Positions 1-64,000 of a stretch of DNA of 64,000 bases are shown one piece after another (positions within the stretch are counted from its first letter, which is position 1; each line of letters begins with the position of its first letter). The notes under the pieces were generated by a model, which was not told the DNA's origin, ran no database searches, and worked only from the letters and a program-made list of their open reading frames with translations. This DNA comes from a phage. The DNA is taken from sequence record PZ445527.1; one strand, written 5' to 3'. The translations under genes and the position numbers were made by a program.

Positions 1-37
1 TTCCTCGATTAATAATTCATTTACTTTCTCTCTCATA

Positions 38-241
38 TTAGATACTCTCACAACTAAGGTGGAAACATTCGTAAGCATCCCCAGTAAACTCTTTATCTTG
101 TAATAAACACTTAGCCTGGTCTTCCGGTACTCCAGCATCTAATAATTGTTGTTTACTTGGCTTTTCAGCAAATACCTTTACAAAATACTCGCCATCCTGA
201 TTATACTCATTTATATCTCTAGTAAGGACATATACTTGCAT
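38..241 (-). CDS. hypothetical protein
   Basis: 67 aa ORF on the dominant minus coding strand; no recognisable motif. Confidence 0.4.
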   Translation of the reverse strand: MQVYVLTRDINEYNQDGEYFVKVFAEKPSKQQLLDAGVPEDQAKCLLQDKEFTGDAYECFHLSCESI

Positions 242-297
242 TTAAAGTTCCTTGAAAACATAAAAGGCCAGAACAATTAAGTCCTGGCCTCCTAAAA

Positions 298-669
298 TTA
301 ATGAAGTTGTTTACCACTTCTTAACATAGTGGCCGTTTCCATAAGACCTAGCGTAGCATCACGCTTATTGATCTGTTTACCAAGTTCATCAGTACGTTTA
401 CTGATGTAAGCATTAATAGCCATATTCATAGCTGTAGCGAGATCTTCTTTGGTTATCTCTTCATCGTCTAAAGCTAATTTAGCCAAAGAATCAAATGTGC
501 TAGAGAGTCCTATAAGATCTGAGGTTTCTCCAGCCAAAATAGGATTAATATTATCTACTGTTACTTCTAGCATGGAGTTGACAATATCTTCACCGTCTAT
601 TAGACCAGTTTCAATATTACTCTCCCACTCCTTCATCTGCTCCAATAATGGATTTTTCTTTTCTGTCAT
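298..669 (-). CDS. hypothetical protein (start moved to internal Met MTEKK)
   Basis: ORF 298..735; upstream part overlaps the 3-prime end of ORF 617..1078, so internal ATG at 669 preferred. Confidence 0.5.
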   Translation of the reverse strand: MTEKKNPLLEQMKEWESNIETGLIDGEDIVNSMLEVTVDNINPILAGETSDLIGLSSTFDSLAKLALDDEEITKEDLATAMNMAINAYISKRTDELGKQINKRDATLGLMETATMLRSGKQLH

Positions 670-1078
670 GGTAGAGGTTTCCTGTGTCAGTCGGTAAGAA
701 GGATGATTGCGTTTTAGGTGGATGTTGCTTAGCAATCCAGTTAAGAATCAGCACGCGACTAGGAACAATATCGGTGTTATACCAAAAATCGTGAACCCAT
801 TGACGAGCGTCTTCAAACTTACCAAATTTATATGCTTTCTTAAACAATTCAAATCCAAAACAATCTGGTGTAAAGTCTACTTCGCGATATTGAATTACTT
901 TAGAACCAGTTAGGTCTTGGATCGCTGCATTAATTTCTGTATGTGAGAATTTTGTTTCATGAAACTTATTAAAGAATCGGTAGTTGAAGCGTCCGTTCGT
1001 TTCGACAAACAACTGGATGAAAAGATCGTTAAATTGGTTATCAAACCAGTAATTCTGTAGTTGTTGTAGTGCTGTCAT
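617..1078 (-). CDS. hypothetical protein
   Basis: 153 aa ORF, minus strand. Confidence 0.55.
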   Translation of the reverse strand: MTALQQLQNYWFDNQFNDLFIQLFVETNGRFNYRFFNKFHETKFSHTEINAAIQDLTGSKVIQYREVDFTPDCFGFELFKKAYKFGKFEDARQWVHDFWYNTDIVPSRVLILNWIAKQHPPKTQSSFLPTDTGNLYHDRKEKSIIGADEGVGE

Positions 1079-1275
1079 TTACGAACCCCGTTAATCGCCA
1101 TAATGATGCCTTCGTACATAAAAGGAAGTAGCCCAGAAGTATAGAATATACTTTCCGTTATTCCTAGATGTCGAAAAAGTACATTAAATAACGCTGTTAG
1201 AAATACAATCTGAGGCAATAATACAAAATACTCAGTTACAATCTTTGGTGCCTGATAAACAAGACGTTTTATCAT
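1075..1275 (-). CDS. small hydrophobic protein
   Basis: 66 aa ORF with hydrophobic core; start overlaps neighbouring stop. Confidence 0.45.
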   Translation of the reverse strand: MIKRLVYQAPKIVTEYFVLLPQIVFLTALFNVLFRHLGITESIFYTSGLLPFMYEGIIMAINGVRK

Positions 1276-1374
1276 TGTTTTTAAGTCTCCTTATTACTTT
1301 GGCCTGCTCCACAATAATGAAAACTGCGAGCACTAATAGTGCTATTAGCCCCGCAGTAATTGGTACTAAATCAA

Positions 1375-1719
1375 TCATGGGAGACGCCATACGTAATTAG
1401 CTGTCTGTAGGACCATAGGAGTACCATTATGGTGCATTACTACAGACGTTGGAGAGTAACTATTCGCCAGTTCTGTACGAACCATCTCACGTTCTTCTCC
1501 AGTTTCAATATTTTTAACAACCACCTTCATTTTGAGAGGTGTCAGTTCAGAGAGCGGTTTCCAAGAGTCCTCAATTTCAATTCCTACCTTTTTCTCAATT
1601 AACATGAGAACTTCTAGTGTATCATCTGGAATACTAATATTATTATTTACAAACTGTAACAGCTCATGCAAAGTATTTAATTCGTTGAAATTAAGTTTCA
1701 TCTTTAAGAATATCCTCAA
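1375..1719 (-). CDS. hypothetical protein
   Basis: 114 aa ORF. Confidence 0.5.
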   Translation of the reverse strand: MRIFLKMKLNFNELNTLHELLQFVNNNISIPDDTLEVLMLIEKKVGIEIEDSWKPLSELTPLKMKVVVKNIETGEEREMVRTELANSYSPTSVVMHHNGTPMVLQTANYVWRLP

Positions 1720-1936
1720 TCATATCACAGGACTGTTGCAATTCGTCAGCAATGCGCTTAACATCGGTCTTCGTCACTTTACCGATTAACATCACTAGTA
1801 GCATAGAAAATATAACAAGGGGAACTGGAATAACAAATAATGCTACCTTAACTACATTCTTTGGTGCCCATGTATGGTATTTAGTAACTAGAACTCCCAC
1901 CACGATTAGATAAAATGCTAGAATAAACATCATCAT
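1691..1936 (-). CDS. small membrane protein
   Basis: 81 aa, two hydrophobic segments. Confidence 0.5.
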   Translation of the reverse strand: MMMFILAFYLIVVGVLVTKYHTWAPKNVVKVALFVIPVPLVIFSMLLVMLIGKVTKTDVKRIADELQQSCDMIEDILKDET

Positions 1937-2214
1937 TTTTTAATCTCCGTAATTATCTGTGCACGCATTACTTTATTAGGTAATTTTGTATTCCCAGCTA
2001 TTGCTTCAATATTATTTAGTTTTTCTTTAAGAATATCTGAGCGTCTTTGTGCTAATTCAATATCTTGCTCTTGCTCTAGTAACCGGTGGTGTAGCCCATC
2101 ATTAGTAATGAGCATACTTTCCATGTTTTTTCGTGCGTTTACAATCCCAATAACTCCACCAATCGCTACTAGCGTAGTAAGAACCAGTAACCCAATAAGA
2201 ATTTCAATCAACAT
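1933..2214 (-). CDS. hypothetical protein with N-terminal TM segment
   Basis: 93 aa; N-terminal hydrophobic helix then charged coiled-coil-like region. Confidence 0.5.
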   Translation of the reverse strand: MLIEILIGLLVLTTLVAIGGVIGIVNARKNMESMLITNDGLHHRLLEQEQDIELAQRRSDILKEKLNNIEAIAGNTKLPNKVMRAQIITEIKK

Positions 2215-2377
2215 TAAATGTCCTTACATTTTTCATTGTTTGGAACTAGTTTACACATCTCCACATTTAACTCGTGGATAGAATTGTCTAGTTCTTCTAA
2301 ACGTGTGTGAAGAAAAACTATACTATATATTAACACTCCTAAAAGGAGTGACAGCATAAAAATGGATAGTCTTTCCA

Positions 2378-2656
2378 TTATTTCTTACCTTTCAGTTGTT
2401 TAACTTCACGCTCAAAGCTAGCTGCACGGCGTTCTGCCACTGCTTGATGCTCCTTAGCAAAGCGTGCCTCTTGTTTTGCTAAGTTAAAGGCCATAGCGTT
2501 CTTGTTAAGAGAATCATACATCTTCTTCATCGCCGGAATAGACATTTTCATCAGTTGCCCCTCAAATCCTTGCATGTCGAGGAGAATTGCTAATACATTG
2601 GCCATTTCAGTCTTGGTAAGGTTAGAGGCGTCGAAGTCTTTAGTCATGTTTTCCAT
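2378..2656 (-). CDS. hypothetical protein
   Basis: ORF 2378..2674; start placed at MENMT Met 7 nt after GAGAGAGG RBS, downstream of promoter at 2689..2717. Confidence 0.55.
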   Translation of the reverse strand: MENMTKDFDASNLTKTEMANVLAILLDMQGFEGQLMKMSIPAMKKMYDSLNKNAMAFNLAKQEARFAKEHQAVAERRAASFEREVKQLKGKK

Positions 2657-2688
2657 TAGAATTTCCTCTCTCATTAATTTATGAACTT

Positions 2689-2717
2689 ATTATACAGAAT
2701 TTTGAGGTTTAAAGCAA
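2689..2717 (-). promoter_or_regulatory. sigma70-type promoter
   Basis: TTGCTT, 17 nt spacer, TATAAT, leader AAGTTCATAAATTAATGAGAGAGG. Confidence 0.6.
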
Positions 2718-2734
2718 CTGAATTTTTTAATTAC

Positions 2735-3166
2735 TTACCAATCGTTAACAACACCAGAGAACTCAGAAGCAAAAACTTTCTCAAATTTTTCTGCAATTTC
2801 AGGATGATCCTTACAGATCAACTCAATACATGCTTCTGGAGTCATTCCTTCGTCTTCAGGATCACCATAATACTTGTCCCAAAGATCGTCAGGGATGATG
2901 TGCTCTGCCAAATCTTGGAAAGAGATTAGCTGATAACGTTCTGCTTCCTCAGGGATAAGGATTTCACAAAGATCTTTATCTATATCACTACGGTAATCAG
3001 CAATTAGCAGGGCATTGCAAGCATGACACTCCCAAACCATCAAGCGTTCAGAAATAGAATTAGACTTATCCTGAATGTAGGACTGAAACAGGGTTCGAAA
3101 AGTAGCTTTAACTTGTTCAAACTTATCTGCTGCTGCAAAAACTAGAGCTTTATCAACTTTGTTCAT
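2735..3166 (-). CDS. hypothetical protein
   Basis: 143 aa ORF preceded by promoter at 3197..3225. Confidence 0.55.
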   Translation of the reverse strand: MNKVDKALVFAAADKFEQVKATFRTLFQSYIQDKSNSISERLMVWECHACNALLIADYRSDIDKDLCEILIPEEAERYQLISFQDLAEHIIPDDLWDKYYGDPEDEGMTPEACIELICKDHPEIAEKFEKVFASEFSGVVNDW

Positions 3167-3196
3167 TTTGTTTCCTTCTCATCAATTTATAAAGTA

Positions 3197-3225
3197 ATTA
3201 TACAGAAACTTAGGCATTTTAGCAA
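3197..3225 (-). promoter_or_regulatory. sigma70-type promoter
   Basis: TTGCTA, 17 nt spacer, TATAAT. Confidence 0.6.
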
Positions 3226-3333
3226 ATAAAACTTTTAATTAAAATGCCTAATCCTGTACTAATAGCAATACAAATGATTATAAGTATTGCTACTGCTTGT
3301 ATGACTCGTTTAATGATAACCTCAGCTATATAC

Positions 3334-3855
3334 TTAGACATTTAACATCCAGCTAGTTTTATCATGGGAAGTATACTTACCACTCATGATGTCTTCCAGG
3401 CGTACTGGTGATTTTGCATACTCTACACAAACGTTAATATAACGAGGGTCTCCCATTAACTCAAAGTGAGTATGCCCATGTAAGTTCTTTTTACCCCTCA
3501 GCTCCTCTGGATGTACTGGAGCATGGGAAAGCCAAAAGTTTTTATACTTAACTAGGGATTGTACATTATCTACTACTCCTACTAAGTCTTTGAAAGATAA
3601 CCCTTCTCGTTCTAAGTCGTGGTTCCCCAAAACTAATATAGTTCTAACATTGCTAAAGAGTTTTTCGAACTTTTCCAAACCATTTCTAGATACAAATGCA
3701 TCTCCTAAAATATAAAATACTGTACGCTTATCTTTCATGGATGTAATAGTATCCATAATAAATTCATCATGCTCTTCCATAGTAGAGAAGATTGGTCTGA
3801 ATTTAGTAATATTTGCATGTCCTAAATGGAGATCACTCCAAAAGCAAACTTTCAT
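3334..3855 (-). CDS. calcineurin-like metallophosphoesterase
   Basis: 173 aa; metal-ligand motifs DLHLGH, GDAF, GNHD, GHTH typical of metallophosphoesterases. Confidence 0.7.
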   Translation of the reverse strand: MKVCFWSDLHLGHANITKFRPIFSTMEEHDEFIMDTITSMKDKRTVFYILGDAFVSRNGLEKFEKLFSNVRTILVLGNHDLEREGLSFKDLVGVVDNVQSLVKYKNFWLSHAPVHPEELRGKKNLHGHTHFELMGDPRYINVCVEYAKSPVRLEDIMSGKYTSHDKTSWMLNV

Positions 3856-4718
3856 TAAAGGATCCTCTGTACACCACAGCTATTATTTTTGTCAGTGGTA
3901 AATGCTGTGATTTTGCCAGTTTCATCATTAACCTGCGCAACCGTCAACTGCCCGTTGAAAACACCGCCAGTATCAAGATAAACACGGTTTTTATAAAGAA
4001 GTGGGTAAGGTACTCCAGTATGCCCGTGAAACACGAAATCTATCCCTTTAACTTCTGGCACTTCCACCATATATTCTTCTTTAAATCCTGCATAACGCTG
4101 GAAATAGGGGTGTTCCTCAACATTTTTAGACAAGTGGAAGCCTATTTCTTGGATTACATCTCGATCCCATAAATATGGTTCAACATGGTATCCAGGAGGG
4201 TCATGTGGGTCTTCCTTAGCTGCTTCTACTTGTGCAATAAGGTTATCCCATACTGGGGTTTCAACTTCGTTACCACATTCTTTGTACATAAAAGGTACAC
4301 CACCATGAACAACACCATATTTCTTGCCACGATGTTTAACAGTTAGGAATACTGGCATTTTTTCAGCCATGTCTTCGGCAATATTTTTAATGGTATCTGC
4401 ATCTAGTTCATTCATAGCCCACATACCACCGTTATACATCCAGTTAGCCCAATCTCCTACAATCATAAACTGGTCATGATTTCCACGAACGCTACAGAAA
4501 CGTGGATTATACAGGAATTTGGCTAAAACTTGTAGGTTCTGCGTGCCTCGATCAATTAAATCTCCCACGCATACAACGCAATCTTTCTTGCCGTTATAGC
4601 CAGCTAATTGTAGTGCATCTTCTAGCAAATCGTTGCATCCATGAATATCACCAACAAAGAATAAGTTAACATCATCAGGTACTACTAGTGTTTTATGTAC
4701 ATTAAATTCTTTTTTCAT
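3855..4718 (-). CDS. serine/threonine protein phosphatase (PPP family)
   Basis: Motifs GDIHG, GDLIDRG, GNHD as in lambda-type PPP phosphatases; ATG at 4718 sits 2 nt after upstream stop. Confidence 0.8.
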   Translation of the reverse strand: MKKEFNVHKTLVVPDDVNLFFVGDIHGCNDLLEDALQLAGYNGKKDCVVCVGDLIDRGTQNLQVLAKFLYNPRFCSVRGNHDQFMIVGDWANWMYNGGMWAMNELDADTIKNIAEDMAEKMPVFLTVKHRGKKYGVVHGGVPFMYKECGNEVETPVWDNLIAQVEAAKEDPHDPPGYHVEPYLWDRDVIQEIGFHLSKNVEEHPYFQRYAGFKEEYMVEVPEVKGIDFVFHGHTGVPYPLLYKNRVYLDTGGVFNGQLTVAQVNDETGKITAFTTDKNNSCGVQRIL

Positions 4719-4720
4719 AA

Positions 4721-4966
4721 TTATTCCCAAATAACATTTAAAATAGTTGTACCATAGTTATTCGATAGTTTGAGAGTATAACCCTCTTTATTGAGGGCTT
4801 TTATAGCCTCATAACTAATTTCGTCACGATTAAGCTGTACAAAGGAACCTCCAATCTCGACAGAAGATACTATCCTCCGCTTAACCCATCTATACGTTTT
4901 CTTTCGGCTCTTAAGGAGTGCAGCTCTATTAACCCTAGCTAAATGTTTTGCTTGCTCTGCTAACAT
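4721..4966 (-). CDS. hypothetical basic protein
   Basis: 81 aa ORF downstream of promoter 4994..5022. Confidence 0.5.
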   Translation of the reverse strand: MLAEQAKHLARVNRAALLKSRKKTYRWVKRRIVSSVEIGGSFVQLNRDEISYEAIKALNKEGYTLKLSNNYGTTILNVIWE

Positions 4967-4993
4967 TTAATCCTCCTATCAATCTATATAAAT

Positions 4994-5022
4994 ATTATAC
5001 CAAAATTTTTAGCAAAAAGCAA
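4994..5022 (-). promoter_or_regulatory. sigma70-type promoter
   Basis: TTGCTT, 17 nt spacer, TATAAT. Confidence 0.55.
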
Positions 5023-5030
5023 GTAAAATA

Positions 5031-5057
5031 AAAGCCTGATCCGCTAAGATCAGGCTT
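5031..5057 (-). terminator. rho-independent terminator
   Basis: Perfect hairpin AAGCCTGATC-CGCTAA-GATCAGGCTT with T-rich tail on minus strand. Confidence 0.7.
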
Positions 5058-5063
5058 GGTTTA

Positions 5064-5360
5064 TTAATCCTCTGGATTATCATCCAGGAAATTTTTAATA
5101 GCTTCGTGCATAGTTTCCTTACGAAGCTGACGTCCAATCAAAATATGGTTAGCTTCTACTCGACCATTAGGTAAGCGATCTGCCAGAACTACTACAGGTA
5201 CTTGACGTACACCAAATTTCTGCATTAATTCTGTATTATCAGTCTCTTTATGGACTTCCAAGTTATAGTCATTGACTACTTTATCAAATACTGGCTCGAA
5301 AAGAGCACAAGGACGACACGTGGAACCTTTTAATAAATAAATAATTTTGCTCATATACAC
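5064..5360 (-). CDS. thioredoxin/glutaredoxin-like protein
   Basis: 98 aa with CRPC (CxxC) motif near N-terminus; followed by hairpin terminator. Confidence 0.55.
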   Translation of the reverse strand: MYMSKIIYLLKGSTCRPCALFEPVFDKVVNDYNLEVHKETDNTELMQKFGVRQVPVVVLADRLPNGRVEANHILIGRQLRKETMHEAIKNFLDDNPED

Positions 5361-5367
5361 TCCTATT

Positions 5368-5907
5368 TTACTTGTTAAGCTCTTCTAAATCTGGTATATA
5401 TCCAAGAAACTCCTCAATTAAAGCGTACTCCCCAGCAATCTCCTGTCTAGACTTATTCGCTAAGTCTACTGCCAGAGCTAAGTCTTCATAATTGAAGGTT
5501 CCTTTCATACGTTTTCGGCCTGTTTCATCCGTAATTTGAACTCTCCATTTCTGCCTATCTTTAGCCCACATAACATTTGCATATCCAGATTTGGACTTTC
5601 TATGCTTCTTATTACGACAATTTTGTGGTTTAGATGCAGAACGTAAGTTTTTCCATCGGTTATTTTGTGGATTTCTATCTATGTGATCCACAAATTCAGG
5701 TATATATCCTTCCATATATAGGAAGGCCCATCTATGGGCTCCCTGCCTCTCCCCTTCCACCATTATCATTATGTAATCATTGTTATATAGAGTTCCAGCT
5801 TCCATTCCCCTCTTTACATACTGATTATTACCATCTATCTTCCAGGTAAATATCCCGGTTTCTGGATTATATTCTAGTAATTCTTTTAGTCTTTCTTGAG
5901 TGATCAC
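5368..5907 (-). CDS. HNH homing endonuclease (HNH plus AP2-like domain)
   Basis: AHRWAFLYMEGYIPEFVDHIDRNPQNNRWKNLR HNH motif; paralog of ORFs at 29152 and 55085. Confidence 0.8.
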   Translation of the reverse strand: MITQERLKELLEYNPETGIFTWKIDGNNQYVKRGMEAGTLYNNDYIMIMVEGERQGAHRWAFLYMEGYIPEFVDHIDRNPQNNRWKNLRSASKPQNCRNKKHRKSKSGYANVMWAKDRQKWRVQITDETGRKRMKGTFNYEDLALAVDLANKSRQEIAGEYALIEEFLGYIPDLEELNK

Positions 5908-6308
5908 AATTTATTAATGGCCTCTAAGAAGTTTTTCATGCACTTAACAGTTGCGGTGCTGAGGTCTAGAGTAGTTCCTAAACATTCTGTTAATGCTGCC
6001 TGGTAAGGCGCTTTTAAACGCCCTTCAGGGACTTCTACCTTTTTGTAGGTTTTATTCTTTACTTTATCTAGCATAGCTTCAAGAACATTGAGAGGCAACT
6101 TCGCACCCTCAATATTCACACCAAGCATTTCGGTCAGCATGTTATTAAGATCAATACGAGTAAGTTTCTTGCCTTTAGACATAGTAGTTCCTGCCTTCTT
6201 CTCAAGTTTTTTACGCTCTGGTGAATCGAGGTCACGTAATGCGATGTTCAACTCATATGGAGCCATGTTATAATGTTCCGCCATTTGAGTGTAGAAACGA
6301 TCAGACAT
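5904..6308 (-). CDS. hypothetical protein
   Basis: 134 aa ORF downstream of promoter 6341..6369. Confidence 0.55.
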   Translation of the reverse strand: MSDRFYTQMAEHYNMAPYELNIALRDLDSPERKKLEKKAGTTMSKGKKLTRIDLNNMLTEMLGVNIEGAKLPLNVLEAMLDKVKNKTYKKVEVPEGRLKAPYQAALTECLGTTLDLSTATVKCMKNFLEAINKL

Positions 6309-6340
6309 AGTATATACCTCTCTTAACTAATTTATGTATA

Positions 6341-6369
6341 TATTATATAATAACTAGGGCTAAAAGTCA
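6341..6369 (-). promoter_or_regulatory. sigma70-type promoter
   Basis: TTGACT, 17 nt spacer, TATAAT. Confidence 0.6.
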
Positions 6370-6383
6370 ACTACTTTTTTATC

Positions 6384-6800
6384 TTAATCTACTGCATGTA
6401 TAAATCTTTTCCTAACTAGATACATAGTTATTGGGTAAATTGAGTACATAAGTATAGGGGAGAAAAGGGTGAAATACGCTGTAACTCCCCCAGCTAACAT
6501 CAAAGGTATTAATGCTAGAGTAAGGGCCATAAGAATCATACCGAATGAAACAGCCAAAGCTATGGATATAGGATTCTCTAGTTCCATCCATAACCAACAA
6601 TATTTCGTATCTCTGTGGCAATTGCATTTACAAACGCCGAATAAACCCATAATTATATACTCTAGTCCGTGAATAACCTTTATTAATAAGCTATTTCGGG
6701 TAGTTAATGCAATGATAGTAAAGACTATCATTAAAACGAATACTACTAGACTTATTTTCCAAATACCTAGCAGCATCATAGTGAATAGTTCTGCAAACAT
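6384..6800 (-). CDS. integral membrane protein
   Basis: 138 aa with about four hydrophobic helices. Confidence 0.5.
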   Translation of the reverse strand: MFAELFTMMLLGIWKISLVVFVLMIVFTIIALTTRNSLLIKVIHGLEYIIMGLFGVCKCNCHRDTKYCWLWMELENPISIALAVSFGMILMALTLALIPLMLAGGVTAYFTLFSPILMYSIYPITMYLVRKRFIHAVD

Positions 6801-6840
6801 GGCTTTCTCCTATCTTCAAAAGTTATTAAAGCCCCCTTTG

Positions 6841-6866
6841 CCTAAAAAGGCGGGAGTATTCCCGCC
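6841..6866 (-). terminator. rho-independent terminator after endolysin gene
   Basis: Hairpin GGCGGGA-GTAT-TCCCGCC followed by TTTTT on minus strand. Confidence 0.7.
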
Positions 6867-6875
6867 GTATCTTAC

Positions 6876-7289
6876 TTAAATCAATTCTATATGTGGGCCA
6901 TCAAAAGTACCACGTTGGATTTCATCCTTATAACTTCCGTTCTGGTTCCAATCACCACCCCATCTAATCTTTACCCCTAGCTCTTCTGCTGCCTTAAAGA
7001 AGGCATCTGCCACTAATTTGAATGATTCTAAATCATTCCAATCAATCTTCCCATTTTTAAGAGGAGCAAAGTCAACGGCCAGCCCTTGTACGTGTTTTGA
7101 CTTGCTCGGGTCTTTTAAAAACGAGGTTCCATTCTTAATATTTTGGGCGCTTTGTTCTAAGGAACGTAATCCTTCTGTAATTGTAAAATCATATGGGCTT
7201 AATTCTAAAGCTCTATGAGTTACTCTTACTAAATCTGGATGAACACCCTTTAATCTATCTAAACTTCTTTTACTAAATTTAAAACTCAT
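6876..7289 (-). CDS. lys: endolysin, L-alanyl-D-glutamate peptidase (M15-type)
   Basis: 137 aa; matches the size and sequence character I recall for T5 endolysin; followed by hairpin terminator. Confidence 0.85.
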   Translation of the reverse strand: MSFKFSKRSLDRLKGVHPDLVRVTHRALELSPYDFTITEGLRSLEQSAQNIKNGTSFLKDPSKSKHVQGLAVDFAPLKNGKIDWNDLESFKLVADAFFKAAEELGVKIRWGGDWNQNGSYKDEIQRGTFDGPHIELI

Positions 7290-7942
7290 ATTGACCTACC
7301 TAAAGACCTCTGTTGTGGGGAACAGAGCTTTGCTAAATATTCCTTGAACTGTTCAGAATCAGCTGTATCTACCGGATTATCTTTCCAAGCAATACCAATG
7401 TACCCAGCATAGATATTTTTTAGATTGAAGTATGGACAAGTGTATATGTAATTAAAAGTAATGTTTTTAAACGCAGGTATATTTAACCCCATATATTTAT
7501 TTACTCTTACACTTAAATCCGATGCGTAGTTAAAGCCCTCTAAATGACGTCTGTATAATTCAGACGTTTTATTTACCGCTTTATCGGCCAAGTCAGCCCT
7601 ATCTAATTGCGCATTACTTTCCCATGCAATAATATTGGAATAATCATTGATAGCATCTGGTTTATACTTGACTACAAAAACAGCATCTGCACCCGTCTGA
7701 GAGAAGAGAACCATGCTCTTTTCCCTCGCCACATTAGGGAAGTTATCTATCCTCTGGGTTTGTAAATCCTGTAAAACTGCAGACGTGGAAAAAGTCTTTA
7801 AGAATGACATCACTTCACTAGTATTACTAACGAATAAGAAAATAATGACAGCAACTAAGATAGTTAGCAGACGTTTAAGAAGCGATGCTGGGTCTTTCGC
7901 TTCTTGGAGCAGTACTGTTAATAATTGTAAGAACTTTTCCAA
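7286..7942 (-). CDS. holin (putative)
   Basis: Immediately upstream of and overlapping endolysin; single TM segment LLTILVAVIIFLFV; start placed at TTG 8 nt after AGGAGG giving 218 aa. Confidence 0.6.
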   Translation of the reverse strand: MEKFLQLLTVLLQEAKDPASLLKRLLTILVAVIIFLFVSNTSEVMSFLKTFSTSAVLQDLQTQRIDNFPNVAREKSMVLFSQTGADAVFVVKYKPDAINDYSNIIAWESNAQLDRADLADKAVNKTSELYRRHLEGFNYASDLSVRVNKYMGLNIPAFKNITFNYIYTCPYFNLKNIYAGYIGIAWKDNPVDTADSEQFKEYLAKLCSPQQRSLGRSI

Positions 7943-8098
7943 TTTGTAACCTCCTCTAACCAGTACCATTATACTAATTTTGGAGGAAAATTTCAATGGG
8001 TTTTTAAATGTTATACTTGGAGCACAAAATTATGTCGTTGTCAAGAAGAATTTTAGATAAAAGAAAAGCCAGGGTACTTAACCCTGGCTTAAAATTAC

Positions 8099-8698
8099 TT
8101 ACTCTTCGTTGCGCTCCTCGGATTGAGGTAACTGCGCTTTATTATATTGCTCAGATCGATATTTTGCCAAGATTTCAATACGTTTATGGATTTCCTTGCT
8201 ATCTAGATAGATATTTTTGTTGTCTTTTACCATCTCGTCGATTTCATCTATTGAGAAGAACGGATAGTAGACATCTAGCATCATATCTTCTACGAACTTG
8301 TTGTAAGATTCATAGGCTTTCTTGATTTCTTGACCTTTCTCACAGAACCCGCCAGAGAACGTGTGTCCCATTAGCGTAGCATGTGGATGTACTACCCATC
8401 CATGACAAGATAGGAAAATTGTGCAGTAAGCAGAAGCACTAGGACCAATCAGGTGTCCTATAACTGTTCCACGGCAATTAGCAATTAAGTTAGATAACTG
8501 TGCAGCGGTATCAACATAGCCACCAGGGCCATTAATCATCAGATTAATTTCATCGTCCTCATTTGCCTGCATAAGTACCATTGATAAATCACGGTATTCA
8601 TCCGGCGGACCAAGTTCTTCATCAAAGAAAAAGGTATACTCGTTAGATTGGCGAATAGAGTGGAACAGGTTAGTCTTTTCTTCTTTTTTATTAGTCAT
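8099..8698 (-). CDS. ClpP-like serine protease
   Basis: 199 aa with GPSASAY and HPHATLMGH segments resembling ClpP catalytic Ser and His regions. Confidence 0.65.
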   Translation of the reverse strand: MTNKKEEKTNLFHSIRQSNEYTFFFDEELGPPDEYRDLSMVLMQANEDDEINLMINGPGGYVDTAAQLSNLIANCRGTVIGHLIGPSASAYCTIFLSCHGWVVHPHATLMGHTFSGGFCEKGQEIKKAYESYNKFVEDMMLDVYYPFFSIDEIDEMVKDNKNIYLDSKEIHKRIEILAKYRSEQYNKAQLPQSEERNEE

Positions 8699-8710
8699 AG
8701 CGATCCTTGA

Positions 8711-9463
8711 TTATCCAACTAGTGGTTCTAGCTCTAAGTCACAGAAGTTATACACTTCTAGTTTAAGGTTATTGATACCATCGAATTTATTAACTAATTC
8801 ATGAGTAATATATTTTGCAGGAATACCACTTTCAGATGGATGATCTGATTTAATAGTGAACTTCTGCTCAGCGGGCACTACATTTACTAGTAAAGAATCC
8901 ATATCTAAATGGTTTGTTTCTCTGAGTAACTCTCCTTCATTGGGGAATCTCACATCTGTTATTACGGCGACATCTGGGTCGTCTTTAGCGATGGATTGCT
9001 CCAGAATTATGAGCCAAATGCGTTCATGTACTAGCTGCCTTCCTAGCTCTGTTCCTACGAGCTGTAACATTTTTCTCGGAGAAATAAATAAACTATAAAG
9101 TCCATCTTCTTTATTCTCTGAGATAAGTTGTTGAGGATTAAGATATTTTTCCTCAAAAATAGGCCAAACGTACGAGAAGTCCTCAAACTTATCGATACCA
9201 TATTTAAACCATACGTCTCTAGCTCGCTCCAATTGATATTGTGTGACCGTAAACCATTGGTCAATCTCTTTCCCCCTGCGCTCTCCTAGAAACTCTGGAG
9301 TTACCCCGAGGATTACGGATGCAAGCTCATAAACTGGTTTAGCAAAACTGTAACGACGTGGTAAACACGTTGGATACGTGTCATTACACCAATCGATAAT
9401 TAATTTTGCAACGGTATCTTTTCCTGCACCTGCCTCGCCATGTAAACCTACTAATACTGACAT
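8711..9463 (-). CDS. deoxynucleoside monophosphate kinase
   Basis: 250 aa; P-loop GEAGAGKDT at N-terminus; size and sequence as T5 dNMP kinase. Confidence 0.8.
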   Translation of the reverse strand: MSVLVGLHGEAGAGKDTVAKLIIDWCNDTYPTCLPRRYSFAKPVYELASVILGVTPEFLGERRGKEIDQWFTVTQYQLERARDVWFKYGIDKFEDFSYVWPIFEEKYLNPQQLISENKEDGLYSLFISPRKMLQLVGTELGRQLVHERIWLIILEQSIAKDDPDVAVITDVRFPNEGELLRETNHLDMDSLLVNVVPAEQKFTIKSDHPSESGIPAKYITHELVNKFDGINNLKLEVYNFCDLELEPLVG

Positions 9464-9816
9464 TAATCTTTCCTATTGTTAATGGGTGGATAGTAAATTA
9501 AGCAACGTTTTTCTTGTAAATCTTGGCGATAGAAGCAAACCATACTAGTCAATCGTGAGATATATGAATATTCTGCCTCCCGACATTTTGCTAACATATT
9601 CCAATCTTTATATGGTACAACAACTACTACACCATCTTCGCCATTTGTAGCTAATTTCTTTTCGAATTTGAAATCAAAGCTACAAGGCTGAAGTCCTTTA
9701 GGCCAATCTACATGAGCTGTTGGTAGCTCATGTGTAGGTTCTGGCTTTACTTCTTGTGCACAGCCTGTGATTGTGATTGCGGCTGTGAGCAGTATTCCAC
9801 ACTTCCAGTTAAACAT
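9463..9816 (-). CDS. lipoprotein (candidate o-spanin)
   Basis: Signal peptide with lipobox ITGC; start embedded in the 3-prime end of the upstream TM/coiled-coil ORF. Confidence 0.5.
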   Translation of the reverse strand: MFNWKCGILLTAAITITGCAQEVKPEPTHELPTAHVDWPKGLQPCSFDFKFEKKLATNGEDGVVVVVPYKDWNMLAKCREAEYSYISRLTSMVCFYRQDLQEKRCLIYYPPINNRKD

Positions 9817-10190
9817 GCTAATCTTTCCTCGAACTCCTTACTCTGCTTTTTAGCAATTAATGTAACCAATCCAGGCTTTGCAGCTATAATATCTTGACGA
9901 CTAAGTGCTTTATCAAGCTGGGAGATCTTCTTATCAAGATCTTGTTGGGAAATATTATGGAAAGTGAAATATTGATTCATACGTGTTTCACGTTGTTCAC
10001 TTTCAACTTTAATCTTGTTTAAGGAAGTTTCTAGAGTAGAGATCTTTTTAGTAGCTACTGCAAGATCACCTGATAGAGTCTCAACCTTATTAACTAAGTG
10101 ATAAGCACCGAATCCGATGCCTATCGCTAGACCTGCTCCCAGGATATACCATTTACCTTGCCATAGAGAACTAATAAAGTTTTTTATCAT
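9747..10190 (-). CDS. TM plus coiled-coil protein (candidate i-spanin)
   Basis: N-terminal TM helix WYILGAGLAIGIGFGAY followed by coiled-coil-like region; overlaps downstream lipoprotein gene by 70 nt. Confidence 0.5.
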   Translation of the reverse strand: MIKNFISSLWQGKWYILGAGLAIGIGFGAYHLVNKVETLSGDLAVATKKISTLETSLNKIKVESEQRETRMNQYFTFHNISQQDLDKKISQLDKALSRQDIIAAKPGLVTLIAKKQSKEFEERLACLTGSVEYCSQPQSQSQAVHKK

Positions 10191-10867
10191 CTTTTCATAT
10201 TCCTGAATGACGTAACCGTATCAAATCCATGTGCTGCTAGGCGGTCTTTATCAGAAGTGGTAATAATATCTGGTTCTCCTGTTCCAAGTACACCCCAAAT
10301 ATACTGCTCGATTCTTTGGTGCAGCCGATATAGGTTAGGTTCCACACTCTGCCACGGAATACCTGATAGGTGTAGACGCGGATTAGTTATAACCTTGAAG
10401 TATTTATTGTTATCTTTATCATTTGGAACTAATGAATCTAGAACTGCTAACGGTACTCTTAACTCAGTTAAGGCTTCTTCAGCTTTGGGGGTAACTTCTT
10501 CTTGCCATGCTAAGATAGACTCTTTTGGCTTCCCCCTATTTATGTCTAGCAAAGAAAACCCTGTTGACCATCCCTTCTCCTCCAAAATTTCTAACGCCTC
10601 GTCCAAACTGAAGGTTTTTACTTGGGTATCCAGTACATCAATGTGGTATAACCAGTAAATCTCCCCAGCTAGGAAGAAAGGCAAAATTTTAAAGTAGCCA
10701 ATCTTTCCCTCAATACGAGCAATCCTACGTTCTTGCATGATCATATAGTTGTCATCATCTGGGGCTTTTATTGTTAGCTCTTCAGTTTTACGTTCCCAAA
10801 CGCGATCGGGGTCGAACAAACTGTTCTGCAAATCATACACATCTACGAATTTAGAGATGATTCTCAT
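10187..10867 (-). CDS. hypothetical protein
   Basis: 226 aa ORF downstream of promoter 10899..10927. Confidence 0.55.
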   Translation of the reverse strand: MRIISKFVDVYDLQNSLFDPDRVWERKTEELTIKAPDDDNYMIMQERRIARIEGKIGYFKILPFFLAGEIYWLYHIDVLDTQVKTFSLDEALEILEEKGWSTGFSLLDINRGKPKESILAWQEEVTPKAEEALTELRVPLAVLDSLVPNDKDNNKYFKVITNPRLHLSGIPWQSVEPNLYRLHQRIEQYIWGVLGTGEPDIITTSDKDRLAAHGFDTVTSFRNMKR

Positions 10868-10898
10868 ATTTAATCCTCTTGCCTCAATCTATGAATAT

Positions 10899-10927
10899 AT
10901 TATACAAAAGTTTGGGCATCTATGCAA
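10899..10927 (-). promoter_or_regulatory. sigma70-type promoter
   Basis: TTGCAT, 17 nt spacer, TATAAT. Confidence 0.6.
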
Positions 10928-10940
10928 CTAAAATTTTATT

Positions 10941-10977
10941 ACAAAAATAGCCCAGTCGCAAAAGTGCAGGCTGGGCT
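10941..10977 (-). terminator. rho-independent terminator
   Basis: Hairpin AGCCCAG...CTGGGCT followed by ATTTTTGT on minus strand. Confidence 0.55.
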
Positions 10978-11021
10978 TTGTCATTATTTGCTTTTGCTAG
11001 TAAGTTGACTTAGTGTCAATC

Positions 11022-11402
11022 TTATGTAATATTAGTTTCTCTAGCTTTGCGTAGTACCCCTGCATTTCTCCATAACTTAATATCGTCTACTGTTTCTTTA
11101 TAAGGAGCTATGGTAAAACCTAGTGGGCCAGCACTAAATAATCCTAAGAATCCTATTGCACGCATATAGAATAAACATTCTTCGCCTGTCATTTCTTCAA
11201 CTGCTTTTCTTTGTTTTTCGTTTTCAAACTCGTGATCCTTGTTGTCTATACGAAGGTGTTTAATGAACCATTCAGCAGAATATTCATCTAAGTGTCTAAG
11301 TATGGCTACTGCATACCCAGCACCAATTAAAAACCAAGTGGTAACAAGAATTAATACTATAGTCATATCATCTCCAGTTAAGGTCAGCGACCAACTCACC
11401 AC
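11022..11402 (-). CDS. membrane protein
   Basis: 126 aa with two or more hydrophobic helices. Confidence 0.5.
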   Translation of the reverse strand: MVSWSLTLTGDDMTIVLILVTTWFLIGAGYAVAILRHLDEYSAEWFIKHLRIDNKDHEFENEKQRKAVEEMTGEECLFYMRAIGFLGLFSAGPLGFTIAPYKETVDDIKLWRNAGVLRKARETNIT

Positions 11403-11476
11403 TTACCGCACTAAGGGGCACGACTCCCTTATCCGTAACAGTTGCAGGTGACGCAACTCGGTCCTACGCGAGTTCT

Positions 11477-11761
11477 TTAAGTATTCTGCATTTCTGCTTT
11501 AAATTTTCTCATATTACGGGTTTTTCGGTAATAGAAAAATACAGATGTTGGGCCTAAAAGAATGTCTATAATAAATATTGCAGATCTAGCACACCTGAGC
11601 AACGTTTTATCATCAAGAGGTGCTAGGTCTGATGGACGTGTTTTATGTACAACATATAAGATCACATCTTTATTCTTGGAGATGAATAAATCATCTATTA
11701 GACTATAAATAGCAACCACAGAGCCGATGACGAACCAAAGAGCAAATGGAGAAACAATCAT
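11477..11761 (-). CDS. small membrane protein
   Basis: 94 aa, hydrophobic N-terminal half. Confidence 0.5.
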   Translation of the reverse strand: MIVSPFALWFVIGSVVAIYSLIDDLFISKNKDVILYVVHKTRPSDLAPLDDKTLLRCARSAIFIIDILLGPTSVFFYYRKTRNMRKFKAEMQNT

Positions 11762-12054
11762 TTCAGATCCTTTTCATTAATTAAAATATTTGTAAATAAT
11801 GGAGTATTTCCTAAACTCATAGTAGGTCCAAATGTTTTCATAGCTACCCATAACTGCATAGTAATCATGCCATCTTTAATTTCTGGATCTTTATACTCCT
11901 CGATACGTTTTTTAGCAAAGGCAACTACATCTGGAGTGCTGCCATTCTTTATAACATGATCATGCCAAAATTGTGCATCCTCACTACGCAGGAATGTTAA
12001 GATGTCCTTAGTTGCTGGAATCTGCACTGTGCTATTGATGTTTAGCTTTTTCAC
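11758..12054 (-). CDS. hypothetical protein
   Basis: 98 aa ORF, stop/start overlap with neighbours. Confidence 0.5.
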   Translation of the reverse strand: MKKLNINSTVQIPATKDILTFLRSEDAQFWHDHVIKNGSTPDVVAFAKKRIEEYKDPEIKDGMITMQLWVAMKTFGPTMSLGNTPLFTNILINEKDLK

Positions 12055-12451
12055 GTTCTTCTCTCCGACGTTTGCATTCTTTCATCATATGAGCTGCTAC
12101 TACTTCATGGTAGTAGTCATTAATGTTATCTTCTGGCAAGAAATGCTTAATAGTCTCTAGCTGACAAATAACTCGATGAAGATGATTATTTGGTAGACAC
12201 AATTTCATACCTGCAACAAATCCAGAGAAGCCTGGAACACTGAACATGGGTTGGGCTTCTACTCTACCTTCAGAGTTGATATTAAGCTCAATTGAGATAC
12301 CCATTTTCATGCTATAAAGCTGGCAGTATTCCCCATTACCAGATCTTGACCAAATAGTGAAGTCTTCATCAATTTGATCTTGGATTTCTGTAATTGCAAA
12401 TTTAATTCTAGGATCTAAATTATTCATCTTCACCTTCAAAGTCGCAATCAT
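12032..12451 (-). CDS. hypothetical protein
   Basis: 139 aa ORF. Confidence 0.5.
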   Translation of the reverse strand: MIATLKVKMNNLDPRIKFAITEIQDQIDEDFTIWSRSGNGEYCQLYSMKMGISIELNINSEGRVEAQPMFSVPGFSGFVAGMKLCLPNNHLHRVICQLETIKHFLPEDNINDYYHEVVAAHMMKECKRRREEREKAKHQ

Positions 12452-12722
12452 AACGACAAGTAAAAGAACTAGAGCTATTAGTACGTTGAGTAGTTATCTC
12501 ACCGCGTTTGCTAATGGTAATAGCTGGTGTAGAGAAATTTTTGTTAGTGTATACCTCTACTTTACCATTACGTTCCCTAACATCACGAACTTTACCATAC
12601 TCGGTAATAATACCATTCTGTTGTACCCTAACATTCCCATTTTTCATAAAAACTTTGGTAGATGCTAGAGAACCGAAACTAACTGCTGAAACCATCAGTG
12701 CAATAATAAACTTATTCATCAT
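12420..12722 (-). CDS. secreted small protein
   Basis: ORF 12420..12830; start placed at MMNKFIIALMVSAVSFGSLAST signal-peptide Met, which overlaps the upstream stop (ATGATGAATAA). Confidence 0.5.
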   Translation of the reverse strand: MMNKFIIALMVSAVSFGSLASTKVFMKNGNVRVQQNGIITEYGKVRDVRERNGKVEVYTNKNFSTPAITISKRGEITTQRTNSSSSFTCRYDCDFEGEDE

Positions 12723-12993
12723 GGTCTTCCTCATTGCAGTCACGGCATACATCATAATCATTGAAGGAATGTTCGTGGGCTTCACACCACCAAGAACAAG
12801 AATCACAGAGGAATATTTCGGTTTTCTCAAGTGCTTGGCCTAAAAGATCATCAGCTTCCTCAGCAGTAATCTTCAATCCACATACATCTGCCACACGTTC
12901 TTTAATTAAGCGACCTGCCTCATGGTAAGACATACAGGTTCCAACAACACTATGCTCGACAACGTGAATAGCACAGTCTAGACGAGTTTTCAT
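12712..12993 (-). CDS. cysteine-rich small protein
   Basis: 93 aa with multiple Cys pairs (CDSCSWWC, CRDC); RBS GAGAGAGG downstream of promoter 13024..13052. Confidence 0.55.
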   Translation of the reverse strand: MKTRLDCAIHVVEHSVVGTCMSYHEAGRLIKERVADVCGLKITAEEADDLLGQALEKTEIFLCDSCSWWCEAHEHSFNDYDVCRDCNEEDHDE

Positions 12994-13023
12994 TTCAAAC
13001 CTCTCTCATCAATTTATAAATAT

Positions 13024-13052
13024 ATTATAACAAGAAAAGAGAGGTTTAGCAA
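13024..13052 (-). promoter_or_regulatory. sigma70-type promoter
   Basis: TTGCTA, 17 nt spacer, TATAAT, leader ATATTTATAAATTGATGAGAGAGG. Confidence 0.65.
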
Positions 13053-13069
13053 ATGAATTATTTCAGAAA

Positions 13070-13417
13070 TTAGTCGTAGCACCACCATAACCCACGCTTA
13101 CGCATGTCATGATCGCGATTATAGTCGTAATTTTCTGGATCTTTCATCACGCGGTGGAGTTCTTGACGATTCCCTTGACGAACCATTTTATTAGAATGCC
13201 ACTTAACATTCTTACTAATGGAATTCCAGTTATAACCATCCTTTTTCTCATTACGAATGGTTGCTTCCTTCATTTCTTTTTTGATGTCGTCCCAGGATTT
13301 AGCATAAGTAACACGAATCCAGTAGCCATTTTCTTTTAGGAAAGAATATTCTTGAGAGAATTGTTCTTTAGACTTCCACCACTGATCACCAGATTGTTTA
13401 CGATAAGTACGGCTCAT
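13070..13417 (-). CDS. hypothetical protein
   Basis: 115 aa, Trp/Lys-rich. Confidence 0.55.
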   Translation of the reverse strand: MSRTYRKQSGDQWWKSKEQFSQEYSFLKENGYWIRVTYAKSWDDIKKEMKEATIRNEKKDGYNWNSISKNVKWHSNKMVRQGNRQELHRVMKDPENYDYNRDHDMRKRGLWWCYD

Positions 13418-13493
13418 ATTACCTCCATTAAGTCTTTTAAACTAACCTAATGTGGATGAATTTTGTTATACATATATTATGTACCTTTATACA

Positions 13494-13527
13494 GAAAAAC
13501 CCCAGACTACTTATTCAATAGCTGGGG
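13494..13527 (-). terminator. rho-independent terminator
   Basis: Hairpin CCCCAG...CTGGGG followed by TTTTT on minus strand. Confidence 0.6.
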
Positions 13528-13538
13528 TTTGTTATTAA

Positions 13539-13850
13539 TCACAGATCGGGGCGCTTATCTTCTAAACAGTCCGAGCTAATATCTTCTCCGAATCCTACGA
13601 AGCCATCAAATTCATTTGAAATATCCGTAATCATTGCTTCCATTTTCCTAATCTCCGAGGTTTTCATCCCTGCTTTACTATTCTTAAAGTGTTTGCGAGG
13701 ATTCCCGCACATCCAACAAGAACAGATACAAGGAGTAGTAGTGATAATACCTAACCGTTTAGGGCTTTCTTCATGCGGGAAGACTGTCCAATATTTCTTG
13801 CGGTTGTTCTTCACACGTTGCCGGTGATGACGTCTTAATGCTCGATCCAC
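13539..13850 (-). CDS. hypothetical protein with Cys cluster
   Basis: 103 aa; TPCICSCWMCG cysteine cluster; followed by hairpin terminator. Confidence 0.5.
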   Translation of the reverse strand: MDRALRRHHRQRVKNNRKKYWTVFPHEESPKRLGIITTTPCICSCWMCGNPRKHFKNSKAGMKTSEIRKMEAMITDISNEFDGFVGFGEDISSDCLEDKRPDL

Positions 13851-13931
13851 ACATTTCTCCTAAAACTTGGGAGATAAATGGAGTTTGCTCGACTACCTTA
13901 CGTAGTTCGTAGAAACCGTATCCAAGCCCCA

Positions 13932-14300
13932 TTACATCGCCTGAGTAAATGTACGACTAATAACGTCGTTCTGCTGTTCACGCGTCAGTGCGTTAAAACG
14001 CACAGCATAACCAGAAACACGAATGGTTAGCTGAGGATATTTTTCAGGATGTTTCTGAGCATCCAAAAGCTGGTCACGACTTAACACATTGACATTTAGG
14101 TGTTGACCCCCTTCAATTTGAGGGGCGACTTCCACCTTGACTTCACGAAAGGATTCGGGGTCAAAGTGAGGTGTGATACCTTCTAGATCCTCAACTAGAA
14201 CTTTTTGTTTAAGTTCACCATCTTTAGAGTATAATTGAATAATCTGATTATTATGAACAATATTAATTACGCCAGATTTAAGATTTTGATATGCTTTCAT
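13932..14300 (-). CDS. grcA: autonomous glycyl radical cofactor (GrcA/YfiD-like)
   Basis: 122 aa; C-terminus [30 protein letters not shown] carries the glycyl-radical motif RVSGYAV and aligns by eye with E. coli GrcA. Confidence 0.8.
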
Positions 14301-14669
14301 TAGATCTCCCTGATGTTAGAATTTGGCTCAGCTTTTTGTTAACCCAGAAGCAAGATAAAAACTGGAAGGCAGGCTTGCTTTTCTCTTAACCACTAGGCTA
14401 CTTTTGGGTGCTAGCATTCCGGTGAGATTGATGGTCTCGGTTAAGAAGAAAAACACGGGACTTCTGTTTTAACGTCGTGCTCCCGGATTGATGCGACTAC
14501 GTGATTGCTCGCGCTAAGACAATGGCTATCTAAAGTCTTAGCTTCTACATTTATACTCCTGGATAGCATGGAGTTGCAGTCTACTTCCTGCTGTCACGCC
14601 CGGTCATTTATAGAATGTGGACTCTCTTCTCAGCAAGTTCTGGCACTATGGCCTGATCTTCTGTTTGGT

Positions 14670-14745
14670 AGTTAGTAGTGGAATCGAACCAGGTTCCACG
14701 GTTTACAAGACCGTTGCATCGCCAGCAATGCTTTAAGAGCTATCG
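14670..14745 (-). tRNA. tRNA-like element or fragment (anticodon-like loop CTTGTAA, TGT)
   Basis: T-loop GGTTCGATTCC and 3-prime ACCA present with a good anticodon stem-loop, but no pairing 5-prime acceptor strand found; abuts the 3-prime end of the HNH ORF. Confidence 0.3.
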
Positions 14746-15132
14746 TTGTCTTGTTGAAACTCTATTTCTGGCCCTATGCGTAGAGGTCATAGAGTGGCAG
14801 TTAGGGCAGAGAATCTTTAGATTTTCTGGAGAACAGTTAGTTGCATCTCCATCTATATGATCTACCTCAGTTAAAACTGCTCCGTCAATTGGATGTTTCC
14901 CATCCCAACCACATACTTCACAAGCAGTACCACGAGTATCCCACAGCCACTTCCTAACAAAAGGTTTTAATTGTGCAGCTTTACCAGTATAACCAGGTTC
15001 TTCACCTGCCAGCCACTTTAATACTTTTTGCTTTGTCTGGTACTCCTGCTGACAAGCAGGACCACAATACTTACCTGCGGAACCTCTACTTTTAGGTTTT
15101 GTGATTCCGCAATTTAAACAAGTAAACTCCAT
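14740..15132 (-). CDS. HNH endonuclease
   Basis: 130 aa; EVDHIDGDATNCSPENLKILCPNCH HNH motif plus N-terminal Cys pairs. Confidence 0.75.
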   Translation of the reverse strand: MEFTCLNCGITKPKSRGSAGKYCGPACQQEYQTKQKVLKWLAGEEPGYTGKAAQLKPFVRKWLWDTRGTACEVCGWDGKHPIDGAVLTEVDHIDGDATNCSPENLKILCPNCHSMTSTHRARNRVSTRQR

Positions 15133-15296
15133 GTTGCTTCCTATTTCAACGGGATTTCTTTTTCAATAACAAGGGCTTATCAGTCATAACTGTCATTGCC
15201 ATTTGTTGTAGAAATTCAAAGGTGAAGGCTACACGTTCTTCACCAATCTCTACTTCTACACGTTTCTTTTGTTTGTCAACCTTTAATTTTAGGCTA

Positions 15297-15518
15297 TCAG
15301 CCATCTTCGGATTCTCGTTGCTCGGCTACTGCTAGCCAGTCTGGTAAAAGAAACTTAGTACGAAACTCTTCATACGTTTCTTCTGGATAAAAGCTAAAAC
15401 CCCCTTTCTCATCATTCAAGATAACAGAGCCGTCAGTTTGTTCATATGCTCGATATGTTTCTCCAATAATGATAACTCGCTTATCAGTACTTTTATTACG
15501 AAACTCAAAAACGTGCAT
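15297..15518 (-). CDS. hypothetical protein
   Basis: 73 aa ORF within the tRNA region. Confidence 0.45.
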   Translation of the reverse strand: MHVFEFRNKSTDKRVIIIGETYRAYEQTDGSVILNDEKGGFSFYPEETYEEFRTKFLLPDWLAVAEQRESEDG

Positions 15519-15534
15519 AACGTTTCCTTAAAGT

Positions 15535-15610
15535 TGGAGCGGCTAGAGGGAATCGAACCCTACTCAGCGAGGCTTGGAAGGCCTGCGACACAACCCGTGT
15601 GCTTAACCGC
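15535..15610 (-). tRNA. tRNA-Gly (anticodon TCC)
   Basis: Manual fold: acceptor GCGGTTA/TAGCCGC, anticodon loop CTTCCAA, T-loop TTCGATT, encoded CCA. Confidence 0.7.
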
Positions 15611-15618
15611 TTATTGTT

Positions 15619-15692
15619 TGGCAGGGGATATTGGATTTGAACCAATGATCTCGACTTCAAAGGCCGTTGTGCTAACCGTTACACTACTCTCC
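15619..15692 (-). tRNA. tRNA, possibly Gln (anticodon TTG)
   Basis: T-arm ATTGG-TTCAAAT-CCAAT, anticodon loop CTTTGAA, encoded CCA; acceptor stem pairs imperfectly so boundaries and isotype are uncertain. Confidence 0.45.
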
Positions 15693-15784
15693 AATTGTTT
15701 GGCTGGAGTGCCTGATTCAATCCCAGGCACCTTCGGAGTCAGAGGCCGACGACTTGACAATTGATCTACACCTCAAGAATACTA

Positions 15785-16021
15785 TTAACTAGATGCTGGT
15801 TCTGCTGGCTGAGATACAGCAGGCTGTTCTAATGTATCTGGTGCTGATACAGAGAAAAGAGCTTGTAATGCTGCAATATCACGCTCGTAAGTTTCAATAC
15901 GAGTAGTAAGAGTATCTACCATCTGTTTATGATAGGCTAAGTTATTCTGAGATTCATCTCGAAGGGTTTGCAGTTCTGCAAGACGTGTTAACATAATTTC
16001 ACTAATTAAAGCATTACTCAT
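15785..16021 (-). CDS. hypothetical protein
   Basis: 78 aa ORF, helical heptad-like character. Confidence 0.45.
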   Translation of the reverse strand: MSNALISEIMLTRLAELQTLRDESQNNLAYHKQMVDTLTTRIETYERDIAALQALFSVSAPDTLEQPAVSQPAEPASS

Positions 16022-16211
16022 TTGTTTCTCCTAAATTTTCCGGTTCTTCTAAACGTTTGCCTTCATGATCTACTCGAATAACTCCGCATCCTTCGCAAAT
16101 CACAACTGCACCATAACCTTCTTTGACTTCAGCTTCTGTAATCAAACCAGAAAGATCACCAGTATCTCTGCCCCACATATCAATGGAGCATTGTTTGCAG
16201 AAATCAGCCAT
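16014..16211 (-). CDS. small zinc-ribbon-like protein
   Basis: 65 aa with CKQC and CEGC pairs. Confidence 0.45.
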   Translation of the reverse strand: MADFCKQCSIDMWGRDTGDLSGLITEAEVKEGYGAVVICEGCGVIRVDHEGKRLEEPENLGETNE

Positions 16212-16236
16212 ATTTTATTTCCTATTTAAGTTAATT

Positions 16237-16313
16237 TGGGGTGGCTAGTGGAACTCGAATCCACATAGGCCTGATTCACAATCAGGATCATTAACCAATT
16301 ATGATATAGCCAC
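16237..16313 (-). tRNA. tRNA-His (anticodon GTG)
   Basis: Manual fold: acceptor GTGGCTA/TAGCCAC, D-stem TCAT/ATGA, anticodon stem CCTGA/TCAGG with loop TTGTGAA, T-arm GTGGA-TTCGAGT-TCCAC, CCA encoded. Confidence 0.8.
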
Positions 16314-16534
16314 AATTGAAAACTCGCAGGGTTAGCGAAACCATCCTCAATTAGCATGTTCTAGAATACTAATCAAGTTATCTCCTATTGCACGCAGCTC
16401 AAGACGAGTACGAATTTTCAATTGTGGCGGCTCTCAGAAACTCTTCTATTCTAGCCTCAGAAGCTTACCCCCGAACGCATGTCGGGAAAGTCTTTCCAAG
16501 CGCATCAAATAGCACCGTTACACTTTGAGCCATT

Positions 16535-16610
16535 GATGTATCAAGGAATAGAAGGACTTGAACCTTCATGAGTTAGACCATTTAACTCAACCGCTTTTTA
16601 GGGTATATTT
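16535..16610 (-). tRNA. tRNA-like element (unresolved)
   Basis: Perfect T-arm GAAGG-TTCAAGT-CCTTC on minus strand but acceptor and anticodon arms could not be paired by eye. Confidence 0.25.
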
Positions 16611-16679
16611 CTAGGAGTGGATGTTCCTAGTAAACCTATTCGGCAGTCCCGTCTACCAATTCCGGCATATTCCAAGATT

Positions 16680-16774
16680 TGGAGGTAGGTAAGGGGATCG
16701 AACCATTACACCGTATCACTACGGTCAACCGATTTCAAGTCGGAGTCCATCGCCAGCCGTTGGATTGACCTACC
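16680..16774 (-). tRNA. tRNA-Ser (anticodon TGA), class II
   Basis: Acceptor GGTAGGT/ACCTACC perfect, anticodon loop CTTGAAA, long variable arm, CCA encoded. Confidence 0.75.
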
Positions 16775-16786
16775 TTATAAATTGTT

Positions 16787-16871
16787 TGGTGGGTTAGGAG
16801 AGACTCGAACTCTCACGCACTTAAGCAAGGGCTTCTAAGACCCTCGTGGCTACCAATTACACCACTAACCC
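16787..16871 (-). tRNA. tRNA-Leu (anticodon TAG), class II
   Basis: Acceptor GGGTTAG/CTAACCC, anticodon stem AGGGT/GCCCT with loop CTTAGAA, long variable arm, T-arm GAGAG-TTCGAGT-CTCTC, CCA. Confidence 0.75.
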
Positions 16872-16877
16872 CTAATT

Positions 16878-16952
16878 TGGTGGACAGTAGGAGAGTCGAA
16901 CTCCTCACTCCTGAGTGCAAGTCAGGTATTTTCCCAGATAAACTAACCGCCC
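16878..16952 (-). tRNA. tRNA-Ala (anticodon TGC)
   Basis: Acceptor GGGCGGT with G3-U70 wobble, anticodon stem CCTGA/TCAGG with loop CTTGCAC, T-arm AGGAG-TTCGACT-CTCCT, CCA. Confidence 0.75.
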
Positions 16953-17191
16953 AAATTCTTTAATTTACTAAGGCTATTAGCTCGGCGTAACTACAGCACC
17001 TTCGCTTCAAGCGGAAGGAACCGCGTCATCTCGCAAACCCAATACACTATTCAGTTGCCGCTGAATCTAGTGGACTAATCTAGAACTTCTCCCGAGTCGT
17101 AGGGATCGTGCTTTTTGGCAGCCAGTCCTAGGTCGAGCTAATACCTTAGTGAATTATGATGAGGATTTCTCCCATATCAATTTATATAAAT

Positions 17192-17220
17192 ATTATAACA
17201 AGAAATTAATCATCAAGCAA
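17192..17220 (-). promoter_or_regulatory. sigma70-type promoter upstream of non-coding leader and tRNA-Ala/Leu/Ser
   Basis: TTGCTT, 17 nt spacer, TATAAT, then conserved leader ATATTTATATAAATTGA. Confidence 0.65.
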
Positions 17221-17321
17221 TTGAGTTTTTCTTGAAATTGGTAGCGGGTTCCAGTACTGCCCTGGACTTACTTAGCTTATGAGACTAAGAAGAACTCTAT
17301 GCCTTCCACCCGCAATTGTTT

Positions 17322-17400
17322 GGTTATTCTAGACAGGATTCGAACCTGTTATCACTTGTGCGGACTTACGAGAACCATTCTTTCACTCGAATCGAACGAG
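17322..17400 (-). tRNA. tRNA-like element (unresolved)
   Basis: Perfect T-arm ACAGG-TTCGAAT-CCTGT followed by ACCA; remaining arms not confidently paired. Confidence 0.3.
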
Positions 17401-17567
17401 CTTCTGCCCTAGCCAAGCTGGTTTCCCCATCAACCACGCTAGAATGTTTGATTGTTTTCAGTGCAAGAGTCCGAGTCTTGGACACGACCGTTTCGCAAGT
17501 ACATAGGCAGCTTATCATGAGTCAGCACTTCCGAATTGCTAGCCCCGTGTTCTGCACTGAAATTTTA

Positions 17568-17915
17568 TTAGTTTAACCGTAAAGTATTATCTAATTCACC
17601 ATTAATTGTTCGGCATTCCTCTGGAATTGCTGGTGTGGCCTTGTATTCCCACCACTCAGCACCATCATATTCCCCACGTTCTAGCCAAGTTCCGTCGGCA
17701 AACCATACATTACCATAAAGTAATTGTCCACCGTATCCAGAATCATACTCAAAGTCTAGGTTATCAAGAAAATCCTCAATATCTTCTTCTGTATAGCCTA
17801 AAGGTAATACCCAAACTTTTTTATCCCCATAATACCCGAATTCTATTTTAATACACTTAATTTTAGAATTGGTATTTTTTAAGGCAAGTAACAACTCTTC
17901 TTTAGCATTACGCAT
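17568..17915 (-). CDS. hypothetical protein
   Basis: 115 aa ORF between tRNA groups. Confidence 0.5.
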   Translation of the reverse strand: MRNAKEELLLALKNTNSKIKCIKIEFGYYGDKKVWVLPLGYTEEDIEDFLDNLDFEYDSGYGGQLLYGNVWFADGTWLERGEYDGAEWWEYKATPAIPEECRTINGELDNTLRLN

Positions 17916-17940
17916 AGTATATTCTCATACTGAATTAATT

Positions 17941-18017
17941 TGGCGCGACTGATGGGATTTGAACCCACATTCCCTCCCGTGATAGGGGAGTACCATTACC
18001 AAGCCAGCCACGGTCGC
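17941..18017 (-). tRNA. tRNA with unusual anticodon loop CTATCAC (anticodon ATC, isotype uncertain)
   Basis: Acceptor GCGACCG/CAGTCGC, anticodon stem CTCCC/GGGAG, T-arm GTGGG-TTCAAAT-CCCAT, CCA encoded. Confidence 0.6.
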
Positions 18018-18026
18018 ATAATTTAT

Positions 18027-18212
18027 TTACTCAGCTTTGAGTTTTTCAATAGCTGCATTAAGTTCTTTAAGAAACTCTTTTCGTACATTAAGACGATTGA
18101 GACTTACTAGTATATCATGTTTAAGTTCTTCGATGTATTTCTTCTCAACTTCAATATTGTTGATAGTGCTATCACGATGAACTTCTAGCTGCGCAATCAC
18201 ATTCTTGGACAT
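18027..18212 (-). CDS. hypothetical protein
   Basis: 61 aa ORF, charged helical. Confidence 0.4.
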   Translation of the reverse strand: MSKNVIAQLEVHRDSTINNIEVEKKYIEELKHDILVSLNRLNVRKEFLKELNAAIEKLKAE

Positions 18213-18314
18213 GCTTGTTTCCTCAGTTATTAATGAAAATGGTATCTGTGGCTGAATTAGATGTCAGCAATGATAGCTGGTTGGCTACCGGTTTACTTAA
18301 CTCTACACAGAATT

Positions 18315-18397
18315 TGGCGGGCCGTGTAGGATTCGAACCTACGTTGTCTTTCGACACGGATTAACAATCCGCCGCCAAACCGCTTGGCTAACGACCC
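18315..18397 (-). tRNA. tRNA-Asn-like (anticodon GTT) with extended variable arm
   Basis: Acceptor GGGTCGT/ACGGCCC, D-stem GCCA/TGGC, anticodon stem GCGGA/TCCGT loop TTGTTAA, 13-nt variable hairpin, T-arm GTAGG-TTCGAAT-CCTAC, CCA. Confidence 0.6.
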
Positions 18398-18552
18398 TAA
18401 AAAATTTATATTGCTGACTAGGGTTTTCACCTAGACGGAGTTAGCACCGTAGCGTGTAGCGGCATACCTCTCCAAACCGTGCCTCATCTTTCAATTACGG
18501 AGACAGTGTTCCTACGCGTGCCTGAATTGATTTAACAATTCTTTCAGCAAAT

Positions 18553-18628
18553 TGGACGACCGCATGAGGATTGAACTCACATAAAAAGGATTTGCAATCC
18601 TTCGCCTAAGCCATTCAGCCAACGGTCG
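18553..18628 (-). tRNA. tRNA-Cys (anticodon GCA)
   Basis: Acceptor CGACCGT/GCGGTCG, anticodon stem AAGGA/TCCTT loop TTGCAAA, T-arm GTGAG-TTCAATC-CTCAT, CCA. Confidence 0.75.
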
Positions 18629-18806
18629 ATTTATCTTGTTTTTCGAGATCTTCAAACTCTAAATCATTGAAGTTCCCTAGAGTACGGGTATAGAACCCAT
18701 CCCCTGCGTCATAGCCTGATTTACCACAATCACACATTTTAAATTCGCGCAGGTGTGTGAAAACATGTTCAGAACCACAACACTTAAATCTAACTAATCG
18801 TTTCAT
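18615..18806 (-). CDS. small Cys-containing protein
   Basis: 63 aa; CCGSEH and CDCG motifs; 3-prime end overlaps tRNA-Cys by about 14 nt; promoter at 18835..18863. Confidence 0.4.
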   Translation of the reverse strand: MKRLVRFKCCGSEHVFTHLREFKMCDCGKSGYDAGDGFYTRTLGNFNDLEFEDLEKQDKSTVG

Positions 18807-18834
18807 TAGCTTCTCCAGTTCAATTTATGTAATT

Positions 18835-18863
18835 ATTATATAGAACTTTTGGGAACTAAGCAA
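18835..18863 (-). promoter_or_regulatory. sigma70-type promoter
   Basis: TTGCTT, 17 nt spacer, TATAAT. Confidence 0.6.
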
Positions 18864-19145
18864 CTACATTTTTTAAGAATTTGATGCCTTTCTTTTTCTT
18901 CTTATATTTCCACGTTAATGGATTCTGTCGATTATGAACGCTTGAGATCTTTGTCTCGTCAAAGTTCTTCAATATCATGTAATCACAAGATAATTGTTCT
19001 AGTGGAATGTGATCACCGTCAAAAGCGTATACATAAGGCTGTTGACTAGCACGATAATGATAGACTTTGTTAATTCTACGTTTCAGCGACTTATCCGCGC
19101 AGTAAATAAAGAAGTTTTAAGGGTGCATCAGCATCTCCTTCAATT

Positions 19146-19229
19146 TGGTGCATCGTGCTGGATTTGAACCACCAACCCCGAAGGGCACGGATTTACAGAC
19201 CGCTGCAATAGCCATTCTGCCAACGATGC
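19146..19229 (-). tRNA. tRNA-Tyr (anticodon GTA), class II
   Basis: Acceptor GCATCGT/ACGATGC, D-stem GCAG/TTGC, anticodon stem GCGGT/TCCGT loop CTGTAAA, long variable arm, CCA. Confidence 0.8.
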
Positions 19230-19357
19230 ACATTTAAAAGTATTCAAATACTAGTTTAAACACTTTTAAATATGTTTCCAAATTAGATAACTATTATACC
19301 AAGTTTTAAGGCACTGAGCAAGTCAGATTTTGAAGAACTTGCTCAGTGCTGTATTAG

Positions 19358-19642
19358 TTAGTCGAACTTAGGAGTGACAGATAAGGAGAACGGAAGTTCA
19401 AAAACTTCTTCACCCTCATTACTAACGGTAACTACACGACCTTTAAGTTCAGACATTAAAATATCAATATCAGCTTTTGCATCTGGAGCCATGCCAGCTT
19501 CAATACATTTAGCTTTAACTTCCGGTAAAAGCTCTACGTTATAGAGATAGAGCCACTCAATCTCACCTTCCCAGTCTTCCCAGTCTTCCCAGGATTTGCA
19601 GATTGCACTTTCAATACCAGTTGCTACAACACGATTTTGCAT
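19358..19642 (-). CDS. hypothetical acidic protein
   Basis: 94 aa with WEDWEDWEGEIEW repeat; promoter 19673..19702 upstream. Confidence 0.5.
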   Translation of the reverse strand: MQNRVVATGIESAICKSWEDWEDWEGEIEWLYLYNVELLPEVKAKCIEAGMAPDAKADIDILMSELKGRVVTVSNEGEEVFELPFSLSVTPKFD

Positions 19643-19672
19643 TCGTTAACTCCTTCATCAATTTATATAACT

Positions 19673-19702
19673 ATTATACCAGAAATTTAAAGCAAAAGGC
19701 AA
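19673..19702 (-). promoter_or_regulatory. sigma70-type promoter
   Basis: TATAAT with TTGCCT 18 nt upstream. Confidence 0.5.
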
Positions 19703-19732
19703 GTACATTTTTAAAAATTCTGTTTGGAGGAG

Positions 19733-19939
19733 CTAAACTCCAGATTCTTCTGCCAAGTCTAGACTAATAAGAGTTATAGCCATAATTGCTGCACCGTGTT
19801 CTTTTTCTCCGGTGTTTTTAGCAGAGTCTATAATATCCTTAATCTGTTCGTAATAACTTTTTACTTCTTGTTCAATGCCTGCCTCGGCTATCATGCCTTT
19901 AGTCATGAGTCGTTGCATGGTAATTTCAGTATTAGCCAT
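19733..19939 (-). CDS. hypothetical protein
   Basis: 68 aa ORF. Confidence 0.45.
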   Translation of the reverse strand: MANTEITMQRLMTKGMIAEAGIEQEVKSYYEQIKDIIDSAKNTGEKEHGAAIMAITLISLDLAEESGV

Positions 19940-20114
19940 GTTGTTTCTCCAGTTTCATTTTTAATAGTTTACAAATGAAATCAACGTCTTCATCCGTGCC
20001 TAGATCTCTATCTTCAAGGGTTGCCTTGAAATTTTTTGTTAGTTCCATAAGAATAACTTCCCTGGAACGACGTGTTGGCGGGGGTGGATGTCTATACATC
20101 TTATTTCCTTAATT

Positions 20115-20189
20115 TGGTGGGTCGGAGGAGAATCTAACTCCTACTCGTTAGCTTATGAGGCCACCGCTTTAACTTTAAGCTACCGACCC
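20115..20189 (-). tRNA. tRNA-Met or Ile2 (anticodon CAT)
   Basis: Acceptor GGGTCGG/CCGACCC perfect, D-stem GCTT/AAGC, anticodon loop CTCATAA, T-arm AGGAG-TTAGATT-CTCCT, CCA. Confidence 0.75.
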
Positions 20190-20195
20190 TATGTT

Positions 20196-20284
20196 TGGCG
20201 GAAGAAGTGGGAATCGAACCCACAAGGCTATATTTCAAACCGACAGATTAGCAATCTGCTGCAATACCGTTATGCTATTCTTCC
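20196..20284 (-). tRNA. tRNA-Ser (anticodon GCT), class II
   Basis: Acceptor GGAAGAA/TTCTTCC, anticodon stem GCAGA/TCTGT loop TTGCTAA, long variable arm, T-arm GTGGG-TTCGATT-CCCAC, CCA. Confidence 0.8.
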
Positions 20285-20298
20285 GAATTTATAAATAT

Positions 20299-20327
20299 AT
20301 TATATTAGAAATTTAGCTTCATAGCAA
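20299..20327 (-). promoter_or_regulatory. sigma70-type promoter directly upstream of tRNA-Ser(GCT)/tRNA-Met
   Basis: TTGCTA, 17 nt spacer, TATAAT, with the tRNA 5-prime end about 15 nt downstream. Confidence 0.65.
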
Positions 20328-20823
20328 GAAAATTTTTCAAGTTTTCGGTAGACATCTCATCCACATCTACAGGAGAAACAAATCCATTTAATTGTCTAGC
20401 AAATTTTTTACCAGCAGGATCATTATCCCCAACAGCTACCAATTTAAAAGGTAGTAATTTCAATTGCTTTAATAGCGCTTTTCCTGGAGAAGAACCCAAC
20501 ATTGCCAAGGCTGGATAACCAGCGTTATGTAACGCAACTGCCTTAAATACAGATTCAGCAATCAATACCACTTTTTCATCTCCATTGAGAGTTTCTAGTC
20601 CCCATACACACTGTGTAGTAGAATAAGTAAAATATCTAGCTTCAAAGGGGCACTTACCATGACCTTTTGGAGCAGAAGGATTATAAGTCTGATAGCCTCT
20701 CAACATCCCAGAGAAGTCATACAATGGGACTGTTAGCCATCCTTCCGGGCTTAACCAGCAATGATATTTATCTGTATCAAACCCTCTAGATAAGAGATGT
20801 TCTGTTAGTTCATCAACAGTCAT
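20305..20823 (-). CDS. hypothetical protein (possible Toprim-like fold)
   Basis: 172 aa; VAVGDNDPAGKKF resembles a DxD Toprim motif, assignment tentative. Confidence 0.5.
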   Translation of the reverse strand: MTVDELTEHLLSRGFDTDKYHCWLSPEGWLTVPLYDFSGMLRGYQTYNPSAPKGHGKCPFEARYFTYSTTQCVWGLETLNGDEKVVLIAESVFKAVALHNAGYPALAMLGSSPGKALLKQLKLLPFKLVAVGDNDPAGKKFARQLNGFVSPVDVDEMSTENLKNFLAMKLNF

Positions 20824-20860
20824 ATTTGATCCCCTAGTTAGTTGTATAAATACATTATAC

Positions 20861-20894
20861 AGAAAAGCCCTGCGCTCTCCAGTGAACGCAGGGC
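20861..20894 (-). terminator. rho-independent terminator
   Basis: Stem GCCCTGCG...CGCAGGGC followed by T-run on minus strand, after SPFH gene stop. Confidence 0.55.
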
Positions 20895-20919
20895 TTACTT
20901 CGAATATTACGTGTGGGTA

Positions 20920-21867
20920 TTACTTGTTACGCATATCCATAATCATTTGGCCATCGTAACCAGTGCCAACCACAGTCTGCGGTACACCACCTTGATACTT
21001 CTGAGCACGAATCATTTCAACTTCTAGTTGCTTCCAGCGAATCATCTCAGGAGTAATGGTACGTTGCAGAGCGGCGTTAGCTTCAGCTTCTTTCTTAGCT
21101 GCGTACAGTTTAGCATCTGCATCACGTTCGTTTGCAATAGCTTGGTTGTTACGAGCTTCACGATCTGCTTCTGCTTGTTTAACCTTCTGCTGTGCTTCTT
21201 GTTCAACACGAGCCAACTCAGCTTTCGCAGCATTAACTTGTTCTTCACGAACTTTGGTATTCTGTACCTGTTCCATGATTACAGGCGGCAAAGTAATATC
21301 CTGAAGGAACACTTGCTTAACTGTGTAACCATAAGGGCGTGCATACTCTTCAACTTCCTGTTGAATTGCAGTTTGCAATTGAGCCTGAATTTTAGCATCA
21401 AACAAATCTTGTGCTTTAGGTACAGACTTACCAAACTCACGAATAGTAGACAGTAATTTTTCAGTTACATACTTGTCTAGTGCCTGATCCTGAGTACCTG
21501 CATTAATACGGTTAATCGGTGCCTTAGAACCATCAAACTGCAACATAACAGTCAGGTCAACAGTGGATTTAAACTTATCCTGACTAGGAACCTGAAGTTT
21601 ATCTAATTTTACAGCAATATCTTTTGTACTGAAAGTATCGAAAGATGCAAACGGGTTTACAATATGGAAACCAGGTAATACTGGATTAGGGTCTACTTTA
21701 CCAAGAAATGTTTGGGTTTTAACCGTACCATCAGAAACAATAGTATATGAATTAAAAGCTAGGATTAAACCTGCTAAACCAACTACAGCACCAATACCCC
21801 AACGTTTAATAGTACGGATTACTTTCTGCTCAGAAGTCAGTTCTTTCATATTTTTAGTAGCAAACAT
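20920..21867 (-). CDS. SPFH/band-7 (HflK/C, stomatin-like) domain protein
   Basis: 315 aa; N-terminal TM helix, SPFH-like core, long Ala/Gln/Glu-rich coiled-coil C-terminus. Confidence 0.65.
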   Translation of the reverse strand: MFATKNMKELTSEQKVIRTIKRWGIGAVVGLAGLILAFNSYTIVSDGTVKTQTFLGKVDPNPVLPGFHIVNPFASFDTFSTKDIAVKLDKLQVPSQDKFKSTVDLTVMLQFDGSKAPINRINAGTQDQALDKYVTEKLLSTIREFGKSVPKAQDLFDAKIQAQLQTAIQQEVEEYARPYGYTVKQVFLQDITLPPVIMEQVQNTKVREEQVNAAKAELARVEQEAQQKVKQAEADREARNNQAIANERDADAKLYAAKKEAEANAALQRTITPEMIRWKQLEVEMIRAQKYQGGVPQTVVGTGYDGQMIMDMRNK

Positions 21868-21901
21868 ATATTTCCTTTGTTTTAGTTACAGTTAATAAAA
21901 T

Positions 21902-21976
21902 TGGCCGAGGTGACAGGATTCGAACCTGCATAAAGGAATTTAGAAGACTCCTGCCTCTCCCTTAGACTACACCCCG
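21902..21976 (-). tRNA. tRNA-Arg (anticodon TCT)
   Basis: Acceptor CGGGGTG/CACCTCG, D-stem GTCT/AGGC, anticodon stem GGAGT/ATTCC loop CTTCTAA, T-arm GCAGG-TTCGAAT-CCTGT, CCA. Confidence 0.8.
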
Positions 21977-22479
21977 TTTAAGTATTTTTAAGAACTCTCG
22001 TAAAAACTCTTAAAAATACAGACGATACCGGGAGAGTCATAAGTCTCACTCATTAAGTATTTCAAGACAAAATACAGTAACGTCTATTATTTTCCAGTTT
22101 AAGTCAGGGTGACTTAGTGGTTATGTCCTGCGGTATATTGAGGACTCGGTTAGGCTTGGGGTCATGACTTCCCGCCTTTTGCTGCTACTCAACAGGAGTT
22201 ATCGCGAATTACCTGTGCTATTGTGCACCATTAGTGACATCTCTCATGCCAGCATTTCCCACTTTGTGGATAGCTTGAAAAACTACTCCGATACGGAGAA
22301 AGAACTTCACTATCCTAGAATACCTTCTAAAGTTCTTCTTTAGCCTGGACATAGTTAAATCGTAATAAAACTATTCAGCAGACCGGTTGGTTAGTCTGGA
22401 ACCAACTACCGCGTGGTTTAGGCAGTGCGCAACTAACCTCGGAAGCTTTTACGTTAAAAGCACCAGTTATCCAGTTCTT

Positions 22480-22552
22480 ACCGACCGTAGGATTCGAACC
22501 TACATCTTCCACCAGTTACGGCTTGATAATACCAATTATACTAGGACGGCAG
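22480..22552 (-). tRNA. tRNA-like element, possibly degenerate
   Basis: Canonical T-arm GTAGG-TTCGAAT-CCTAC and D-loop AATTGGTA, but no convincing anticodon stem and no encoded CCA. Confidence 0.3.
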
Positions 22553-22626
22553 TGTTACTACATAAGTGATTTCCACACCCCACTATTTATAAATTAGAAA
22601 AGAATTACTCTCTAATTTATGAATAT

Positions 22627-22655
22627 ATTATACAGAATTTATAAGCATTTAGCAA
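22627..22655 (-). promoter_or_regulatory. sigma70-type promoter reading into the tRNA-like element and non-coding region
   Basis: TTGCTA, 17 nt spacer, TATAAT. Confidence 0.6.
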
Positions 22656-22663
22656 ATGAATTT

Positions 22664-23098
22664 TTAGAAAAACTCGCTAGCAATCAAGGCGGCTGTTTTA
22701 CCATCATAACGCCCTGTAAACTCTGCCTTAATAGTTTTCATTAAGAGAGCTTTGGTAATACCTGGGTTTAGCTTAACCAATTCTGCAAAGTATTTACGAA
22801 TTTCAGTTTCAGTTAACTGTTGCAGTGCATAATCATGCTCTAAACGCGCTAAAAGATCTAAGTATTCAGCATCAGGGGTATAGTCAACATTCGATTTTTC
22901 AGCAGCAATCCGTGTATTCTCAATTGCTTTGAATTGTGATTTCAACCAGTTAGTAAACTCCAGCTCAGTTACGCAATCTTTATCAATACGTTGCAGGTCT
23001 CCTAGAACCGTACTTAGATGCTTAACTGATACAGCGTCACCACTTTTGCGAGCAGCTTCAATCAACTCTCGCAGTACATAAAGCATATTCATGCCCAT
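22664..23098 (-). CDS. hypothetical protein
   Basis: 144 aa ORF. Confidence 0.55.
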   Translation of the reverse strand: MGMNMLYVLRELIEAARKSGDAVSVKHLSTVLGDLQRIDKDCVTELEFTNWLKSQFKAIENTRIAAEKSNVDYTPDAEYLDLLARLEHDYALQQLTETEIRKYFAELVKLNPGITKALLMKTIKAEFTGRYDGKTAALIASEFF

Positions 23099-23099
23099 T

Positions 23100-23270
23100 A
23101 TTTCATCCCCAATGCTTGGTTGAAAGATTGTTCCGTCATAACTGCTGAGACTTTGGCGAAATCAAACTTTTTAGGGTTAGTAGTGATCTCAGCAACGTTG
23201 GAAGTTTTAACAGTTTTCGTAGTACGAATACCGCGAGTGTTAACACCAATGACGATCAAGTTTTTCATAT
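23100..23270 (-). CDS. small hypothetical protein (below 60 aa track cutoff)
   Basis: ATG at 23270 preceded by GAGAGGAAG RBS and promoter 23300..23328; about 56 aa ending just before the next gene start. Confidence 0.4.
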
Positions 23271-23299
23271 TTCGCTTCCTCTCATTAATTTATGAAAGT

Positions 23300-23328
23300 A
23301 TTATACAGAAGTTTAAGTATTTAAGCAA
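23300..23328 (-). promoter_or_regulatory. sigma70-type promoter
   Basis: TTGCTT, 17 nt spacer, TATAAT. Confidence 0.6.
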
Positions 23329-23336
23329 ATAAATTT

Positions 23337-23786
23337 TTAAGTTTTAGTGACAACAGGCTTATAAAATGTATGTCCCTTAATCTTAGTTGTTTTCTTAAAC
23401 TTCTTTGTCCAGTACGGTTTATCTTTACCACTATGGAAGTATAAAGCTCCATGTGTAGGATCTTGTGGTAAATCAACGTAGTATATCACTCTAGCTAAAT
23501 TCTTGGCGGTTTTCCAAGCCTCATCGGTTTTATCAACTTTTGGTCTCTTAGATACCCAAGAGAACTGGTTAGACTGATATACTACTTTACAGTAGGAATC
23601 TGGGAATTTACCGGAGTTTACACGGTTTTTAGTAACATGTGCAATCGCCGTCATTCCCTTTATGCCCTCACCACGACTTTCGAAATAGATATTTTTAGCA
23701 ATGCAATCTATTTCTTTTGCATCGTGCGATGCCTGACTACTAAAGCTGAAGGTAAGGGCAGCTACTAAAAGCAAAGCTGCCTTCAT
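23337..23786 (-). CDS. secreted cell-wall hydrolase (SleB/CwlJ-like)
   Basis: 149 aa; signal peptide then NIYFESRGE...TAIAHVTKNR...YQSNQFSW resembling the SleB/CwlJ hydrolase domain. Confidence 0.6.
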   Translation of the reverse strand: MKAALLLVAALTFSFSSQASHDAKEIDCIAKNIYFESRGEGIKGMTAIAHVTKNRVNSGKFPDSYCKVVYQSNQFSWVSKRPKVDKTDEAWKTAKNLARVIYYVDLPQDPTHGALYFHSGKDKPYWTKKFKKTTKIKGHTFYKPVVTKT

Positions 23787-23798
23787 TCTTTTTACTCC

Positions 23799-24620
23799 TT
23801 AAAATAGATCATATTCTAATCTATTGGGATTTTCTCGGTATCCATAAGACGTAAGAGTACCCCTCATATACTCTGCGTCAACAGGATTAGATGTTACTAG
23901 AACCACTTTTAGTGGTCTTTGACCTAAAAATAGTATATGATCTAATAAGTCTTTTCCTTGTACCTCTGGATCTCCTAAATCTGAGTCCATAAATAAATAG
24001 GATCCTGTGAAACTAAATATATCTGATAGTTCCAGCGCACCTATAACTGTACGACAAATAATGGACATTTCAGGTAGATCTCTAACATCGTCTATTAGAA
24101 TATTGGTCTGCTTCCCAATTTCTGCATTACATAAACCATTTACTAGTTTTTCTCTTTCCCCTTTAGCTTGTTCGAAAGTGGTGAAGCCAGGAGATACGAA
24201 AAACTTTCCACCTAATGTAATGCTATACACAAAACCCTCTGGGAGTAGTTCTACACCTACGGTTTTATTAGTATTAATCCTATTTAACTTAAAATTTGTC
24301 TCTCTTAGATTAATAATTCTGTTATCCCACGGTATAGTATTTATATGGTCGATCATATAAGGCGGCTCTTCACCATAATGGAGCAACCACGCTATTCGGT
24401 GTCCATAAATAATTGTGGGTTTATTATCTAAGAGCAAACTAACTCTGATGTACCCATCAGAGTTCTTACTACATATTTCTCTCCCAGCATATAGGGTGTG
24501 CCAAGTTTTATTCTTGTATTTATTAGGCTTATAAAATAATTTACCGGTATAAGGATTATACTCTATAATTTCTCGAATATAATCTATATATGGTAGTATT
24601 TGTTTTTGTAATTTACCCAT
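23799..24620 (-). CDS. HNH homing endonuclease (HNH_3-like)
   Basis: 273 aa; GHRIAWLLHYGEEPPYMIDHINTIPWDNRIINLR; own promoter at 24651..24679. Confidence 0.7.
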   Translation of the reverse strand: MGKLQKQILPYIDYIREIIEYNPYTGKLFYKPNKYKNKTWHTLYAGREICSKNSDGYIRVSLLLDNKPTIIYGHRIAWLLHYGEEPPYMIDHINTIPWDNRIINLRETNFKLNRINTNKTVGVELLPEGFVYSITLGGKFFVSPGFTTFEQAKGEREKLVNGLCNAEIGKQTNILIDDVRDLPEMSIICRTVIGALELSDIFSFTGSYLFMDSDLGDPEVQGKDLLDHILFLGQRPLKVVLVTSNPVDAEYMRGTLTSYGYRENPNRLEYDLF

Positions 24621-24650
24621 AATAGCCTCGTTTCATCAATTTAAAAATAT

Positions 24651-24679
24651 ATTATACAGATAACTTAGTAAATTAGCAA
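24651..24679 (-). promoter_or_regulatory. sigma70-type promoter
   Basis: TTGCTA, 17 nt spacer, TATAAT. Confidence 0.6.
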
Positions 24680-25062
24680 ATACATTTTTAAATTGTGAAA
24701 CTAGTAAACCGATAAACAGCCTAGAGGCGCCACAGGCCATATCTTACGAGCCATGTACCTTTGATCTAGGGTTTGAATCATCAACGAATACTTTGCATCT
24801 TTTAGCTTTAGAAGTTTAGAAGTTTGAGTTCTTTAAACTTTTCAGCTTTCATACTTAAATGTTGATCTTTGAAGTTGTGTCGGTAATATCAACGACGCTT
24901 TGTTTTTACGTGTCAGATTAAGTGTCTGATGTAATAAACATAATCTCCAATAGATTATACTTTATAGTATGGTCAGCGGTCTTATTTAACCTCGTATTTC
25001 AACCGCTGCTGCGAGGTAAGATGCTTGGGCTTTCGTCTACCGATTTACTAGCTTTTAAATTA

Positions 25063-25701
25063 TTACTCTACTTCAATGAAGGTAGAGGCGTTAGACTCGG
25101 ACAGAACAAAGTCAACATTTGTTGCAAAGTCCTGATATTCCTCGTCATGCTGTTTAATCAGCTTCTCCAGCTCCAGCGGATCAATCAAGAATGGAGTATT
25201 CTTGAGTTCCAACAGGTTGAGCTGCATTTTAACTTCATCTTCGGAAGTTTTCTTATCGCGGGTAGCCATGCTATCCTGCAAACGCTCATATTTAGCATCA
25301 AACTGTGCTTTCTGCGTATTAAACTTAACTGTAGCGGCATGGAACTGCTTACGCATGTTAGCCAGCAGCTGAGCTTTAAGCTCCATAGAACGCTTAGCTT
25401 CAATTGCTTCCGCAACAGTCATCTTACGAGAGCCAATCTCAACGATTGTTTCCGCATTGCTTTTAATCAGAGCAGCTTTGATACGATCACGCTGGGACAT
25501 CATATCCAGCAGAGACTGGAAATCAGTCTTAATACGGGTAGACAGATCAGCTACTTCGATTGCAGCGCCAACTACAACCTGGTTTTTATCCTTACCTTCA
25601 CCAACAGCGATCAGAAGCTGTTGTTCAGTAGCTTTACGGATTTTAGCTTCCAGAGATTTGATGGTTGCCAGAGCACGAGTTTTAGAAATACGAGTAGTCA
25701 T
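25063..25701 (-). CDS. hypothetical protein
   Basis: 212 aa charged helical ORF on the coding strand. Confidence 0.55.
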   Translation of the reverse strand: MTTRISKTRALATIKSLEAKIRKATEQQLLIAVGEGKDKNQVVVGAAIEVADLSTRIKTDFQSLLDMMSQRDRIKAALIKSNAETIVEIGSRKMTVAEAIEAKRSMELKAQLLANMRKQFHAATVKFNTQKAQFDAKYERLQDSMATRDKKTSEDEVKMQLNLLELKNTPFLIDPLELEKLIKQHDEEYQDFATNVDFVLSESNASTFIEVE

Positions 25702-25754
25702 TATTTGCTTCCTTATATGAAGTTTGAGATTTGAATTTGTTTAAAGTTGGTCTA

Positions 25755-25937
25755 TTACAGACCAATTGCCAGCAGAGTGCGTAGAACAGTATCGTTACTG
25801 TTATCAATTTTAGGATTAGCACGATTTAGCAGATCAAAGATCTTCTGGACACCTGATTGACGTTCAGCCATACGACGGCTACCCAGATTACGAGTAGCTT
25901 TCTTACCATTTTTACGAACATTTTTAGATACTGGCAT
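25755..25937 (-). CDS. small basic protein
   Basis: 60 aa, Lys/Arg-rich; promoter 25978..26007. Confidence 0.45.
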   Translation of the reverse strand: MPVSKNVRKNGKKATRNLGSRRMAERQSGVQKIFDLLNRANPKIDNSNDTVLRTLLAIGL

Positions 25938-25977
25938 ATTTGTTTTCCTTTTATTGTTCTCTCAAATTTATGAATAT

Positions 25978-26007
25978 ATTATACAGAATTTTGGGGGCCG
26001 GAAGCAA
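25978..26007 (-). promoter_or_regulatory. sigma70-type promoter
   Basis: TTGCTT, 18 nt spacer, TATAAT. Confidence 0.55.
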
Positions 26008-26008
26008 A

Positions 26009-26710
26009 TCAAATTTTCATTTTTTCGATCATAGCTGCAACACAATAGCTCTCAACTAAGGCATCGAATGCTGGGTCATGTTTAACTGGGTAGATCCCAT
26101 AACGAATGGTGTCCATCTTCTCCATTTTAGCTTTTGCCCAGCTAATCCCCTCTGCTTCTAGGTCTTTGTAGTTATAACCAGCCTGCATCCAGAGATTGCG
26201 GAGAGATCGAACATTACCCAAGTTCCAGAATTTCCACGGAACTATTTCTTCATTGGTTCCAGCATGGAAAGTGTTTGCAGAGTAGATAGTCATATCAAAC
26301 TCTGGGCCGTTGCCATAATACAAAGCATTCTCTCCTAGAGCCAACTCCATAATATTTTGAGCCATAGAGTAAGCAGCATAGTTAGAGCCGAGTTTATTAG
26401 TACAATGATGTTTACCGTTTTGGAATGCAATCAGCTTTGGATTACGTTCGTTCATAGCTTCCATAATGTGGAGAGCAGACGGACTATTTTTAGCTTGATC
26501 CATCCAGAATGCTAGAGTAGATGCTGTAACTTTAGCACCAGAATTAAACTGATCTTGCACATCCAAAGTAACAAATACTAGATCAGGATCTTTATCAATT
26601 CCGTGCATAGCCACAAAAGCGAAAGAAGGCATTGCGATATGAGTAGTACCACAATCTCCTGGAGTTCCTAGAGATTCAATATCTAGCATACCAAATGGTT
26701 TTACTTTCAT
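26009..26710 (-). CDS. DEDD-type 3-prime-5-prime exonuclease (putative)
   Basis: 233 aa; N-terminal MLDIESLG (Exo I D-x-E) and C-terminal HDPAFDAL (H-x4-D) consistent with DEDDh exonucleases. Confidence 0.55.
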   Translation of the reverse strand: MKVKPFGMLDIESLGTPGDCGTTHIAMPSFAFVAMHGIDKDPDLVFVTLDVQDQFNSGAKVTASTLAFWMDQAKNSPSALHIMEAMNERNPKLIAFQNGKHHCTNKLGSNYAAYSMAQNIMELALGENALYYGNGPEFDMTIYSANTFHAGTNEEIVPWKFWNLGNVRSLRNLWMQAGYNYKDLEAEGISWAKAKMEKMDTIRYGIYPVKHDPAFDALVESYCVAAMIEKMKI

Positions 26711-26738
26711 AACTTATCCTTTATTGTGTAGAAAACTA

Positions 26739-26960
26739 TTAAAGAGCTGTCTCTTTAATAGACTCCCACTTCTTGGGGTCTTTAAAACCAGGAAGCATAC
26801 CCTCACTGACATCCCAGTTCTCCTCCACATAGAGGTCCTCTAAGTCTAACTCATCTACTGCTAGATCCATTACCTCATGACTAGAAAGTCGTGTATAATC
26901 CCTAGCTGACTTATGGGTACTAGCACGGTTAAAATCATTCTTTGCTACAAAATTACGCAT
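26739..26960 (-). CDS. hypothetical protein
   Basis: 73 aa ORF. Confidence 0.4.
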   Translation of the reverse strand: MRNFVAKNDFNRASTHKSARDYTRLSSHEVMDLAVDELDLEDLYVEENWDVSEGMLPGFKDPKKWESIKETAL

Positions 26961-26969
26961 AGTTTCTCC

Positions 26970-26993
26970 AAATAAGAGGGGCTTTCGCCCCCT
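26970..26993 (-). terminator. rho-independent terminator
   Basis: GC-rich hairpin AGGGGGC...GCCCCCT with T-rich tail on minus strand. Confidence 0.5.
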
Positions 26994-27001
26994 GATTTAA
27001 A

Positions 27002-27217
27002 TCACTTGCCCAGCAGTTTAAGGATATTTTCCATAATAGTTTGGGCAGATTTTTCACTCTTGTTGGTTTCAGCCAACTTTAAAGCGAGTTCTTCCTGCTG
27101 TTTCTGAATATCCGCAGCAATTTTTTGATCAGCCTCAATACGAGCTTGAAGCTCATCAGTGATAGTGGTAAAGGAAGCAACGATTTCAGTAACAGAACGT
27201 GGTTTCTTAGAGAACAT
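27002..27217 (-). CDS. hypothetical protein
   Basis: 71 aa ORF, helical. Confidence 0.4.
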   Translation of the reverse strand: MFSKKPRSVTEIVASFTTITDELQARIEADQKIAADIQKQQEELALKLAETNKSEKSAQTIMENILKLLGK

Positions 27218-27280
27218 AAAAATATCCTTGATTAGTTAGAGAATTAGTAGATTCTAGGGGCAGAAGCCCCTATTTATCTA

Positions 27281-27796
27281 TTACTTCGCTTTACGTTTAC
27301 GAGCTGGTTTAGCAGATTTACGAGCAGAATCACCCGTGAACTTAATGCCTACACCGTAACACAGAGCACGAACATTATCTTTACTATACTCTACGCCAAA
27401 GATATTTGGCTTAACAGAACCAAACTGTCCACGAGTATCACGCAATACATCTGCCGTTGGTTTGCGTTTCTGGTTAACTGCTTTCTCGTAATCTTTCATG
27501 GCCATGCCATTACGAGGGAACAATTCTGCTCCAGCATTGAAACTCAGTGCTACGGGAACAGATTTGTGACCGTAACCCTGTACATAGGTCACAAGGCGGG
27601 TTACAGAACGAGTAGCATTCTTAGCCTTCGGCTTTTGACGAATCGGAGCCGGACGATTCAGTGCCTGTGCAGCTTGAGCATCAGTAGGGTGCTTGCGCAG
27701 GTGGCGTTCCAGACGAGCTTTGCGGTTAGCCTCAGTCTGAGGGAAAGTTTTAACTGTAGTAGCTGCTTGAGTTTTTGCGTTTTTCTGCTTAGCCAT
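27281..27796 (-). CDS. basic protein, possibly nucleic-acid binding
   Basis: 171 aa, Lys/Arg-rich termini; promoter 27835..27863. Confidence 0.5.
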   Translation of the reverse strand: MAKQKNAKTQAATTVKTFPQTEANRKARLERHLRKHPTDAQAAQALNRPAPIRQKPKAKNATRSVTRLVTYVQGYGHKSVPVALSFNAGAELFPRNGMAMKDYEKAVNQKRKPTADVLRDTRGQFGSVKPNIFGVEYSKDNVRALCYGVGIKFTGDSARKSAKPARKRKAK

Positions 27797-27834
27797 TATT
27801 TGTTTTCCTTTTTGTTTATCAATTTATGAAGTAT

Positions 27835-27863
27835 ATTATACGGTAATTTGAAGCGTTTAGCAA
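27835..27863 (-). promoter_or_regulatory. sigma70-type promoter
   Basis: TTGCTA, 17 nt spacer, TATAAT. Confidence 0.6.
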
Positions 27864-27871
27864 ATGAATTT

Positions 27872-28321
27872 TTAATTTATTAACTGTAAGCTTCTTTTAA
27901 TTTCAGACCTTACCTGCATCAAAAGAACTCCTAAAGTATTGTCCCCGATGCCTCGGCAAACACCCCAATATGTATCTCCCCAGGTATTTCCTTCGATCAA
28001 AGTTGCATTTTTTGTTGCTAACAGTTTGTCCCTCAAATCAGGGATTGCAAACTTTAACCGTAAAAGCTCTAGCATTACGTCATCTTTTACCTTATCCCAG
28101 TCAGAGCGCAGAGTTAATTTACGTCCCCTACGTTTGGCAACTCCTGCATTTAGGGAGCGCAGTACATGAGCTACATCATCTTTTTGGTCGGATTTCATAG
28201 CCTGAAAAGCATGTTCTACAGTATCAGCATGCCATATCTCATTTAGATATTCGAAAGTAATTGGTGATAAATAAAAGTTAGATAAAAAACTATAAGTACC
28301 TTTAAATTCAGTAATCTTCAT
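27872..28321 (-). CDS. NADAR (YbiA-like, DUF1768) domain protein
   Basis: 149 aa; FYLSPITFEY...EHAFQAMK...GNTWGDTYWG resembles the NADAR/YbiA family. Confidence 0.6.
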   Translation of the reverse strand: MKITEFKGTYSFLSNFYLSPITFEYLNEIWHADTVEHAFQAMKSDQKDDVAHVLRSLNAGVAKRRGRKLTLRSDWDKVKDDVMLELLRLKFAIPDLRDKLLATKNATLIEGNTWGDTYWGVCRGIGDNTLGVLLMQVRSEIKRSLQLIN

Positions 28322-28602
28322 TTTTTACGCCCCGCATCTTTAGCCTCCTCGGCTGTATAGATATACTGATAAGCCCCTTTGGAGTAGGCTGGAGCAGTAC
28401 ACATTTTCTTACGCTCAATCTCTTCTTGAGCTTTTCTTTCGCGTTCAGCTAATTCTTCATCCAGATAAACTAAACGTTGTTCTGGAGGAGGTGGAAGACG
28501 TGTTTCTGGCTCACCAATATTAGCCTTTCTTATTTGACGAGGTGATTGTGCACGTTTTCTCAACGGTTTAAATCCTAATGAATTTGAGTTATAAATTCGC
28601 AT
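28318..28602 (-). CDS. hypothetical protein
   Basis: 94 aa ORF; promoter 28630..28658. Confidence 0.45.
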   Translation of the reverse strand: MRIYNSNSLGFKPLRKRAQSPRQIRKANIGEPETRLPPPPEQRLVYLDEELAERERKAQEEIERKKMCTAPAYSKGAYQYIYTAEEAKDAGRKK

Positions 28603-28629
28603 AAAGCCCTCCTCACTTTCAATACGAAT

Positions 28630-28658
28630 ATTATACTAAATTAGAGGGCTTTAAGCAA
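28630..28658 (-). promoter_or_regulatory. sigma70-type promoter
   Basis: TTGCTT, 17 nt spacer, TATAAT. Confidence 0.6.
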
Positions 28659-28678
28659 GAAGATTTTTAATTTATTTA

Positions 28679-29155
28679 TCACATCTCGGCAAGTTCTTGC
28701 TCAGTAATAACAGTATTACATAATGCGTCAACTTCTTCATTACCTCTAATACCTGAGTGCCCTTTAACCTTAATAAAGGTAGGGTTAGTATTATGAAAAT
28801 TAATATACTGTTGGGTTAGTTTAAATGCTTCTTGCCATAGTTCTAAATTGAGAGGAGCTTCACCATCTCCCTTCTTCCAGCCTTTCTTCTGCCAAGACCA
28901 CATCCAGCTTTCCATACCATTTTTACAGTATGCAGAATCAGTGTAGATTATAACTGGACGTTTATCATTCTTAGTAGCCCAGCGCAGAACTTCAACAATA
29001 GCTGTAAGTTCCATTTCATTGTTTGTGGTTTTTGGACTGAAACCCGACTTAGAACCCAAACGTTCGTCATTAGGATCATAAACTACGAAACCCCAAGCAC
29101 CTAAACCAGGATTACCTTTACAAGCCCCATCTGTATATATATGAAATGTACTCAT
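28679..29155 (-). CDS. rnhA: ribonuclease H
   Basis: 158 aa; IYTDGAC...EMELTAI...YTDSAY...HSG...EVD typical RNase HI catalytic motifs. Confidence 0.85.
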   Translation of the reverse strand: MSTFHIYTDGACKGNPGLGAWGFVVYDPNDERLGSKSGFSPKTTNNEMELTAIVEVLRWATKNDKRPVIIYTDSAYCKNGMESWMWSWQKKGWKKGDGEAPLNLELWQEAFKLTQQYINFHNTNPTFIKVKGHSGIRGNEEVDALCNTVITEQELAEM

Positions 29156-29694
29156 TTATTAAGTTCCTCTAAAATAGGGGGTGGTTTTGTGGAATCAAAA
29201 GTTTCTATAACAGCGTTTTTACCGTGTAACTGTAGACGAAGTTCATTGGCACATTGAATGGCGGATTCTAGGTCTTTGTACTCAAAATAACCACCATATA
29301 CTGACTTTTTATCGGAGTCTCTAACATGTACTTGCCATTTCTGATTTTGCCTATTCCAGCTAATTCCTAGATAACCAGATTTACTTCTAGTGGTTTTATT
29401 TCTCTGATTCTCTTGGTAATTAGATTTCCTGAGATTAATCCATCTATTATCATCTCGTATGCGGTTTATGTGGTCTACCATTTCCGGTAGATAGCCTTCC
29501 ATATAGAGAAATGCTAGCTGATGCGCATAATATGGATTTTTATCCACGGATATAGTTATATATCCGTCTTTTCTTAGATGACCAGCAATACTTCCTATTT
29601 TTCCGTTTCTACCCCTGACTCCCGTCCTTCTAGTAAATATTCCGGTATCGGGGTTATAATCGAATAGTTCTTTTAATCTTTCTTGTGTGATCAT
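29152..29694 (-). CDS. HNH homing endonuclease (HNH plus AP2-like)
   Basis: 180 aa; N-terminus MITQERLKELFDYNPDTGIFT shared with ORFs at 5368 and 55085. Confidence 0.8.
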   Translation of the reverse strand: MITQERLKELFDYNPDTGIFTRRTGVRGRNGKIGSIAGHLRKDGYITISVDKNPYYAHQLAFLYMEGYLPEMVDHINRIRDDNRWINLRKSNYQENQRNKTTRSKSGYLGISWNRQNQKWQVHVRDSDKKSVYGGYFEYKDLESAIQCANELRLQLHGKNAVIETFDSTKPPPILEELNK

Positions 29695-30074
29695 TCATCT
29701 AACCATCCTATGTCTATACTAAGTAATGCTTTTATTCCTGTAATACCTGTACCATAGGTATTATATCGAATAGCACTTCTGCTCTTTACTTCAAGTATAT
29801 TTTCATACTCTGTATTTTCTAGAATTTCTGTAGATATACCTAAATATCCTGATTGATCTTCCTCGTCCCAACCCATATCTTCTAGAAGATTTAGACGTAA
29901 TTCTACCTTCTCATCTCCATTGCCTACAGAGTAGTAGTCTTCTAAAGTCCTGAATTTAGAAGTGATAGAGTCTAGTATTAATAATATCTGTTCCTTAGTA
30001 ATAGTTTCTTTATCACCCTGTAAGTAATTGGAGTAATTCAGAAGGGCTTGTTCTAATTCAATTTCTTTACTCAT
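29691..30074 (-). CDS. hypothetical acidic protein
   Basis: 127 aa ORF. Confidence 0.5.
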   Translation of the reverse strand: MSKEIELEQALLNYSNYLQGDKETITKEQILLILDSITSKFRTLEDYYSVGNGDEKVELRLNLLEDMGWDEEDQSGYLGISTEILENTEYENILEVKSRSAIRYNTYGTGITGIKALLSIDIGWLDE

Positions 30075-30174
30075 TTTATTATCCTTTTGTACTTATTGAG
30101 TATATTATATTTAAAATTATACCTAATAAGCAGGTACAATTTCAAATATAATAGCCCCGAAAGGGCTATTTGAG

Positions 30175-31014
30175 TTAAGAAGACATCTTAGCTTTAAGAG
30201 CTGGGTGAGGATCATACCCCTCCAAATGGAATGACCAAGCTGCCGTATTATTTTCTAGTAAGTCGTAAAGATCTACAAATTCTGGCATTACTAGAGTCGG
30301 TAAAGGACGAGGTTTACGTTTTACCTGTTCTTCTACCTGTTCCATGTGGTCATTATAGATATGAGTATCGCCGCCACTAAAGATAAGGTAGCGAGGTTTT
30401 AATCCTGTCAGTTTTGCTAATATATGCGTTAATAAAGCATAACTAGCAATGTTGAAAGGTAAACCGAGGAAACAATCCACAGAACGTTGTGTCCATTTAA
30501 GATCTAGGTATCCATCGTTACTTACATAGCACTGGAAGCCGTAGTGACAGGGTGGTAATGCCATTTTATCAAGTTCAGCTACGTTCCATGCAGATACTAG
30601 GTGTCTGCGACCATGTGGGTTATTTTTGAGTCCCTCAATAAGTTCTATAATCTGATCTCGTCCACCAAAGTTGCGCCATTGTTTACCATATACTGGCCCT
30701 AGATTACCTTTGTCATAACCCATACTTATGGCTTGGTCTTCGTAGTTTGGAGTCCATATAGTCCATTGCCCCTCATCACACCCAAAAGTGAATACACGTA
30801 GATCATGAAGATTTGTGGAACCAGACAAGAACCATAAAAGTTCTCCTACTACTGATTTCCAGGCCAGGCGTTTAGTAGTTACAGCCGGGAACCCTTCACG
30901 TAGATCGAACTTAGCATAGGAATCAAAAATTGAAACTGTGCCTGTTCCTGTACGGTCATTACGGGGTTCACCTAGTAAAATTACATCTGTCAAAATTTTT
31001 AAGTATTGTTGCAT
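30175..31014 (-). CDS. thyA: thymidylate synthase
   Basis: 279 aa; conserved ThyA active-site region PPCHYGFQCYV. Confidence 0.9.
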   Translation of the reverse strand: MQQYLKILTDVILLGEPRNDRTGTGTVSIFDSYAKFDLREGFPAVTTKRLAWKSVVGELLWFLSGSTNLHDLRVFTFGCDEGQWTIWTPNYEDQAISMGYDKGNLGPVYGKQWRNFGGRDQIIELIEGLKNNPHGRRHLVSAWNVAELDKMALPPCHYGFQCYVSNDGYLDLKWTQRSVDCFLGLPFNIASYALLTHILAKLTGLKPRYLIFSGGDTHIYNDHMEQVEEQVKRKPRPLPTLVMPEFVDLYDLLENNTAAWSFHLEGYDPHPALKAKMSS

Positions 31015-31547
31015 TAATAAGTAACCAATTCCTGTACAAATCGCAGGCTGTTATCACTGTTTGCGCCAACTGCATAGACTAATCGAGTGGATTCATAGTT
31101 ATAATCCAGTATCATACTATCTAGGTGTGTATCTGCCTCTAGCTTCTGTTCGCTAAAGATTGTAGATACAAAAGCACTTTCAATATGCCCATGTTGGTAC
31201 ATTTCTAGAAGAAGACTAGCTCCACCTAGAACTACTGTTTGCTGATCTTTTAGAAAGGTAGGTAATGTATCACCTATCATTGATATGGGAGTGTAAATAT
31301 CGTGTGTAATATCGTCTGGCAGTGGACGATCAGCACGAATAAATAGGTCAGAAGCTCCAATCATACGTTCCCTAACGGTATATGGAAGAGCTAAATAAGT
31401 ACCCGCACCAATGATGATATTATCGGGATTCAACACGTCCAGTTGGGAATAGAAAGCATTCAGCTCTTCCTTGAAGGAGCCCCAAGGAAGCTTACCCCGG
31501 AGGCCGAACTCCCCATTCGGCCCAACTGCATACATTGCTGTAATCAT
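31014..31547 (-). CDS. dihydrofolate reductase
   Basis: 177 aa; N-terminal MITAMYAVGPNGEFG and position between thyA and nrdB. Confidence 0.8.
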   Translation of the reverse strand: MITAMYAVGPNGEFGLRGKLPWGSFKEELNAFYSQLDVLNPDNIIIGAGTYLALPYTVRERMIGASDLFIRADRPLPDDITHDIYTPISMIGDTLPTFLKDQQTVVLGGASLLLEMYQHGHIESAFVSTIFSEQKLEADTHLDSMILDYNYESTRLVYAVGANSDNSLRFVQELVTY

Positions 31548-32689
31548 AGGAAATCTCCAAATTCATTACCCAAATCTTTCAGGGTATCCATAGACGTTTC
31601 TGTGACTTGACCTACACGGTAGGCTGCACCAATCTGGATTTCTTGTGGAGCAGGCTGTAGAGAGGTAGTATCCAACCAGTTCATGATCCACGGAATAGGG
31701 TTTTTGGTGATTACTGGTAAGTGACTAGGCCATTCTACACCAATGTGCATAAATGCATTACGCCCCACAAAGTACAGATATTCTTCTAGAAGTTCTGCAT
31801 TCAAACCAATCAGACTACGACCTTTGAAGATGAAATGACCCCATTCAATTTCAGTTTTCAGAGTTTTCAGGAGCTGTGCTGGTGCTTTAGCCACTGCTTC
31901 ATCTACCAGATCTTTGTCAAACTGCTGGAACATAATCTGGATGATTGTTTTAGACATCTGCGTGTGAAGGGCCTCATCCTTAGCAATCAACTGCAGATTT
32001 TTAGCAATACCTTGCAGAATATCGTTCTCTGCTAACGCAAAGGTACATGCAAAGGATGCGTAGAACTGCATTGCTTCCAGACCGTAGATTGCAAAATAAG
32101 CATCTAACAGTTTAGCCTGAGTTTCACGCTTAACTTCAGGGAACTCAGTTTCTGGGTATGTATTGTCACCACGATGATCACGTACTGCGATGAAATACTG
32201 ACCTAACTGGTACAGTTCATCAAATAGTTCAACAGAATCTGCGATACGTGCAAATGCTTCTTGGTTTTTAGTTACAGAATCAATAAATTCTGCCGGATCA
32301 GTCAACACATTACGAATAATATTGCTATAGGCACGACTATGCAGGTCTTCAAAGTAGCTCCACTGTTTTAGCATTCCTTCCAGTTCAGGGCGGCTTACAA
32401 GCGGCATAATAGCTGCTTCAGGTGCGCGACTAATGAAAGAATCTGTTTGGGTCTGCCATGCTAAGTTCAGGAGTGTAATTTCCTGAATTTCACGAGGGAG
32501 GTTAGGCCATTGTTTCTTATCAGCCTCTAAACTGATTTCTGTCTCAGTCCAAAATTGAGAGCGTTGCAGAAGTGCCAGACGCTCTAATTCTGGATGTGCT
32601 ACGCGTACATAATCTGCGATACCTAGAGAATCGCCCAGGAAAAGATCAGCGTTAGTATGATCCCAATTCAGGTTTAGTAAAGTAGTCAT
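31544..32689 (-). CDS. nrdB: ribonucleotide reductase small subunit
   Basis: 381 aa; iron-ligand and tyrosyl-radical region typical of class Ia R2. Confidence 0.9.
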   Translation of the reverse strand: MTTLLNLNWDHTNADLFLGDSLGIADYVRVAHPELERLALLQRSQFWTETEISLEADKKQWPNLPREIQEITLLNLAWQTQTDSFISRAPEAAIMPLVSRPELEGMLKQWSYFEDLHSRAYSNIIRNVLTDPAEFIDSVTKNQEAFARIADSVELFDELYQLGQYFIAVRDHRGDNTYPETEFPEVKRETQAKLLDAYFAIYGLEAMQFYASFACTFALAENDILQGIAKNLQLIAKDEALHTQMSKTIIQIMFQQFDKDLVDEAVAKAPAQLLKTLKTEIEWGHFIFKGRSLIGLNAELLEEYLYFVGRNAFMHIGVEWPSHLPVITKNPIPWIMNWLDTTSLQPAPQEIQIGAAYRVGQVTETSMDTLKDLGNEFGDFL

Positions 32690-32720
32690 TGATTTTCCTC
32701 TTTCTCACTATTTCAGGAAT

Positions 32721-32749
32721 ATTATAGCAAATCAGATAGCGATTAGCAA
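32721..32749 (-). promoter_or_regulatory. sigma70-type promoter upstream of nrdB
   Basis: TTGCTA, 17 nt spacer, TATAAT. Confidence 0.6.
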
Positions 32750-32755
32750 GTAAAA

Positions 32756-33262
32756 TTATAAACTATCAAGCTCCAATAGTTTAGCATCACGCCATTCTAT
32801 AGCATCCTCTAATTCTTTAAATGTTTTTGTATATTTTACGCCTTTACGAGCTATCTGGACTTGATATGATCCACTAGCTTTTTGATGAATATTTTTAATA
32901 CCTAGCTTATTGTCTTTATGCGCCCCGACATTCTTTCCGTTACTGAATCTATCAGAAGCTACTAGGTTAATAGCTCTATTATCATGTCGTATTCTATTAT
33001 CGTGGTCTACTTCAGGTGGCAGATACCCATGAATTTTAGCAAAGATTACCCTATGGGCTAAGTAGGGGTATCCTTTAATATTTAATACTATATATCCTGT
33101 AGATTTATCTAAGGAGCCTGCTGGTTTTCCGGCATATTTGGTATTAAATGTTTTATTATCTCTAGGTCTATGAGTCAATATTCCAGTATATGGATCATAA
33201 TCAAATAATTTAGCTACCTCTAGATGATCTTCTAATGTTTTTGACATAATTATAATTTCCAA
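32756..33262 (-). CDS. HNH homing endonuclease
   Basis: 168 aa; AHRVIFAKIHGYLPPEVDHDNRIRHDNRAINL; sits between nrdA and nrdB. Confidence 0.75.
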   Translation of the reverse strand: MEIIIMSKTLEDHLEVAKLFDYDPYTGILTHRPRDNKTFNTKYAGKPAGSLDKSTGYIVLNIKGYPYLAHRVIFAKIHGYLPPEVDHDNRIRHDNRAINLVASDRFSNGKNVGAHKDNKLGIKNIHQKASGSYQVQIARKGVKYTKTFKELEDAIEWRDAKLLELDSL

Positions 33263-33311
33263 CCAATTAGTATAAAAATAAGAGGGTTATAATTAACCCT
33301 CTTTACTAGTT

Positions 33312-36300
33312 TTATAAGGTGCAGCCACCTGAAGAACATCCTGTAGTTTCTCCAGCTCCTCCACCATTCGCAGTGTTAAAGTTAGCATAATACCAGGTTT
33401 TTATACCATACTTAACCGCAGTCATAAAGTCACGAACTACTACTGGGCCAGGGATGATTTCATTCTCGAATTTAGAGTAATCATAATACATCTGGAAACT
33501 TGATGACTGACTCAAGAATTTTTGGTAAACGGCGTTCCACTTGATCCACTCAATACGATCTACATCATAGGCCAGTTTATAGCTCATGAGAGTATCCCAA
33601 TCAGTTGCACCTGGGGCAATTGCAATTACTTTATTCACTGCACTACCCTTGATAGATACAATCTTACGAGGTGGTTCAATAGAGTTAGTAACGCCTAACA
33701 GAACAGAGGAACTTTCTCCCGGCATCTGCGCAGTCAGAACAGAGTTACGCATACCGTATTTCAGAATGTCTGCACGCAGAGATTCCCAATCCATTTCTAG
33801 ACCTACGGATACCAGCTCATCAACAGTTTTCTTATACGTGTCGATTACCAGAATTCCTTTGGATGGTTTAGTACGATTAAACCATTCACATGCACCTTGT
33901 TCTTTAGCCAGACGTACAGAGGCTTTATGTAGGAAGTAAGACAGTTTTTCAGCTTCACGATGAATCCAGTTACGTGCTTCAACGCCTTCATAAGCCAAAC
34001 CTTCCGCCGCCATTGCACCTGCTGCGTTCATCAGACCAATACCAACATTACGACGTTTCTTAGCCGTATATTCCATAGTTGGGAACGGATAATCCTGAAT
34101 TTCAATGATGGTATCAACGAATTTCAGGAGGATGTAGCAAGTTTTCTCCCACTCAGCCAGAGATTCCATGCGTCCTAGTACAACACCACCTAAGTTACAC
34201 AGAGATACTTCACCAATATCCTCTGGCTTCATTTGATCAAGCTGCTCTTTTGTCTTATACAGCTCTGTGATATGATGGAACGGGCGTGTAGGCTGAGTAA
34301 TTTCTACACAGTTACCCGCTAAAATGCCATTAAATACACCTAAGTTTAATTTAGGTTCTGTAAAGCAATAAGTATCACTAATACGACCAGTAAACTCAAC
34401 GTTAGTTACAGTTACAAAACGGGTTGCGTCTCTATTGGGGCGTGTTAGGTTTAAGAGTTTCTCTTTATCCAAAGAGAGTCCTAAATCTTTAAGTTTCCAG
34501 AAGCCACTACTCCCCACAATAAGCCTACTAGTCTCCTTGCAGTGGTATAGTTTACTAGTACCAGTACCATCTGGTAACTCGTGGTCACCTTCTTTGCGTC
34601 CTAAAATAATCTTGCTAGTAACCCCCAATTCTAGTAACAAATCCTTCACTTTACTTAGAAAATCAGGCTCTGCCGAAGCAACCACAATACTAGGAGTTGT
34701 GCCATTTTTCTGTATGCAGCCATCTGCATCTAAATATCCCTCTAACCATTTGATACGGCTATCAATAGTATACTCTGGGCCAGGTACAAAATACTTCGGC
34801 ATTAAATCAGACTTAACAATATAGCTCAGTCTACCTGTGCTGTCCAGTAATCCACTTCCCTGAATTTCTGCGTCAATTTTATCCACTAATGGTAGTTTGC
34901 CACCTTTTTCATAGAAGTACAGCTTAGGTTCTCCATGTCTTCCATAAGTTCCATCTCCAGTGAAGAAACCGTTAGTATAAGGAGATTTTAGTACCATATT
35001 TCCATGATCTACAATAGGATTACTAAATTTAGGCATTTTCATACCTACTTGCAAGTCTACTGCTCGTACCTCTTCTAGCCCCTGTTTGAAAGAGGTACGA
35101 CGATCCTCTCTGACATATTTGGGCTGGTGGTAGAACTTATGATAAAGAGTAGATTCAATAGTAGATCCATCAGAGAATGTGATTTTTATCAACTCCTGAG
35201 CTTCCCCAGTTTTAGTAGGGATAACTGTTGACCATTCTTGTCCGTTCCAAATCTCTACTTCTTTACCAACTAAATCAATAATCTCTATGTTACCATTTTT
35301 GGTTAAAATTTTTGTTTCTGGAGCTACACAAAGGTTTGTCATACGGATTGGATCAAGGAAGTTACCGTGACGATTAGATTCCCCGATGTGGTGCGCATAC
35401 ATACGTCCTGTTTCCATTCGGATACGTAGCCAAGTATCTAGGATTTCTTTTGCAGAGACTTTAGGAGCTGCTGGAACTGTTTTTCCTTCGTGGTCGATCT
35501 TTGTAAGAGATGCCACACGTTTCTCCGCTGCCACGTAGATTTCTTCAAATTTAGCCTCGTCATCACTATAAAACGCTTCATGAACTTCTGGAGCATAGAA
35601 GTATGACATTAGCGTAATATCTTCATTTTTCAGATAACGTTTTAACAAAAGATTGTTGAAGCTCAGAGAATAATCCATCTTATCAATTTTATTCTCGTCT
35701 GTAGCACGTTGTTGCTTAACCTGCATCAACTGAATGATTTCAGGGTCAAAGTATGGATAAGACACTGTAGCAGAACCACCACGAGTTTGCTGAGTATTGG
35801 CCTTTACTGAGCGATCAATGTGTCGATAATATGGCAGTTTTCCGGAATGCGGGAATGCCCCATTTCGCACCGGATCAGCAATTGATCTGCTTTCAAGATG
35901 ATACCCGATTCCCGCTCTGGCTGCAACCATTTTGAAGACGATGTGCTCGGCGGTGTCGATTGAATCCAACGTGTCAGTGGAATCCACGAGGCAGCAACTA
36001 GCAAATCCACGGTCACTAGAGCGCAGACCAACCAGTGGCGGCGTAGGAACGTTGATTTTGTGGAGCGACATTGCGTTGTAGAGGTCGATTGCATCTAGAA
36101 TTGTCCAGTTAGGTTGAGATAACATCGCCATTGCCATACCCATGTAGGCAAACTGCGGAGTTTCATAAATTTCACCAGTGGCTATGTTGCGGCGGGAATA
36201 CTTATCAAAGAACTGCTTCAGTCCACCACTAGTAAAAAGACGGTCACGATCATGGTCGATAACCTGATTCAGAGCTTCAAATTGCTCATCGGTAATCCAT

Positions 36301-36659
36301 GCACTCATGTCTTCCCATGCACCTACGCTAACCATGTGGTCATGGAAGAAGCGCAGAGAAGGTGGTTCGAAGGAATCATAAAGGCGTTTACGCATTTGCG
36401 CAAGACGTAATTCCTTTGCTGGCACATCGTATGCTGGGTTATCTTTGATAAGGCTTTCAGCAGCCTTAATTAATGCGTCCATCAGAGTGTCGGAATCTAC
36501 AACCCCTTTAGGCAGAGTTTTTTGAGCAGCCATAGTAATGGCTGACCAACTTACATCAACTGTTTTGCAACCATACTCTGCCCAACCATTGAGTTTTTCA
36601 GGAGCAAAGTCTTCTACAGTACCGTCACGTTTAATTACTTTTTCAATGCGATGGCTCAT
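33312..36659 (-). CDS. nrdA: ribonucleotide reductase large subunit with in-frame intein
   Basis: ORF 33312..36764; start placed at MSHRIEKVIKRDG Met by comparison with NrdA N-termini; class Ia R1 motifs throughout; about 340 extra residues inserted at the NLC active-site motif. Confidence 0.9.
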   Translation of the reverse strand: MSHRIEKVIKRDGTVEDFAPEKLNGWAEYGCKTVDVSWSAITMAAQKTLPKGVVDSDTLMDALIKAAESLIKDNPAYDVPAKELRLAQMRKRLYDSFEPPSLRFFHDHMVSVGAWEDMSAWITDEQFEALNQVIDHDRDRLFTSGGLKQFFDKYSRRNIATGEIYETPQFAYMGMAMAMLSQPNWTILDAIDLYNAMSLHKINVPTPPLVGLRSSDRGFASCCLVDSTDTLDSIDTAEHIVFKMVAARAGIGYHLESRSIADPVRNGAFPHSGKLPYYRHIDRSVKANTQQTRGGSATVSYPYFDPEIIQLMQVKQQRATDENKIDKMDYSLSFNNLLLKRYLKNEDITLMSYFYAPEVHEAFYSDDEAKFEEIYVAAEKRVASLTKIDHEGKTVPAAPKVSAKEILDTWLRIRMETGRMYAHHIGESNRHGNFLDPIRMTNLCVAPETKILTKNGNIEIIDLVGKEVEIWNGQEWSTVIPTKTGEAQELIKITFSDGSTIESTLYHKFYHQPKYVREDRRTSFKQGLEEVRAVDLQVGMKMPKFSNPIVDHGNMVLKSPYTNGFFTGDGTYGRHGEPKLYFYEKGGKLPLVDKIDAEIQGSGLLDSTGRLSYIVKSDLMPKYFVPGPEYTIDSRIKWLEGYLDADGCIQKNGTTPSIVVASAEPDFLSKVKDLLLELGVTSKIILGRKEGDHELPDGTGTSKLYHCKETSRLIVGSSGFWKLKDLGLSLDKEKLLNLTRPNRDATRFVTVTNVEFTGRISDTYCFTEPKLNLGVFNGILAGNCVEITQPTRPFHHITELYKTKEQLDQMKPEDIGEVSLCNLGGVVLGRMESLAEWEKTCYILLKFVDTIIEIQDYPFPTMEYTAKKRRNVGIGLMNAAGAMAAEGLAYEGVEARNWIHREAEKLSYFLHKASVRLAKEQGACEWFNRTKPSKGILVIDTYKKTVDELVSVGLEMDWESLRADILKYGMRNSVLTAQMPGESSSVLLGVTNSIEPPRKIVSIKGSAVNKVIAIAPGATDWDTLMSYKLAYDVDRIEWIKWNAVYQKFLSQSSSFQMYYDYSKFENEIIPGPVVVRDFMTAVKYGIKTWYYANFNTANGGGAGETTGCSSGGCTL
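34311..35330 (-). mobile_element. intein with LAGLIDADG homing endonuclease inside nrdA
   Basis: Insert begins with Cys (CVAPET), ends GILAGN followed by +1 Cys of extein NL-CVEITQP; contains GFFTGDGTYG and LEGYLDADGC motifs. Confidence 0.8.
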
Positions 36660-36803
36660 TTGGTTTTCCTTTTTATAGTTATCAGGATTTAAGGAATATT
36701 CTACATTATTATTGGTCATTAGGCAAATAAAATTTTCTGATAGAAAAGGCCCGAGTATTTTCATACCCAGGCCCTCTGTGTTGTCAGTCTAGTTTTTGGC
36801 CAC

Positions 36804-37001
36804 TTAAGTTCTCAGCAGAATATCTATCGAGGTACTTAGTTCACTATAATTGAAGGGCCGATTTGGATTTGAGGTTACAATTTTCCACGCTAGGGTAGTC
36901 TTAGGACTTTCTTCCCCTTCCTTACGTGTAATCATATTAGCAGCGCTCAGTGAAGTACGATGTATTTTAGTTTTTCGGTGTAGATGTACAACGTCTCCCA
37001 T
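36804..37001 (-). CDS. small hypothetical protein
   Basis: ATG 2 nt after phoH stop, preceded by GGGGAAGG RBS; low confidence. Confidence 0.3.
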   Translation of the reverse strand: MGDVVHLHRKTKIHRTSLSAANMITRKEGEESPKTTLAWKIVTSNPNRPFNYSELSTSIDILLRT

Positions 37002-37002
37002 A

Positions 37003-37755
37003 TTACACCTTCCCCATGTCTTTAAAAATATCGTAGAATGCTTTAGACTCAGCAGAACGAACGTTATCAATTAATTCGATCATTGAGAATGGAGCATTTT
37101 CATATTTCTCATAAACTTCCATAAGAAGTGCTAGACCTGAGTCACCTTTAATGTCTTTCTGAGCTATATCCCCGCAGATAATCAAACGGCAGTCTTGTCC
37201 TACACGAGTTAGGAGACAAACCATTGCCTCAACGGAAATATTCTGAGCTTCATCGACAATTACATAGGAGTTGTTGAAAGTTCTGCCACGAGCATGTTCT
37301 ATAGCCAAAAATTTAATTTTCTGACGTTCGACATATCCCTTATAGGCATGATCACCGATGGCCCATTTCATACCATCAGCTATTGGCTCCAACCAAGGCT
37401 CTAGCTTTTCGGCTAGATCACCAGGAAGCATACCAAGAGACTTACCTAGAGGTTCATTAGGACGTACGAGAATCACTTGCTCAATATCTGAGTGAATGTC
37501 TACGAGTTCCTGAGCTGCAAGAACGGACGGAATAAAGGTTTTACCAGTACCTGGCTCACCGATACCCACAGTCACTGTGTTGTTCTTGATCATATTGATA
37601 TATGATTTTTGCTCGCGGTTTTTACCTACTAGGGATTTAGCAACTGGGTTAGCGTAATCATTAGAAAAATCAGCCTGAATTACGTTATTCTCATATTTGT
37701 TGCCACGCTTTCTTGAACCATTGCGGTTCTCTCTTTTTTGACGTGCTTTTCCCAT
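37003..37755 (-). CDS. phoH: PhoH-like ATPase
   Basis: Walker A GEPGTGKT and VIVDEAQN Walker B; start at MGKARQ Met after AGGAGTG RBS. Confidence 0.85.
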   Translation of the reverse strand: MGKARQKRENRNGSRKRGNKYENNVIQADFSNDYANPVAKSLVGKNREQKSYINMIKNNTVTVGIGEPGTGKTFIPSVLAAQELVDIHSDIEQVILVRPNEPLGKSLGMLPGDLAEKLEPWLEPIADGMKWAIGDHAYKGYVERQKIKFLAIEHARGRTFNNSYVIVDEAQNISVEAMVCLLTRVGQDCRLIICGDIAQKDIKGDSGLALLMEVYEKYENAPFSMIELIDNVRSAESKAFYDIFKDMGKV

Positions 37756-37830
37756 AAATAACACTCCTATAGTGTACTTCGCTTCTAACAGAGGATCAAC
37801 AAAAGATCTTGTTTATCAACTTACAAATAT

Positions 37831-37859
37831 ATTATACCAGTATATACAGTAAAAAGCAA
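37831..37859 (-). promoter_or_regulatory. sigma70-type promoter upstream of phoH
   Basis: TTGCTT, 17 nt spacer, TATAAT. Confidence 0.6.
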
Positions 37860-38030
37860 CTACAATTTTAAATAAGCCTATGATATTGCATTTAAATAAA
37901 AAATTTGCTTGCTTATAGAGGTAGAAATATGATACTAGATAATCATTTATTTATATGTAAAAATACTATGCTGTATAGCATCAATAAAAATTGATAAAAA
38001 TCAAAAGTCAAATAGTATTAGAAAAATGTA
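37860..38030. promoter_or_regulatory. AT-rich divergent intergenic region with palindromes at the strand switch
   Basis: No ORF; AT-rich; contains palindrome ATGCTGTATAGCAT; lies between outward-facing promoters. Confidence 0.35.
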
Positions 38031-38031
38031 G

Positions 38032-38060
38032 TTGACGTATGGGGTGGAATTATGTATAAT
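38032..38060 (+). promoter_or_regulatory. sigma70 promoter
   Basis: TTGACG, 17 nt spacer, TATAAT, then AAGGAG RBS and ATG at 38082. Confidence 0.7.
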
Positions 38061-38081
38061 ATGTGAATTAAGGAGAATTTA

Positions 38082-38747
38082 ATGGTAAGAAAGAAAATAA
38101 CTACAGAAGATGTGAACTTAGCACTTGCTCCCAGAGGAATAATTATGCTAAGCACGTATATATCAGCTAAATCCAATGCTATATTTAAGTGCTCTAATGG
38201 GCATAGTTGGGAGGCTAGAGTAGATAATGTAAAAGGTGGGAGAGGTTGCCCTTATTGTGCTAGTCGTACTTTAGATCTTAAAGAGGTAAATGAATCCTTA
38301 GCTGCTCGTGGAATAAAGATGGAAGGTAAATACATCAATTCTAAGAGTAAAATTATGTTCAGCTGTGAGAATGATCATAGGTGGGAGTCTACCCTTGATA
38401 GTGTTAGAAATCATAATTCTGGTTGTCCTATATGTTTATTAGAGAAGGATAATTATCCTACTAACGTATATATTTTAGTAAGTAGTATGGGAACCAAAAT
38501 AGGGATGTCTAGCAGAACTAAAGATAGACTCAGAGATATTAAAACTTCTTCTAACATACATGATTTAAAAATATTTAAGGAATATAGCTTTTCAGATAGA
38601 TCAAAAGCTGTGCGTATTGAAAGAGAAGCCCATTTACAGTTTAAGGAATATAATTGTCAGTACAAAGATTTTGATGGTGCTACAGAATTTTTTAGTATTG
38701 AGCCAGAAGTAGTAGCAAGGTTTATTGAGGAAATAATTAATGAATAA
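38082..38747 (+). CDS. zinc-ribbon plus T5orf172/GIY-YIG-like nuclease-domain protein (putative homing endonuclease)
   Basis: 221 aa; two CxxGHxW...CPxC zinc-ribbon repeats and C-terminal region VYILVSS...RLRDIKTS...REAHLQFKEY resembling the T5orf172 domain. Confidence 0.55.
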   Translation: MVRKKITTEDVNLALAPRGIIMLSTYISAKSNAIFKCSNGHSWEARVDNVKGGRGCPYCASRTLDLKEVNESLAARGIKMEGKYINSKSKIMFSCENDHRWESTLDSVRNHNSGCPICLLEKDNYPTNVYILVSSMGTKIGMSSRTKDRLRDIKTSSNIHDLKIFKEYSFSDRSKAVRIEREAHLQFKEYNCQYKDFDGATEFFSIEPEVVARFIEEIINE

Positions 38748-40587
38748 AGATGAATTGATTAGAAACTGCAAAGAAATTATTGAGGGTTCTGCTGATGAAG
38801 AGCTTCTCTTTAATAATGCGAATAAACCCTCTGAGCGTTTCCCTACACAAAGGGATATGCTTGCAGGGGAATTGAGTAAATATCTGATTCTAGAAGAAAT
38901 GCCAATTCAGATTCGAAATGCTCATATGATTGGAGATATTCATTTCCATGATGCTGACTATGCTGCATTAGGCATGACTAACTGTTGCCTAGTAGCCCTG
39001 GAAGATATGTTGAAAAATGGTATGAAAGTTGGTAATGCTGAAATTAGTACACCAAATTCTATTACTACTGCGGCGGCTATTACTGCTCAGATTATCACTC
39101 AGGTTAGCTCCCATCAGTATGGTGGTACTTCTGTAGATCGCCTTGATGAAGTATTAGCCCCTTATGTTCGTAAGTCCTATGATAAAAATCATGCGTTTGC
39201 AAAACGTTGGACTAAGGATGAAGCTAAAGCATCTGTAATGGCTACGGAGATGACTGAAAAAGAAGTCTATGACGCTTGCCAGGGTTTAGAATATGAAATC
39301 AATACCATGTTCAACTCTAACGGTCAGAGTCCATTTATTACCTTTGGTTTTGGTCTAGGAACTTCTTGGGAAGCACGTCTAGTACAGAAAGCAATACTGA
39401 AAGTACGCATGGATGGTTTAGGTATCAATAAACGTACAGCTATCTTCCCGAAACTGGTATTTGTACTTCGTGATGGCGTAAATATGAAACCAGGGGATGT
39501 TAATTATGACATCAAGAAGTTAGCTATGAAATGTACTGCTGAACGTATGTATCCAGATTATATCAGCTATGATAAGGTTGTGGAAGTTACTGGAGACTAT
39601 AAAGTTTCTATGGGCTGCCGTTCATTCCTAGCTGCTGCAGAAGATGGTGAAACTGCCGGTCGTAATAACTTAGGTGTTGTTTCTGTAAACTTGCCTAGAA
39701 TTGCTATCGAAGCTGAAGGAAATATTGACCTATTCTTTGATTTGCTTGAGCTACGTGTAGATACAGCATTAAAAGCGTTGGAGTGGAGAGTTGATCGCTT
39801 AAAATACATTCAAGCTAAAGCTGCACCCATCCTCTATATGTCAGGAGCCTTTGGATTACGCTTAGGGCCTGATGAATATGTATTCGATCATTTCTATAAC
39901 CGTGCTTCTGTATCTCTAGGGTATATTGGTTGCCATGAAATGCTACAGTTCATGTTTGGCAAAGATGTAGACACAATGTCCGAGACCTGCATCAAGTTTG
40001 TTCAGCGTGTATTGCAGTACATGCGGGATAGAGTCGATCAGAAGAAGGAAGAAACTAAGTTAGGTTATAGCCTGTATGCTACACCATCAGAGTCCCTATG
40101 TGATCGCTTTTGTCGTCTAGACCGTGAATATTTCCCGGAGCATGAAGATATTCTGTCCAAAGGATACTACACTAACTCTCACCACCTTGATGTGGAACGT
40201 AAAGTTGCCCCTAACGTGAAATTTGATTATGAATCTAACTTTACTCCGATTGCTTCTGGTGGGTGTATCTCTTATGTAGAACTACCAGATATGAAACGAT
40301 TCCCGGATGCACTGGAATGGGTTATTAATTATGCTGCTAGTAAGGTTCATTACTTCGGTATTAATACTCCAGTGGATTCCTGTGGTAAATGTGGATTCTT
40401 AGGTGAAACAGTAGCATCCGAAGATGGATTCAAGTGCCCTATCTGTGGTAATCATGACCCTGAAACTCTTGAAGTAACTCGTCGAGTTTGTGGGTATCTT
40501 GGAAATCCAGGTGCTCGTCCGTTTAACCCAGGAAAACAACATGAGGTTATGGGCAGGGTGAAACATCAGGATATTCGAGCTAAATAA
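38740..40587 (+). CDS. nrdD: anaerobic ribonucleoside-triphosphate reductase (class III)
   Basis: 615 aa; C-terminal glycyl-radical motif RVCGYLG; size similar to phage NrdD. Confidence 0.85.
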   Translation: MNKDELIRNCKEIIEGSADEELLFNNANKPSERFPTQRDMLAGELSKYLILEEMPIQIRNAHMIGDIHFHDADYAALGMTNCCLVALEDMLKNGMKVGNAEISTPNSITTAAAITAQIITQVSSHQYGGTSVDRLDEVLAPYVRKSYDKNHAFAKRWTKDEAKASVMATEMTEKEVYDACQGLEYEINTMFNSNGQSPFITFGFGLGTSWEARLVQKAILKVRMDGLGINKRTAIFPKLVFVLRDGVNMKPGDVNYDIKKLAMKCTAERMYPDYISYDKVVEVTGDYKVSMGCRSFLAAAEDGETAGRNNLGVVSVNLPRIAIEAEGNIDLFFDLLELRVDTALKALEWRVDRLKYIQAKAAPILYMSGAFGLRLGPDEYVFDHFYNRASVSLGYIGCHEMLQFMFGKDVDTMSETCIKFVQRVLQYMRDRVDQKKEETKLGYSLYATPSESLCDRFCRLDREYFPEHEDILSKGYYTNSHHLDVERKVAPNVKFDYESNFTPIASGGCISYVELPDMKRFPDALEWVINYAASKVHYFGINTPVDSCGKCGFLGETVASEDGFKCPICGNHDPETLEVTRRVCGYLGNPGARPFNPGKQHEVMGRVKHQDIRAK

Positions 40588-40594
40588 GCTAATC

Positions 40595-40630
40595 AGCCAG
40601 GTTGCTAGTCGACCTGGCTTTTATTTTATT
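40595..40630 (+). terminator. rho-independent terminator after nrdD
   Basis: Hairpin AGCCAGGT...ACCTGGCT followed by TTTTATTTTATTT. Confidence 0.7.
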
Positions 40631-40658
40631 TGCTTTCAGCTAAAAATATATGTATAAT
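40630..40658 (+). promoter_or_regulatory. sigma70 promoter
   Basis: TTGCTT, 17 nt spacer, TATAAT, leader ATAAATTTGAGAGGAG. Confidence 0.7.
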
Positions 40659-40686
40659 AGATTTATAAATTTGAGAGGAGAAGACT

Positions 40687-41067
40687 ATGAAAGTAAAACC
40701 CTATATAGTTGAGTCTACGTGCGGGAGTTTCCATCTAGGAGTGGATGATATTGCAGAAGCTATCTTTGCTGCTACAGGTGATTACTCCCATATAGGGGGT
40801 GCTGCATACCCCACCGTTATTGGTGATTGGGCGGAAACAAATCTAGATGTATCACCATATAGCTCACATTGCTTGTTTGATGAAGACAGAGATGAGGTAA
40901 AATGTAATCTTGAATTTGTATACAATAGAGTACTAAAAGTCTATCAACACAGTGTTGAGGGATATGAAGATATTACTGGAAGTATTAAACAATATCTTAA
41001 AGATGTATACTCTAATTTTTCTGATGAAGACCTGGAAACAGTTGCAGTGGAGTTTAATAATGACTAA
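40687..41067 (+). CDS. hypothetical protein
   Basis: 126 aa ORF with RBS GAGAGGAG. Confidence 0.5.
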   Translation: MKVKPYIVESTCGSFHLGVDDIAEAIFAATGDYSHIGGAAYPTVIGDWAETNLDVSPYSSHCLFDEDRDEVKCNLEFVYNRVLKVYQHSVEGYEDITGSIKQYLKDVYSNFSDEDLETVAVEFNND

Positions 41068-41293
41068 GAATGTGAAACACCTTAAATATCGCTTAATCTA
41101 TAACGGACGTATGGAAACTGAAGAGCTAGCTCAATTAGCTATTAACTCTAGTGAGGTTATGGTGCGTGCGCTAGCAATTGAAAAGTTGCGTGCTTCTTAT
41201 GAAAGCCGTATTATGCAACTGGAGGAAACCCTTTATGGGCTTCTTGAATCAGAAGCTAAAAGCAACCCAGAGGATAGACCTACTAAGCAATAA
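41060..41293 (+). CDS. hypothetical protein
   Basis: ORF 40952..41293; ATG at 41060 overlaps upstream stop (ATGACTAA), giving 77 aa. Confidence 0.45.
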   Translation: MTKNVKHLKYRLIYNGRMETEELAQLAINSSEVMVRALAIEKLRASYESRIMQLEETLYGLLESEAKSNPEDRPTKQ

Positions 41294-41347
41294 AAGGTAT
41301 GCATATTATGGAATAATTTTACCCCAAAACATTATCGAAGGATTTAA

Positions 41348-42187
41348 GTGAGGAACTGTACAGTGCGTAGATTAATTATTATTAGCGGTGCAGGTTTGAG
41401 CGTTGAAAGTGGTGTACGAGCCTTCCGTACTGATACTGCTAGTGGTAAAGCATTGTGGGATGATTATGACTTAGAAGAGGTATGTAATATTCATGCCTTT
41501 CGTGGTAATTTTTATCATAAAACCCATATGTTTTACAACAAGCGTCGTGAAGAGCTAAAAACTATTGAACCCAATCTTGCGCATCTTCGTATTGGTGAGT
41601 GGTATAAACAATACCCAGGTCAAGTAGTAAACTTGACTACTAACGTCGATGACCTTATTGAGCGTGCTGGCGTTCCGCATAGTGACATTCTACATATTCA
41701 TGGGTATTTAAAAGAGGTTGTTGTAGCTGACAGCTACAATAGCAGTAATAAACGAGTTATTGATGTTGGGTATAGCTCTATTGACCCAGATGATTATAAA
41801 TGGGTTAAACCTAATGTAATCTTCTTTGGTGAGCATGCTCCAGCGTACGCAGAAATGTACAATATTTTTGATGGTATTACCAGTCAAGATATGATCGTTG
41901 TAGTTGGTTGCTCTAACCAAGTAATTAACTTCTACTGGGAATTATTCCCTGTTCTTAATTTGACTGCTGCCAAATTAATGGTAGTTAACTACTATGATAG
42001 TGCCCTAGCGACAGAGCCAGGCTATCAAGGTATGACTCGTAGTGAGATGTACCAGCTGGAAGAACGCGGTATCCCTTACTGGAGTAAAGGGGCTGTAGAT
42101 GCCTTCAGTGACCCTGATTTTATTACTCGTGTAGAAGCTCATCTAGAGGGTAGACCTTATATGCCGGGGAAACAAATATGTCCATAA
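41348..42187 (+). CDS. Sir2-like NAD-dependent protein (deacetylase/ADP-ribosyltransferase family)
   Basis: 279 aa; Sir2-type Rossmann motif GAGLSVESGVRAFR, VIFFGE and VVVGCS segments; no obvious Cys4 zinc module. Confidence 0.65.
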   Translation: MRNCTVRRLIIISGAGLSVESGVRAFRTDTASGKALWDDYDLEEVCNIHAFRGNFYHKTHMFYNKRREELKTIEPNLAHLRIGEWYKQYPGQVVNLTTNVDDLIERAGVPHSDILHIHGYLKEVVVADSYNSSNKRVIDVGYSSIDPDDYKWVKPNVIFFGEHAPAYAEMYNIFDGITSQDMIVVVGCSNQVINFYWELFPVLNLTAAKLMVVNYYDSALATEPGYQGMTRSEMYQLEERGIPYWSKGAVDAFSDPDFITRVEAHLEGRPYMPGKQICP

Positions 42188-42360
42188 TTAAATCTGTGTA
42201 TACACACCCTGATGATATATTTGTATGGGCGGATGGTAGTTGGTGCTATCGCTGTGAGCTGTGGGAAATGGACTATAAATCCGATGACTATGGTGTCATA
42301 TATGTTGATACGGTTGAGTATGATACGTTCTTAGAAAGGGACAAAAGTGGAAATAAGTAA
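42178..42360 (+). CDS. small hypothetical protein
   Basis: 60 aa ORF. Confidence 0.4.
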   Translation: MSIIKSVYTHPDDIFVWADGSWCYRCELWEMDYKSDDYGVIYVDTVEYDTFLERDKSGNK

Positions 42361-42855
42361 TACTCCGATTATTTTTCTAGACATTGATGGGGTGCTCAAT
42401 TCGAGCATCTCCCACCATCATGCACCTGATGATGAAAAGATTTTCTTTGGAAGTGACTGGGTTTTCAAACCGCTTCTCAAGGCTTTTCAGGACTTTATTC
42501 GTCCTTCTCCGATAATGATTGTTGGAGTATCCTCATGGTTCTCTGTCAGGAATGAGGTGGAGAACGTTCACATTATGACCGGATTAGGTCTTATCGATCG
42601 TTTTCTAGGTACAACGGATTTTACAGGGGGGTGGATTATCTAGGGGTAATTCTGTTCTTCGTTTCGTTGAAAAGCATAAGCTCAAACATTGGTGTGTGCT
42701 GGATGATGCTGGTGCTATGATGTATCAGTATCCAACAGTTATAGTCAATGGTAGGACTGGGATAAATCTTCAAGATTTAAAAGCTGTTAGCTATATGCTA
42801 GAATTTAGCCCAGATCTTGAAATGTGTAAATCCTTACAACAATTTAAGGTGTAAA
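42347..42855 (+). pseudogene. HAD-like phosphatase/nucleotidase interrupted by a frameshift at a G6 tract
   Basis: N-terminal ORF 42347..42643 has HAD motif I FLDIDGVLN; continuation with WCVLDD motif is open in a different frame from 42609; frames meet at GGGGGG 42626..42631. Confidence 0.5.
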
Positions 42856-42856
42856 T

Positions 42857-43285
42857 ATGTTCAATAATGTATTCTCTAAAGAAGCTAACCCAATTTTGGT
42901 TAACTTTTGGCGTACTCTTCCAGCCAACCTATACAATGAGGCTATTAATGCTCTGAAAATATGGTGTGAGAATAATGAAATCTCCTTTGCTTTTAAAGGT
43001 GAGATTGAAGAGGCTCCGTGTATTGGTTTAATTGTGCAGGTGGAGGATGGTCTTGAAGAGATTGTCGGCTGGAAAGAGTTAGATGAAATGGGCTTGGTTT
43101 TTGCATTAAACTATAAGCTGTTTATGCCTAATAAACACCGTATTGTTGTTAATTATAAAACCAGTGAATCTCCTGGTTTTCAAGTTAATGAACGGTATGG
43201 TTGGTCTTACTCACCAGAAGAGGTAAATGATGGTATCCAAAAACTTCGCCGTTTTGGTTATCAAATTCCGGGTTTAACTGCCTAA
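42857..43285 (+). CDS. hypothetical protein (tandem paralog A)
   Basis: 142 aa; shares conserved block with the next ORF. Confidence 0.55.
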   Translation: MFNNVFSKEANPILVNFWRTLPANLYNEAINALKIWCENNEISFAFKGEIEEAPCIGLIVQVEDGLEEIVGWKELDEMGLVFALNYKLFMPNKHRIVVNYKTSESPGFQVNERYGWSYSPEEVNDGIQKLRRFGYQIPGLTA

Positions 43286-43294
43286 GGAGGCACA

Positions 43295-43681
43295 ATGGAA
43301 CAAGTATATTGGCGTCAGATTGATCCTAGTTTAGTGAAGCGTGCAGAGAAGCTGCTACAACGTTGGTTGGGGGTAAGACAAGCCTCCTTCACTTTTCCGG
43401 AGCAGCAAACGGATGATCCCTGTATTGGTGTTTTCCTATCAGGCTACGCTAGGGAATTGGATTGGAATGAGTTGTCTGCTATGGGTTTAATTGTTGCACT
43501 AAATTTCTTTTTGTTCCATCCACGTGGTTTGGCCATATGTCGTGTGCCTGATGACGGTTGTTCGCCCCATCTTTTACAGGTGAAAGATGATACTTGGGAG
43601 TACACTCCAGATATTCTCAAAGAAGCCAAAGAACAATTGAATCGTGTTGGAATCTATGTTCCAGGCCTGAATGATGAATGA
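43295..43681 (+). CDS. hypothetical protein (tandem paralog B)
   Basis: 128 aa; similar to preceding ORF; RBS AAGGAGG. Confidence 0.55.
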   Translation: MEQVYWRQIDPSLVKRAEKLLQRWLGVRQASFTFPEQQTDDPCIGVFLSGYARELDWNELSAMGLIVALNFFLFHPRGLAICRVPDDGCSPHLLQVKDDTWEYTPDILKEAKEQLNRVGIYVPGLNDE

Positions 43682-43704
43682 TTTTTATTAGCTGAACTCT
43701 AATT

Positions 43705-43730
43705 GCCGAGTCATTTTGGCTCGGTTTTCT
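43705..43730 (+). terminator. rho-independent terminator
   Basis: Hairpin GCCGAG...CTCGG followed by TTTTCT. Confidence 0.55.
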
Positions 43731-43772
43731 CTATGCTCAAAGACACTGGTAGCAGCCCCTGGAAAAATCTAC

Positions 43773-43801
43773 TTGCATGATGCTCAAAATCTTGATATAA
43801 T
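43773..43801 (+). promoter_or_regulatory. sigma70 promoter preceding a long non-coding leader
   Basis: TTGCAT, 17 nt spacer, TATAAT; no ORF of 60 aa or more until 44396. Confidence 0.65.
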
Positions 43802-44395
43802 ATTTATATTGAATTGAGAGACATTAGTAAAAATTGATTTTGCTAATTTTTCTTAGTGAAGCTGACAAGGGATTTACGGCGAGAGGAATCGATGACCCGT
43901 AAATAGCTGCATAAGGTACGTTGCTAGAGCTTTACGAAAAAGTTTTTTCTTGTTTACAATCCGCGATACGGAACAGTTAGGCTGCCCCATTAAGGGTTGT
44001 TTTAACTATTACTAGTGTTTATATTGCATTAGTTAATCTTCAATTAAGTGATCTGTGTACCCTGAATTCGGAAAGGTAAATCCAAACCGTGCATATTTAG
44101 CTCGTTATATAGGCAGAGTTTTATATGGGGGTGCGAACGAAAAGAGCAGCGAATGGCGGCACGTACAGTAGTCACCTACCAATAGGATAGTGAGGACAAA
44201 TAGAATCGGCTTAGCGGCCAATGACCTAGGTTCTATTCTGTATATGAGCGAAGAGAGCACAGCACTGAGATATGATAACTTATTCATATTGTTTGATGAT
44301 AATTGATGTTTACGTAAATAGTAGTAATAGTTGTTCTATTCTTTCTGAATAGTCCTAAAGAAAAGATTTCGATTAACCAACACAGGAGTATTATT

Positions 44396-47185
44396 GTGTT
44401 TTCTATCCTCCAAGGTCACGCCGGGTTTTCTCGTGATTTAGCAACAGGTATTTGGCGAGAAATCAAAGCGGAAGATTATACCTTTGCCAAGCGATTCTCG
44501 AAAGAGCATCCAGAAGGTAAACCAGCTTCTATGCCCTTCAAATTTGATGTAATAGAAGAGCACGACCCACAAAGCCTTGCAGAAATGTTACCACTTATGA
44601 GACGTTTAACGTCTGACCCTCATATCGTTGCGGTACGAGGTCGATGTCTTGCACCTAAAAATAATGTGCGACGTAAGAAAGATAACTTTAATGTATCTAA
44701 TCCTAGTAATATTATTGCTATGGACGTGGATGGTATCCTAGATACCGGTGGGTACGACAAATTTAACCTTGTTGGTATGGCCCGCCACATTATTAAGATG
44801 TTGAATAGTATTAGTGAGGATATGTTTCCTCTTGATGCAGGCTTTATAGCTCATGCATCGTCTTCGGCTGGGCTAAAACCAGGTATCCGAATGCACTTAA
44901 TGCTAGAATCTAACGTCAAGGTAACTCAGGGTCAGCTAAAGTTCTTATTTACATCTATCAATGATAGTAGTAAGCAAAAATTTGGTTTTGATATTGCCGA
45001 CCTAGCTTATTATTCATCTGTCCAGCTCCACTATTTTGCCAACCCCTTATTTAGCGATGGTATTGTTGATCCGTTTAAAGCGGAGAGTAAGCCACGTCTG
45101 GTGTATGTTAAAGGTTCGAAAGTAAATTTGCCCAATAATCTGGTTGACTATGAAACAACTAGAGGGGAGTTTAAAGAGGAATTCTACTCTTTACTCGATC
45201 AAATTAAAGGCAAAAAGATTGCTTCCGATAAAGTAGAAGAAACCATTAGCGAGTTAGAAGAGGCTGATGATGGAGTGTACTTGCGTATTATCCCCAAACT
45301 ATACCATAGAGCATTAGAGGATGGTGTTGATTTTGAATGGCTAGAACGTGAGATTAAACCAGCTTTATCTGAATATATTGCAACTAAAGATAACAGCCGT
45401 AATATTCAAGATTACTTTAATAACGGTCGTAAGCAGGCTCTCAAAGCGTTTGTTAATAATTCTAAACGTGAGATTCCATTAAATCTGAAAGGTGTTCCAC
45501 TTAAGAAATTAGAAGTGGATTCTCCACCAGAAGTTCCATACCTGAAGATTAACATTGTGCCCCCAAAAGGCCATATAACATTTGTTAAGGCAAGTCTTGG
45601 TACTGGTAAAACTACGGCAGTAACTAAATGGCTGGACGCAGGTGTTCTTCCGGGCAACTTTTTAGCAGTTACAAATACTAGAGCACTGGTATCTTCAAAT
45701 GCTAAGAAATTTAGTGCAGGACAATATGATAAGTCTGTAGATATGCTTAATTTTAAACGTGGAGCTATTGATCGTATGTCCACAACTATTCACTCTTTAC
45801 ATAAGTTCAAAAGTTTTATTGGGCAAATAGACACCATTTTTATTGATGAATGTGACGCTGTAATGAATGACCTATTATTCGCCCCAGTTGTTAAGCAACG
45901 TCGCGAGTGTATTCAAGTTCTACGTGACATCCTCATGACAGCTAAGACTGTAATCTTATCCGATGGTGATATTAGTGCGGAAACAATTGAAGCATATGGT
46001 TCTTTGATTGAGTTCGATAAACCAGTTGCATTCTATAATCATCACCGTAAGATGCTGTCAAAAGCTCATGCTTATGAGTTCCCTGATGAATCTAGTATTT
46101 GGGTTGCACTTCAGACCTCTCTAGAGATGGGTGAGAAATCTATTCTGGTATCTGATTGTGGGCCGGATGAACTGAATGAGAAGGGCATGGCGTTGCGTCG
46201 TAATACGGGTGCGTTAGTTAAGGAAATCCACTCAAACTCTACGTCTGATGTAGATATTCGACGTATTCTGGATTACACAACTAATGAGTTAATTGACCAA
46301 CAAATTGATTGCTTATTATGTAGTCCATCCGTAACGAGTGGTGTTGACTTCAACTATTTTGATAACGTATTCGTTATTACTAGAACCTCAAACCAAGCGC
46401 CAAACATGCGTTTTCAAGCAATCAGGCGCGACCGTGGTGCTCAGAATATCTATTATTTTATTGATAAATCCACTAGTGGGTTCTCTGCAGGTTCTGAACA
46501 ATATAATATTGATGAAGGTTGGCTGGAGTTAGCACAGCAATTATACGCACGTCGCAGAGAGCTGGAATCTAGGAACTATACTAGTACTTTACGTTATTAT
46601 TTGCTTGATCAGGGTGCAACTATTGATATTTTCAGCGAAAGCTGGGGAACTATTGAAGGTGCTGGTAAAGAGTACACAGAAGAGCGAATCAAAGCTATTC
46701 TGCACTCAACTCCTGATTATTGTGCTCCACGTCATGCGGATGCGTATGAAGCTAAACTACTTCTTGTCCGCTATTATCATCTTGAGTCTATTAAAGATGT
46801 AACAGTTGAGCATGTTGAACAATATATCAAAGATAAGCCGAATGATCGAGCTGCATTCTTCCATAAGATGCACGAGATGTTCTGGGAAGATATTAAGAAG
46901 TGTTCAAATGTGACCATTAAACCATTCATAGAAGCTCTGAAGGGTAAGAAGAAGGACTTCTTCCTTAAAACAGGTCAGAGTGCTAACCCAAAATATGCTA
47001 GAATGTATCTTGGTATGATGGGTATTGGTAAGGATATGAACACTGAAAATATTGTAGACTGGTACAGAACCTATTGTAAAATCGAGTGTATGCCAATTCC
47101 TTTCAAATTCATGACAGAGGAAGAGAAGGCTATGGCAGAAGAAGTAATGTCAGAGCTAGGTGCTAGAAATGACAGTGAAGAATAA
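44396..47185 (+). CDS. large replication-associated P-loop protein (T5 D2-like)
   Basis: 929 aa; GTG start 7 nt after CAGGAG RBS; Walker A ASLGTGKTT and Walker B FIDECD; position upstream of ligase/helicase/primase/polymerase. Confidence 0.65.
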   Translation: MFSILQGHAGFSRDLATGIWREIKAEDYTFAKRFSKEHPEGKPASMPFKFDVIEEHDPQSLAEMLPLMRRLTSDPHIVAVRGRCLAPKNNVRRKKDNFNVSNPSNIIAMDVDGILDTGGYDKFNLVGMARHIIKMLNSISEDMFPLDAGFIAHASSSAGLKPGIRMHLMLESNVKVTQGQLKFLFTSINDSSKQKFGFDIADLAYYSSVQLHYFANPLFSDGIVDPFKAESKPRLVYVKGSKVNLPNNLVDYETTRGEFKEEFYSLLDQIKGKKIASDKVEETISELEEADDGVYLRIIPKLYHRALEDGVDFEWLEREIKPALSEYIATKDNSRNIQDYFNNGRKQALKAFVNNSKREIPLNLKGVPLKKLEVDSPPEVPYLKINIVPPKGHITFVKASLGTGKTTAVTKWLDAGVLPGNFLAVTNTRALVSSNAKKFSAGQYDKSVDMLNFKRGAIDRMSTTIHSLHKFKSFIGQIDTIFIDECDAVMNDLLFAPVVKQRRECIQVLRDILMTAKTVILSDGDISAETIEAYGSLIEFDKPVAFYNHHRKMLSKAHAYEFPDESSIWVALQTSLEMGEKSILVSDCGPDELNEKGMALRRNTGALVKEIHSNSTSDVDIRRILDYTTNELIDQQIDCLLCSPSVTSGVDFNYFDNVFVITRTSNQAPNMRFQAIRRDRGAQNIYYFIDKSTSGFSAGSEQYNIDEGWLELAQQLYARRRELESRNYTSTLRYYLLDQGATIDIFSESWGTIEGAGKEYTEERIKAILHSTPDYCAPRHADAYEAKLLLVRYYHLESIKDVTVEHVEQYIKDKPNDRAAFFHKMHEMFWEDIKKCSNVTIKPFIEALKGKKKDFFLKTGQSANPKYARMYLGMMGIGKDMNTENIVDWYRTYCKIECMPIPFKFMTEEEKAMAEEVMSELGARNDSEE

Positions 47186-47402
47186 AAAATGGGAAACAAG
47201 GAAGCTTCCAGTAAAAGAACGTAAAGTTCCTGTTTATGATACTTCGGAAAAGCTATGTAGGGTGGTTCCTGCTAGACTAGCTGGCATCCCTAACATATCC
47301 GAGTGGTTACTTAAACAACGGAGGACTAACGTATCTCTTCGCATAGGGTTTGAGTTAGATAAAGTATATGCTGAACTTTCTTCTTTGCTCAAGGAACAAT
47401 AA
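47169..47402 (+). CDS. small basic protein
   Basis: ORF 47160..47402 fills the gap between the large protein and the HNH gene; ATG at 47169 after AGGTG. Confidence 0.35.
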   Translation: MTVKNKKWETRKLPVKERKVPVYDTSEKLCRVVPARLAGIPNISEWLLKQRRTNVSLRIGFELDKVYAELSSLLKEQ

Positions 47403-47974
47403 TGTTTATAAGAATTCCTAAATTTCCTGACTATGCAGTGAATGAAAATGGAGAGGTGTATTCTTTTCTCTCCTACAAGTTTCTTACTCCAGGTCAAAAT
47501 ACTGCTGGGTACTTACAAGTTAATTTAATGAAGGACGGTCCCCCTATAAATATGAGGGTGCATAGGTTAGTAGCCTATTGTTTTGGACTACTTCCTGGGT
47601 TAGAATCAGAATTGGTAGTAGACCATATAAATGATGATAAGTTAGATCCTAGACTATCTAACTTGCAGGTATTAACCTACAGAGCTAATGCAATAAAATT
47701 TCATAATAAAAATTGGAGAGAACATCCAGATTTCCTAGTAGAAATTAAGAAATTAGAAAGTATGGGCATAACTAAAGCAGCTGCATCCTATAGGCGCAAG
47801 GCTATGCTTAAATACATTGTGGCTGTTCCCTCTAGTGATACTCTAACCTTAGAATTAATAGAATCTACATATCAGAAAACCAATTCTTGGAGAAAAACTG
47901 CTAGAGTGCTTGGATTTAAAAGCGCCCCAGCTATTCTTTATAGATATAACAAGCTGAAAGCAGCTTCTTTATAA
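47402..47974 (+). CDS. HNH homing endonuclease
   Basis: 190 aa; HRLVAYCFGLLPGLESELVVDHINDDKLDPRLSNLQ HNH motif. Confidence 0.7.
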   Translation: MFIRIPKFPDYAVNENGEVYSFLSYKFLTPGQNTAGYLQVNLMKDGPPINMRVHRLVAYCFGLLPGLESELVVDHINDDKLDPRLSNLQVLTYRANAIKFHNKNWREHPDFLVEIKKLESMGITKAAASYRRKAMLKYIVAVPSSDTLTLELIESTYQKTNSWRKTARVLGFKSAPAILYRYNKLKAASL

Positions 47975-47980
47975 ATTTAT

Positions 47981-48009
47981 TTGCATAGTTCAAAAAATTT
48001 CTGTATAAT
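47981..48009 (+). promoter_or_regulatory. sigma70 promoter, close match to T5 PN25
   Basis: TTGCAT, 17 nt spacer, TATAAT, AGATTCATAAATTTGAGAGAGGAGTTTAAATATG; this leader and ATGGCCGGTTCTCGCAGAAAG start match the T5 N25 promoter region as I recall it. Confidence 0.8.
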
Positions 48010-48040
48010 AGATTCATAAATTTGAGAGAGGAGTTTAAAT

Positions 48041-48745
48041 ATGGCCGGTTCTCGCAGAAAGAAACATATCCATGAAATCCCGGATGAAGTCTTTAAAAAA
48101 GTTATAGAGCATCTGGAGAACGGTGGTACTAAGAAAGCAGCATGTGAAATGCTCGGCGTATCATCCAATCCGACTATGGAAAGGATGATAGAAGAGTGGC
48201 AAGATCGCCAAATTCAAGTTGCCGAGATGAAGAAAAAGAAACGTGGTACACTCATTGAAGGTATTGAGTTGGCCAACGTTATTGAACAGTATCTATCTGG
48301 TGATTCTTTTGAAGAGATTGCCGATCGTAATTACCGCTCTGTAGCAATGGTTAAATCCGTTCTGGAACGCTATGGTGCTCTGCTTCGTTTGAACGATATT
48401 GTAGATCCATTGAATCCACCAATTATTCCTGATGATGCTGTAGCAGAAGAATTTGAGGTAGGTGAGCTTGTTTGGGTTCCTGGATACCAGTGTATCGGTG
48501 AAATCAAAAAAGCAATGGATAACCCTGTTGGTTGTTACCGTGTATGGCTTCTATCAGAAGGCAAACAACAGAACGTTCATTATATGAATTATGAATTAGC
48601 TTCTGTAAAGCATTTGGAAAAGCTAGGGGTAGACGTAAAATCTCTGGGGTATAAATGGTCCCGGGAAGAAGTTATCACACTGATTAACGAAGCTGTTAAG
48701 GCCGCCTTGAAACTTGATAAAGAAAAAGGAAAACGCCGTGAGTAG
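48041..48745 (+). CDS. early protein with helix-turn-helix-like region
   Basis: 234 aa directly behind the PN25-like promoter; N-terminal GGTKKAACEMLGVS looks HTH-like. Confidence 0.6.
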   Translation: MAGSRRKKHIHEIPDEVFKKVIEHLENGGTKKAACEMLGVSSNPTMERMIEEWQDRQIQVAEMKKKKRGTLIEGIELANVIEQYLSGDSFEEIADRNYRSVAMVKSVLERYGALLRLNDIVDPLNPPIIPDDAVAEEFEVGELVWVPGYQCIGEIKKAMDNPVGCYRVWLLSEGKQQNVHYMNYELASVKHLEKLGVDVKSLGYKWSREEVITLINEAVKAALKLDKEKGKRRE

Positions 48746-48974
48746 ACTAACTGATTTACTTAAAGATGGAGATGTAAAATATCTCCAACGGGATAGCTGG
48801 GAAAATAATAAAGAGTATACTGTACTATTGAAGTTTGACGTAGACAGTAATACTGTACGCCAATACGTGTGGATGCCTTCAGACACTACTCTGCTGCCTA
48901 GTGATGAAGAGGTTGAATTAACACTAGATGAAGCTCTAGCGGATGATTGGGAGATTGTTGAGCTAGATGTGTAG
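48738..48974 (+). CDS. hypothetical protein
   Basis: ORF 48714..48974; GTG at 48738 follows AAGGAAA RBS. Confidence 0.4.
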   Translation: MSRLTDLLKDGDVKYLQRDSWENNKEYTVLLKFDVDSNTVRQYVWMPSDTTLLPSDEEVELTLDEALADDWEIVELDV

Positions 48975-48995
48975 CAATTACCGAAAAATTTCAGT

Positions 48996-49024
48996 TGCTT
49001 AATCCTACAATTCTTGATATAATA
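48996..49024 (+). promoter_or_regulatory. sigma70 promoter
   Basis: TTGCTT, 17 nt spacer, TATAAT. Confidence 0.65.
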
Positions 49025-49080
49025 TTCTCATAGTTTGAAAGAACTATTCTGTTTAATTCTTAATTAAGGAAATATAAAAT

Positions 49081-49491
49081 ATGACTACTCCAACTCAGTG
49101 GACTGATGAACTGTTCGAAAAAATGTCTTCCGAATATGTTGCTCGTATGGAGCAATTCCCAGAGGATGAACGTCCGAGTGTTAGCATGGAAATTGTTAGC
49201 GAAATTGCCCAGGAAAATGGTGTAACTCCGAACGGTTTTCGTATGAAGCTGACTAAAGCAGGTTTGTATATCAAGAAAGCTGCTGGTTCTACTTCTAAAT
49301 CTAGCGCATCTACTGGAGAAAAAGCTTCCGGTGGTTCTCGTACCTCCAAAGCCCAGGCCCATGCCGACCTTCGTTCAGCATTCTCTGACGCTGGCTTAGC
49401 ACCAGATTTTCTGGATGACGCAATTATCGACAAACTGACCGGTAAAGCGGCCGCTCATCTGGCAGAAGCAATCCGAGCTATCACTAAGTAA
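49081..49491 (+). CDS. hypothetical protein
   Basis: 136 aa; Ser/Ala-rich low-complexity middle. Confidence 0.55.
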   Translation: MTTPTQWTDELFEKMSSEYVARMEQFPEDERPSVSMEIVSEIAQENGVTPNGFRMKLTKAGLYIKKAAGSTSKSSASTGEKASGGSRTSKAQAHADLRSAFSDAGLAPDFLDDAIIDKLTGKAAAHLAEAIRAITK

Positions 49492-49505
49492 TAGGGAGAT
49501 TATAC

Positions 49506-49793
49506 ATGAACAAACAAGAAATTATCTCCGCATGTGAAGCCTATAATGAATTCTATCTCCATTATGAGAAACTACGCCAAAAAGGTACTACGTATCTTCA
49601 GGGTACTATGGATTTTTCTGATAAGTACCTAAGTAAACGTTTTGCCCAGGAGCGTATCCGTCAACCAAAAGATGACGAAATTCTAGTGTTTAGTCGCACT
49701 AATGACAGCTTCCGTTTTATTCCTGTAGCGAAAGTTCGTCGTGTGACTAGCCTCCAATCAGAGTTAGATCGTGCTTCTCCAGTAGGCCGATAA
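49506..49793 (+). CDS. hypothetical protein
   Basis: 95 aa ORF followed by hairpin terminator. Confidence 0.5.
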   Translation: MNKQEIISACEAYNEFYLHYEKLRQKGTTYLQGTMDFSDKYLSKRFAQERIRQPKDDEILVFSRTNDSFRFIPVAKVRRVTSLQSELDRASPVGR

Positions 49794-49803
49794 GAAAACA
49801 ATT

Positions 49804-49828
49804 AGCCCCTATATGGGGCTTTTTGTGT
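49804..49828 (+). terminator. rho-independent terminator
   Basis: Hairpin AGCCCC...GGGGCT followed by TTTTTGTG. Confidence 0.6.
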
Positions 49829-49843
49829 ATTTGGGATATGTAA

Positions 49844-50152
49844 ATGAGCGAACAGGTAAATCAAAACTATGAGGGACACGTTGATGACCAGTCCATCATA
49901 CTTTGGGAGAAGGAGGGGGAACAAGTAAGATTAACAGTATCTGAATTTCGTGGGAATCTATACATGGGTATTCGTTACTGGCTTCTTGATATTAATGATG
50001 AGTGGTTTCCAACGAAATCTGGCTTCTCTTTTCCTTACACCCTAGAAACAACATCACAGCTTTTCTATGCGTTTACACAGATTCTTAGCGAATCTGAGGT
50101 TTTACATGAAGTACAGAAACGAGCTGAAGAACTCAAAGCCAAGAATGCCTAG
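49844..50152 (+). CDS. hypothetical protein
   Basis: 102 aa ORF. Confidence 0.5.
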   Translation: MSEQVNQNYEGHVDDQSIILWEKEGEQVRLTVSEFRGNLYMGIRYWLLDINDEWFPTKSGFSFPYTLETTSQLFYAFTQILSESEVLHEVQKRAEELKAKNA

Positions 50153-50169
50153 TTCTTGGCTTTTTCTTT
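50138..50169 (+). terminator. rho-independent terminator
   Basis: Hairpin GCCAAGAA...TTCTTGGC followed by TTTTTCTTT. Confidence 0.65.
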
Positions 50170-50179
50170 ATAAATGTAT

Positions 50180-50208
50180 TTGCTTTCAACTCAGTTTTGT
50201 TATATAAT
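50180..50208 (+). promoter_or_regulatory. sigma70 promoter upstream of ligase A
   Basis: TTGCTT, 17 nt spacer, TATAAT. Confidence 0.7.
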
Positions 50209-50239
50209 ATTTATATAAATTAATGAGAGATATAAATAA

Positions 50240-51211
50240 ATGACTAATGTAAAAGAATTTATTAAACGCTGTCAAGAAGCATATTATCAAGGCATGTCTT
50301 TAATCTCTGATGAAGAATATGATCGTCTGGTAAAACGCTTCCCGTTAGAGGAAGAGATCGGGCCTAAGGGTGATATTCCACACCTATATCGTATGTATTC
50401 TTTACAGAAAGTTTATTATAATCGTGGGGATAAACCACCATTCAATCCTTTAGGTCAGGTGGAAACCGATAAGTTAGATGGTTGTGCAATTTCTCTGCTA
50501 TATATTAACGGTGAATTTGTTCAAGCATTAACCCGTGGTAACGGTATTCTGGGGAATGATGTCACAAGCAACGTAAGATTGCTGAACATCCCTAAAAAGA
50601 TTTCCCAAAAAGTACCTACCCAAATCACTGGTGAAGTTCTAATTACAAAGGAAGTAGAAAATAAACGTAACTTTGCCTCTGGTGCTATTAACCTCAAAGA
50701 TAGCAATGATTTTGTACAACGCATTGGAGAAGGCGGTTTAATTTTTGTTGCTTATGGTATCCAATGTTCTGCTGAATCTGTAGGTATTACAGAAGCATAC
50801 TTAAAAGATATGCTTTGGCTAGAGAATGAGAACTTCTTAACAGTTGTTAATGTACGTTCCTTCTTTAAATGGATTCCAACCGACGGTAAAGTTGTTCGTA
50901 TTAATGATAATAATAAATTCTTCCGCGAAGGGTGGACTAATAAATTCCCTCGTGGAGCATTCGCTATTAAAGAGGATGAAGAAGGCGAGATTACAACTCT
51001 TACTAAAGTTGAATGGGCGACAGGAGCGTCTGGTAAAGTAACTCCAGTTGGTTATTTCGAACCGGTAATTATTGATGATGCAGTTATTACAAAAGCCACC
51101 CTTAATAATGTAGATTATATTAAATCACTAGATTTAGAGATCGGATGTCAGATTAGAGTAGTACGTGCAGGCGGTGTGATACCAAAGATTGTGGAAAGAG
51201 TTTATGAATAG
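50240..51211 (+). CDS. ligA: NAD-dependent DNA ligase, N-terminal part (adenylation and OB domains)
   Basis: 323 aa; adenylation motif KLDGCAISL; ends where bacterial LigA continues into its Zn finger. Confidence 0.85.
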   Translation: MTNVKEFIKRCQEAYYQGMSLISDEEYDRLVKRFPLEEEIGPKGDIPHLYRMYSLQKVYYNRGDKPPFNPLGQVETDKLDGCAISLLYINGEFVQALTRGNGILGNDVTSNVRLLNIPKKISQKVPTQITGEVLITKEVENKRNFASGAINLKDSNDFVQRIGEGGLIFVAYGIQCSAESVGITEAYLKDMLWLENENFLTVVNVRSFFKWIPTDGKVVRINDNNKFFREGWTNKFPRGAFAIKEDEEGEITTLTKVEWATGASGKVTPVGYFEPVIIDDAVITKATLNNVDYIKSLDLEIGCQIRVVRAGGVIPKIVERVYE

Positions 51212-51845
51212 CGGAGTTTATCCACTGATAGTAAAAGGATATAAATATGTTGGCTATTCCAGAAATATTGATAGAAGGTTTAAGGAGCATACATATACTT
51301 ATGTTACTAATCTAGGTCATATAGACTCCCATATCCCGAGAAACTTACTAGGTGTACAGGTACAGAAGTCAGATATAAGCATAGAAATTCTAGAGTATAT
51401 TTCTCCGGAAGAGAGTACTGATGTATTTTTAAGGGCAGAAGATTTGTGGATACAGAGGATTTGTCCAGAGCTAAATACAAACGTTCCTTTATCTAACTTA
51501 GTCGAAGCAGTAGAATATTGTATTTCAAACCCATCTGAAACGTATAAATCAGCGGCCTCAAAGTTCAACATTACACCTAAAATGTTAGAGCATGTTGCCT
51601 CTGGAGGATATAACTCCTTAGGATGCATTTTATCAAGAAGTACTTTAGAACTATTTCGTAGTAAGAAATATAAAGAACTAATATTAGTACACGAAAATGG
51701 GGCTAGGTTTGTAGCGACGTCTTACCTTGAATTACATAGATTATCTGGGCTAGATAGGCATAGAATATCTGACCTACATAAAGGCAAGTACCCCACCTTT
51801 AAAGGGTGGACCCTTTTAACCCCATCTACCATATCGGAATTATAA
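51204..51845 (+). CDS. GIY-YIG homing endonuclease
   Basis: ORF 51189..51845; GVYPLIVKGYKYVGYSRNIDRRFKEH GIY-YIG motif; start at MNSG Met overlapping ligA end. Confidence 0.75.
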   Translation: MNSGVYPLIVKGYKYVGYSRNIDRRFKEHTYTYVTNLGHIDSHIPRNLLGVQVQKSDISIEILEYISPEESTDVFLRAEDLWIQRICPELNTNVPLSNLVEAVEYCISNPSETYKSAASKFNITPKMLEHVASGGYNSLGCILSRSTLELFRSKKYKELILVHENGARFVATSYLELHRLSGLDRHRISDLHKGKYPTFKGWTLLTPSTISEL

Positions 51846-51946
51846 AGTGGTTATTGACATTTTCGCCGCTTAGGTATATACTATTATCATTCAGTTGAGG
51901 GATAGAAAGTTATGGCGAGGGTAAGCAAAGTTAATTAAAATTGTAG

Positions 51947-51975
51947 TTGCTAAATGCTTAAATACTTGCTATAAT
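51947..51975 (+). promoter_or_regulatory. sigma70 promoter upstream of ligase B
   Basis: TTGCTA, 17 nt spacer, TATAAT, leader ATTTATATAAATTGATAAGGAAG. Confidence 0.7.
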
Positions 51976-52002
51976 ATTTATATAAATTGATAAGGAAGAA
52001 AT

Positions 52003-52773
52003 TTGATGAAAATCGAAATTCCAACACAATGTCCCTCTTGTGGTTCTAAGCTAGATCTTGTCAACGGACAATTATTCTGTCGTAATAAGTCCAACTGTCC
52101 AGCGCAATCAAGTAAGTTAATTGAGAACTTCTGTACAAAAATGAAGTTAAAGGGCTTTGGCCCAAAAACTATTGAGAAGCTGGAGCTGACGAAGATTTCA
52201 GAACTATTTTACCTAACCGAAGAAGATTTGGTTAGAGCCGTGGGTAGCAAGGTTGCCGCTAAGTTAATTAGCGAATTAAATACTAAAGTTCGCGGAGACA
52301 TTGACTTTGGTTCAGTTCTCGGTTCTTTAGGAATCCCTCTGATTGGAGAGGTTGCAGCAAAGAAATTATCCCAAAATTGCACTAGCTTCCACGATGTGAA
52401 GGCTGACGGCAAGGCTGGAGAAAACTATAAAGCCTGGCTAAATTCCCCACAAGGCAAGGATGTAATCGAATTACCGTGGAAATTCTCAAAGGGTGTTAAA
52501 GCTGACATCATTACTGATGGTCTAGTAGCTCAACCAAATGGAATCGCGGTATGTATTACCGGATCTTTGCAAGATTTTGCAAATAGAACGGATGCAACAA
52601 ACTATTTAGAAAGTCTAGGGTATACGGTTAAGAAATCCGTTACTAAAGACGTCAAATACCTAATCTGTGAGGATGAATCAAAACGTTCTTCCTCATCTTA
52701 TAAGAAAGCCGAAACGAATGGGATAGAAATCCTGTCGATTAAAGAACTATTGGAGAAAAATAATAATGTCTAA
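52003..52773 (+). CDS. ligB: NAD-dependent DNA ligase, C-terminal part (Zn finger, HhH, BRCT)
   Basis: 256 aa; begins with Zn-finger Cys cluster CPSCGS...C...C corresponding to the LigA Zn finger. Confidence 0.85.
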   Translation: MMKIEIPTQCPSCGSKLDLVNGQLFCRNKSNCPAQSSKLIENFCTKMKLKGFGPKTIEKLELTKISELFYLTEEDLVRAVGSKVAAKLISELNTKVRGDIDFGSVLGSLGIPLIGEVAAKKLSQNCTSFHDVKADGKAGENYKAWLNSPQGKDVIELPWKFSKGVKADIITDGLVAQPNGIAVCITGSLQDFANRTDATNYLESLGYTVKKSVTKDVKYLICEDESKRSSSSYKKAETNGIEILSIKELLEKNNNV

Positions 52774-53533
52774 ACTGAACTGGAACGTAGAAGGTGTAAC
52801 CGAGTCTCTGAAAGCAAAAGCCACTGCTCTGGGTGTTGCTGTAATCTCTCAAGAACAAGTAGCTGCTATCGCTGCTGAACTGGCCGCTGAAACTGGTAAA
52901 GATGTTACCGCTCGCTCTGTTGGCTCTAAACTGCGTAAAGAAGGTTTTGAAGTACAAAAAGCTAACGAAGTACAGAAATCCCCGTGGACTCCTGAGCAGG
53001 AAGCTGAACTGGTTGATTTCCTGAACGCTCATGCTGGTCAGTATACCTATGCTGAAATCGCTGCTGCTGTAGCTGGTGGTCAGTTCGGTGCTAAGCAGGT
53101 ACAGGGTAAGATTCTGAGTCTGGAAATGACCGCTTCTGTTAAACCAACCGAAAAAGCTGCTGCTGTTCGTTCCTTCACTCCGGATGAAGAAACTGATTTT
53201 GTTAATCAGGTTGTTGCTGGTGCTACTATTGAAGCTATCGCTGCTCACTTCGGTCGTAATATCAAGCAGATCCGTGGTAAAGCTCTGAGCCTGCTTCGTG
53301 AAGGTCGTATCGCTGCTATGCCGGTACAGGAAACCTCAAGTGCTAAAACTCGTGAAGATCTGTTAGAAGGTCTGGATCTGGTTAACATGACTGTTGCTGA
53401 GATCGCTGAGAAAACTGGTAAGTCTGAGCGTGGTGTTAAATCTATGCTGTCTCGTCGTGGTCTGGTTGCTAAGGACTATGATGGTGCCGCTAAGCGTGCT
53501 AAACTGGATGCAAAAGCTGCGGCTGCTGAATAA
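52766..53533 (+). CDS. abundant DNA-binding protein (T5 D5-like), tentative
   Basis: 255 aa, Ala-rich; three internal repeats of a short HTH-like motif; strongly biased codon use. Confidence 0.55.
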   Translation: MSKLNWNVEGVTESLKAKATALGVAVISQEQVAAIAAELAAETGKDVTARSVGSKLRKEGFEVQKANEVQKSPWTPEQEAELVDFLNAHAGQYTYAEIAAAVAGGQFGAKQVQGKILSLEMTASVKPTEKAAAVRSFTPDEETDFVNQVVAGATIEAIAAHFGRNIKQIRGKALSLLREGRIAAMPVQETSSAKTREDLLEGLDLVNMTVAEIAEKTGKSERGVKSMLSRRGLVAKDYDGAAKRAKLDAKAAAAE

Positions 53534-53615
53534 TCTGGTAAATTAAACCTAAGGGGTGGGGGCTATGCCTCTACCCCTTTTTGCATTTAGAAGGCACGAA
53601 AGCGTGCAAAGGAGA

Positions 53616-55088
53616 ATGACCTTGTTTAACGTGCAAGCTGTAGTGTTGAAGATGCTTCTAGCTTCCGAACAGAAGCAAATAGCATTGGAAACATTCTCAA
53701 AACTGCATAAAGATCATTTTAATGACGCTTTCTCCTCAATTTACCAAGCCGTCCAGAATTATTATAAAAAATATAACGCAATGCCGTCCATTGACGCACT
53801 TATGCTTGAGGCCAATAGGAACGCCCGCCTTTCTCAAGCTCTAGTCGTCTTAGCTAACACTCAAATTCCAGAAGTTAGCATGGAACAGGCACTTGAAGTC
53901 CTAGAGGCCGAGTATACACAGGATTTATTCCTGAAGCTTCTAGAAACAGACGTGCTTCAAGATTTAACAATGCTGGATCAGGGAGAAATTCTTAACCGAG
54001 TTGCCTCCCTTCACTTAAAATTAGAAGAGAAAGTAACGAATACTGGAAAAGTATTCAACGCAGATAACATGCGTATTTTCCAGAGAGAAGAAGATACCAA
54101 ACTGAACTTAATCGCTCTTGGTATTTGTAATGAGTTCGACGCTCAAATTGGTTTAGCTCGCACAGAAACGTTACTGCTTGGTGGTTGGCGTGGTACTGGT
54201 AAATCCATTATCTGTTCAAACATACAGGTTCAGCAATATTTGAATGGAGATATTGCTCCATACTTCTCAATTGAGATGAAAGAACATGAAGTATTTAGAC
54301 GTAATCTAGCCATGTTAGCTGGTGTATCAGCACTAGCAATGCGTAATAATACTCTAGAAGGCGCAGCTCTGTTGAGATTAGCCAGAACTAGAGCTAGGAT
54401 GTTTAATGGTGGTGAAGAGCTTTTCGATAACTTCGTTAAACAGTACACAATGGCTAAGATGAGTGATTTCTACGATATGGAAAGTAAGCTAATAGAAGGA
54501 TATGAGCTACATACTCCTATGATTATTGTTTATGATCCTGAGCTGTCTATTACAACAGTTGACGTAGAATTAAATAAATTAGTTGCTAGATATGGGGATA
54601 AAGTTACAGTAGCTTTACTGGACTATATTAACCAAACCCGACTTCCAGACTCTAAAACCATTGATATGTATGACTGGAAAGAACAGATGGTTGTTAGCTC
54701 GTCTTTCAAATCTATCTGCCAGAAACATAACGTGGCTGGTGTAGCCCCTTACCAGATTGATCAAGATGGTAGAACACGTATGTCAAAGGGGATTCTTGAT
54801 TCCGCAGACATGGCTGCTAATCTTAATGCTGCAAAAGCTGATAATGGTCAAGGTGCTATTATGTTTGACTTCGTTAAGACTCGTTCTTCTGATAGCGTGA
54901 AGTTTATGCCTAAAATGAACTGGGAAACCCTACGGATGGATAACACTACCAACCTAGCAATGGAAGATATATCTCAAATGGAAGCTGAGTTCGTTATCCC
55001 TATTGAGAAGGATAAGCCGGCTCAATCTAAACGTGCTAAGAAAGACAAAGCTGAAAATTCAACAGGTGAACAGGCCAGCGATATATGA
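53616..55088 (+). CDS. DnaB-like replicative helicase
   Basis: ORF 53556..55088; start at MTLFNVQ Met 4 nt after AAGGAG; Walker A GWRGTGKS. Confidence 0.8.
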   Translation: MTLFNVQAVVLKMLLASEQKQIALETFSKLHKDHFNDAFSSIYQAVQNYYKKYNAMPSIDALMLEANRNARLSQALVVLANTQIPEVSMEQALEVLEAEYTQDLFLKLLETDVLQDLTMLDQGEILNRVASLHLKLEEKVTNTGKVFNADNMRIFQREEDTKLNLIALGICNEFDAQIGLARTETLLLGGWRGTGKSIICSNIQVQQYLNGDIAPYFSIEMKEHEVFRRNLAMLAGVSALAMRNNTLEGAALLRLARTRARMFNGGEELFDNFVKQYTMAKMSDFYDMESKLIEGYELHTPMIIVYDPELSITTVDVELNKLVARYGDKVTVALLDYINQTRLPDSKTIDMYDWKEQMVVSSSFKSICQKHNVAGVAPYQIDQDGRTRMSKGILDSADMAANLNAAKADNGQGAIMFDFVKTRSSDSVKFMPKMNWETLRMDNTTNLAMEDISQMEAEFVIPIEKDKPAQSKRAKKDKAENSTGEQASDI

Positions 55089-55615
55089 TAACACAGGAAC
55101 GACTAAAAGAACTGTTTGACTACTCCCCAGAGACTGGGGAGTTTACTAGAAAAGTATCTAGAGGCAATCAGAAAGCTGGTAGTATTGCGGGTACTCTAGA
55201 TAGTGGATACATACGGATAAGGGTAGATAGAAAATTATACTTTGCACACCAACTAGCCTTCCTATACATGGAAGGATATATGCCAGAGGAAGTAGACCAT
55301 ATTAATCGAATTACTTGGGATAATAGATGGATTAATATTAGGCCATCCACCCGGCAAGAAAATAGCAGAAATAAAACAGCTAGAAGTAAATCTGGATACT
55401 TGGGAGTTTTCTGGTTTAAGCGGGATCACAAATGGCATGTAAGAGTAGTAAATTCTATGGGAGAAAAAGTTCACGGTGGGCTCTTTAATTACGCAGATCT
55501 AAAGCTTGCAGTCACTAAAGCCAATGAACTACGTCTACAATTACATGGAGAAAATGCTGTTCAAGAGATCTTTGATCCAACTAAGTATCCTTCACTGGAG
55601 GAGTTAAATTCATGA
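55085..55615 (+). CDS. HNH homing endonuclease (HNH plus AP2-like)
   Basis: 176 aa; N-terminus MITQERLKELFDYSPETGEFT, paralog of ORFs at 5368 and 29152. Confidence 0.8.
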   Translation: MITQERLKELFDYSPETGEFTRKVSRGNQKAGSIAGTLDSGYIRIRVDRKLYFAHQLAFLYMEGYMPEEVDHINRITWDNRWINIRPSTRQENSRNKTARSKSGYLGVFWFKRDHKWHVRVVNSMGEKVHGGLFNYADLKLAVTKANELRLQLHGENAVQEIFDPTKYPSLEELNS

Positions 55616-56502
55616 GTAGAATAACAGAATTACTTGATCTTAAGGGAATTGAGTATAAAGATACTGGTGGAGATATTTTAATCTGTTGCTTAAATCCAGA
55701 TCATGACGATAAACACCCAAGTTTGCGTATTGACCCTGAAACAGGTATTATGCACTGCTTGAGTTGTGGCTTCGGTAAAGGTATACCGAGCATTTACCAT
55801 TATTTTAATGAGACTCAGTACCGACAGTCCCCAAGACTATCGCAAGTACGTAAAAAGATTTCAGAGATTAGGAATGGATCAACGAATCTTGCAATTCCTG
55901 AATCTGCTTACCTTTTCGAAGGTGATTTCCGAGGTATAAGTTCTAAGACCTTGAAGAAATATTTTGCTTTCCAACACCAAGCAGACTGGGAAGGCAGAAT
56001 TGTATTCCCAATCACAGATGCTGTTGGACGCAATATCCTATTTTTGGGTCGTTCTATAAACAGTTCTGCCCCTCCTAAATACTTAGTAAAACCAAAACAA
56101 GTTTCACCCCCAATTTTTCCTGTACGATATAATACTCCAGTTCTTATTCTAGTTGAAGGCATCTTTGATATGCTGAACCTAGAGGATAATGGTATAGACT
56201 ATGCTTCTTGCTGCTTTGGTACACATCAGTTTACTTCGGATAACATTGCAGATAAGTTCAGTCCTTATATTATTGCCGGTGTAAAAGTTGTTGTTATCTT
56301 ACTAGATAATGATGCTTCTGGTAATAAAGCCGCACAAGCATTGGCCAAGCTAATTCGTACAAAAACACGTTTAACACCTGTAGTTGCTAACTTCTTACTT
56401 CCAGAGGGTAAGGATCCTGGTGATTTAAATAAAGAAGAAGTCGATACGTTAGCAAAACGTATTGAAATTTTAGTTGCTGAATCGCTTAAAGATTTGGTAT
56501 AA
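55612..56502 (+). CDS. DNA primase (DnaG-like zinc finger plus Toprim)
   Basis: 296 aa; CCLNPDHDDKHPSLRID...HCLSCGFGKG zinc finger; Toprim LVEGIFD...LLDNDASGNKAA. Confidence 0.85.
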   Translation: MSRITELLDLKGIEYKDTGGDILICCLNPDHDDKHPSLRIDPETGIMHCLSCGFGKGIPSIYHYFNETQYRQSPRLSQVRKKISEIRNGSTNLAIPESAYLFEGDFRGISSKTLKKYFAFQHQADWEGRIVFPITDAVGRNILFLGRSINSSAPPKYLVKPKQVSPPIFPVRYNTPVLILVEGIFDMLNLEDNGIDYASCCFGTHQFTSDNIADKFSPYIIAGVKVVVILLDNDASGNKAAQALAKLIRTKTRLTPVVANFLLPEGKDPGDLNKEEVDTLAKRIEILVAESLKDLV

Positions 56503-56564
56503 TATATTGGTAAGTTAGAGAAGAAACATTGAAGTTATACTTACTTACCAAGAGGAGATTAAAT

Positions 56565-59132
56565 TTGAAAATCGCAGTAGTTGATAAAGCTCTAAACAAC
56601 ACTCGTTATGATAAACATTTCCAGCTATACGGCGAGGAAGTTGATGTATTCCATATGTGTAATGAGAAGTTGTCCGGTCGTTTGCTCAAAAAGCATATTA
56701 CTATCGGGACTCCAGAAAACCCATTTGACCCGAATGATTATGATTTTGTTATACTGGTAGGTGCCGAACCTTTTCTGTACTTTGCAGGTAAGAAAGGTAT
56801 TGGTGATTATACCGGTAAACGTGTAGAGTATAATGGATATGCTAACTGGATTGCTAGTATCAGCCCAGCCCAGTTACACTTTAAACCTGAAATGAAACCA
56901 GTTTTTGATGCAACAGTAGAGAATATCCACGATATTATCAATGGTCGTGAGAAGATTGCAAAAGCTGGTGATTACCGTCCTATTACTGGTCCTGACGAGG
57001 CAGAAGAATATATCAAGATGGTATATAATATGGTTATCGGACCTGTCGCATTCGACTCCGAAACCTCAGCACTATACTGTCGAGATGGTTATCTGCTTGG
57101 TGTTTCTATATCTCACCAAGAGTATCAGGGTGTATATATTGATTCTGATTGTCTCACAGAGGTTGCAGTATATTATCTCCAGAAAATTCTGGATAGTGAA
57201 AACCACACTATTGTTTTTCACAACTTGAAGTTTGATATGCACTTTTATAAGTACCACCTGGGACTTACTTTTGATAAAGCACATAAAGAACGCAGGCTCC
57301 ATGATACCATGTTGCAGCACTATGTTCTAGATGAACGTCGTGGTACTCATGGCTTGAAATCTCTAGCAATGAAGTATACCGATATGGGTGACTATGACTT
57401 CGAACTAGATAAGTTCAAAGATGATTACTGCAAAGCACATAAAATCAAGAAAGAAGATTTCACCTATGATTTAATTCCGTTTGATATTATGTGGCCTTAC
57501 GCTGCGAAAGATACAGATGCCACCATACGTTTGCACAACTTCTTCTTACCAAAGATTGAGAAGAATGAAAAACTTTGCAGTCTGTATTACGATGTTTTGA
57601 TGCCTGGTTGCGTATTCTTGCAGCGTGTTGAAGATCGTGGTGTACCTATTTCTATCGATCGTTTAAAAGAAGCTCAGTATCAGTTAACCCATAATCTGAA
57701 TAAAGCCCGTGAGAAACTGTACACTTATCCGGAAGTTAAACAGCTAGAACAAGATCAGAATGAAGCGTTTAACCCGAACTCTGTTAAGCAACTTCGTGTT
57801 CTTCTGTTCGATTATGTTGGTTTGACTCCAACTGGTAAGTTAACAGATACTGGGGCAGATTCTACGGATGCAGAAGCTCTGAATGAACTGGCTACGCAGC
57901 ATCCAATTGCTAAAACTCTACTAGAGATTCGTAAGCTGACTAAGCTGATCTCTACTTATGTTGAGAAGATTCTACTGAGTATTGATGCAGATGGTTGCAT
58001 TCGTACTGGTTTCCATGAACATATGACTACTTCTGGTCGTCTGAGTTCTTCTGGTAAACTGAACCTGCAACAGTTGCCCCGCGATGAATCTATTATCAAG
58101 GGTTGTGTAGTAGCTCCTCCAGGATATCGTGTAATCGCATGGGACTTAACAACTGCGGAAGTTTATTATGCTGCTGTTCTATCTGGGGATAGAAATATGC
58201 AACAGGTATTTATCAACATGAGAAATGAACCTGATAAATACCCAGACTTCCACTCTAACATCGCACACATGGTATTTAAGCTCCAATGCGAACCTCGTGA
58301 TGTTAAAAAGTTATTTCCAGCTCTGCGTCAAGCAGCTAAAGCAATCACCTTTGGTATTCTGTATGGTTCTGGCCCAGCTAAAGTAGCTCATTCTGTTAAC
58401 GAAGCTCTTCTGGAGCAGGCTGCTAAGACAGGCGAACCGTTTGTAGAGTGTACTGTTGCAGATGCTAAAGAGTACATTGAAACTTACTTCGGTCAGTTCC
58501 CGCAGCTTAAGCGTTGGATTGATAAGTGCCACGATCAGATAAAGAATCATGGATTTATCTACAGTCACTTTGGTCGTAAACGTCGTCTGCATAATATCCA
58601 CTCCGAAGACCGTGGTGTTCAGGGTGAAGAAATCCGTTCTGGATTTAACGCAATCATTCAGTCTGCTTCTTCTGATAGTCTCCTTTTAGGTGCTGTAGAT
58701 GCAGATAATGAGATCATTTCTCTTGGCCTAGAACAAGAGATGAAGATTGTTATGCTGGTTCATGACTCCGTAGTTGCTATTGTTCGTGAAGACTTGATCG
58801 ACCAATACAATGAAATCCTGATTCGTAATATTCAGAAAGACCGTGGTATCAGTATTCCTGGCTGTCCGATTGGTATTGATTCAGATTCTGAAGCTGGAGG
58901 TTCTCGTGACTACTCTTGTGGTAAGATGAAGAAACAGCACCCATCAATCGCTTGTATTGATGATGATGAATATACTCGTTATGTCAAGGGTGTATTACTT
59001 GATGCAGAGTTCGAGTATAAGAAACTAGCTGCAATGGATAAAGAGCATCCAGATCATAGCAAGTACAAGGATGATAAGTTTATTGCTGTATGTAAAGATT
59101 TGGATAACGTGAAAAGGATTCTCGGTGCTTAA
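56565..59132 (+). CDS. DNA polymerase, family A with 3-prime-5-prime exonuclease domain
   Basis: ORF 56529..59132; TTG at 56565 follows AGAGGAG and gives 855 aa; Pol A motif B KAITFGILYGSG and motif C LVHDS. Confidence 0.9.
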   Translation: MKIAVVDKALNNTRYDKHFQLYGEEVDVFHMCNEKLSGRLLKKHITIGTPENPFDPNDYDFVILVGAEPFLYFAGKKGIGDYTGKRVEYNGYANWIASISPAQLHFKPEMKPVFDATVENIHDIINGREKIAKAGDYRPITGPDEAEEYIKMVYNMVIGPVAFDSETSALYCRDGYLLGVSISHQEYQGVYIDSDCLTEVAVYYLQKILDSENHTIVFHNLKFDMHFYKYHLGLTFDKAHKERRLHDTMLQHYVLDERRGTHGLKSLAMKYTDMGDYDFELDKFKDDYCKAHKIKKEDFTYDLIPFDIMWPYAAKDTDATIRLHNFFLPKIEKNEKLCSLYYDVLMPGCVFLQRVEDRGVPISIDRLKEAQYQLTHNLNKAREKLYTYPEVKQLEQDQNEAFNPNSVKQLRVLLFDYVGLTPTGKLTDTGADSTDAEALNELATQHPIAKTLLEIRKLTKLISTYVEKILLSIDADGCIRTGFHEHMTTSGRLSSSGKLNLQQLPRDESIIKGCVVAPPGYRVIAWDLTTAEVYYAAVLSGDRNMQQVFINMRNEPDKYPDFHSNIAHMVFKLQCEPRDVKKLFPALRQAAKAITFGILYGSGPAKVAHSVNEALLEQAAKTGEPFVECTVADAKEYIETYFGQFPQLKRWIDKCHDQIKNHGFIYSHFGRKRRLHNIHSEDRGVQGEEIRSGFNAIIQSASSDSLLLGAVDADNEIISLGLEQEMKIVMLVHDSVVAIVREDLIDQYNEILIRNIQKDRGISIPGCPIGIDSDSEAGGSRDYSCGKMKKQHPSIACIDDDEYTRYVKGVLLDAEFEYKKLAAMDKEHPDHSKYKDDKFIAVCKDLDNVKRILGA

Positions 59133-59622
59133 TTTCAAATTGCCCGTCTATGCGTTACGGGCATTTGTATCAATTGAGCAAGAAGGTGATTATTCCGTAA
59201 TTACAACAAGATATAATAAATATGTCCTAGATAACAGGAAGTTGCCTGGCACTTTTTCTCAACGTAGACTTATTCTATTTGAGAAACGGAAAGAATTACC
59301 ATACAAGCTCTATCCTATTAGAGGTAGAATATCAATGTTGTCTCAATTAGTTGGGTCAAAGCGTAACCAATTTATAGATTCTGATGGAAATCTTATTAAT
59401 TGGAAGAAAACTACGTTCTACGATGTTGTCACCTCTAAAGTTTTGCATTCAGCTAGAATTTATAATGGAAAATACCAATGCTATGTGGCTAAAGTCCCTT
59501 ATCCATTTGTATTATCCTATGTTCCAGCTTATATAAGCTATATTCTGGTAAATAATAGCCCTGTTATTTATCAAGTCCATCAAGAGGAGCCTGAAATTCC
59601 TAGACTTAGAATAAAATTATGA
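59125..59622 (+). CDS. hypothetical protein
   Basis: 165 aa ORF between polymerase and helicase. Confidence 0.5.
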   Translation: MLNFKLPVYALRAFVSIEQEGDYSVITTRYNKYVLDNRKLPGTFSQRRLILFEKRKELPYKLYPIRGRISMLSQLVGSKRNQFIDSDGNLINWKKTTFYDVVTSKVLHSARIYNGKYQCYVAKVPYPFVLSYVPAYISYILVNNSPVIYQVHQEEPEIPRLRIKL

Positions 59623-60971
59623 AGGTTGTTATATCTAATAAAGCCTATTTCAAGCCCGATGATGAACTTTGGGATTATTGTAGTAAGCAAACCACTTATC
59701 ACATAGAGACAATGACTAGTAAATACCCTATTATGTATAAGAATAGTGGTGTTGTTGCCAAAGAGATTAAGTGGATTCCTATTACGCGTCTGGACTTATT
59801 AGATGCTAAAGGAATAAAATACGAATTAGTCGATAAACGCACATTAGCTCCGGTAGATATACCAAAACCGTCGTTTAAACTGCGTGAAGAAGATCAGCTT
59901 CCAATATACGAAGAATGCGATGATACCTGTATTATTAATGGTAAGCCTGGGTTTGGTAAAACTATCCTAGCACTTGCACTTGCGTATAAATTTAGTCAGA
60001 AAACTTTGGTAATCTGTACAAATACATCCATTCGTGAAATGTGGGCGGCAGAAGTTCGTAAATGGTTTGGGTTTGAACCAGGCATCATAGGTTCTGGAAA
60101 GTACAATATTGATCCACCCATTGTGGTTAGTAATATTCAAACAGTGAATAAACATGCGAATAATCTTTCTAAAGTATTCGGTACTGTTATAGTTGATGAA
60201 GTTCACCATTGTGTGGCTACAACTTTCACTAACTTCCTAGAAATATCATGTGCTCGCTATAAAATTGGACTATCCGGTACACTAAAACGAAAAGATGGTC
60301 TACAAGTTATGTTCAAAGATTTCTTTGGATATAAGATATTTAGCCCACCGGTTAATAATACTGTTGCACCTACAATCCATAGGTACTCCGTGCCTGTTGA
60401 GCTATCAGGAAACCAAAACGTACCGTGGGCATTACGTGCTAACGATGTGTATAACCATCCTGAATACCGAGAGACTATTATAAACCTAGCACATCTATAT
60501 GTGAATATGGGGCATAAAGTACTCATTGTAAGTGATAGAACAGAGTTAATCCAAACAGTACTAGAAGCACTATCTCAGCGAGGCGTCACAACCTATGAGA
60601 TTATTGGCGCAACCCCCCTTGATGATCGATTAAAAATTCAGGAAGATATAGCAAAAGGTGGCCCTTGTGTACTTGCAGCAGCTCAAAGTATCTTCTCTGA
60701 AGGTATTTCCCTTAATGAGCTATCTTGTTTAATAATGGGAAGCCTCATTAATAATGAATCTCTCATTGAACAGCTTGCAGGCCGTGTTCAACGTATTGTC
60801 GATGGTAAACTCGACCCTATTGTTGTAGATCTAATTATGAAAGGTGGCACTGGACTAAGACAGGCTTCTGGGCGTATGGCAGTATATCGTAACAACGGGT
60901 GGAAAACTATTACTATGACTCCGGAGAAAGCAGTTCAATTAGCTAAAATTGCATTTGGCAACAGCTTATAA
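59619..60971 (+). CDS. SF2 ATP-dependent DNA helicase (T5 D10-like)
   Basis: 450 aa; Walker A GKPGFGKT, DEVH box VIVDEVHH, C-terminal helicase motifs. Confidence 0.8.
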   Translation: MKVVISNKAYFKPDDELWDYCSKQTTYHIETMTSKYPIMYKNSGVVAKEIKWIPITRLDLLDAKGIKYELVDKRTLAPVDIPKPSFKLREEDQLPIYEECDDTCIINGKPGFGKTILALALAYKFSQKTLVICTNTSIREMWAAEVRKWFGFEPGIIGSGKYNIDPPIVVSNIQTVNKHANNLSKVFGTVIVDEVHHCVATTFTNFLEISCARYKIGLSGTLKRKDGLQVMFKDFFGYKIFSPPVNNTVAPTIHRYSVPVELSGNQNVPWALRANDVYNHPEYRETIINLAHLYVNMGHKVLIVSDRTELIQTVLEALSQRGVTTYEIIGATPLDDRLKIQEDIAKGGPCVLAAAQSIFSEGISLNELSCLIMGSLINNESLIEQLAGRVQRIVDGKLDPIVVDLIMKGGTGLRQASGRMAVYRNNGWKTITMTPEKAVQLAKIAFGNSL

Positions 60972-60983
60972 ATGATGTATAAT
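60955..60983 (+). promoter_or_regulatory. sigma70 promoter (first of a tandem pair)
   Basis: TTGGCA, 17 nt spacer, TATAAT, leader ATATACATAAATTTGAGAGAG; followed by hairpin TTCGGA...TCCGAA. Confidence 0.6.
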
Positions 60984-61054
60984 ATATACATAAATTTGAG
61001 AGAGAAAGTTTCGGATTGATAAGAAAGTCCGAAGCAGAAAAATAAAAATTTTAG

Positions 61055-61084
61055 TTGCTAAATTCTCTCGAAATCTAGTATAAT
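61055..61084 (+). promoter_or_regulatory. sigma70 promoter (second of a tandem pair)
   Basis: TTGCTA, 18 nt spacer, TATAAT, leader ATATACATAAATTCGAGGAG. Confidence 0.6.
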
Positions 61085-61191
61085 ATATACATAAATTCGA
61101 GGAGAAAACAAAAATTAAATTCTTCGATTATGAAAAGCTATACTTACTAGCTAGAGGAAATTCCGACTTAATTATTAGGCTATTCAAAAGA

Positions 61192-61476
61192 ATGCTTACA
61201 GAGCCTGATGCTCACCAATTATTGGTCGGTTCCTCATTCATTTTGAATGAATCAACAATAGTTGATAATCCAAATAAATTGTCTAATAGACAACTGGCAG
61301 AATATCTAGGAATTTTAAGTCTACGAAATTATGCCGAATACAAGTTTACAAACGATCCTAGTTTGGACATACAATATGTTCCAGTATGGATACCACGTTT
61401 AGTAATCGACACTAACCCACTAATCGCAATTAACAAATCGAAATTAATCTTTAAAGAGGAAATAAAATATGGCTAA
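61192..61476 (+). CDS. hypothetical protein
   Basis: 94 aa ORF; weak RBS. Confidence 0.4.
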   Translation: MLTEPDAHQLLVGSSFILNESTIVDNPNKLSNRQLAEYLGILSLRNYAEYKFTNDPSLDIQYVPVWIPRLVIDTNPLIAINKSKLIFKEEIKYG

Positions 61477-62242
61477 GTCTTGGGGCGAAACTACTGGCGG
61501 TTCTAACGATAAAATCGAATTCCTGAAGTTCAACAACGGTATCACTCGTGTTCGTATCGTTTCTGGTGTTCTTCCACGTTATGTCTACTGGCTGACTAAT
61601 AAAGAAGGTAGCGTAGCTCCTTTTGAATGTCTCCGTTTTAACCGCGACAAAGAGAGCTTTGTTCGTGGTAAAGCTGATCCAGTTCATGAGATGGGCTTCT
61701 TTGAGAAAGAGCTGGATAAAGATGGTAATCGAGTTCCGCTGAAACCGAAGAAAAACTATATCGCTTTTGTTATCGACCGTTCTGATAACAAACTGAAAGT
61801 AATGGAAGTCAAAGCTACTATTCTGAAAGGCATCCAGTCTATCATGAAGCAGTTGAATCTGGCAACTCCGTTTGATATTGATATTTCTATCGAGAAAAAA
61901 GGCAAAGGTTTCGATACTGAGTATGATGTACAGCAGATTGCTGCTATGCAGTTCCAGATTAAGCTGCAAGATCCTAACAGTGCAGAGTCTAAGCAATATG
62001 CTGCGGATGTAGATCTGATCGGTGAAGCTATGTGTGATGAAGATGGCGACATCATTAAGTTCGAGAAAGTTCCTTCTCTGGAACAAACCTATCCGGTCCC
62101 TACCTATGAAGAGCAGAAAGAAGCAATTCAAGCCTTCATGGAAGGTCGTGAGAATAAAGATGATGATGCCAAATCTGGTAACAGCAATGCTGGTTCCCAG
62201 AAAGGTATTGACCAAGAAGCTGCAAGCGATCTGGATGACTAA
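61469..62242 (+). CDS. acidic-tailed protein, possible ssDNA-binding/replication accessory (T5 D11-like)
   Basis: 257 aa; biased codon use; acidic C-terminal tail ending DLDD. Confidence 0.5.
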   Translation: MAKSWGETTGGSNDKIEFLKFNNGITRVRIVSGVLPRYVYWLTNKEGSVAPFECLRFNRDKESFVRGKADPVHEMGFFEKELDKDGNRVPLKPKKNYIAFVIDRSDNKLKVMEVKATILKGIQSIMKQLNLATPFDIDISIEKKGKGFDTEYDVQQIAAMQFQIKLQDPNSAESKQYAADVDLIGEAMCDEDGDIIKFEKVPSLEQTYPVPTYEEQKEAIQAFMEGRENKDDDAKSGNSNAGSQKGIDQEAASDLDD

Positions 62243-62248
62243 TAAATA

Positions 62249-62275
62249 GAGGGGCTTCGGCCCCTTTCTTTTTAA
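62249..62275 (+). terminator. rho-independent terminator
   Basis: Hairpin AGGGGC-TTCG-GCCCCT followed by TTCTTTTT. Confidence 0.7.
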
Positions 62276-62278
62276 CAT

Positions 62279-63256
62279 ATGAGAATATTATTTAGTGCTG
62301 ATCATCATATTAAGCTGGGCCAAGATAAGATACCCAAAGAATGGCAGAAGCGTCGCTTCCTGATGCTAGGAGAACGGTTAAATGATATATTCCATAATCA
62401 TAACTGTGATCTTCATATTATTGGTGGTGATTTATTTGATCATTCCGACCCGTCGTCGGAAGAAGTAGAACTTCTAGAAAAATTTATGTCTAGGCTAGAT
62501 CATATAGGAATGGTATTTACAGGTAATCATGAATTAATAACTAAAACTATTTCATGTCTGTACCATTATGCGGGAGTTATTAATAAAGTAACTAGTGGGA
62601 AGTGGGAAGTAATTACCAAACCATATCGTTCCCTTGAATTTGATATTGTCCCATATGATGAGATTCATAAACCCAAGTGGAAACCTGCTGAATCAAAACT
62701 ATGTTTCACGCATGTTCGTGGTGAAATCCCTCCACATGTAAAACCAGAAATTGATCTAACTAAGTACAACTGTTATGATACTGTAATTGCTGGAGATTTA
62801 CATTCTTATACTAATAGCCAGACTATCGGATCTACTAGACTTCTCTACCCAGGGTCTCCATTAACTACATCGTTCCATAGAGAACGCACAAAAGGTACAA
62901 ATGGTTGCTTTATCATTGATACCGATACATTAAAAGTAGAATGGATTGAACTAGGTGATTTACCACAACTGATTCGTAAAACAATCGGAGCAGGTGAAGA
63001 AATGGAACCTAGTGATTATGATCGTGTAGTCTACGAAGTTACTGGTGACGTTGTTCAATTAAAGTCTATCAAAGACTCTGATTTATTAGATAAGAAGATT
63101 AACCATCGAGTTACTAAAGACGCTAAGTTAAATCTTGTTGATCTTGATATGTTGGGCGAACTTGAACTTTACTTCCGTGAAGTCGAGAAGCTATCTCAAG
63201 GCGACATTGATAGAATCTTGGCTAGAGCTGCGAAATATGTCAAAGATTACAATTAA
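62279..63256 (+). CDS. SbcD/Mre11-like nuclease (T5 D12-like)
   Basis: 325 aa; metallophosphoesterase motifs FSADHH, GGDLFDH, GNHE. Confidence 0.8.
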   Translation: MRILFSADHHIKLGQDKIPKEWQKRRFLMLGERLNDIFHNHNCDLHIIGGDLFDHSDPSSEEVELLEKFMSRLDHIGMVFTGNHELITKTISCLYHYAGVINKVTSGKWEVITKPYRSLEFDIVPYDEIHKPKWKPAESKLCFTHVRGEIPPHVKPEIDLTKYNCYDTVIAGDLHSYTNSQTIGSTRLLYPGSPLTTSFHRERTKGTNGCFIIDTDTLKVEWIELGDLPQLIRKTIGAGEEMEPSDYDRVVYEVTGDVVQLKSIKDSDLLDKKINHRVTKDAKLNLVDLDMLGELELYFREVEKLSQGDIDRILARAAKYVKDYN

Positions 63257-64000
63257 GACACTAAAATTTAGTAACGTTATGTCTTACGGTAAGGACATCG
63301 TAATTCATTTCGATAAGAATCCAGTTACTCAACTAATTGGTGGCAATGGGCTAGGGAAATCCACCATCGCTACTGTTATCGAGGAATTGTTTTATAACAA
63401 GAACTCTCGAGGTATCAAGAAGGATGCTCTATTCTCTTGGAATGCCCCTAAGAAAGAATATGATATGCACGCTTATTTCTCGAAAGATGATGATGAGTAT
63501 GAATTGCATAAAGTAGTTAAATCAACTGCTAAGGTTACACTCATTAAGAATGGAGAAGATATTAGTGGGCATACGGCAACCCAAACATATAAGATGATTG
63601 AAGAAATTATGGGTGGTGACTTTCAAACGTTCACCAAACTGATTTATCAATCAGTGGGTTCCAACCTAGATTTTCTAAAAGCAACAGATGCAACACGTAA
63701 GGCTTTTCTTGTCAACTTGTTTAATCAAGAACAATACAAAGAAATGTCGGAAACTATTAAGGCTGACCGTAAAGAAATAGCAAATACCTTAAATAATTTG
63801 CAGGGCCAAATGGCTGTAATTACGAAAATCCTTAATGGAAAAAATAATCTAGGAACTTTGCAGGAACCTGTAGAAGTACCGGAGTTTGATGAAGAGCCAT
63901 TAGCACAAGAACTTACTGAATCGAAAATTAAGGCGGCATTAGCCAAGTCTCAAGAGGCTAATATTACTAAGTTGCGTAATTTGGACAAAGCTGTACAAGT
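63237..64000 (+). CDS. SbcC/Rad50-like ATPase (T5 D13-like), 5-prime partial
   Basis: ATG at 63237 overlaps sbcD end; N-terminal Walker A GGNGLGKST; ORF runs off the window end. Confidence 0.8.
   Translation, partial: MSKITIKTLKFSNVMSYGKDIVIHFDKNPVTQLIGGNGLGKSTIATVIEELFYNKNSRGIKKDALFSWNAPKKEYDMHAYFSKDDDEYELHKVVKSTAKVTLIKNGEDISGHTATQTYKMIEEIMGGDFQTFTKLIYQSVGSNLDFLKATDATRKAFLVNLFNQEQYKEMSETIKADRKEIANTLNNLQGQMAVITKILNGKNNLGTLQEPVEVPEFDEEPLAQELTESKIKAALAKSQEANITKLRNLDKAVQ

Follow-up and report, generated by a model that had tools for sequence, protein, structure and literature searches.

A probable free-standing homing endonuclease gene of the T5orf172 family between phoH and nrdD in T5-like phages

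Which kind of gene has settled in front of the anaerobic ribonucleotide reductase gene nrdD in some T5-like phages, and does it serve nrdD or its own spread? We have studied this question in a stretch of 64,000 nucleotides from a phage (sequence record PZ445527.1), which we will call the window. It belongs to a T5-like phage (Tequintavirus). The 4.5-kb stretch around the gene has matches in 461 phage records, most of which belong to Tequintavirus phages of Salmonella and Escherichia and to relatives; T5 itself is about 95% identical to the window over this stretch. A preliminary description of the same DNA had suggested either a homing endonuclease or a regulator. The evidence presented below makes a free-standing homing endonuclease gene (HEG) quite probable, one which belongs to the T5orf172 branch of the GIY-YIG nuclease superfamily.

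We will start with the gene itself. As the preliminary description stated, it leads the plus-strand genes and runs into the start of nrdD: it is the first gene on the plus strand past the divergent phoH, and its stop codon TAA (38745..38747) overlaps the nrdD start (ATG at 38740) by 8 nt. All features of the region are given in Table 1. The promoter-like site aligns with the position of the nrdD promoter in T5 (TTGACA...TATAAT in T5 and SP15) and is a candidate promoter for both genes. At the other end a terminator is annotated at the equivalent place in T5 and AKFV33. The HEG and nrdD seem to be transcribed together as a single unit of two genes, diverging from phoH. The ORF is intact in all five other copies of the same allele (allele A) which we translated, it gives a full-length alignment in a single piece (tblastn) in 21 phage records, and its dN/dS is 0.09–0.16 for most pairs, which corresponds to purifying selection. 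For these three reasons its reality is far beyond chance, and the purifying selection indicates that it is not a decaying relic in the allele-A genomes. No paralogue was found elsewhere in the window.

Table 1. Position of the features of the phoH–nrdD region in the window
Feature	Position	Strand	Remarks
phoH-like gene	37003..37764	-	Pfam PhoH, E 1.1e-61; conserved left flank of the insertion site
Whole cassette with the candidate HEG	37915..38754	+	840 bp by alignment with T5; replaces 255 bp of T5 (L001 2414..2668, 53,667–53,921 in AY587007)
Promoter-like site TTGACG-17-TATAAT	38032..38060	+	Agrees with the consensus at 11 of 12 positions; no better sigma-70-like site in the region
Shine-Dalgarno AAGGAG of the candidate HEG	38070..38075	+	6 nt upstream of the ATG; read from the sequence
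Candidate HEG (ORF)	38082..38747	+	ATG start, 221 aa; two zinc-finger repeats and T5orf172 nuclease domain
Zinc-finger repeat 1	38097..38270	+	About aa 6–63; Pfam DUF4379 and CapR; predicted ligands C37, H41, C56, C59
Zinc-finger repeat 2	38271..38447	+	About aa 64–122; Pfam DUF4379 and CapR at aa 80–118; predicted ligands C95, H99, C115, C118
T5orf172/MUG113 nuclease domain	38457..38744	+	About aa 126–221; GIY-YIG fold (predicted)
Shine-Dalgarno GAGGA of nrdD	38727..38731	+	Within the 3' end of the HEG coding region, 8 nt before the nrdD ATG
nrdD, anaerobic ribonucleotide reductase	38740..40587	+	615 aa, right flank; Pfam NRDD, E 5.1e-172
Intrinsic-terminator-like hairpin and T-run	40595..40629 (hairpin 40595..40619)	+	3' of nrdD; ends the putative HEG–nrdD unit

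The protein has four Pfam matches (DUF4379, CapR, T5orf172 and MUG113), all of them above the curated cut-offs. Two of them lie in the C-terminal region, for which a resemblance to T5orf172 had already been proposed. The T5orf172 model (PF10544) matches aa 118–218 over positions 4–100 of its 101 (42.5 bits with a cut-off of 20, E 9.6e-11), and MUG113 (PF13455) gives 45.0 bits with a cut-off of 22.3 (E 1.7e-11); both thresholds of these families of the GIY-YIG clan are thus exceeded. The protein also falls in PHROG 681, "endonuclease" (E 6.8e-49). The GIY-YIG model of Pfam itself finds no match in the sequence, which belongs to the T5orf172/MUG113 branch. A sequence search of the PDB gave only matches at chance level (GBP5 with E 0.0045, antibody chains), and no NCBIfam model matches the protein. 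The fold predicted for the C-terminal domain is that of the GIY-YIG nucleases SLX1, I-TevI and UvrC, an alpha/beta domain in which helices lie on the sides of a three-stranded sheet. This prediction used a shallow alignment of 8 rows, since the word-indexed protein search gave only 7 homologues.

The catalytic residues of GIY-YIG enzymes are the Tyr of GIY, the Tyr of YIG, an Arg in helix 1, a metal-binding Glu and an Asn. Across 21 diverse homologues of our protein Y130, K139, G141, R149, E180, G199 and E202 show no or almost no variation. They appear to lie where the GIY Tyr, the YIG Gly and the catalytic Arg and Glu are expected. The position of the YIG Tyr is occupied by Lys139, and a Lys is typical of the T5orf172 family. 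The counterpart of E75 of I-TevI may be E180, E182 or E202. Another protein with this domain, Odn (Gp88) of phage ICP1, cuts DNA in vitro, and mutation of its conserved Glu abolishes cleavage (PMC8263062).

The N-terminal half is formed by two repeats of about 58 aa, 47% identical to one another. Pfam recognizes two stretches of DUF4379, a probable treble clef zinc finger (53.1 bits with a cut-off of 24.5, E 3.6e-14), and two of the CapR homology domain (35.1 bits with a cut-off of 24.2, E 1.5e-8). The preliminary description had read both repeats as CxxGHxW...CPxC. The presence of two zinc repeats holds, and so does the motif of repeat 1, which is C37-x2-G-H41-x-W43...C56-P-x-C59; repeat 2 departs from it in the window, where its sequence is C95-x2-D-H99-x-W101...C115-P-x-C118, that is CxxDHxW. 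Among homologues C37, G40, H41, C56, P57 and C59 are invariant in the first repeat, as are C95, W101, C115 and C118 in the second one. The ligand pattern of the DUF4379/CapR modules, C-x3-H...C-P-x-C, is thus found in a repeated module. The AF2 model of repeat 1 consists of a helix, a beta-hairpin and a helix, with a pLDDT of about 90 over aa 11–50. Both repeats are predicted to be treble-clef zinc-finger DNA-binding modules of the DUF4379/CapR type.

This module is very widespread. An exhaustive HMMER search (E <= 0.001) found it in 13,640 representative clusters; as many as 12 copies form an array, and the proteins with such arrays reach about 1600 aa. In most cases the stretch which gives the best match has no nuclease domain; the clusters are found mainly through the zinc-finger repeat.

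We now turn to the site where the gene is found. In T5 phoH and nrdD are neighbours without a gene between them, as they are in SP15 and SCF, the other two genomes without the gene which we inspected directly. On the phoH side (37100..37850) T5 and the window are 96–100% identical. The window remains T5-like up to TTGCTT (37909..37914) and identity with T5 resumes from TTGATTAG (38755). The 255 bp of T5 which are replaced hold its nrdD promoter, the leader and the first 14 codons of nrdD. The cassette has a GC content of 0.26–0.36, as compared with about 0.39–0.43 in the flanking genes. In every genome with a gene at this site the N-terminus of NrdD is 10 codons shorter and reads MNKDELIRNC..., instead of MNRNDELKYKEIQSLIRNC... 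in T5.

The presence or absence of the gene varies at this single, well-defined site among relatives which are otherwise collinear. In total the region is held by 461 records, a figure which, like all our counts, refers to records and includes some RefSeq/GenBank duplicates. The allele of the window, allele A, is found in 21 records with 94–98% nucleotide identity, always at the phoH–nrdD site. Allele B, of the AKFV33 type with 222 aa, is found in 5 records. Allele C, of the Shivani type with 287 aa and three zinc modules, is present at full length in 27 records, and a remnant with only its last 172 nt in another 8. The comparison of relatives had been suggested together with the homing hypothesis: T5 lacks the gene, and in 351 of the 461 records there is a match to at least the promoter and 5' end of the T5-type nrdD, which represent the allele without the gene (counted by megablast; most of the matches span just about half of the 241-nt query). 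This T5-type promoter and 5' end is absent from the genomes which bear the HEG. By difference about 49 records are left unclassified.

The proteins of alleles A, B and C are 47–48% identical. Between alleles the zinc-finger parts show 41–43% identity, the nuclease parts 54–57%. In the DNA the best conserved part is formed by the last 150 nt or so of the gene, with 71–73% as compared with 43–61%. The remnant is best seen in HildyBeyeler: an internal deletion took the zinc fingers and half of the nuclease domain, and what is left is the promoter, the first codons and, at the end close to nrdD, the last 172 nt of allele C. As judged from its sequence, this remnant is a decay stage of the HEG.

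Paralogues are found on the other side of nrdD in some phages. The Salmonella phage KKP_3831 has a T5orf172 endonuclease gene, 44.7% identical, directly downstream of nrdD (L011 3501..4187). The group of chee130_1, saus132 and poul149 has the same downstream paralogue, and the upstream site is empty in all of them. Depending on the phage, nrdD is thus flanked by this gene family on either side.

The gene also moves independently of its flanks. NG_A1 (Tequintavirus) and rutana (Epseptimavirus) share a HEG which is 99.5% identical, with 91.0% identity in phoH and 87.9% in nrdD. When NG_A1 is compared with NR01 the values are 98.8% for the HEG and 64.4% for nrdD. These segment identities demonstrate a discordance between gene and flanks, as found in horizontal spread. 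Allele A abuts two types of nrdD, and the breakpoint lies exactly at the nrdD ATG. The left flank is also patchy: in positions 37800..37912 the other allele-A genomes share an A-type haplotype and the window has the T5-type haplotype, which fits conversion tracts of variable length.

Over its full length the DNA of the two nrdD types of T5-like phages is only about 64% identical, within neighbourhoods which are otherwise 95–99% identical (VAH1, Shivani, NR01, HildyBeyeler). The switch from one type to the other occurs at the nrdD ATG and close to the terminator of the gene, and has the appearance of the replacement of a whole-gene allele, bounded by the endonuclease gene.

The domains and predicted fold, the polymorphism of presence, absence and remnants, the movement independent of the flanks and the purifying selection make up the classical signature of a free-standing HEG. 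The proposal of a free-standing homing endonuclease in the preliminary description is thus well supported by the domains, by the polymorphism of the site and by the discordance with the flanks. We infer that the protein cuts DNA and homes in the following way. In a mixed infection with a relative which lacks the gene, the two tandem zinc-finger modules would bind a long DNA site in the phoH–nrdD interval. The tethered GIY-YIG-type domain would then cut the gene-less genome near the bound site. Recombinational repair using the HEG-bearing genome would transfer to the cut genome the 840-bp cassette and a varying amount of its flanks. Such an insertion would be tolerated because it is intergenic and restores what it displaces: it has a strong promoter in the place of that of nrdD and a ribosome-binding site for nrdD in its own 3' end, and its overlap with the nrdD start would join the two genes in one transcription unit.

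Where would the target be? Immediately to the right of the cassette the window does not differ from T5, and immediately to the left it is T5-like, so that the target must overlap the 255 bp replaced, a deduction which holds only if the phage protects its own genome by a difference in sequence. Such protection is usual for HEGs. The target most likely overlaps the T5-type nrdD promoter, the leader and the first 14 codons or so of the gene-less allele, rather than the body of nrdD. We also considered a target in the conserved part of nrdD which codes for NNANKPSERFPTQRD, and rejected it: this stretch is identical in the phage of the window and in T5.

Other explanations of the gene have to be weighed against homing. 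In principle, ordinary phage recombination at a variable intergenic spot could also have produced its distribution, without any activity of the protein. The nuclease might instead be mainly a weapon, which cuts the DNA of co-infecting rival phages, of a satellite or of a host element and does not copy itself. The homing endonucleases of T-even phages exclude the markers of related phages, which is in line with such a role. The T5orf172 nuclease Odn has exactly this role (PMC8263062), and our protein has a match to the candidate defence family PADLOC PDC-S57. It is a single match with E 4.3e-4, too weak for filing the protein as a defence gene. We consider a weapon unlikely, as the signature of homing is present: the insertion point is the same in different backbones, with near-identity across diverged flanks. 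Furthermore Odn has a RepA_N domain borrowed from its target, whereas the zinc-finger array of our protein is the one standard in the HEG family. One and the same cut leads in any case both to the exclusion of rivals and to homing, so that the difference is one of emphasis rather than a true alternative.

The zinc fingers could also belong to a domesticated DNA-binding regulator, which binds the promoter or leader of the HEG–nrdD unit, or another phage promoter, and controls transcription, the nuclease being inactive or secondary. They match the CapR homology domain; CapR has its origin in this HEG family and has been proven to repress transcription (PMC8096241). The gene also comes first in the nrdD transcription unit, with its own promoter in the position of the nrdD promoter. 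There is also a precedent in the autorepression of I-TevI. However CapR lacks what our protein keeps, a T5orf172 domain with conserved Tyr, Arg and Glu under purifying selection; most relatives do not have the gene, yet they express nrdD; and a selfish element would better account for three diverged alleles and deletion remnants at a single site. A regulator, the other possibility raised at the start, is thus unlikely as the main role of a protein which retains a conserved nuclease domain, although a side role as a moonlighting autorepressor, beside homing, is possible. It is still far less probable that the protein assists NrdD as a structural or activating partner, for instance as a zinc-ribbon subunit which the reductase needs for its function. 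Only the 8-nt overlap and the zinc-binding motifs speak for such a partner, while T5, SP15 and SCF have an intact nrdD without the gene, and the 5' end of the T5-type nrdD is matched in 351 of the 461 records. One HEG allele is linked to two nrdD types which are only 64% identical, the protein has no match to NrdG or any reductase family, and the paralogue of KKP_3831 sits downstream of nrdD instead. The distribution and the linkage to two nrdD types refute this partner, which the preliminary description had named as the finding that would speak against homing if the gene were universally conserved and had no nuclease domain; a nuclease domain is matched and the conservation is not universal, so that the homing endonuclease reading stands.

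How does this gene compare with known systems? Barth, Dunham and Seed (2023) described T5orf172 HEGs with repeated zinc fingers of the CapR/DUF723/DUF4379 type which are enriched in T5-like phages; ribonucleotide reductase genes are present in 33% of their neighbourhoods, and the HEGs lie at boundaries of genetic exchange (PMC10448857). Our gene shares with them (gp165 and gp174 of ICP1 and others, among them those of T5-like phages) the N-terminal zinc-finger repeats and the C-terminal T5orf172 domain, as well as the T5-like lineage, the ribonucleotide reductase neighbourhood and the position at a boundary of genetic exchange, in this case the nrdD ATG. It differs in its particular phoH–nrdD locus, with three alleles about 47% identical and remnants, of which we have found no description. 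Our literature searches found no study of this locus. In the paper on the AKFV33 genome its allele (ORF100) is called only a predicted DNA-binding protein. In GenBank several records of close homologues are labelled "T5orf172 domain protein", "putative (homing) endonuclease" or "GIY-YIG nuclease family protein". The gene is probably a HEG of a class already described for T5-like phages.

Odn of ICP1 has a catalytic domain of the same family, in which the conserved Arg and Glu are retained. However it uses a RepA_N domain for DNA binding instead of zinc-finger repeats, and it is an anti-parasite weapon directed against the replication origin of a satellite (PMC8263062). CapR of PLE has a homologous zinc-finger DNA-binding module. 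It differs from our protein, which keeps its nuclease, by the absence of a nuclease domain, and it represses phage capsid genes (PMC8096241).

The T-even phages have free-standing homing endonucleases of the GIY-YIG and HNH types, such as the Seg proteins and MobE, which is found between nrdA and nrdB; I-TevI is the structural archetype. In I-TevI and the Seg proteins the nuclease is at the N-terminus. Compared with these enzymes our protein has the reverse order of domains and other DNA-binding modules, and the YIG Tyr is replaced by Lys.

The locus offers a clean and well-sampled natural case of the HEG life cycle in T5-like phages, with an empty site, three competing alleles and deletion remnants. 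Its importance is modest. It also places an endonuclease gene exactly on a recombination boundary, with an important gene as its neighbour. Those who engineer or annotate phages find here the reason why the start, the N-terminus and the promoter of nrdD differ among T5-like phages, and a likely nuclease with modular zinc fingers and a long recognition site.

A wider picture of the site may also be drawn, which we consider speculative and rather doubtful as a whole. The phoH–nrdD site might be a contested landing pad, where three alleles with two or three zinc modules replace one another and the empty site. The cassette might have become an obligatory module for the expression of nrdD, with a promoter and a ribosome-binding site which are retained even in the remnants, so that the HEG would be hard to lose and could act as an autoregulator. 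It might also be the agent which swaps whole nrdD alleles, a suggestion which derives from the junction of allele A with two nrdD types 64% identical, with the breakpoint at the nrdD ATG.

The window contains other selfish elements. The class Ia ribonucleotide reductase large subunit gene nrdA (33312..36764, minus strand, 1150 aa) has an intein at about aa 478–817, with a match to the intein N-terminal splicing model and a LAGLIDADG_3 domain in aa 672–758. The nrdA product of T5 has about 776 aa and no intein; nrdA of Shivani is annotated "contains intein splice site". There are also three HNH_3 ORFs: 32756..33262 (minus strand) between nrdB and nrdA, 29152..29694 (minus strand) between RNase H and thymidylate synthase and 47402..47974 (plus strand) after a gene similar to that of an origin-binding protein. 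With the T5orf172 gene the number of selfish-nuclease elements rises to at least five, all within about 20 kb of genes for nucleotide metabolism and replication. The context formed by the three HNH_3 ORFs and the nrdA intein was counted in favour of a homing endonuclease.

Downstream of the nrdD terminator there is another variable cassette (40687..41347), which is a mosaic among relatives. Over positions 40700..41000 identity to the window is 28–43% in YJin, VAH1, NR01 and Shivani, as compared with 80–90% in T5, SP15, AKFV33 and NG_A1. It includes a 126-aa ORF of PHROG 11748. It is followed by a gene for a Sir2-family protein of 279 aa (41348..42187, plus strand; Pfam SIR2, E 2e-24; PHROG 2162), found shortly after nrdD as is "cobB" in T5.

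Follow-up and report, generated by a model that had tools for sequence, protein, structure and literature searches.

What does a phage gain from a gene of the Sir2 family, and is the product of such a gene still a working sirtuin? We addressed these questions in a phage sequence of 64,000 nucleotides (PZ445527.1), hereafter referred to as the window; all positions given below are on its plus strand. The program-generated ORF list of the window contains a Sir2-family ORF at 41348..42187, which begins with GTG and encodes 279 aa. The actual coding sequence probably starts at the second GTG and extends over 41363..42187 (274 aa), because AGGA precedes this codon at 41351–41354 and because the annotation of relatives and the consensus of the homologues begin there; thus, one relative has its Sir2 CDS annotated at 7016..7840, from the second GTG, and the homologue consensus opens with MRRLI. 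Profile matches, alignment with CobB, annotated relatives and the T5 record identify the gene as the orthologue of T5.102. The gene is not new, having been annotated since the T5 genome record.

The family assignment was supported by sequence and structure alike. The Pfam SIR2 profile (PF02146) matched the ORF over profile positions 1–178 of 180 with 87 bits (E=2e-24; gathering score 24 bits), PHROG 2162 ‘Sir2’ matched it at 1e-119, and sequence comparison with E. coli CobB (1s5p) gave E=1.6e-17. An AlphaFold model of the protein (pLDDT 89.9, pTM 0.87) displayed the Rossmann domain and the small domain of the sirtuin fold, with CobB 1s5p as its best Foldseek match (E=2e-17, target TM 0.85). 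When a profile of the clade was compared with the PDB, CobB came first (8e-31), followed by Sir2Af2, Sir2Af1 and SIRT5. The NCBIfam cut-offs for CobB were nevertheless missed (NF001753, 100 bits vs 243; NF040867, 88 bits vs 320). Judged by its sequence, the phage protein is a divergent offshoot and not an orthologue of CobB; it probably belongs to the lineage of CobB, SIRT5 and Sir2Af1, as a class III-like, NAD+-consuming sirtuin that is predicted to be active.

To assess conservation, we used an alignment of 64 phage homologues, which are about 55–85% identical to the window protein. The sirtuin motif set (GAGxSxxxG..FR, N-x-D, HG, FGE and GxS) is present in the window protein and invariant in these homologues. 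The NAD-binding motif GAGLSVESGVRAFR occupies residues 9–22 (41387..41428), and its G9, A10, G11, S13, S16, G17, F21 and R22 are invariant. Tyr58-x-x-Arg61 (41534..41545), which lies opposite Y92 and R95 of CobB, and the catalytic His113-Gly114 (41699..41704), located by the CobB alignment, are invariant as well. TTNVD (41636..41650) is the clade's version of the sirtuin TQNID and keeps Asn94 and Asp96, with Thr93 in place of Gln. KPNVIFFGE follows at residues 149–157 (41807..41833), and VVVGCS, at residues 179–184 (41897..41914), contains the GxS NAD-binding motif. The NAD pocket, made up of GAGxSxxSG..FR, Asn94/Asp96, GxS and Asn209, is thus intact in the phage protein. Altogether, 42 alignment columns, including every catalytic motif, are invariant. 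At the level of the aligned sequences, these results show strong purifying conservation of the NAD-pocket residues, His113 and the acyl-pocket residues across the phage homologues. The initial annotation had pointed to GAGLSVESGVRAFR, VIFFGE and VVVGCS as Sir2-type motifs and had proposed a structural comparison with CobB and defence-associated Sir2; all three motifs are found in the translation, and the comparison placed CobB at the top and the defence proteins lower.

The same annotation had remarked that the Cys4 zinc ribbon of canonical sirtuins could not be seen, and our analysis bears this out. Between His113 and Glu157 the window protein has no cysteine, and each of the 64 homologues has 0–2, short of the four that a CxxC...CxxC ribbon demands. 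Non-Cys residues stand opposite the zinc cysteines of CobB in the alignment. The former zinc-ribbon module, defined by the CobB and homologue alignments and by the model, corresponds to the Cys-free residues 115–148 (41705..41806) and was modelled as antiparallel beta strands, with mean pLDDT values of 91–96 per 10-residue block. No conserved candidate ligands for a replacement His/Asp metal site were evident in this module in the homologue alignment. We propose that the structural ribbon degenerated in situ and left a beta module without metal. The replacement of Gln by Thr in TQNID, of all catalytic motifs the most conserved, goes along with the disappearance of the zinc cysteines. Vibrio phage sirtuins that lack the zinc ligand in the small domain were described by Skliros et al. 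in 2016, who listed T5 as a carrier (PMC5107563). As the zinc ion of sirtuins is structural rather than catalytic (PMC8556138), the missing Cys4 makes ‘canonical sirtuin’ a less apt description but not ‘sirtuin enzyme’. We consider it very probable that the T5.102-type gene encodes an intact sirtuin enzyme, with the activity predicted.

The genomic context was examined for partners of the enzyme. The gene lies ~0.8 kb downstream of nrdD, as its earlier description as ‘beside nrdD’ implied, but the two do not form a functional unit, because a terminator-like hairpin (40595..40619) intervenes after nrdD and the T5 record annotates a terminator and a new promoter between nrdD and the Sir2 block. 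The T5 equivalents, T5.100–T5.107, constitute a unit for which a separate promoter and a terminator are annotated, and the window block is bracketed by terminator-like hairpins, found by a hairpin search, that match the boundaries of this unit; the downstream one is at 43705..43725. The Sir2 transcription unit includes, upstream of the sirtuin gene, two small ORFs assigned by PHROG and the T5 record, phrog_11748 (40687..41067; T5.100 orthologue) and phrog_5236 (41063..41293; T5.101 orthologue). Downstream, a 60-aa ORF (phrog_5116, 42178..42360) shares 10 nt with the end of the Sir2 gene and 14 nt with the start of the next gene. That gene, the T5.105 orthologue (42347..42854), begins 160 nt past the Sir2 stop and encodes a HAD_SAK_2 phosphatase (PF18143, E=5.6e-19). 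Profiles and locus comparison place two DUF7415 paralogues after it, the T5.106 orthologue (42857..43285) and the T5.107 orthologue (43295..43681). The Sir2 gene is thus tightly coupled to the 60-aa ORF and the HAD_SAK_2 phosphatase gene, and its informative neighbour is this phosphatase, which the initial annotation had overlooked.

In the window, a single additional base at A42625/G42626–42631 (an apparent +1 frameshift) splits the HAD_SAK_2 gene into two ORFs, 42347..42643 and 42696..42854; the frameshift was seen in none of the 24 related loci checked. Comparison of the HAD protein with the PDB by sequence yielded only spurious His-tag matches. RefSeq and PHROG call this neighbouring phosphatase ‘Sir2’, a mislabel traceable to a deletion chimera in phage DT57C.

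Our preferred reading, to which we give somewhat less than an even chance, is that the T5.102-type sirtuin is an active NAD-dependent deacylase of the CobB type, the acceptor being acyl-lysine on host or phage proteins. By ordinary sirtuin chemistry, an oxygen nucleophile of the substrate would attack C1'' of NAD+, nicotinamide would leave, and the adduct would then be resolved by the 2''-OH activated by His113. The residues of CobB that are mutated in deposited engineered variants, as read from the PDB sequences, are A76, Y92, I131 and V187. In the alignment, Y92, R95, I131 and V187 of CobB lie opposite invariant Y58, R61, V95 and V152 of the phage clade, and A76 lies opposite invariant C41. 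With the acyl-pocket residues Cys41, Tyr58, Arg61, Val95 and Val152 thus conserved, the hydrophobic lysine tunnel and the anion-binding pocket look preserved. In class III sirtuins, Tyr-x-x-Arg belongs to an acyl pocket that binds anionic acyl groups, and its retention here suggests that the acyl range may extend beyond acetyl to succinyl- or malonyl-type groups. By computed pI and net charge, the clade is acidic throughout (median pI 5.2, net charge about −12), which is more in keeping with a cytosolic enzyme that modifies proteins than with one that binds RNA. Genes for NAD salvage occur near the sirtuin gene in relatives: NAMPT lies ~0.5 kb upstream in a zinc-less relative, and NAPRT and PRPP synthetase lie ~5–8 kb away in phages of ~145 kb. 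This proximity is consistent with an enzyme that truly consumes NAD and sets nicotinamide free.

The deacylase reading is open to doubt because genes with a predicted role in RNA-end processing recur in linkage with the sirtuin gene, and because the host already has CobB, so that the gain from a second generic deacylase is unclear. Neither an acetyltransferase nor an obvious protein target was seen linked to the sirtuin gene in the viral loci examined. The Gln-to-Thr change in TTNVD makes altered chemistry possible and counts against a plain deacylase.

The linkage to RNA-end-processing genes leads to a second reading, possible but rather unlikely in our estimate, in which the sirtuin would act in RNA repair like KptA/Tpt1 and transfer ADP-ribose from NAD+ onto the 2'-phosphate of RNA (tRNA). 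This phosphate would be left by metal-independent nucleases of the host that cut the RNA; the reaction would yield a 2'-OH and ADP-ribose 1'',2''-cyclic phosphate, and other terminal phosphates would be taken off by the HAD_SAK_2 phosphatase encoded nearby. The chemistries of sirtuins and Tpt1 are generally known to be parallel: in their common scheme, an oxygen nucleophile attacks C1'' of NAD and the ribose 2''-OH attacks thereafter. Tyr58 and Arg61 of the phage sirtuin could hold a phosphate. HAD_SAK_2 is linked to the sirtuin gene in 28 of 60 viral loci, and in Erwinia phage KEY it is still linked, on the opposite side of the sirtuin gene. Eleven loci, on phage contigs of ~90–150 kb, combine Metallophos, RNA_lig_T4_1 (Rnl1), an AAA_33 kinase, the sirtuin and DNA ligase, with cREC in 8 of the 11; among jumbo phages, one of 608 kb has Rnl1 ~1.2 kb upstream of the sirtuin, and one of 279 kb has RlaP ~2.3 kb away. 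Moreover, a KptA-like role in RNA repair was put forward for the main viral sirtuin clade by Iyer, Burroughs, Anantharaman and Aravind in 2022 (PMC9503650, section 3.7.3).

This role, however, is argued from guilt by association, and we know of no sirtuin that acts on nucleic acid. Beyond the strong acidity of the clade (pI ~5.2), no conserved basic residues other than generic sirtuin ones were found in the 64 homologues, and the residues of the narrow hydrophobic lysine tunnel are kept, so that the tunnel looks better matched to an aliphatic side chain than to a ribose phosphate. As a test of displacement, we clustered all ORFs of 79 viral loci centred on homologues of Rnl1. The neighbours that recurred were Metallophos (55 loci), DNA ligase (40), NAPRT (33), PRPP synthetase (29), Rv2179c-like exoribonuclease (14), Macro (13), a MazG-like protein (12), the sirtuin (11) and cREC (10). 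A KptA-like family was absent from the ten recurrent clusters annotated, and none of the clusters examined had a KptA-like gene in the sirtuin slot, giving no evidence of displacement. The 75 kb of T5 that we inspected carry no annotated RNA ligase, and in rV5-like phages the sirtuin is ~30 kb away from the Rnl module. Ten longer relatives carry fusions to tandem Sir2, WG or RHS repeats only, none of them RNA-related. The KptA-like assignment by Iyer et al. is a prediction, and three of the present findings weigh partly against direct RNA binding: the acidity of the clade, the retention of the lysine-tunnel residues, and the occurrence of the sirtuin in only 11 of the 79 Rnl1 loci. We regard as decidedly unlikely the proposition that the zinc-free clade is the first nucleic-acid-directed sirtuin, stripping 2'-phosphates or other terminal phosphate adducts from RNA ends in an NAD+-dependent manner and restoring, together with HAD_SAK_2, tRNAs cut by anticodon nucleases; the Gln-to-Thr change and the metal-free domain would then be adaptations to a phosphate nucleophile.

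An analogy with the defence Sir2 NADases had been drawn at the outset, and a protein of this kind could deplete NAD itself or counter host defences by way of the NAD pool or of ADP-ribose signals. The intact NAD pocket and catalytic His in the 64 homologues would allow such activity, in some relatives the vicinity of the gene includes NAD salvage genes, NADAR or an Acb2/Tad1-like gene, and defence SIR2 proteins do act as NADases (PMC9503650). Nevertheless, we consider this quite improbable. The PADLOC defence models gave no significant match (the best, at E=0.031, was an unrelated restriction-enzyme model), and the defence SIR2 proteins scored clearly lower in the comparison (PsSIR2, 13.5; HerA-Sir2, 12.4; ThsA, 12.2; Avs5, 9.7). 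The Sir2 operon has none of the partner or sensor domains SLOG, HerA, pAgo, STAND and TIR. NAD depletion would hurt a phage with an NAD-dependent DNA ligase of its own, and the conserved acyl pocket, with its Tyr-x-x-Arg, argues for an acceptor other than water. The analogy thus found no backing in these comparisons.

One of the guesses given in the T5 record is ‘ADP-ribosylase’, and the Gln-to-Thr change in TQNID hints at altered ribose handling; one might thus envisage a SirTM-like mono-ADP-ribosyltransferase that modifies a protein of the host or of the phage soon after infection begins. We find this very improbable, as the structure is closer to deacylases than to SirTM and the catalytic His and class III pocket are retained. 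The Sir2 operon has no Macro domain, adjacent or fused, and Iyer et al. noted that the clade is without a Macro partner (PMC9503650). Finally, zinc-site loss might have destabilised the enzyme and left a decaying, functionless remnant kept by linkage only. Points in favour are the missing zinc ligands, the frameshift of the partner HAD gene in the window, and DT57C, a deposited complete T5-like isolate that has only a 90-aa ‘defective’ Sir2 remnant; DT571/2, with which DT57C forms a natural pair, has the gene intact. We find this reading hardly credible: the window ORF is intact, the zinc-free module is modelled at the high confidence given above, the invariant columns persist among homologues as divergent as 55–85% identity, and homologues occur in 978 phage records.

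At the nucleotide level the Sir2 gene was found in 236 phage records, and at the protein level homologues were found in those 978 of 50,697 records (~2%), 859 of which cover at least 80% of the query. The gene is accessory, not essential. In the literature searched, we came across neither an assay of a protein from the zinc-free phage sirtuin clade nor experimental work on the T5 Sir2, on phage or viral sirtuins, or on T5.102/T5.105. Taken alone, our results change little: the gene has carried its annotation from the deposition of the T5 genome onwards, and its structural peculiarity had been described in related phage sirtuins. They concern, however, a sirtuin clade that is present in ~2% of sequenced phages by record count, frequently with genes for RNA-end processing or NAD salvage next to it. 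If the enzyme is a plain deacylase, phages would edit acyl-lysine marks of the host or their own early in infection. If it acts on RNA 2'-phosphates, sirtuin chemistry would be extended to nucleic acids and phage tRNA repair would have an NAD-dependent arm.

Among known systems, T5.102 and its Demerecviridae orthologues (PHROG 2162) are the same gene. The window gene is 92–96% identical at the nucleotide level to those of many T5-like phages, its protein is 98% identical to that of vB_EcoS_HdH2, and T5.102 has the same position (after nrdD; before HAD, the DUF7415 pair and the origin-binding protein) and the same operon boundaries. Nothing substantive differs, save that the partner HAD gene is frameshifted in the window. 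The ‘schizoT4-like’ Vibrio phages phiSt2, phiGrn1 and KVP40 have a homologous Sir2/CobB protein, with Vibrio phage matches 35–40% identical; these sirtuins are more distant and reside in ~246-kb genomes. The Vibrio phage sirtuin has been tied functionally to phage NAD biosynthesis genes, with deacetylase activity and ACS activation proposed (PMC5107563).

The type 3 neighbourhood of Iyer et al., typified by Escherichia phage SP15, is exactly the arrangement of the window, a sirtuin with a ‘Swiss-army-knife’ HAD phosphatase (PMC9503650). SP15 is a Tequintavirus, and the conserved linkage of sirtuin and HAD_SAK is found in the window with the HAD frame broken. Their type 2 neighbourhood (Rnl1, cREC, kinase and calcineurin-like phosphoesterase) is reproduced around homologues that are 58–62% identical. 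KptA and Tpt1 themselves have the ART fold whereas the phage protein has the sirtuin fold, so that it is not a member of that family and the likeness is one of functional analogy only.

The defence SIR2 NADases (ThsA, DSR1/2, SIR2-HerA, pAgo-associated SIR2 and Avs5) share with the phage Sir2 the superfamily fold and the NAD-binding Rossmann core, and to our knowledge their SIR2 domains also lack the canonical zinc ribbon; unlike them, the phage Sir2 has its gene in an early metabolic operon of a virulent phage. The best matches in both sequence and structure are CobB and the class III sirtuins (SIRT5, Sir2Af1 and PfSir2A), which are NAD-dependent lysine deacylases. CobB and the phage Sir2 have in common GAGxS..FR, N-x-D, the His of HG, FGE, GxS and Tyr-x-x-Arg, but they are only ~25% identical and the phage protein is without any zinc-binding Cys. 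In addition, TQNID of CobB is TTNVD and the VYP after GxS is VIN in the phage Sir2, which also has an additional stretch past Asn209 when compared with homologues of 250–258 aa.

The open reading frame at 41348..42187 (+), encoding 279 amino acids from a GTG start, was confirmed, and its translation contains all three Sir2-type NAD-binding motifs quoted by the initial annotation. The assignment to the Sir2 family was borne out by matches far above chance to Pfam SIR2 (E=2e-24; 87 bits against a 24-bit cut-off, with nearly the full model covered), to PHROG 2162, 'Sir2 (NAD-dependent deacetylase)' (E=1e-119), and to E. coli CobB (1s5p; E=1.6e-17), the top solved-structure match by sequence, whose alignment retains the catalytic HG (LHIHGYL vs IHMHGEL). 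The protein did not reach the NCBIfam CobB cut-offs and is thus not a CobB orthologue but a divergent offshoot. The true start is more likely to be the second GTG, at 41363, giving the 274 amino acids numbered here, because an AGGA sequence (41351-41354) precedes it, relatives are annotated from there and the homologue consensus opens with MRRLI. The window phage is T5-like (Demerecviridae), and the sirtuin gene shows 92-96% nucleotide identity to many T5-like phages. Nucleotide matches were found in 236 records, annotated as 'Sir2-like protein' or 'NAD-dependent deacetylase', and protein homologues in 978 of 50,697 phage records, with Escherichia, Salmonella, Klebsiella, Vibrio and Erwinia as the main hosts; the T5 counterpart, T5.102, is recognised in the T5 record through an InterPro Sir2 match. 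Earlier work has already described the gene and the family it belongs to, along with its distribution among phages and its genomic context, and the initial finding is a correct reading of an already known gene.

Invariance was assessed in an alignment of 64 homologues, 55-85% identical to the window protein. Residues G9, A10, G11, S13, S16, G17, F21, R22, C41, Y58, R61, R62, T93, N94, V95, D96, H113, G114, K149, P150, V152, F154, F155, E157, G182, S184 and N209 are invariant. When the clade profile was aligned with PDB entries, including engineered CobB variants mutated at acyl-pocket positions, CobB A76, Y92, R95, I131 and V187 were paired with phage C41, Y58, R61, V95 and V152, respectively, all five of which belong to the invariant set; R95, the conserved Arg three residues past Y92, lies outside the engineered positions. 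With the AlphaFold2 model (pLDDT 89.9, pTM 0.87) as query, Foldseek gave CobB as its top hit (E=2e-17, target TM 0.85), with Sir2Af1 and SIRT5 next. SirTM and SIRT6 scored 14.6 and 14.3 in the structural comparison, and the defence-associated SIR2 proteins scored lower (PsSIR2, 13.5; HerA-Sir2, 12.4; ThsA, 12.2; Avs5, 9.7); a PADLOC search of the sirtuin returned zero defence-type hits. The invariant pocket, the structural ranking and the PADLOC result together make the protein look like a working sirtuin of the CobB/SIRT5 (class III-like) branch, unlike a defence NADase, and it is very probably an intact, NAD-consuming enzyme.

The lack of a Cys4 zinc ribbon, suspected initially, also held: the CobB zinc cysteines have no Cys partner in the phage protein, and no Cys lies between His113 and Glu157. 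Since the HG...FGE segment holds 0-2 Cys in 64 of 64 homologues, loss of the zinc site is, as judged from the alignment, a property of the clade and not a peculiarity of the window gene. A HMMER search run exhaustively against 1.84 billion representative proteins yielded 752 relatives at E<=1e-10. Among the best 150 of these, the nearest lack Cys and show TTNVD, and the more distant combine TQN(I/V)D with CxxC...CxxC in a similarly long segment, a central 'IGY' motif being common to both kinds. The 120 parsed among these 150 comprised 67 with Gln and at least three Cys, 34 with Thr/Ser and at most one Cys, and 19 others. The ribbon is present in jumbo-phage relatives (279-kb and 608-kb contigs) and absent on 86-kb and 120-kb contigs. 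Residues 115-148 are still modelled as beta strands (block mean pLDDT 91-96), which argues that the ribbon has decayed in situ to a predicted metal-free module; sirtuin zinc is structural, not catalytic (PMC8556138). At 41636..41650, TTNVD has Thr in place of the near-universal Gln of sirtuin TQNID, and this Gln-to-Thr change tracks zinc-Cys loss among the relatives.

In T5, genes T5.100-T5.107 form an annotated unit that has a promoter (55708-55782) and a terminator (58952-58976) of its own. The window layout matches it, with seven + strand ORFs (40687 to 43681) bracketed by terminator-like hairpins upstream (40595-40619) and downstream (43705-43725). The nrdD gene, initially described as a neighbour, is indeed upstream, but a terminator separates it from the sirtuin. 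The next ORF, of 60 aa, shares 10 nt with the end of the sirtuin gene and 14 nt with the gene that follows. Two ORFs downstream of the sirtuin is the HAD_SAK_2 phosphatase gene (42347..42854; E=5.6e-19 for an intact orthologue, 9.8e-11 for the window fragment), whose family text reads 'HAD domain in Swiss Army Knife RNA repair proteins'; two DUF7415 paralogues come after it. The window HAD gene is split into 42347..42643 and 42696..42854 by one surplus base, A42625/G42626-42631 (TTTTAC-A-GGGGGG). Removing one base restores the ORF, and an intact 168-aa HAD ORF is present at this site in each of the 24 related T5-like loci checked; the break may reflect a sequencing error in the homopolymer, or the gene may truly be a pseudogene. 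As in T5, the sirtuin operon has a cluster of 12 tRNA genes (15619..21976 (-); Gln, His, Ser x2, Leu, Ala, Asp, Asn, Cys, Tyr, Met and Arg) some 20 kb away; the Asp anticodon is ATC by ARAGORN in the window vs GUC as annotated in T5. About 8 kb downstream of the T5 operon (fetched T5 locus, 15364-17317), the NAD-dependent DNA ligase is split as ligA and ligB, which brings the predicted NAD-consuming enzymes of the phage to at least two.

DT57C (NC_027356.1), a complete T5-like isolate, keeps just a 90-aa ORF annotated 'Sir2-like (defective)' (2480-2752 of its fetched locus). It is a chimera joining residues about 169-233 of the sirtuin to residues 132-168 of HAD, indicating that the sirtuin, the 60-aa ORF and HAD were lost in one go, and this joint loss suggests that the module is accessory. 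PHROG 18062 is labelled 'Sir2' yet matches only the C-terminal half of HAD, and RefSeq names the HAD phosphatase, T5.105 included, 'Sir2 (NAD-dependent deacetylase)' (locus L001, 8000-8506); the chimera appears to explain both mislabels.

In 60 viral loci fetched around sirtuin homologues, a HAD gene lay within about 0.6-1.1 kb of the sirtuin in 28, T5-likes among them; in Erwinia phage KEY it is on the opposite side, so the link has outlasted rearrangement. Eleven of the 60 loci (~90-150 kb contigs) combine the sirtuin with Metallophos, RNA_lig_T4_1, AAA_33 kinase and DNA ligase genes, eight of them also with cREC. NAPRT and PRPP synthetase genes lie about 5-8 kb upstream in RNA_lig_T4_1 loci long enough to show them, and NADAR about 6 kb downstream in six loci of this type. 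Among relatives further removed in sequence, Rnl1 is about 1.2 kb upstream of the sirtuin in a 608-kb phage, RlaP and a deoxyribosyltransferase-like gene are near it in a 279-kb relative, and a 120-kb phage has the order NAMPT - x - sirtuin - EndoVII - NrdD - NrdG. Near the sirtuin of rV5-like phages, none of the HAD, RNA-ligase-set or NAD-salvage genes was seen; their Rnl module sits on the same contig, some 30 kb from the gene. Phage Rnl1 modules also repeatedly have NAD salvage genes (NAPRT or NAMPT, with PRPP synthetase) within a few kb (L002/L003, 592-3133 and 14023-14720; L064, 6057-7490; 33 of the 79 Rnl1 loci, L067-L145), often joined by a Macro or NADAR gene, sirtuin present or not; Macro and sirtuin occurred together in 0 of the 79.

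The recognised question is the substrate of this widespread phage sirtuin, and our literature search found no experimental test of the clade. We tentatively favor acyl-lysine as the acceptor, with a chance a little short of even that the protein is a CobB-like deacylase: its nearest relatives by sequence and structure are deacylases, and the hydrophobic tunnel and Tyr-x-x-Arg pocket appear to be preserved. The clade is also uniformly acidic (median pI 5.2, net charge about -12), which is unusual in an enzyme needing to hold RNA. KptA-like removal of RNA 2'-phosphates, the function already proposed for the clade (PMC9503650), would be rather unlikely. Linkage of the sirtuin to genes predicted to process RNA ends recurs across several phage lineages, and sirtuin and KptA-type chemistries are formally parallel; however, besides the acidity, the homologue alignment and the charge analysis revealed no conserved basic surface residues past generic sirtuin ones, and a domain-fusion search gave nothing informative. 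To our knowledge, RNA activity is also without biochemical precedent in sirtuins. Furthermore, KptA displacement was not seen in the 79 Rnl1 loci, only 11 of which contain the sirtuin, and the 75 kb of T5 inspected lacks an RNA ligase annotation. Neither the deacylase nor the KptA-like reading accounts for the Gln-to-Thr change. The NADase activity or NAD-pool modulation proposed by the initial annotation is improbable, its defence version being unsupported by the structural scores and PADLOC; SirTM-like protein ADP-ribosylation is somewhat less probable still, and a dead remnant is very improbable. A small share of the probability is assigned to none of these five readings.

Missing zinc ligands were described earlier in Vibrio phage and KVP40 sirtuins, with T5 listed as a carrier (PMC5107563), and zinc-site absence is common to them and the window clade. 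The contexts found here reproduce those published by Iyer et al. 2022 (PMC9503650), whose neighbourhood type 3 has phage SP15, a Tequintavirus, as its type example.

Follow-up and report, generated by a model that had tools for sequence, protein, structure and literature searches.

Phage T5 carries T5.105 (YP_006933), an intact 507-nt CDS encoding 168 aa, in an early operon in which the nrdD terminator, T5.100, T5.101, a Sir2 gene, T5.104, the HAD gene itself, two DUF7415 genes and a closing terminator follow one another. Several genes of the T5.100-T5.107 block are recorded in the T5 annotation as similar to ORFs of phages Aeh1 and 44RR. Homologs of the T5.105 type, from T5-like and more distant phages, are mostly single ORFs of 160-184 aa. 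They fall into the Pfam family HAD_SAK_2 (PF18143), and the cap-less HAD members cited for comparison are MDP-1, the CTD phosphatases and the PNKP phosphatase domain. A literature search on the function of PF18143, HAD_SAK or T5.105 returned nothing.

The DNA analysed here (64,000 nucleotides, hereafter the window) comes from a T5-like phage (Tequintavirus) and shares this operon order. Its copy of the HAD gene is interrupted at a run of six Gs by one base more than any in-frame ortholog has. We put the probability at about 0.5 that this frameshift arose very recently in the phage isolate, is not programmed and abolishes the gene's function.

Gene identity and operon context

The roughly 25 kb around the HAD locus show 93-95% identity to T5 and further Tequintavirus genomes, and over the window as a whole identity to any record reaches at most about 95%. 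Some differences from T5 lie well away from the locus. The ORF for NrdA, the large subunit of the class Ia RNR (33312-36764, minus strand), encodes 1150 aa, compared with 811 aa in T5, and contains an in-frame insertion of ~340 aa (about 34310-35326) that T5 does not have. This insertion places a LAGLIDADG_3 domain inside the barrel domain and looks like an intein. ARAGORN called 12 tRNA genes between 15619 and 21976 (minus strand), compared with about 24 in T5; there is no tRNA-Gly among them, and the tRNA-Asp at 17941-18017 was called with anticodon ATC where T5 has GTC.

The early operon of the T5.100-T5.107 type lies on the plus strand. A terminator-like hairpin after nrdD (40595..40619) forms its upstream edge, and another (43705..43725) closes it, with one annotated at the same relative place in T5. 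Between them are orthologs of T5.100 and T5.104, a Sir2-family gene, the HAD gene and two DUF7415 genes; apart from the Sir2-family and DUF7415 proteins, the operon neighbours of the HAD gene are two small proteins without a family match. The Sir2-family protein (41348..42187; PF02146, E 2e-24) is the T5.102 ortholog. It abuts the T5.104 ortholog (42178..42360; 60 aa, no family match), which shares 14 nt with the start of the HAD gene. T5.103 (186 nt; T5 57243-57428) is present upstream of the HAD gene in T5 and is missing from the window (at 42166-42190), as it is from phage HASG4. Directly 3' of the HAD gene are tandem paralogs with two DUF7415 repeats each. The T5.106 ortholog (42857..43285) begins with an ATG 2 nt past the intact-frame HAD stop and has its own Shine-Dalgarno element (AAGGTG); the T5.107 ortholog (43295..43681) is the last gene of the operon. 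In other records these DUF7415 genes are called 'exonuclease', 'tail protein' or 'tail tube protein', names that find no support here.

Orthologs of the HAD gene in T5 and other members of Tequintavirus and Epseptimavirus, such as HASG4_00131 (QBQ81384), occupy the same position in the same operon at 82-99% nucleotide identity. Many RefSeq orthologs (e.g. NC_005859 57588-58094), as well as PHROG 18062, are labelled 'Sir2 (NAD-dependent deacetylase)'. This is a mis-annotation, as the true Sir2-family gene is T5.102, two genes upstream.

The first-pass annotation had called the gene a HAD-like phosphatase, and at the level of fold and motifs this is right. With its frame repaired, the window protein matches PF18143 at 71.7 bits (E 1e-19) across profile positions 1-138 of 139, well above the gathering cut-off of 27.5 bits. 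Residues D12, D14, S63, G95, G96, R99, D119 and D120 are invariant in the homologs, and S62 and G94 nearly so; for motifs I and II the invariance was read from 15-16 homologs, the most divergent at 36% identity. An ortholog with 97% identity has a high-confidence AlphaFold model (pLDDT 94.5), which shows the Rossmann-like HAD fold. No solved structure was detected when the PDB was searched with the protein sequence. The T5.105-type protein is a cap-less, phosphatase-like member of the HAD superfamily. In 'Swiss Army Knife' proteins HAD_SAK_2 is linked to RNA repair, whereas the window gene encodes a stand-alone domain with no kinase, ligase or nuclease attached or adjacent, and no kinase or ligase is found anywhere in the operon. 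'RNA repair' is thus a family name only, without support from gene context.

The interrupted reading frame

The N-terminal part of the gene is ORF1 (42347..42643, plus strand), recognized by its ORF call, its Pfam match and its invariant residues. It starts with GTG, preceded by a Shine-Dalgarno-like AAGGGA, and its 98-aa translation begins MEISNTPIIFLDIDGVLN and ends ...TDFTGGWII*. The stop is the TAG at 42641..42643, reached through an out-of-frame tail of W-I-I; from 42617 to 42643 the letters are ...GAT TTT ACA GGG GGG TGG ATT ATC TAG, and the G6 run occupies exactly 42626..42631. An ORF with these ends, carrying FLDIDGVLN and terminating just past the G run, is what the first-pass annotation had described. 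Both N-terminal HAD motifs lie within ORF1, the DxDx(T/V) nucleophile of motif I (D12 at 42380-42382, D14 at 42386-42388) and the Ser of motif II (S62/S63 at 42530-42535). ORF1 alone matches PF18143 at 42.6 bits (E 9.8e-11), over profile positions 1-78 only.

The C-terminal remnant (42627..42854, plus strand, GGGLSRGNS...QQFKV) lies in the +1 frame, identified by frame reading, Pfam and invariant residues. That frame opens at 42609, immediately 3' of a TAG at 42606..42608, and reads VQRILQGGGLSRGNSVLRFVEKHKLKHWCVLDDAG...QQFKV*, which can also be written ...GGGLSRGNSVLRFVEKHKLKHWCVLDDAG...QQFKV. The first-pass annotation had placed the segment with HWCVLDDAG in an open frame from 42609 to 42855; its beginning was correct, but the frame closes at the TAA in 42852..42854. 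Arg99 of motif III (42642-42644) and Asp119 and Asp120 of motif IV (42702-42707) occur only in this frame, 3' of the ORF1 stop, and hence never on the same polypeptide as motif I. No credible start codon was found for the remnant; the sole candidate is a GTG at 42696, 3' of R99. A two-piece split enzyme was considered and rejected, given a C-terminal part with neither start nor RBS and an internal GTG that lies past the essential Arg99.

The two parts belong together. A single-base change had been expected to fuse them into approximately 170 aa; removing one base from the window gene gives 168 aa, in a family whose homologs are single ORFs. The repaired protein is identical to that of the intact HASG4 ortholog at 168 of 168 positions, and it and ORF1 alone both match PF18143, so the pattern is not a product of chance. 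In the 521 nt compared, the window and HASG4 differ at two other nucleotides, both synonymous. Given the complete protein identity and the synonymous nature of those two differences, the lesion would appear to be very recent or not real.

As written, the window sequence encodes an incomplete HAD domain and is best classed as a putative pseudogene rather than a functional family member. Translation from the GTG at 42347 would run into the TAG at 42641-42643 and yield the 98-aa fragment, which would keep the nucleophile motif (DIDG) and motif II (SS). This fragment should be catalytically dead, since it would have lost Arg99 of motif III and the Mg-binding Asp119/Asp120. The C-terminal part is probably not made, because it has no start codon of its own. 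Little polarity on the downstream DUF7415 gene is expected, as that gene can rely on an ATG and a Shine-Dalgarno element of its own.

Alleles and lesions among relatives

The lesion site (42623..42635, plus strand) reads ACA GGGGGG TGG and falls in the Thr-Gly-Gly-Gly codons. In-frame orthologs have ACT GGT GGT GGG (T5), ACT GGG GGT GGA, ACG GGG GGT GGA or ACT GGA GGT GG[A/T] at this site, giving a consensus of ACN-GGN-GGT-GGN. In the approximately 30 in-frame relatives read at the site the two halves lie in one frame, and most of them have no G run at all (T5: ACT GGT GGT). The closest relatives are HASG4, EASG3 and vB_Sen_I1 (99.0-99.4% identity), followed by NBSal003 (98.1%) and GEC_vB_N3/N5 (about 97%). 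The closest in-frame relatives already carry AC+G6 (ACG GGG GGT), so that G6 is not in itself an abnormal length. The window has ACA+G6, which is one base longer, and in a multiple alignment of 28 genomes the private extra base falls at A42625. As recorded, its allele across the tract is ACAGGGGGGT. An ACA-GGG-GGT allele that gained one G could give the same string; we searched for such an ancestor and for an ACT+G6 allele and found neither, and the inserted base may be the A or a G.

In the hit tables, all listed relatives have a gene 1 nt shorter than the window copy except S.Ent 1-35-3, which is 2 nt shorter (G6 to G5), and PMBT26, whose copy is as long as that of the window because of an additional A of its own, in another run. 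The gene of vB_Sen_I1 is annotated as split, but its sequence is in frame; we rejected it as a lesion and attribute the split to gene calling. The first-pass annotation had named two findings that would speak against an interrupted gene, homologs that also end here, together with reads that support G6, and a lack of any homolog with both halves. None of the relatives examined ends at this point, and both halves do occur in single-ORF homologs.

The frameshifted allele was found only in the window. A megablast search of 50,697 phage records did not return its 34-mer, while the in-frame HASG4 allele, used as a positive control, was recovered from 10 of these records. Exact-pattern scans of IMG/VR and JGI metagenomes did not contain the frameshifted allele, it was not found in E. 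coli RefSeq genomes, and an exact look-up of the 98-aa product in a large gene index was also negative.

Four orthologs carry lesions of their own: an amber codon at W115 in SP_Thor (TGG to TAG), an opal codon at R68 in JLBYU43 (CGA to TGA), a +1 change from A5 to A6 in PMBT26 and a -1 change from G6 to G5 in S.Ent 1-35-3. This count is a lower bound, as the survey covered about 100 of roughly 440 T5-like records. Sequencing error is an improbable source of the two nonsense substitutions. These independent lesions suggest recurrent loss of the HAD gene in T5-like phages. When T5 genes were knocked down in a CRISPRi-ART screen, T5.105 also came out as 'Not Fit', that is, dispensable in culture (PMC11879866, supplementary file 16), though some replication genes were likewise 'Not Fit', which makes the negative calls of that screen weak evidence; T5.107 is the sole gene of this operon that it scored 'Fit' (PMC11879866). 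T5-like phages are outside the scope of the HIDEN-SEQ preprint. Repeated disruption and dispensability under knock-down place the T5.105-type gene among accessory or host-interaction functions and not in the core. One might go further and propose that the recurrent knock-outs reflect selection, for example if the HAD protein or its product is sensed by a host defence and loss mutants escape on some hosts. We consider this improbable; were it true, the G run of the Gly-Gly-Gly codons would be a convenient mutational hotspot.

Accounts of the extra base

If the frameshift is real, one extra nucleotide would have entered the invariant Thr-Gly-Gly-Gly codons, giving ACA-GGGGGG-T in place of ACN-GGN-GGT, probably by replication slippage or misinsertion at a G/C hexamer run, one of only two in the 64 kb. 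The gene hit is one that the phage can lose under laboratory growth. The anatomy of the locus, its orthology, the uniqueness of the allele and the dispensability of T5.105 are established; we infer that the phage DNA itself, and not the record alone, has the extra base, and that slippage put it there. It could instead be a base-calling or consensus error at a G homopolymer, a classic place for indel miscalls, in which case the phage gene would be intact and functional (ACG GGG GGT or ACA GGG GGT) and the tract would read ACGGGGGGT or ACAGGGGGT. We take such an error to be a serious possibility, a little short of an even chance. No homopolymer in the window is longer than 6 nt, and it has only one G6, the lesion tract, and one C6, so an error here would have struck one of just two G/C 6-mers. 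Complete identity of the repaired protein to that of HASG4, the lack of other decay and an allele unique in every collection searched are all as expected of an error; the lack of secondary decay and the singleton status in fact fit an artefact equally well. The tract has moreover been miscounted in at least one error-rich, unverified record, that of GE_vB_N5 (MG969412), while the later record of GEC_vB_N5 (MW006479), a phage with the same name stem, also from Georgia and about 97% identical over 10 kb, has G6 in frame. We dropped this pair as a re-sequencing control of the tract: MG969412.1 (Salmonella phage GE_vB_N5, 148,669 nt) shows about 295 deletion gaps per 10 kb against MW006479, is unfit for frameshift inference and tells us no more than that poor records can miscount the run. 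Weighing against an error, a frameshift scan of the 64 kb against T5 turned up no second isolated indel that breaks the frame of a conserved CDS, and all 38 other length-6 runs appear intact, which argues that the assembly is not prone to homopolymer errors. The scan's only other candidate was the tiny, doubtful ORF T5.097, which has a G3 to G2 difference at window position 36873 (ORF 36804-37070, minus strand); the local ORF has 88 aa and a TTG start, and in T5 it has 52 aa and is implausibly annotated 'tail length tape measure protein'. Across 3.5 kb around the HAD gene in 27 other genomes, no private frameshift was found in any conserved CDS. Real lesions of the gene do occur in relatives, the dispensability of T5.105 in culture also favours a real lesion, and the extra base aligns to the A next to the run, a placement that flow-based run-length errors would not give. 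The same placement also counts against real slippage, which would need either the unobserved ACA-GGG-GGT ancestor or two events. The sequence by itself does not tell a genuine recent pseudogene from an error of base calling.

The first-pass annotation had offered 'frameshift or programmed slippage'. A change of frame by 1 nt at the G tract stands, but the programmed alternative finds no support, given relatives in one frame and a singleton allele. In that alternative, +1 ribosomal frameshifting on GGG-GGG or transcriptional slippage would make the full-length HAD protein. The codons would allow a slip: a +1 shift of tRNA-Gly on GGG GGG would re-pair perfectly and regenerate the wild-type FTGGGL exactly, and there is a Shine-Dalgarno-like AGGGGGG, as in prfB. 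That run is the slip site itself, however, and not 3 nt upstream of it as in prfB; the shift site is not directly followed by a stop, slow or rare codon; and the window encodes neither a tRNA-Gly nor a tRNA with an expanded anticodon loop, with no frameshift-suppressor tRNA found in it. Transcriptional slippage sites are homopolymers of about 8-9 or more, typically of A or T, and the G6 tract falls short of the lengths at which such slippage is efficient. Nothing is conserved either: a two-frame arrangement is not the norm among homologs, in-frame relatives have one ORF, most without a G run, and the +1 allele is in no other record. We therefore regard programmed recoding as very unlikely. Rare spontaneous +1 slips on GGG-GGG would, at most, restore FTGGGL, and trace read-through of this kind is conceivable, being a generic property of the sequence and not evidence of design. 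Poly-G tracts also act as phase-variation switches in some bacteria and phages, and this one might do the same for the HAD gene, toggling it frequently in phage populations. The AC+G6 subgroup does include two opposite frame changes at the tract, +1 in the window and -1 in S.Ent 1-35-3. Contingency tracts usually have 7-8 or more nt, though, and this one has just 6; it is a by-product of the Gly-Gly-Gly codons and is interrupted in most relatives (GGT GGT GGG). Length changes turned up in just two records besides the error-rich MG969412, and other lesions, nonsense mutations included, lie elsewhere in the gene, which fits plain loss rather than a switch. A contingency locus is accordingly hard to credit, and the programmed and phase-variable readings together amount to a few per cent.

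The locus is either a known accessory gene disrupted in an ordinary, non-programmed way, the recent loss of function that we prefer, or a single-base error in the record. Its biological weight is small. In annotation, both ORFs belong in a single entry, a T5.105-type HAD_SAK_2 gene that is frameshifted or disrupted, unless a check of the reads leads to a correction; they should be listed neither as a pair of hypothetical proteins nor as a site of recoding.

Set beside the T5 and HASG4 orthologs, the window copy differs by its extra base and by the split into a 98-aa ORF and a remnant without a start. It resembles the +1 frameshift of prfB and the G/GT frameshifts of phage tail chaperones in that two overlapping frames encode one protein family, and in having a G-rich, Shine-Dalgarno-like run near a stop codon. 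Unlike in those systems, the frameshift is conserved in no relative, a canonical shift codon with a correctly spaced slow stop is lacking, and orthologs are as a rule intact single ORFs. The closest likeness is to the decay of accessory genes in lytic phage genomes, where the pattern is the same, a singleton inactivating lesion in a gene dispensable in the laboratory, and from which nothing distinctive sets the window apart.

Follow-up and report, generated by a model that had tools for sequence, protein, structure and literature searches.

We analysed a 64,000-nt stretch of phage DNA (sequence record PZ445527.1; hereafter, the window) at the locus of the replication gene D2. All features of this locus are given on the positive strand unless stated otherwise. 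The gene upstream, a homologue of T5p105 (DUF7415), occupies positions 43295-43681, and its operon is closed by an intrinsic terminator at 43705..43725, where the hairpin GCCGAGTC-ATTT-TGGCTCGG is followed by a run of T. The same terminator is annotated in T5 (AY587007) and in HdH2 and was kept in an alignment of 12 phages. It is followed by a T5-type early sigma-70 promoter (43773..43801) composed of the -35 hexamer TTGCAT (43773-43778), a 17-nt spacer and the extended -10 element TGATATAAT (43793-43801); an A-rich -43 region, read directly from the sequence, accompanies it. The D2 gene (44396..47185) starts with GTG at 44396, behind the Shine-Dalgarno sequence AGGAG (44384-44388), and D2 of T5 is expressed from the same GTG start (PMC3632103).

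T5-like promoters have the published consensus TTGCTw-17/18-TATAATA (PMC3326045), which the promoter at 43773..43801 fits, and the homologous site carries a putative (early) promoter annotation in two T5 records. A generic promoter scan missed it because its -35 hexamer agrees with TTGACA at only three of six positions. On the negative strand, the sole promoter-like site in the scan was weak and lay within the start of D2 (44419-44390). Judging from the position of the -10 element rather than from a measurement, the D2 mRNA is inferred to begin near 43808 and hence to carry a 5' leader of about 588 nt (43808..44395). A terminator scan of T5-type phages found no terminator between this promoter and D2. 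The preliminary description of this DNA had placed the promoter, the long interval without a credible ORF and the GTG codon at these positions, and its coordinates proved accurate: the two signals are about 588 nt apart, with no credible or conserved ORF between them. It had also named the gene correctly, the D2 product being a 929-aa bipolar SF2 helicase that resembles the origin-binding protein UL9 of herpesviruses.

The small ORFs in the leader all lack a Shine-Dalgarno sequence and are not conserved across clades. The preliminary description had mentioned only tiny ORFs of 4 and about 20 codons. Its judgment that none is credible stands, but its inventory was incomplete, as there are more ORFs, reaching 38 codons on the positive strand and 60 codons on the negative strand. 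The 38-codon ORFs of the T5 type are truncated in the Epseptimavirus version of the leader. Some GenBank records do list tiny hypothetical coding sequences here, or extend the D2 ORF into the leader, which speaks for an unannotated small protein gene. However, a protein gene is contradicted by the lack of any cross-clade ORF, by the missing Shine-Dalgarno sequences and by the cut 38-codon ORFs in Epseptimavirus. Substitutions in the leader track base-pairing and not codon position, so that the criterion for a protein-coding gene is not met (there is no shared ORF with a Shine-Dalgarno sequence, and substitutions preserve pairs). The same obedience to pairing, together with a level of conservation above that of the flanking genes, is equally at odds with a non-functional mosaic spacer. 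Thus, the leader is almost certainly neither a small protein gene nor a spacer.

The window is a T5-like phage genome whose closest relative, Escherichia phage DT571/2, is 98.9% identical to it over the leader region; this region matches 524 phage records. Between the window and Epseptimavirus phages, the leader is about 91-92% identical, as opposed to 77% for the last 200 nt of the upstream gene and 84-88% for the first 200 nt of D2. When non-coding DNA is better conserved than the genes on either side of it, it is under selection. The anatomy of the region was read from the 12-phage alignment, in which the terminator and promoter are followed by a conserved leader start, an optional insertion, the P2 block, the core and a conserved 3' block that consists of a hairpin and the ribosome-binding site. 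The ~300-nt core comes in two barely alignable versions. Type A is found in the window, in T5 and in most Epseptimavirus phages, and type B in DT57C, SPC35 and others. The two have an island in common, GGCUUAGCGGCC (44208-44219).

The leader of the window begins with a 5' hairpin, P1, of the form UUAGUAAAA-AUUGA-UUUUGCUAA (43824..43846; alifold helix 2 of the A-type alignment). Equivalent hairpins of different sequence are found at loci L072, L073 and L070. The P2 domain (43956..44000) contains the near-invariant stretch GAUACGGAACAGUUAGGCUGCCCC (43965-43988), with its almost invariant motif GAUACGGAACAGUUnGGCUGC. The P2 motif is common to T5, Epseptimavirus, L072, L073, L086 and L070, and the P2 pairs show compensatory changes. 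Downstream of P2, a 5' arm at 44003..44043 (alifold helices 5-6; inverted repeats I1 and I2) and a 3' arm at 44293..44333 (supported by alifold, inverted repeats and duplex energies) form P3, a long-range helix of about 40 bp with bulges. The P3 duplex has a predicted energy of -31 to -40 kcal/mol in eight of nine representatives and a weaker one, -24.4 kcal/mol, in L070, whereas shuffled sequences give -13 to -16 kcal/mol. The P3 sequences themselves are unrelated between clades.

P3 encloses a 244-nt core with at least seven helices. The multi-helix domain (44047..44266) is closed by P4, in which AGUG..CUGUGU (44047-44058) pairs with GCACAG..CACU (44257-44266). Within it lies P9 (44199..44237), a hairpin with a covarying outer stem, a 3' internal loop and the inner stem GGCU-UAGC-GGCC (44208-44219). 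P9 is the most widely conserved motif of the leader RNA: it folds identically in 10 clade representatives, including the window, although the outer stems are unrelated in sequence and only the centre C-U[UAGC]G-G is conserved across the 10. The hairpin P10 (44269..44290) follows on the 3' side of P4, and its pair 469-488 changes from A-U to G-C; in other clades, its equivalent is a hairpin with a GUUGCCA loop. The stretch from P4 through P10 (44050-44293) measures 244 nt in the window and 239-249 nt in every clade.

The 3' end of the leader is simpler. A terminal hairpin, CUAUUC-UUUCU-GAAUAG (44336..44352; alifold helix 18, inverted repeat I6), has no run of U after it. The sequence AAAGAAAA (44358-44365) can pair with UUUUUCUU (43944-43951) near the other end of the leader (alifold helix 3). 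A weak 6-bp hairpin, ACACAG/UUGUGU (44380..44399; alifold helix 19), lies over the ribosome-binding site. Its stem (44380-44385/44394-44399) takes up the AG of AGGAG and the GUG start codon (44396-44398), leaving the remaining Shine-Dalgarno sequence in the loop. Variation in this hairpin is limited to G-U-compatible changes, and the stem is weak and partly constrained by coding sequence. By inspection, an AACA...UGUU pairing near the ribosome-binding site recurs in other clades.

Covariation was evaluated in two alignments. The A-type alignment comprised 19 distinct leaders and 159 predicted pairs, over which 99.8% of the cells were paired. Double changes occurred in seven pairs (in P4, P7, P8, P9 and P10), compared with zero or one when the partners were slid, and every one-sided change was compatible with G-U pairing. 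The covariation score was 0.073, as opposed to 0.022 or less in the slid controls, and none of 500 shuffles reached the observed value. For the non-A core, RNAalifold applied to five divergent sequences predicted 60 pairs, 37 of them with compensatory double changes. A covariance model built from these five sequences was then used to align 19 distinct sequences. In this alignment, double changes were found in 43 of the 60 pairs (7-15 in slid controls), 93.2% of the cells were paired (about 40% in controls), and the covariation score was 0.394 (0.08 or less when slid; 0 of 500 shuffles reached it). When searched against the window, the non-A model produced a full-length match at 44050-44288, but with only 3.2 bits and an E-value of 0.46. 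Since this score is not significant, homology of the A core is inferred from its position, its identical flanks and length, the order and topology of its helices and P9.

The structure belongs to one strand. G-U pairs make up 14.5% of the paired cells on the positive strand, and as a result the mirrored structure is only 85% paired on the negative strand. The minimum free energy of the leader is -156.6 kcal/mol on the positive strand as opposed to -115.4 kcal/mol on the negative strand, and the z-scores of the core relative to shuffled sequences are -2.34 and -1.13, respectively. The strand asymmetry and the conserved promoter together indicate that the functional form is the positive-strand transcript. 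The leader thus satisfies the generic criterion for a structured RNA, that is, compensatory changes well above slid and shuffled controls on one strand. The preliminary description had offered a structured leader as one of its options, to be abandoned if relatives carried a conserved coding gene here or if conservation was low and no structure signal was present. A coding gene was looked for in the relatives and none was found, while conservation and structure both turned out to be far beyond chance; the option is borne out by a strand-specific, highly conserved sequence with abundant compensatory base-pair changes and no conserved ORF. Its two other options, a small RNA and an origin-like region, are neither demonstrated nor ruled out.

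Strand asymmetry also bears on the possibility that the locus functions as DNA, either as a double-stranded origin with initiator sites or through hairpins in single-stranded DNA (such as ssi, or the HSV oriS* recognised by UL9). The D2 gene is the closest relative of UL9 from a bacterial virus; UL9 binds origin DNA and recognises a structured form of the origin, and the long inverted repeat of the leader could extrude. Moreover, one 9-mer, GTGCGAACG (44131-44139), is identical to the HSV UL9 box I core read on the complementary strand. However, this 9-mer is present in a single copy, in type A only, and not above chance, and the region contains neither iterons nor repeated boxes. D2 resembles UL9 only in the helicase core (residues 389-533), and the leader lacks repeated OBP boxes around an AT spacer such as those of HSV oriS. 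Sequences within two mismatches of the OBP box were found four times in the window, with 9.7 expected. A DNA element would also not explain the asymmetric structure with its 14.5% of G-U cells; these, the 300 nt of nested helices, the UUCG and GNRA loops and a promoter held at a similar distance point to RNA and not to DNA. Such an element is therefore very improbable, and we regard the DNA-level, coding and junk readings of the leader as unlikely. Two specific origin designs were tried and rejected. For an iteron-type origin, only short two-copy repeats were available, the dominant repeat being the inverted repeat of P3. For an oriS-type origin with inverted copies of the herpesvirus OBP box, CGTTCGCACTT, there was a single 9/11 match (44129-44139), which is absent from type B and from the other clades.

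We evaluated how widely this arrangement occurs. Promoter-led equivalents of the leader precede D2 in Tequintavirus, Epseptimavirus, Sugarlandvirus, My1-like and Priunavirus phages. The layout is the same at loci where D2 is only 55-73% identical, namely, those of Sugarlandvirus, My1-like phages, PSTCR5 (a Priunavirus), L072 and L074 (two further lineages) and L086 (metagenomic). In these distant loci, a terminator and a promoter of the form TTGCAA/T-17-TATAAT are found 485-620 nt upstream of D2 (765 nt in L074), and a promoter stands 485-620 nt from D2 in almost every clade examined. Most distant loci have the P2 motif, the GAGAAGUG junction, the CUUAGCGG hairpin and the GUUGCCA loop in common, and UUCG and GNRA loops are present in the leaders of relatives. 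An ornate RNA of 450-600 nt precedes D2 in every T5-like enterobacterial phage genus examined, always in the same orientation as the gene. In genomes with an HNH endonuclease gene inserted behind the terminator, a substitute promoter is found at the same distance from D2. In Vibrio and Aeromonas phages of the Demerecviridae, gene-poor gaps of 640-1400 nt lie upstream of obp; homology of these gaps to the T5 RNA could not be established, the alignment of the Vibrio-phage leaders being too noisy. As far as shown, the leader RNA is restricted to T5-like phages of the Demerecviridae.

The preliminary description had proposed an Rfam scan and a comparison with relatives. The comparison, in the 12-phage alignment and in further clades, found the leader conserved and structured; the scan matched it to no family. 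At a permissive E-value, Rfam 15 contained nothing near gathering scores for positions 43000-45000 of the window or for 14 related loci, which included the T5, B-type, Sugarland, My1, Priunavirus, Vibrio and Aeromonas versions; only noise and terminator-like matches appeared, well below gathering scores. A literature search found no published description of the leader RNA. We are highly confident that the leader is a genuine, conserved, positive-strand structured RNA of a family absent from Rfam, and it looks like a new RNA family. A group I or group II intron was considered and rejected: the upstream gene ends with a stop codon and a terminator, the element begins at a promoter, and no intron models match. 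In size (more than 400 nt), many covarying helices, association with phages, conserved unpaired junction nucleotides and unknown biochemical role, the leader is similar to ROOL, GOLLD, OLE and raiA. However, the Rfam models of these RNAs do not match it, and they are usually free-standing genes, often near tRNAs, whereas the leader RNA is fixed in the 5' UTR of D2. A large structured RNA family missing from Rfam has thus come from well-studied phages.

The likeness to ROOL and GOLLD raises the question of whether the RNA remains part of the mRNA. Duplexes of about 40 bp such as P3 are of the kind that RNase III cleaves, and a duplex of this length around a compact domain of constant length resembles the processing stems of rRNA and of T7 early mRNA. 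Cleavage of P3, for example by RNase III, could free a trans-acting core of about 300 nt as a stable non-coding RNA, perhaps in a ribonucleoprotein with a host protein, D2 or another phage protein; the D2 mRNA would be shortened as a result. Besides the processing-like stem, which is an argument by analogy, this possibility is consistent with the invariant unpaired nucleotides in loops and junctions (GAGAAGUG, UUAGCGG and the UAG..AGGU loop), which are typical of tertiary or protein contacts, with a size and complexity within the range of ROOL and GOLLD, which are also phage-borne, and with the separate promoter of D2 in L074. However, T5-type phages have no terminator after the RNA, there are no processing data, and strict linkage to D2 in a fixed orientation is not required of an RNA that acts in trans. 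Thus, we consider an excised RNA improbable, though not to be dismissed. Three partners for P9 were examined and rejected. A site at 53486 is perfectly complementary to the P9 loop over 10 nt. It falls within the coding tail of a 255-aa ORF (motif GAAKR) and is a coincidence, since Sugarland, My1 and one Epseptimavirus phage have not preserved its wobble positions. By inspection, two further ideas, that the P9 internal loop contains an anti-Shine-Dalgarno sequence and that the P9 loop kisses GCUAA motifs, were inconsistent across clades.

The leader could alternatively be linked to D2 through the function of the protein. D2 has been proposed to be the replication initiator (PMC3632103). Its helicase core, residues 389-533, matches the Pfam family Herpes_ori_bp, which is why D2 is annotated as a replication origin binding protein. 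Residues 1-390 have no match in Pfam or PDB profile searches and only two homologues from the protein index, and the AlphaFold model of the N-terminal domain (pLDDT 39) is unusable. By eye only, the DxD and SxGxxxH motifs of this domain look like those of archaeo-eukaryotic primases.

The N-terminal part of D2 diverges together with the RNA core. Compared with the window, B-type Tequintavirus phages are 92-98% identical upstream and in the C-terminal half of D2, but only 43-48% identical in the RNA core and 68-88% over the first ~1300 nt of D2. Thus, about 430 codons, the N-terminal third of the protein, change along with the core, and a phage with an Epseptimavirus background that has a B core also has the B-type N-terminal region of D2. 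Given this joint divergence between near-identical flanks, the RNA core and the D2 N-terminal domain travel as a block. From the sequences, the block is compatible with co-adaptation of the two but also with simple linkage, as only two alleles are available. The interchangeable A and B cores constitute a natural swap experiment.

Joint divergence would be expected of an origin and initiator that form a specificity pair, and the leader may accordingly be considered as an origin transcript, which would either prime replication through a persistent RNA-DNA hybrid or load D2 beside its own gene. The leader is immediately followed by the gene that encodes the presumed UL9-like initiator (PMC3632103), and a literature search turned up no sequence-level origin of replication for T5. 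Its length, about 500-600 nt from a strong promoter, is near that of RNA II; the arms of P3 are AT-rich and melt easily; and in L074 the RNA stays linked to D2 even though the gene has a separate promoter. ColE1 RNA II and the T4 origins oriF and ori(uvsY) likewise have a strong promoter hundreds of nucleotides upstream of replication functions, are located beside replication genes and yield a long transcript whose fold would matter. However, the leader lacks a mapped DNA start, an RNase H site, an RNA I-type antisense promoter and a conserved G-rich or C-rich anchor. Its fold is far more elaborate, with covariation across genera, while T4 R-loop origins need no elaborate RNA fold, and its transcript runs into a protein gene. 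Cumulative GC-skew in the window reaches its minimum not at 44 kb but near 38 kb, at the point where the genes change orientation. There is no evidence of DNA synthesis starting at the leader, and no conserved antisense promoter was seen. Thus, an origin transcript remains a real alternative, although an unlikely one. An antisense promoter of the ColE1 RNA II type, expected over the first ~100 nt, was searched for and rejected, the weak negative-strand site at 44419-44390 being the only candidate.

A related and more speculative proposal, which we consider doubtful, is that the leader is the specificity determinant of T5 replication initiation, as part of a ribonucleoprotein of an RNA-defined origin and its initiator. 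If this is true, the N-terminal domain of D2 recognises the nascent leader and thereby tethers the UL9-like helicase to the transcribed DNA, and the A and B cores are incompatible "origin alleles."

On balance, we favour the interpretation that the leader is the 5' leader of the D2 mRNA, a multi-domain RNA of no described family that acts in cis. The comparisons above establish the arrangement of promoter and terminator, the lack of coding potential, the conservation above that of the neighbouring genes, the covarying positive-strand structure and the linkage to D2 in at least five genera. Action in cis on D2 at the RNA level is inferred, as experimental evidence for the transcript, its ends or any regulation is lacking; the literature search also found no account of how D2 is controlled or targeted. 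Among possible mechanisms, we tentatively rank first a cis-acting, RNA-level role in the synthesis or handling of D2. The leader would be transcribed from its own T5-type early promoter and fold into a large multi-domain RNA, which would act in cis on the replication initiator and set the amount of D2. In this scheme, D2 or another replication protein would, for example, bind the folded leader and the start-codon hairpin. The leader might also keep newly synthesised D2 close to the D2 gene.

Precedents for such control are provided by the leaders of IncFII repA and IncI repZ and by the operators of T4 genes 32 and 43, where a cis-acting RNA directly upstream of a replication gene includes a small hairpin with the Shine-Dalgarno sequence and start codon, as in the D2 leader. 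Those elements, however, span tens to ~150 nt and consist of one hairpin or pseudoknot, and several use antisense RNAs, whereas the D2 leader has about 500 nt or more, more than 12 helices, a core of constant length and no identified antisense partner. This core is far more elaborate than known translational operators, which counts against cis control, as does the weakness of the 6-bp ribosome-binding-site hairpin, whose conservation is partly forced by the coding of Met-Phe. The co-divergence of the A and B cores with the D2 N-terminal domain could likewise be simple linkage. Finally, in L074, and possibly in L072, a consensus promoter follows the RNA and precedes D2, so that D2 can be transcribed there without the leader; in L074, this promoter hints at an RNA function beyond that of a 5' UTR. 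T5 is a classical model phage, and the leader RNA offers a mutable handle on both the origin and the control of D2.

The optional insertion between P1 and P2 spans about 98 nt in the window (43847..43944) and is flanked by direct repeats of TTTTTCTT. It is present there in a single copy and folds by itself, with an energy of -21.6 kcal/mol. DT571/2 and some Salmonella phages also have the insertion, T5 lacks it, and its presence or absence varies across both core types.

Comparison of window positions 44010-45700 with L028-L038, a set of D2 loci of related phages, revealed two allelic versions of the RNA core, A and B. The first ~430 codons of D2 also fell into divergent versions, one matching each core allele. 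The flanks surrounding this block, which comprises the core and the N-terminal part of D2, were otherwise 92-98% identical, and the block was present in an Epseptimavirus background as well (L038).

The D2 N-terminal domain (residues 1-390, window 44396-45565) retained three invariant motifs, IIAMDVDG, HASSSAGLKPGIRMH and DIADLAYYS. By eye only, these resemble motifs I-III of archaeo-eukaryotic primase, and the gene is labelled "DNA primase C" in some GenBank records. Searches of Pfam and PDB with residues 1-390 returned no match, and the AlphaFold model of this region was unusable.

The mosaic block is flanked by nuclease genes. In T5, an HNH gene lies immediately 3' of D2, and several relatives carry, between terminator and leader, an inserted HNH homing-endonuclease gene that has its own promoter (loci L010, L011, L014, L024 and L034, for example at 1016-1468 of L011; also L026 and L055). 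In the relatives with the inserted gene, a replacement promoter, TTGCAAGGGAGTATTATTTTATAGTATAAT, restores transcription, and the distance to D2 is unchanged. Immediately upstream of the leader in the window is a tandem pair of DUF7415 (phrog_2502) paralogues, at 42857-43285 and 43295-43681, whose function is unknown.

The leader itself carries an optional insertion of ~98 nt between P1 and P2 (window 43847-43944), bordered by TTTTTCTT direct repeats and predicted to form a self-contained fold of -21.6 kcal/mol. It occurs once in the window, is absent from the T5 leader, and is scattered across A-type and B-type leaders (the window, DT571/2, phA11, 1586, DT57C, L030 and L042). The insertion could be the trace of a small mobile element, or it could have been gained or lost via the repeats.

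A second sigma-70 consensus promoter was observed between the RNA and D2 in two further lineages, L074 and L072. The L074 promoter, TTGACA-18-TATAAT, is located at about 2436-2465, 36 nt ahead of the ATG; the L072 candidate, at about 2405-2433, coincides with the AT-rich 3' arm of P3 and may be fortuitous.

In distant Demerecviridae (L090-L094: Vibrio phages IW18, phi 3, D145 and PG07, and Aeromonas phage TS3), gene-poor gaps of 640-1400 nt are kept upstream of obp, the D2 counterpart. These gaps contain a promoter and GC-rich hairpins, and in several of the records tiny hypothetical CDSs are annotated across them. No homology between these gaps and the T5 RNA could be demonstrated.

Two short matches were also considered. 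The 9-mer GTGCGAACG at window 44131-44139 is identical, as its reverse complement, to the core of HSV-1 UL9 box I (CGTTCGCAC), a curious neighbor for a UL9-like gene. As a UL9 box it was rejected: it is single copy, restricted to the A type and not above chance. The sequence GCCGCTAAGC at 53486-53495 is perfectly complementary to the P9 loop region; it falls within the 3' end of an ORF of 255 aa (52766-53533), where it encodes the motif GAAKR. Judged from sequence, this complementarity is probably a coincidence, because its wobble positions are not kept in Sugarland, My1 and one Epseptimavirus, and the site was rejected as a P9 partner.

Elsewhere in the window, the cumulative GC-skew reaches its minimum at about 38000, where genes switch from the - strand to the + strand; this position is a rival candidate for a replication origin. 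Twelve phage tRNA genes lie at 15.6-22 kb, including a putative tRNA-Asp(ATC), which ARAGORN placed at 17941-18017 (- strand) and whose anticodon is unusual.
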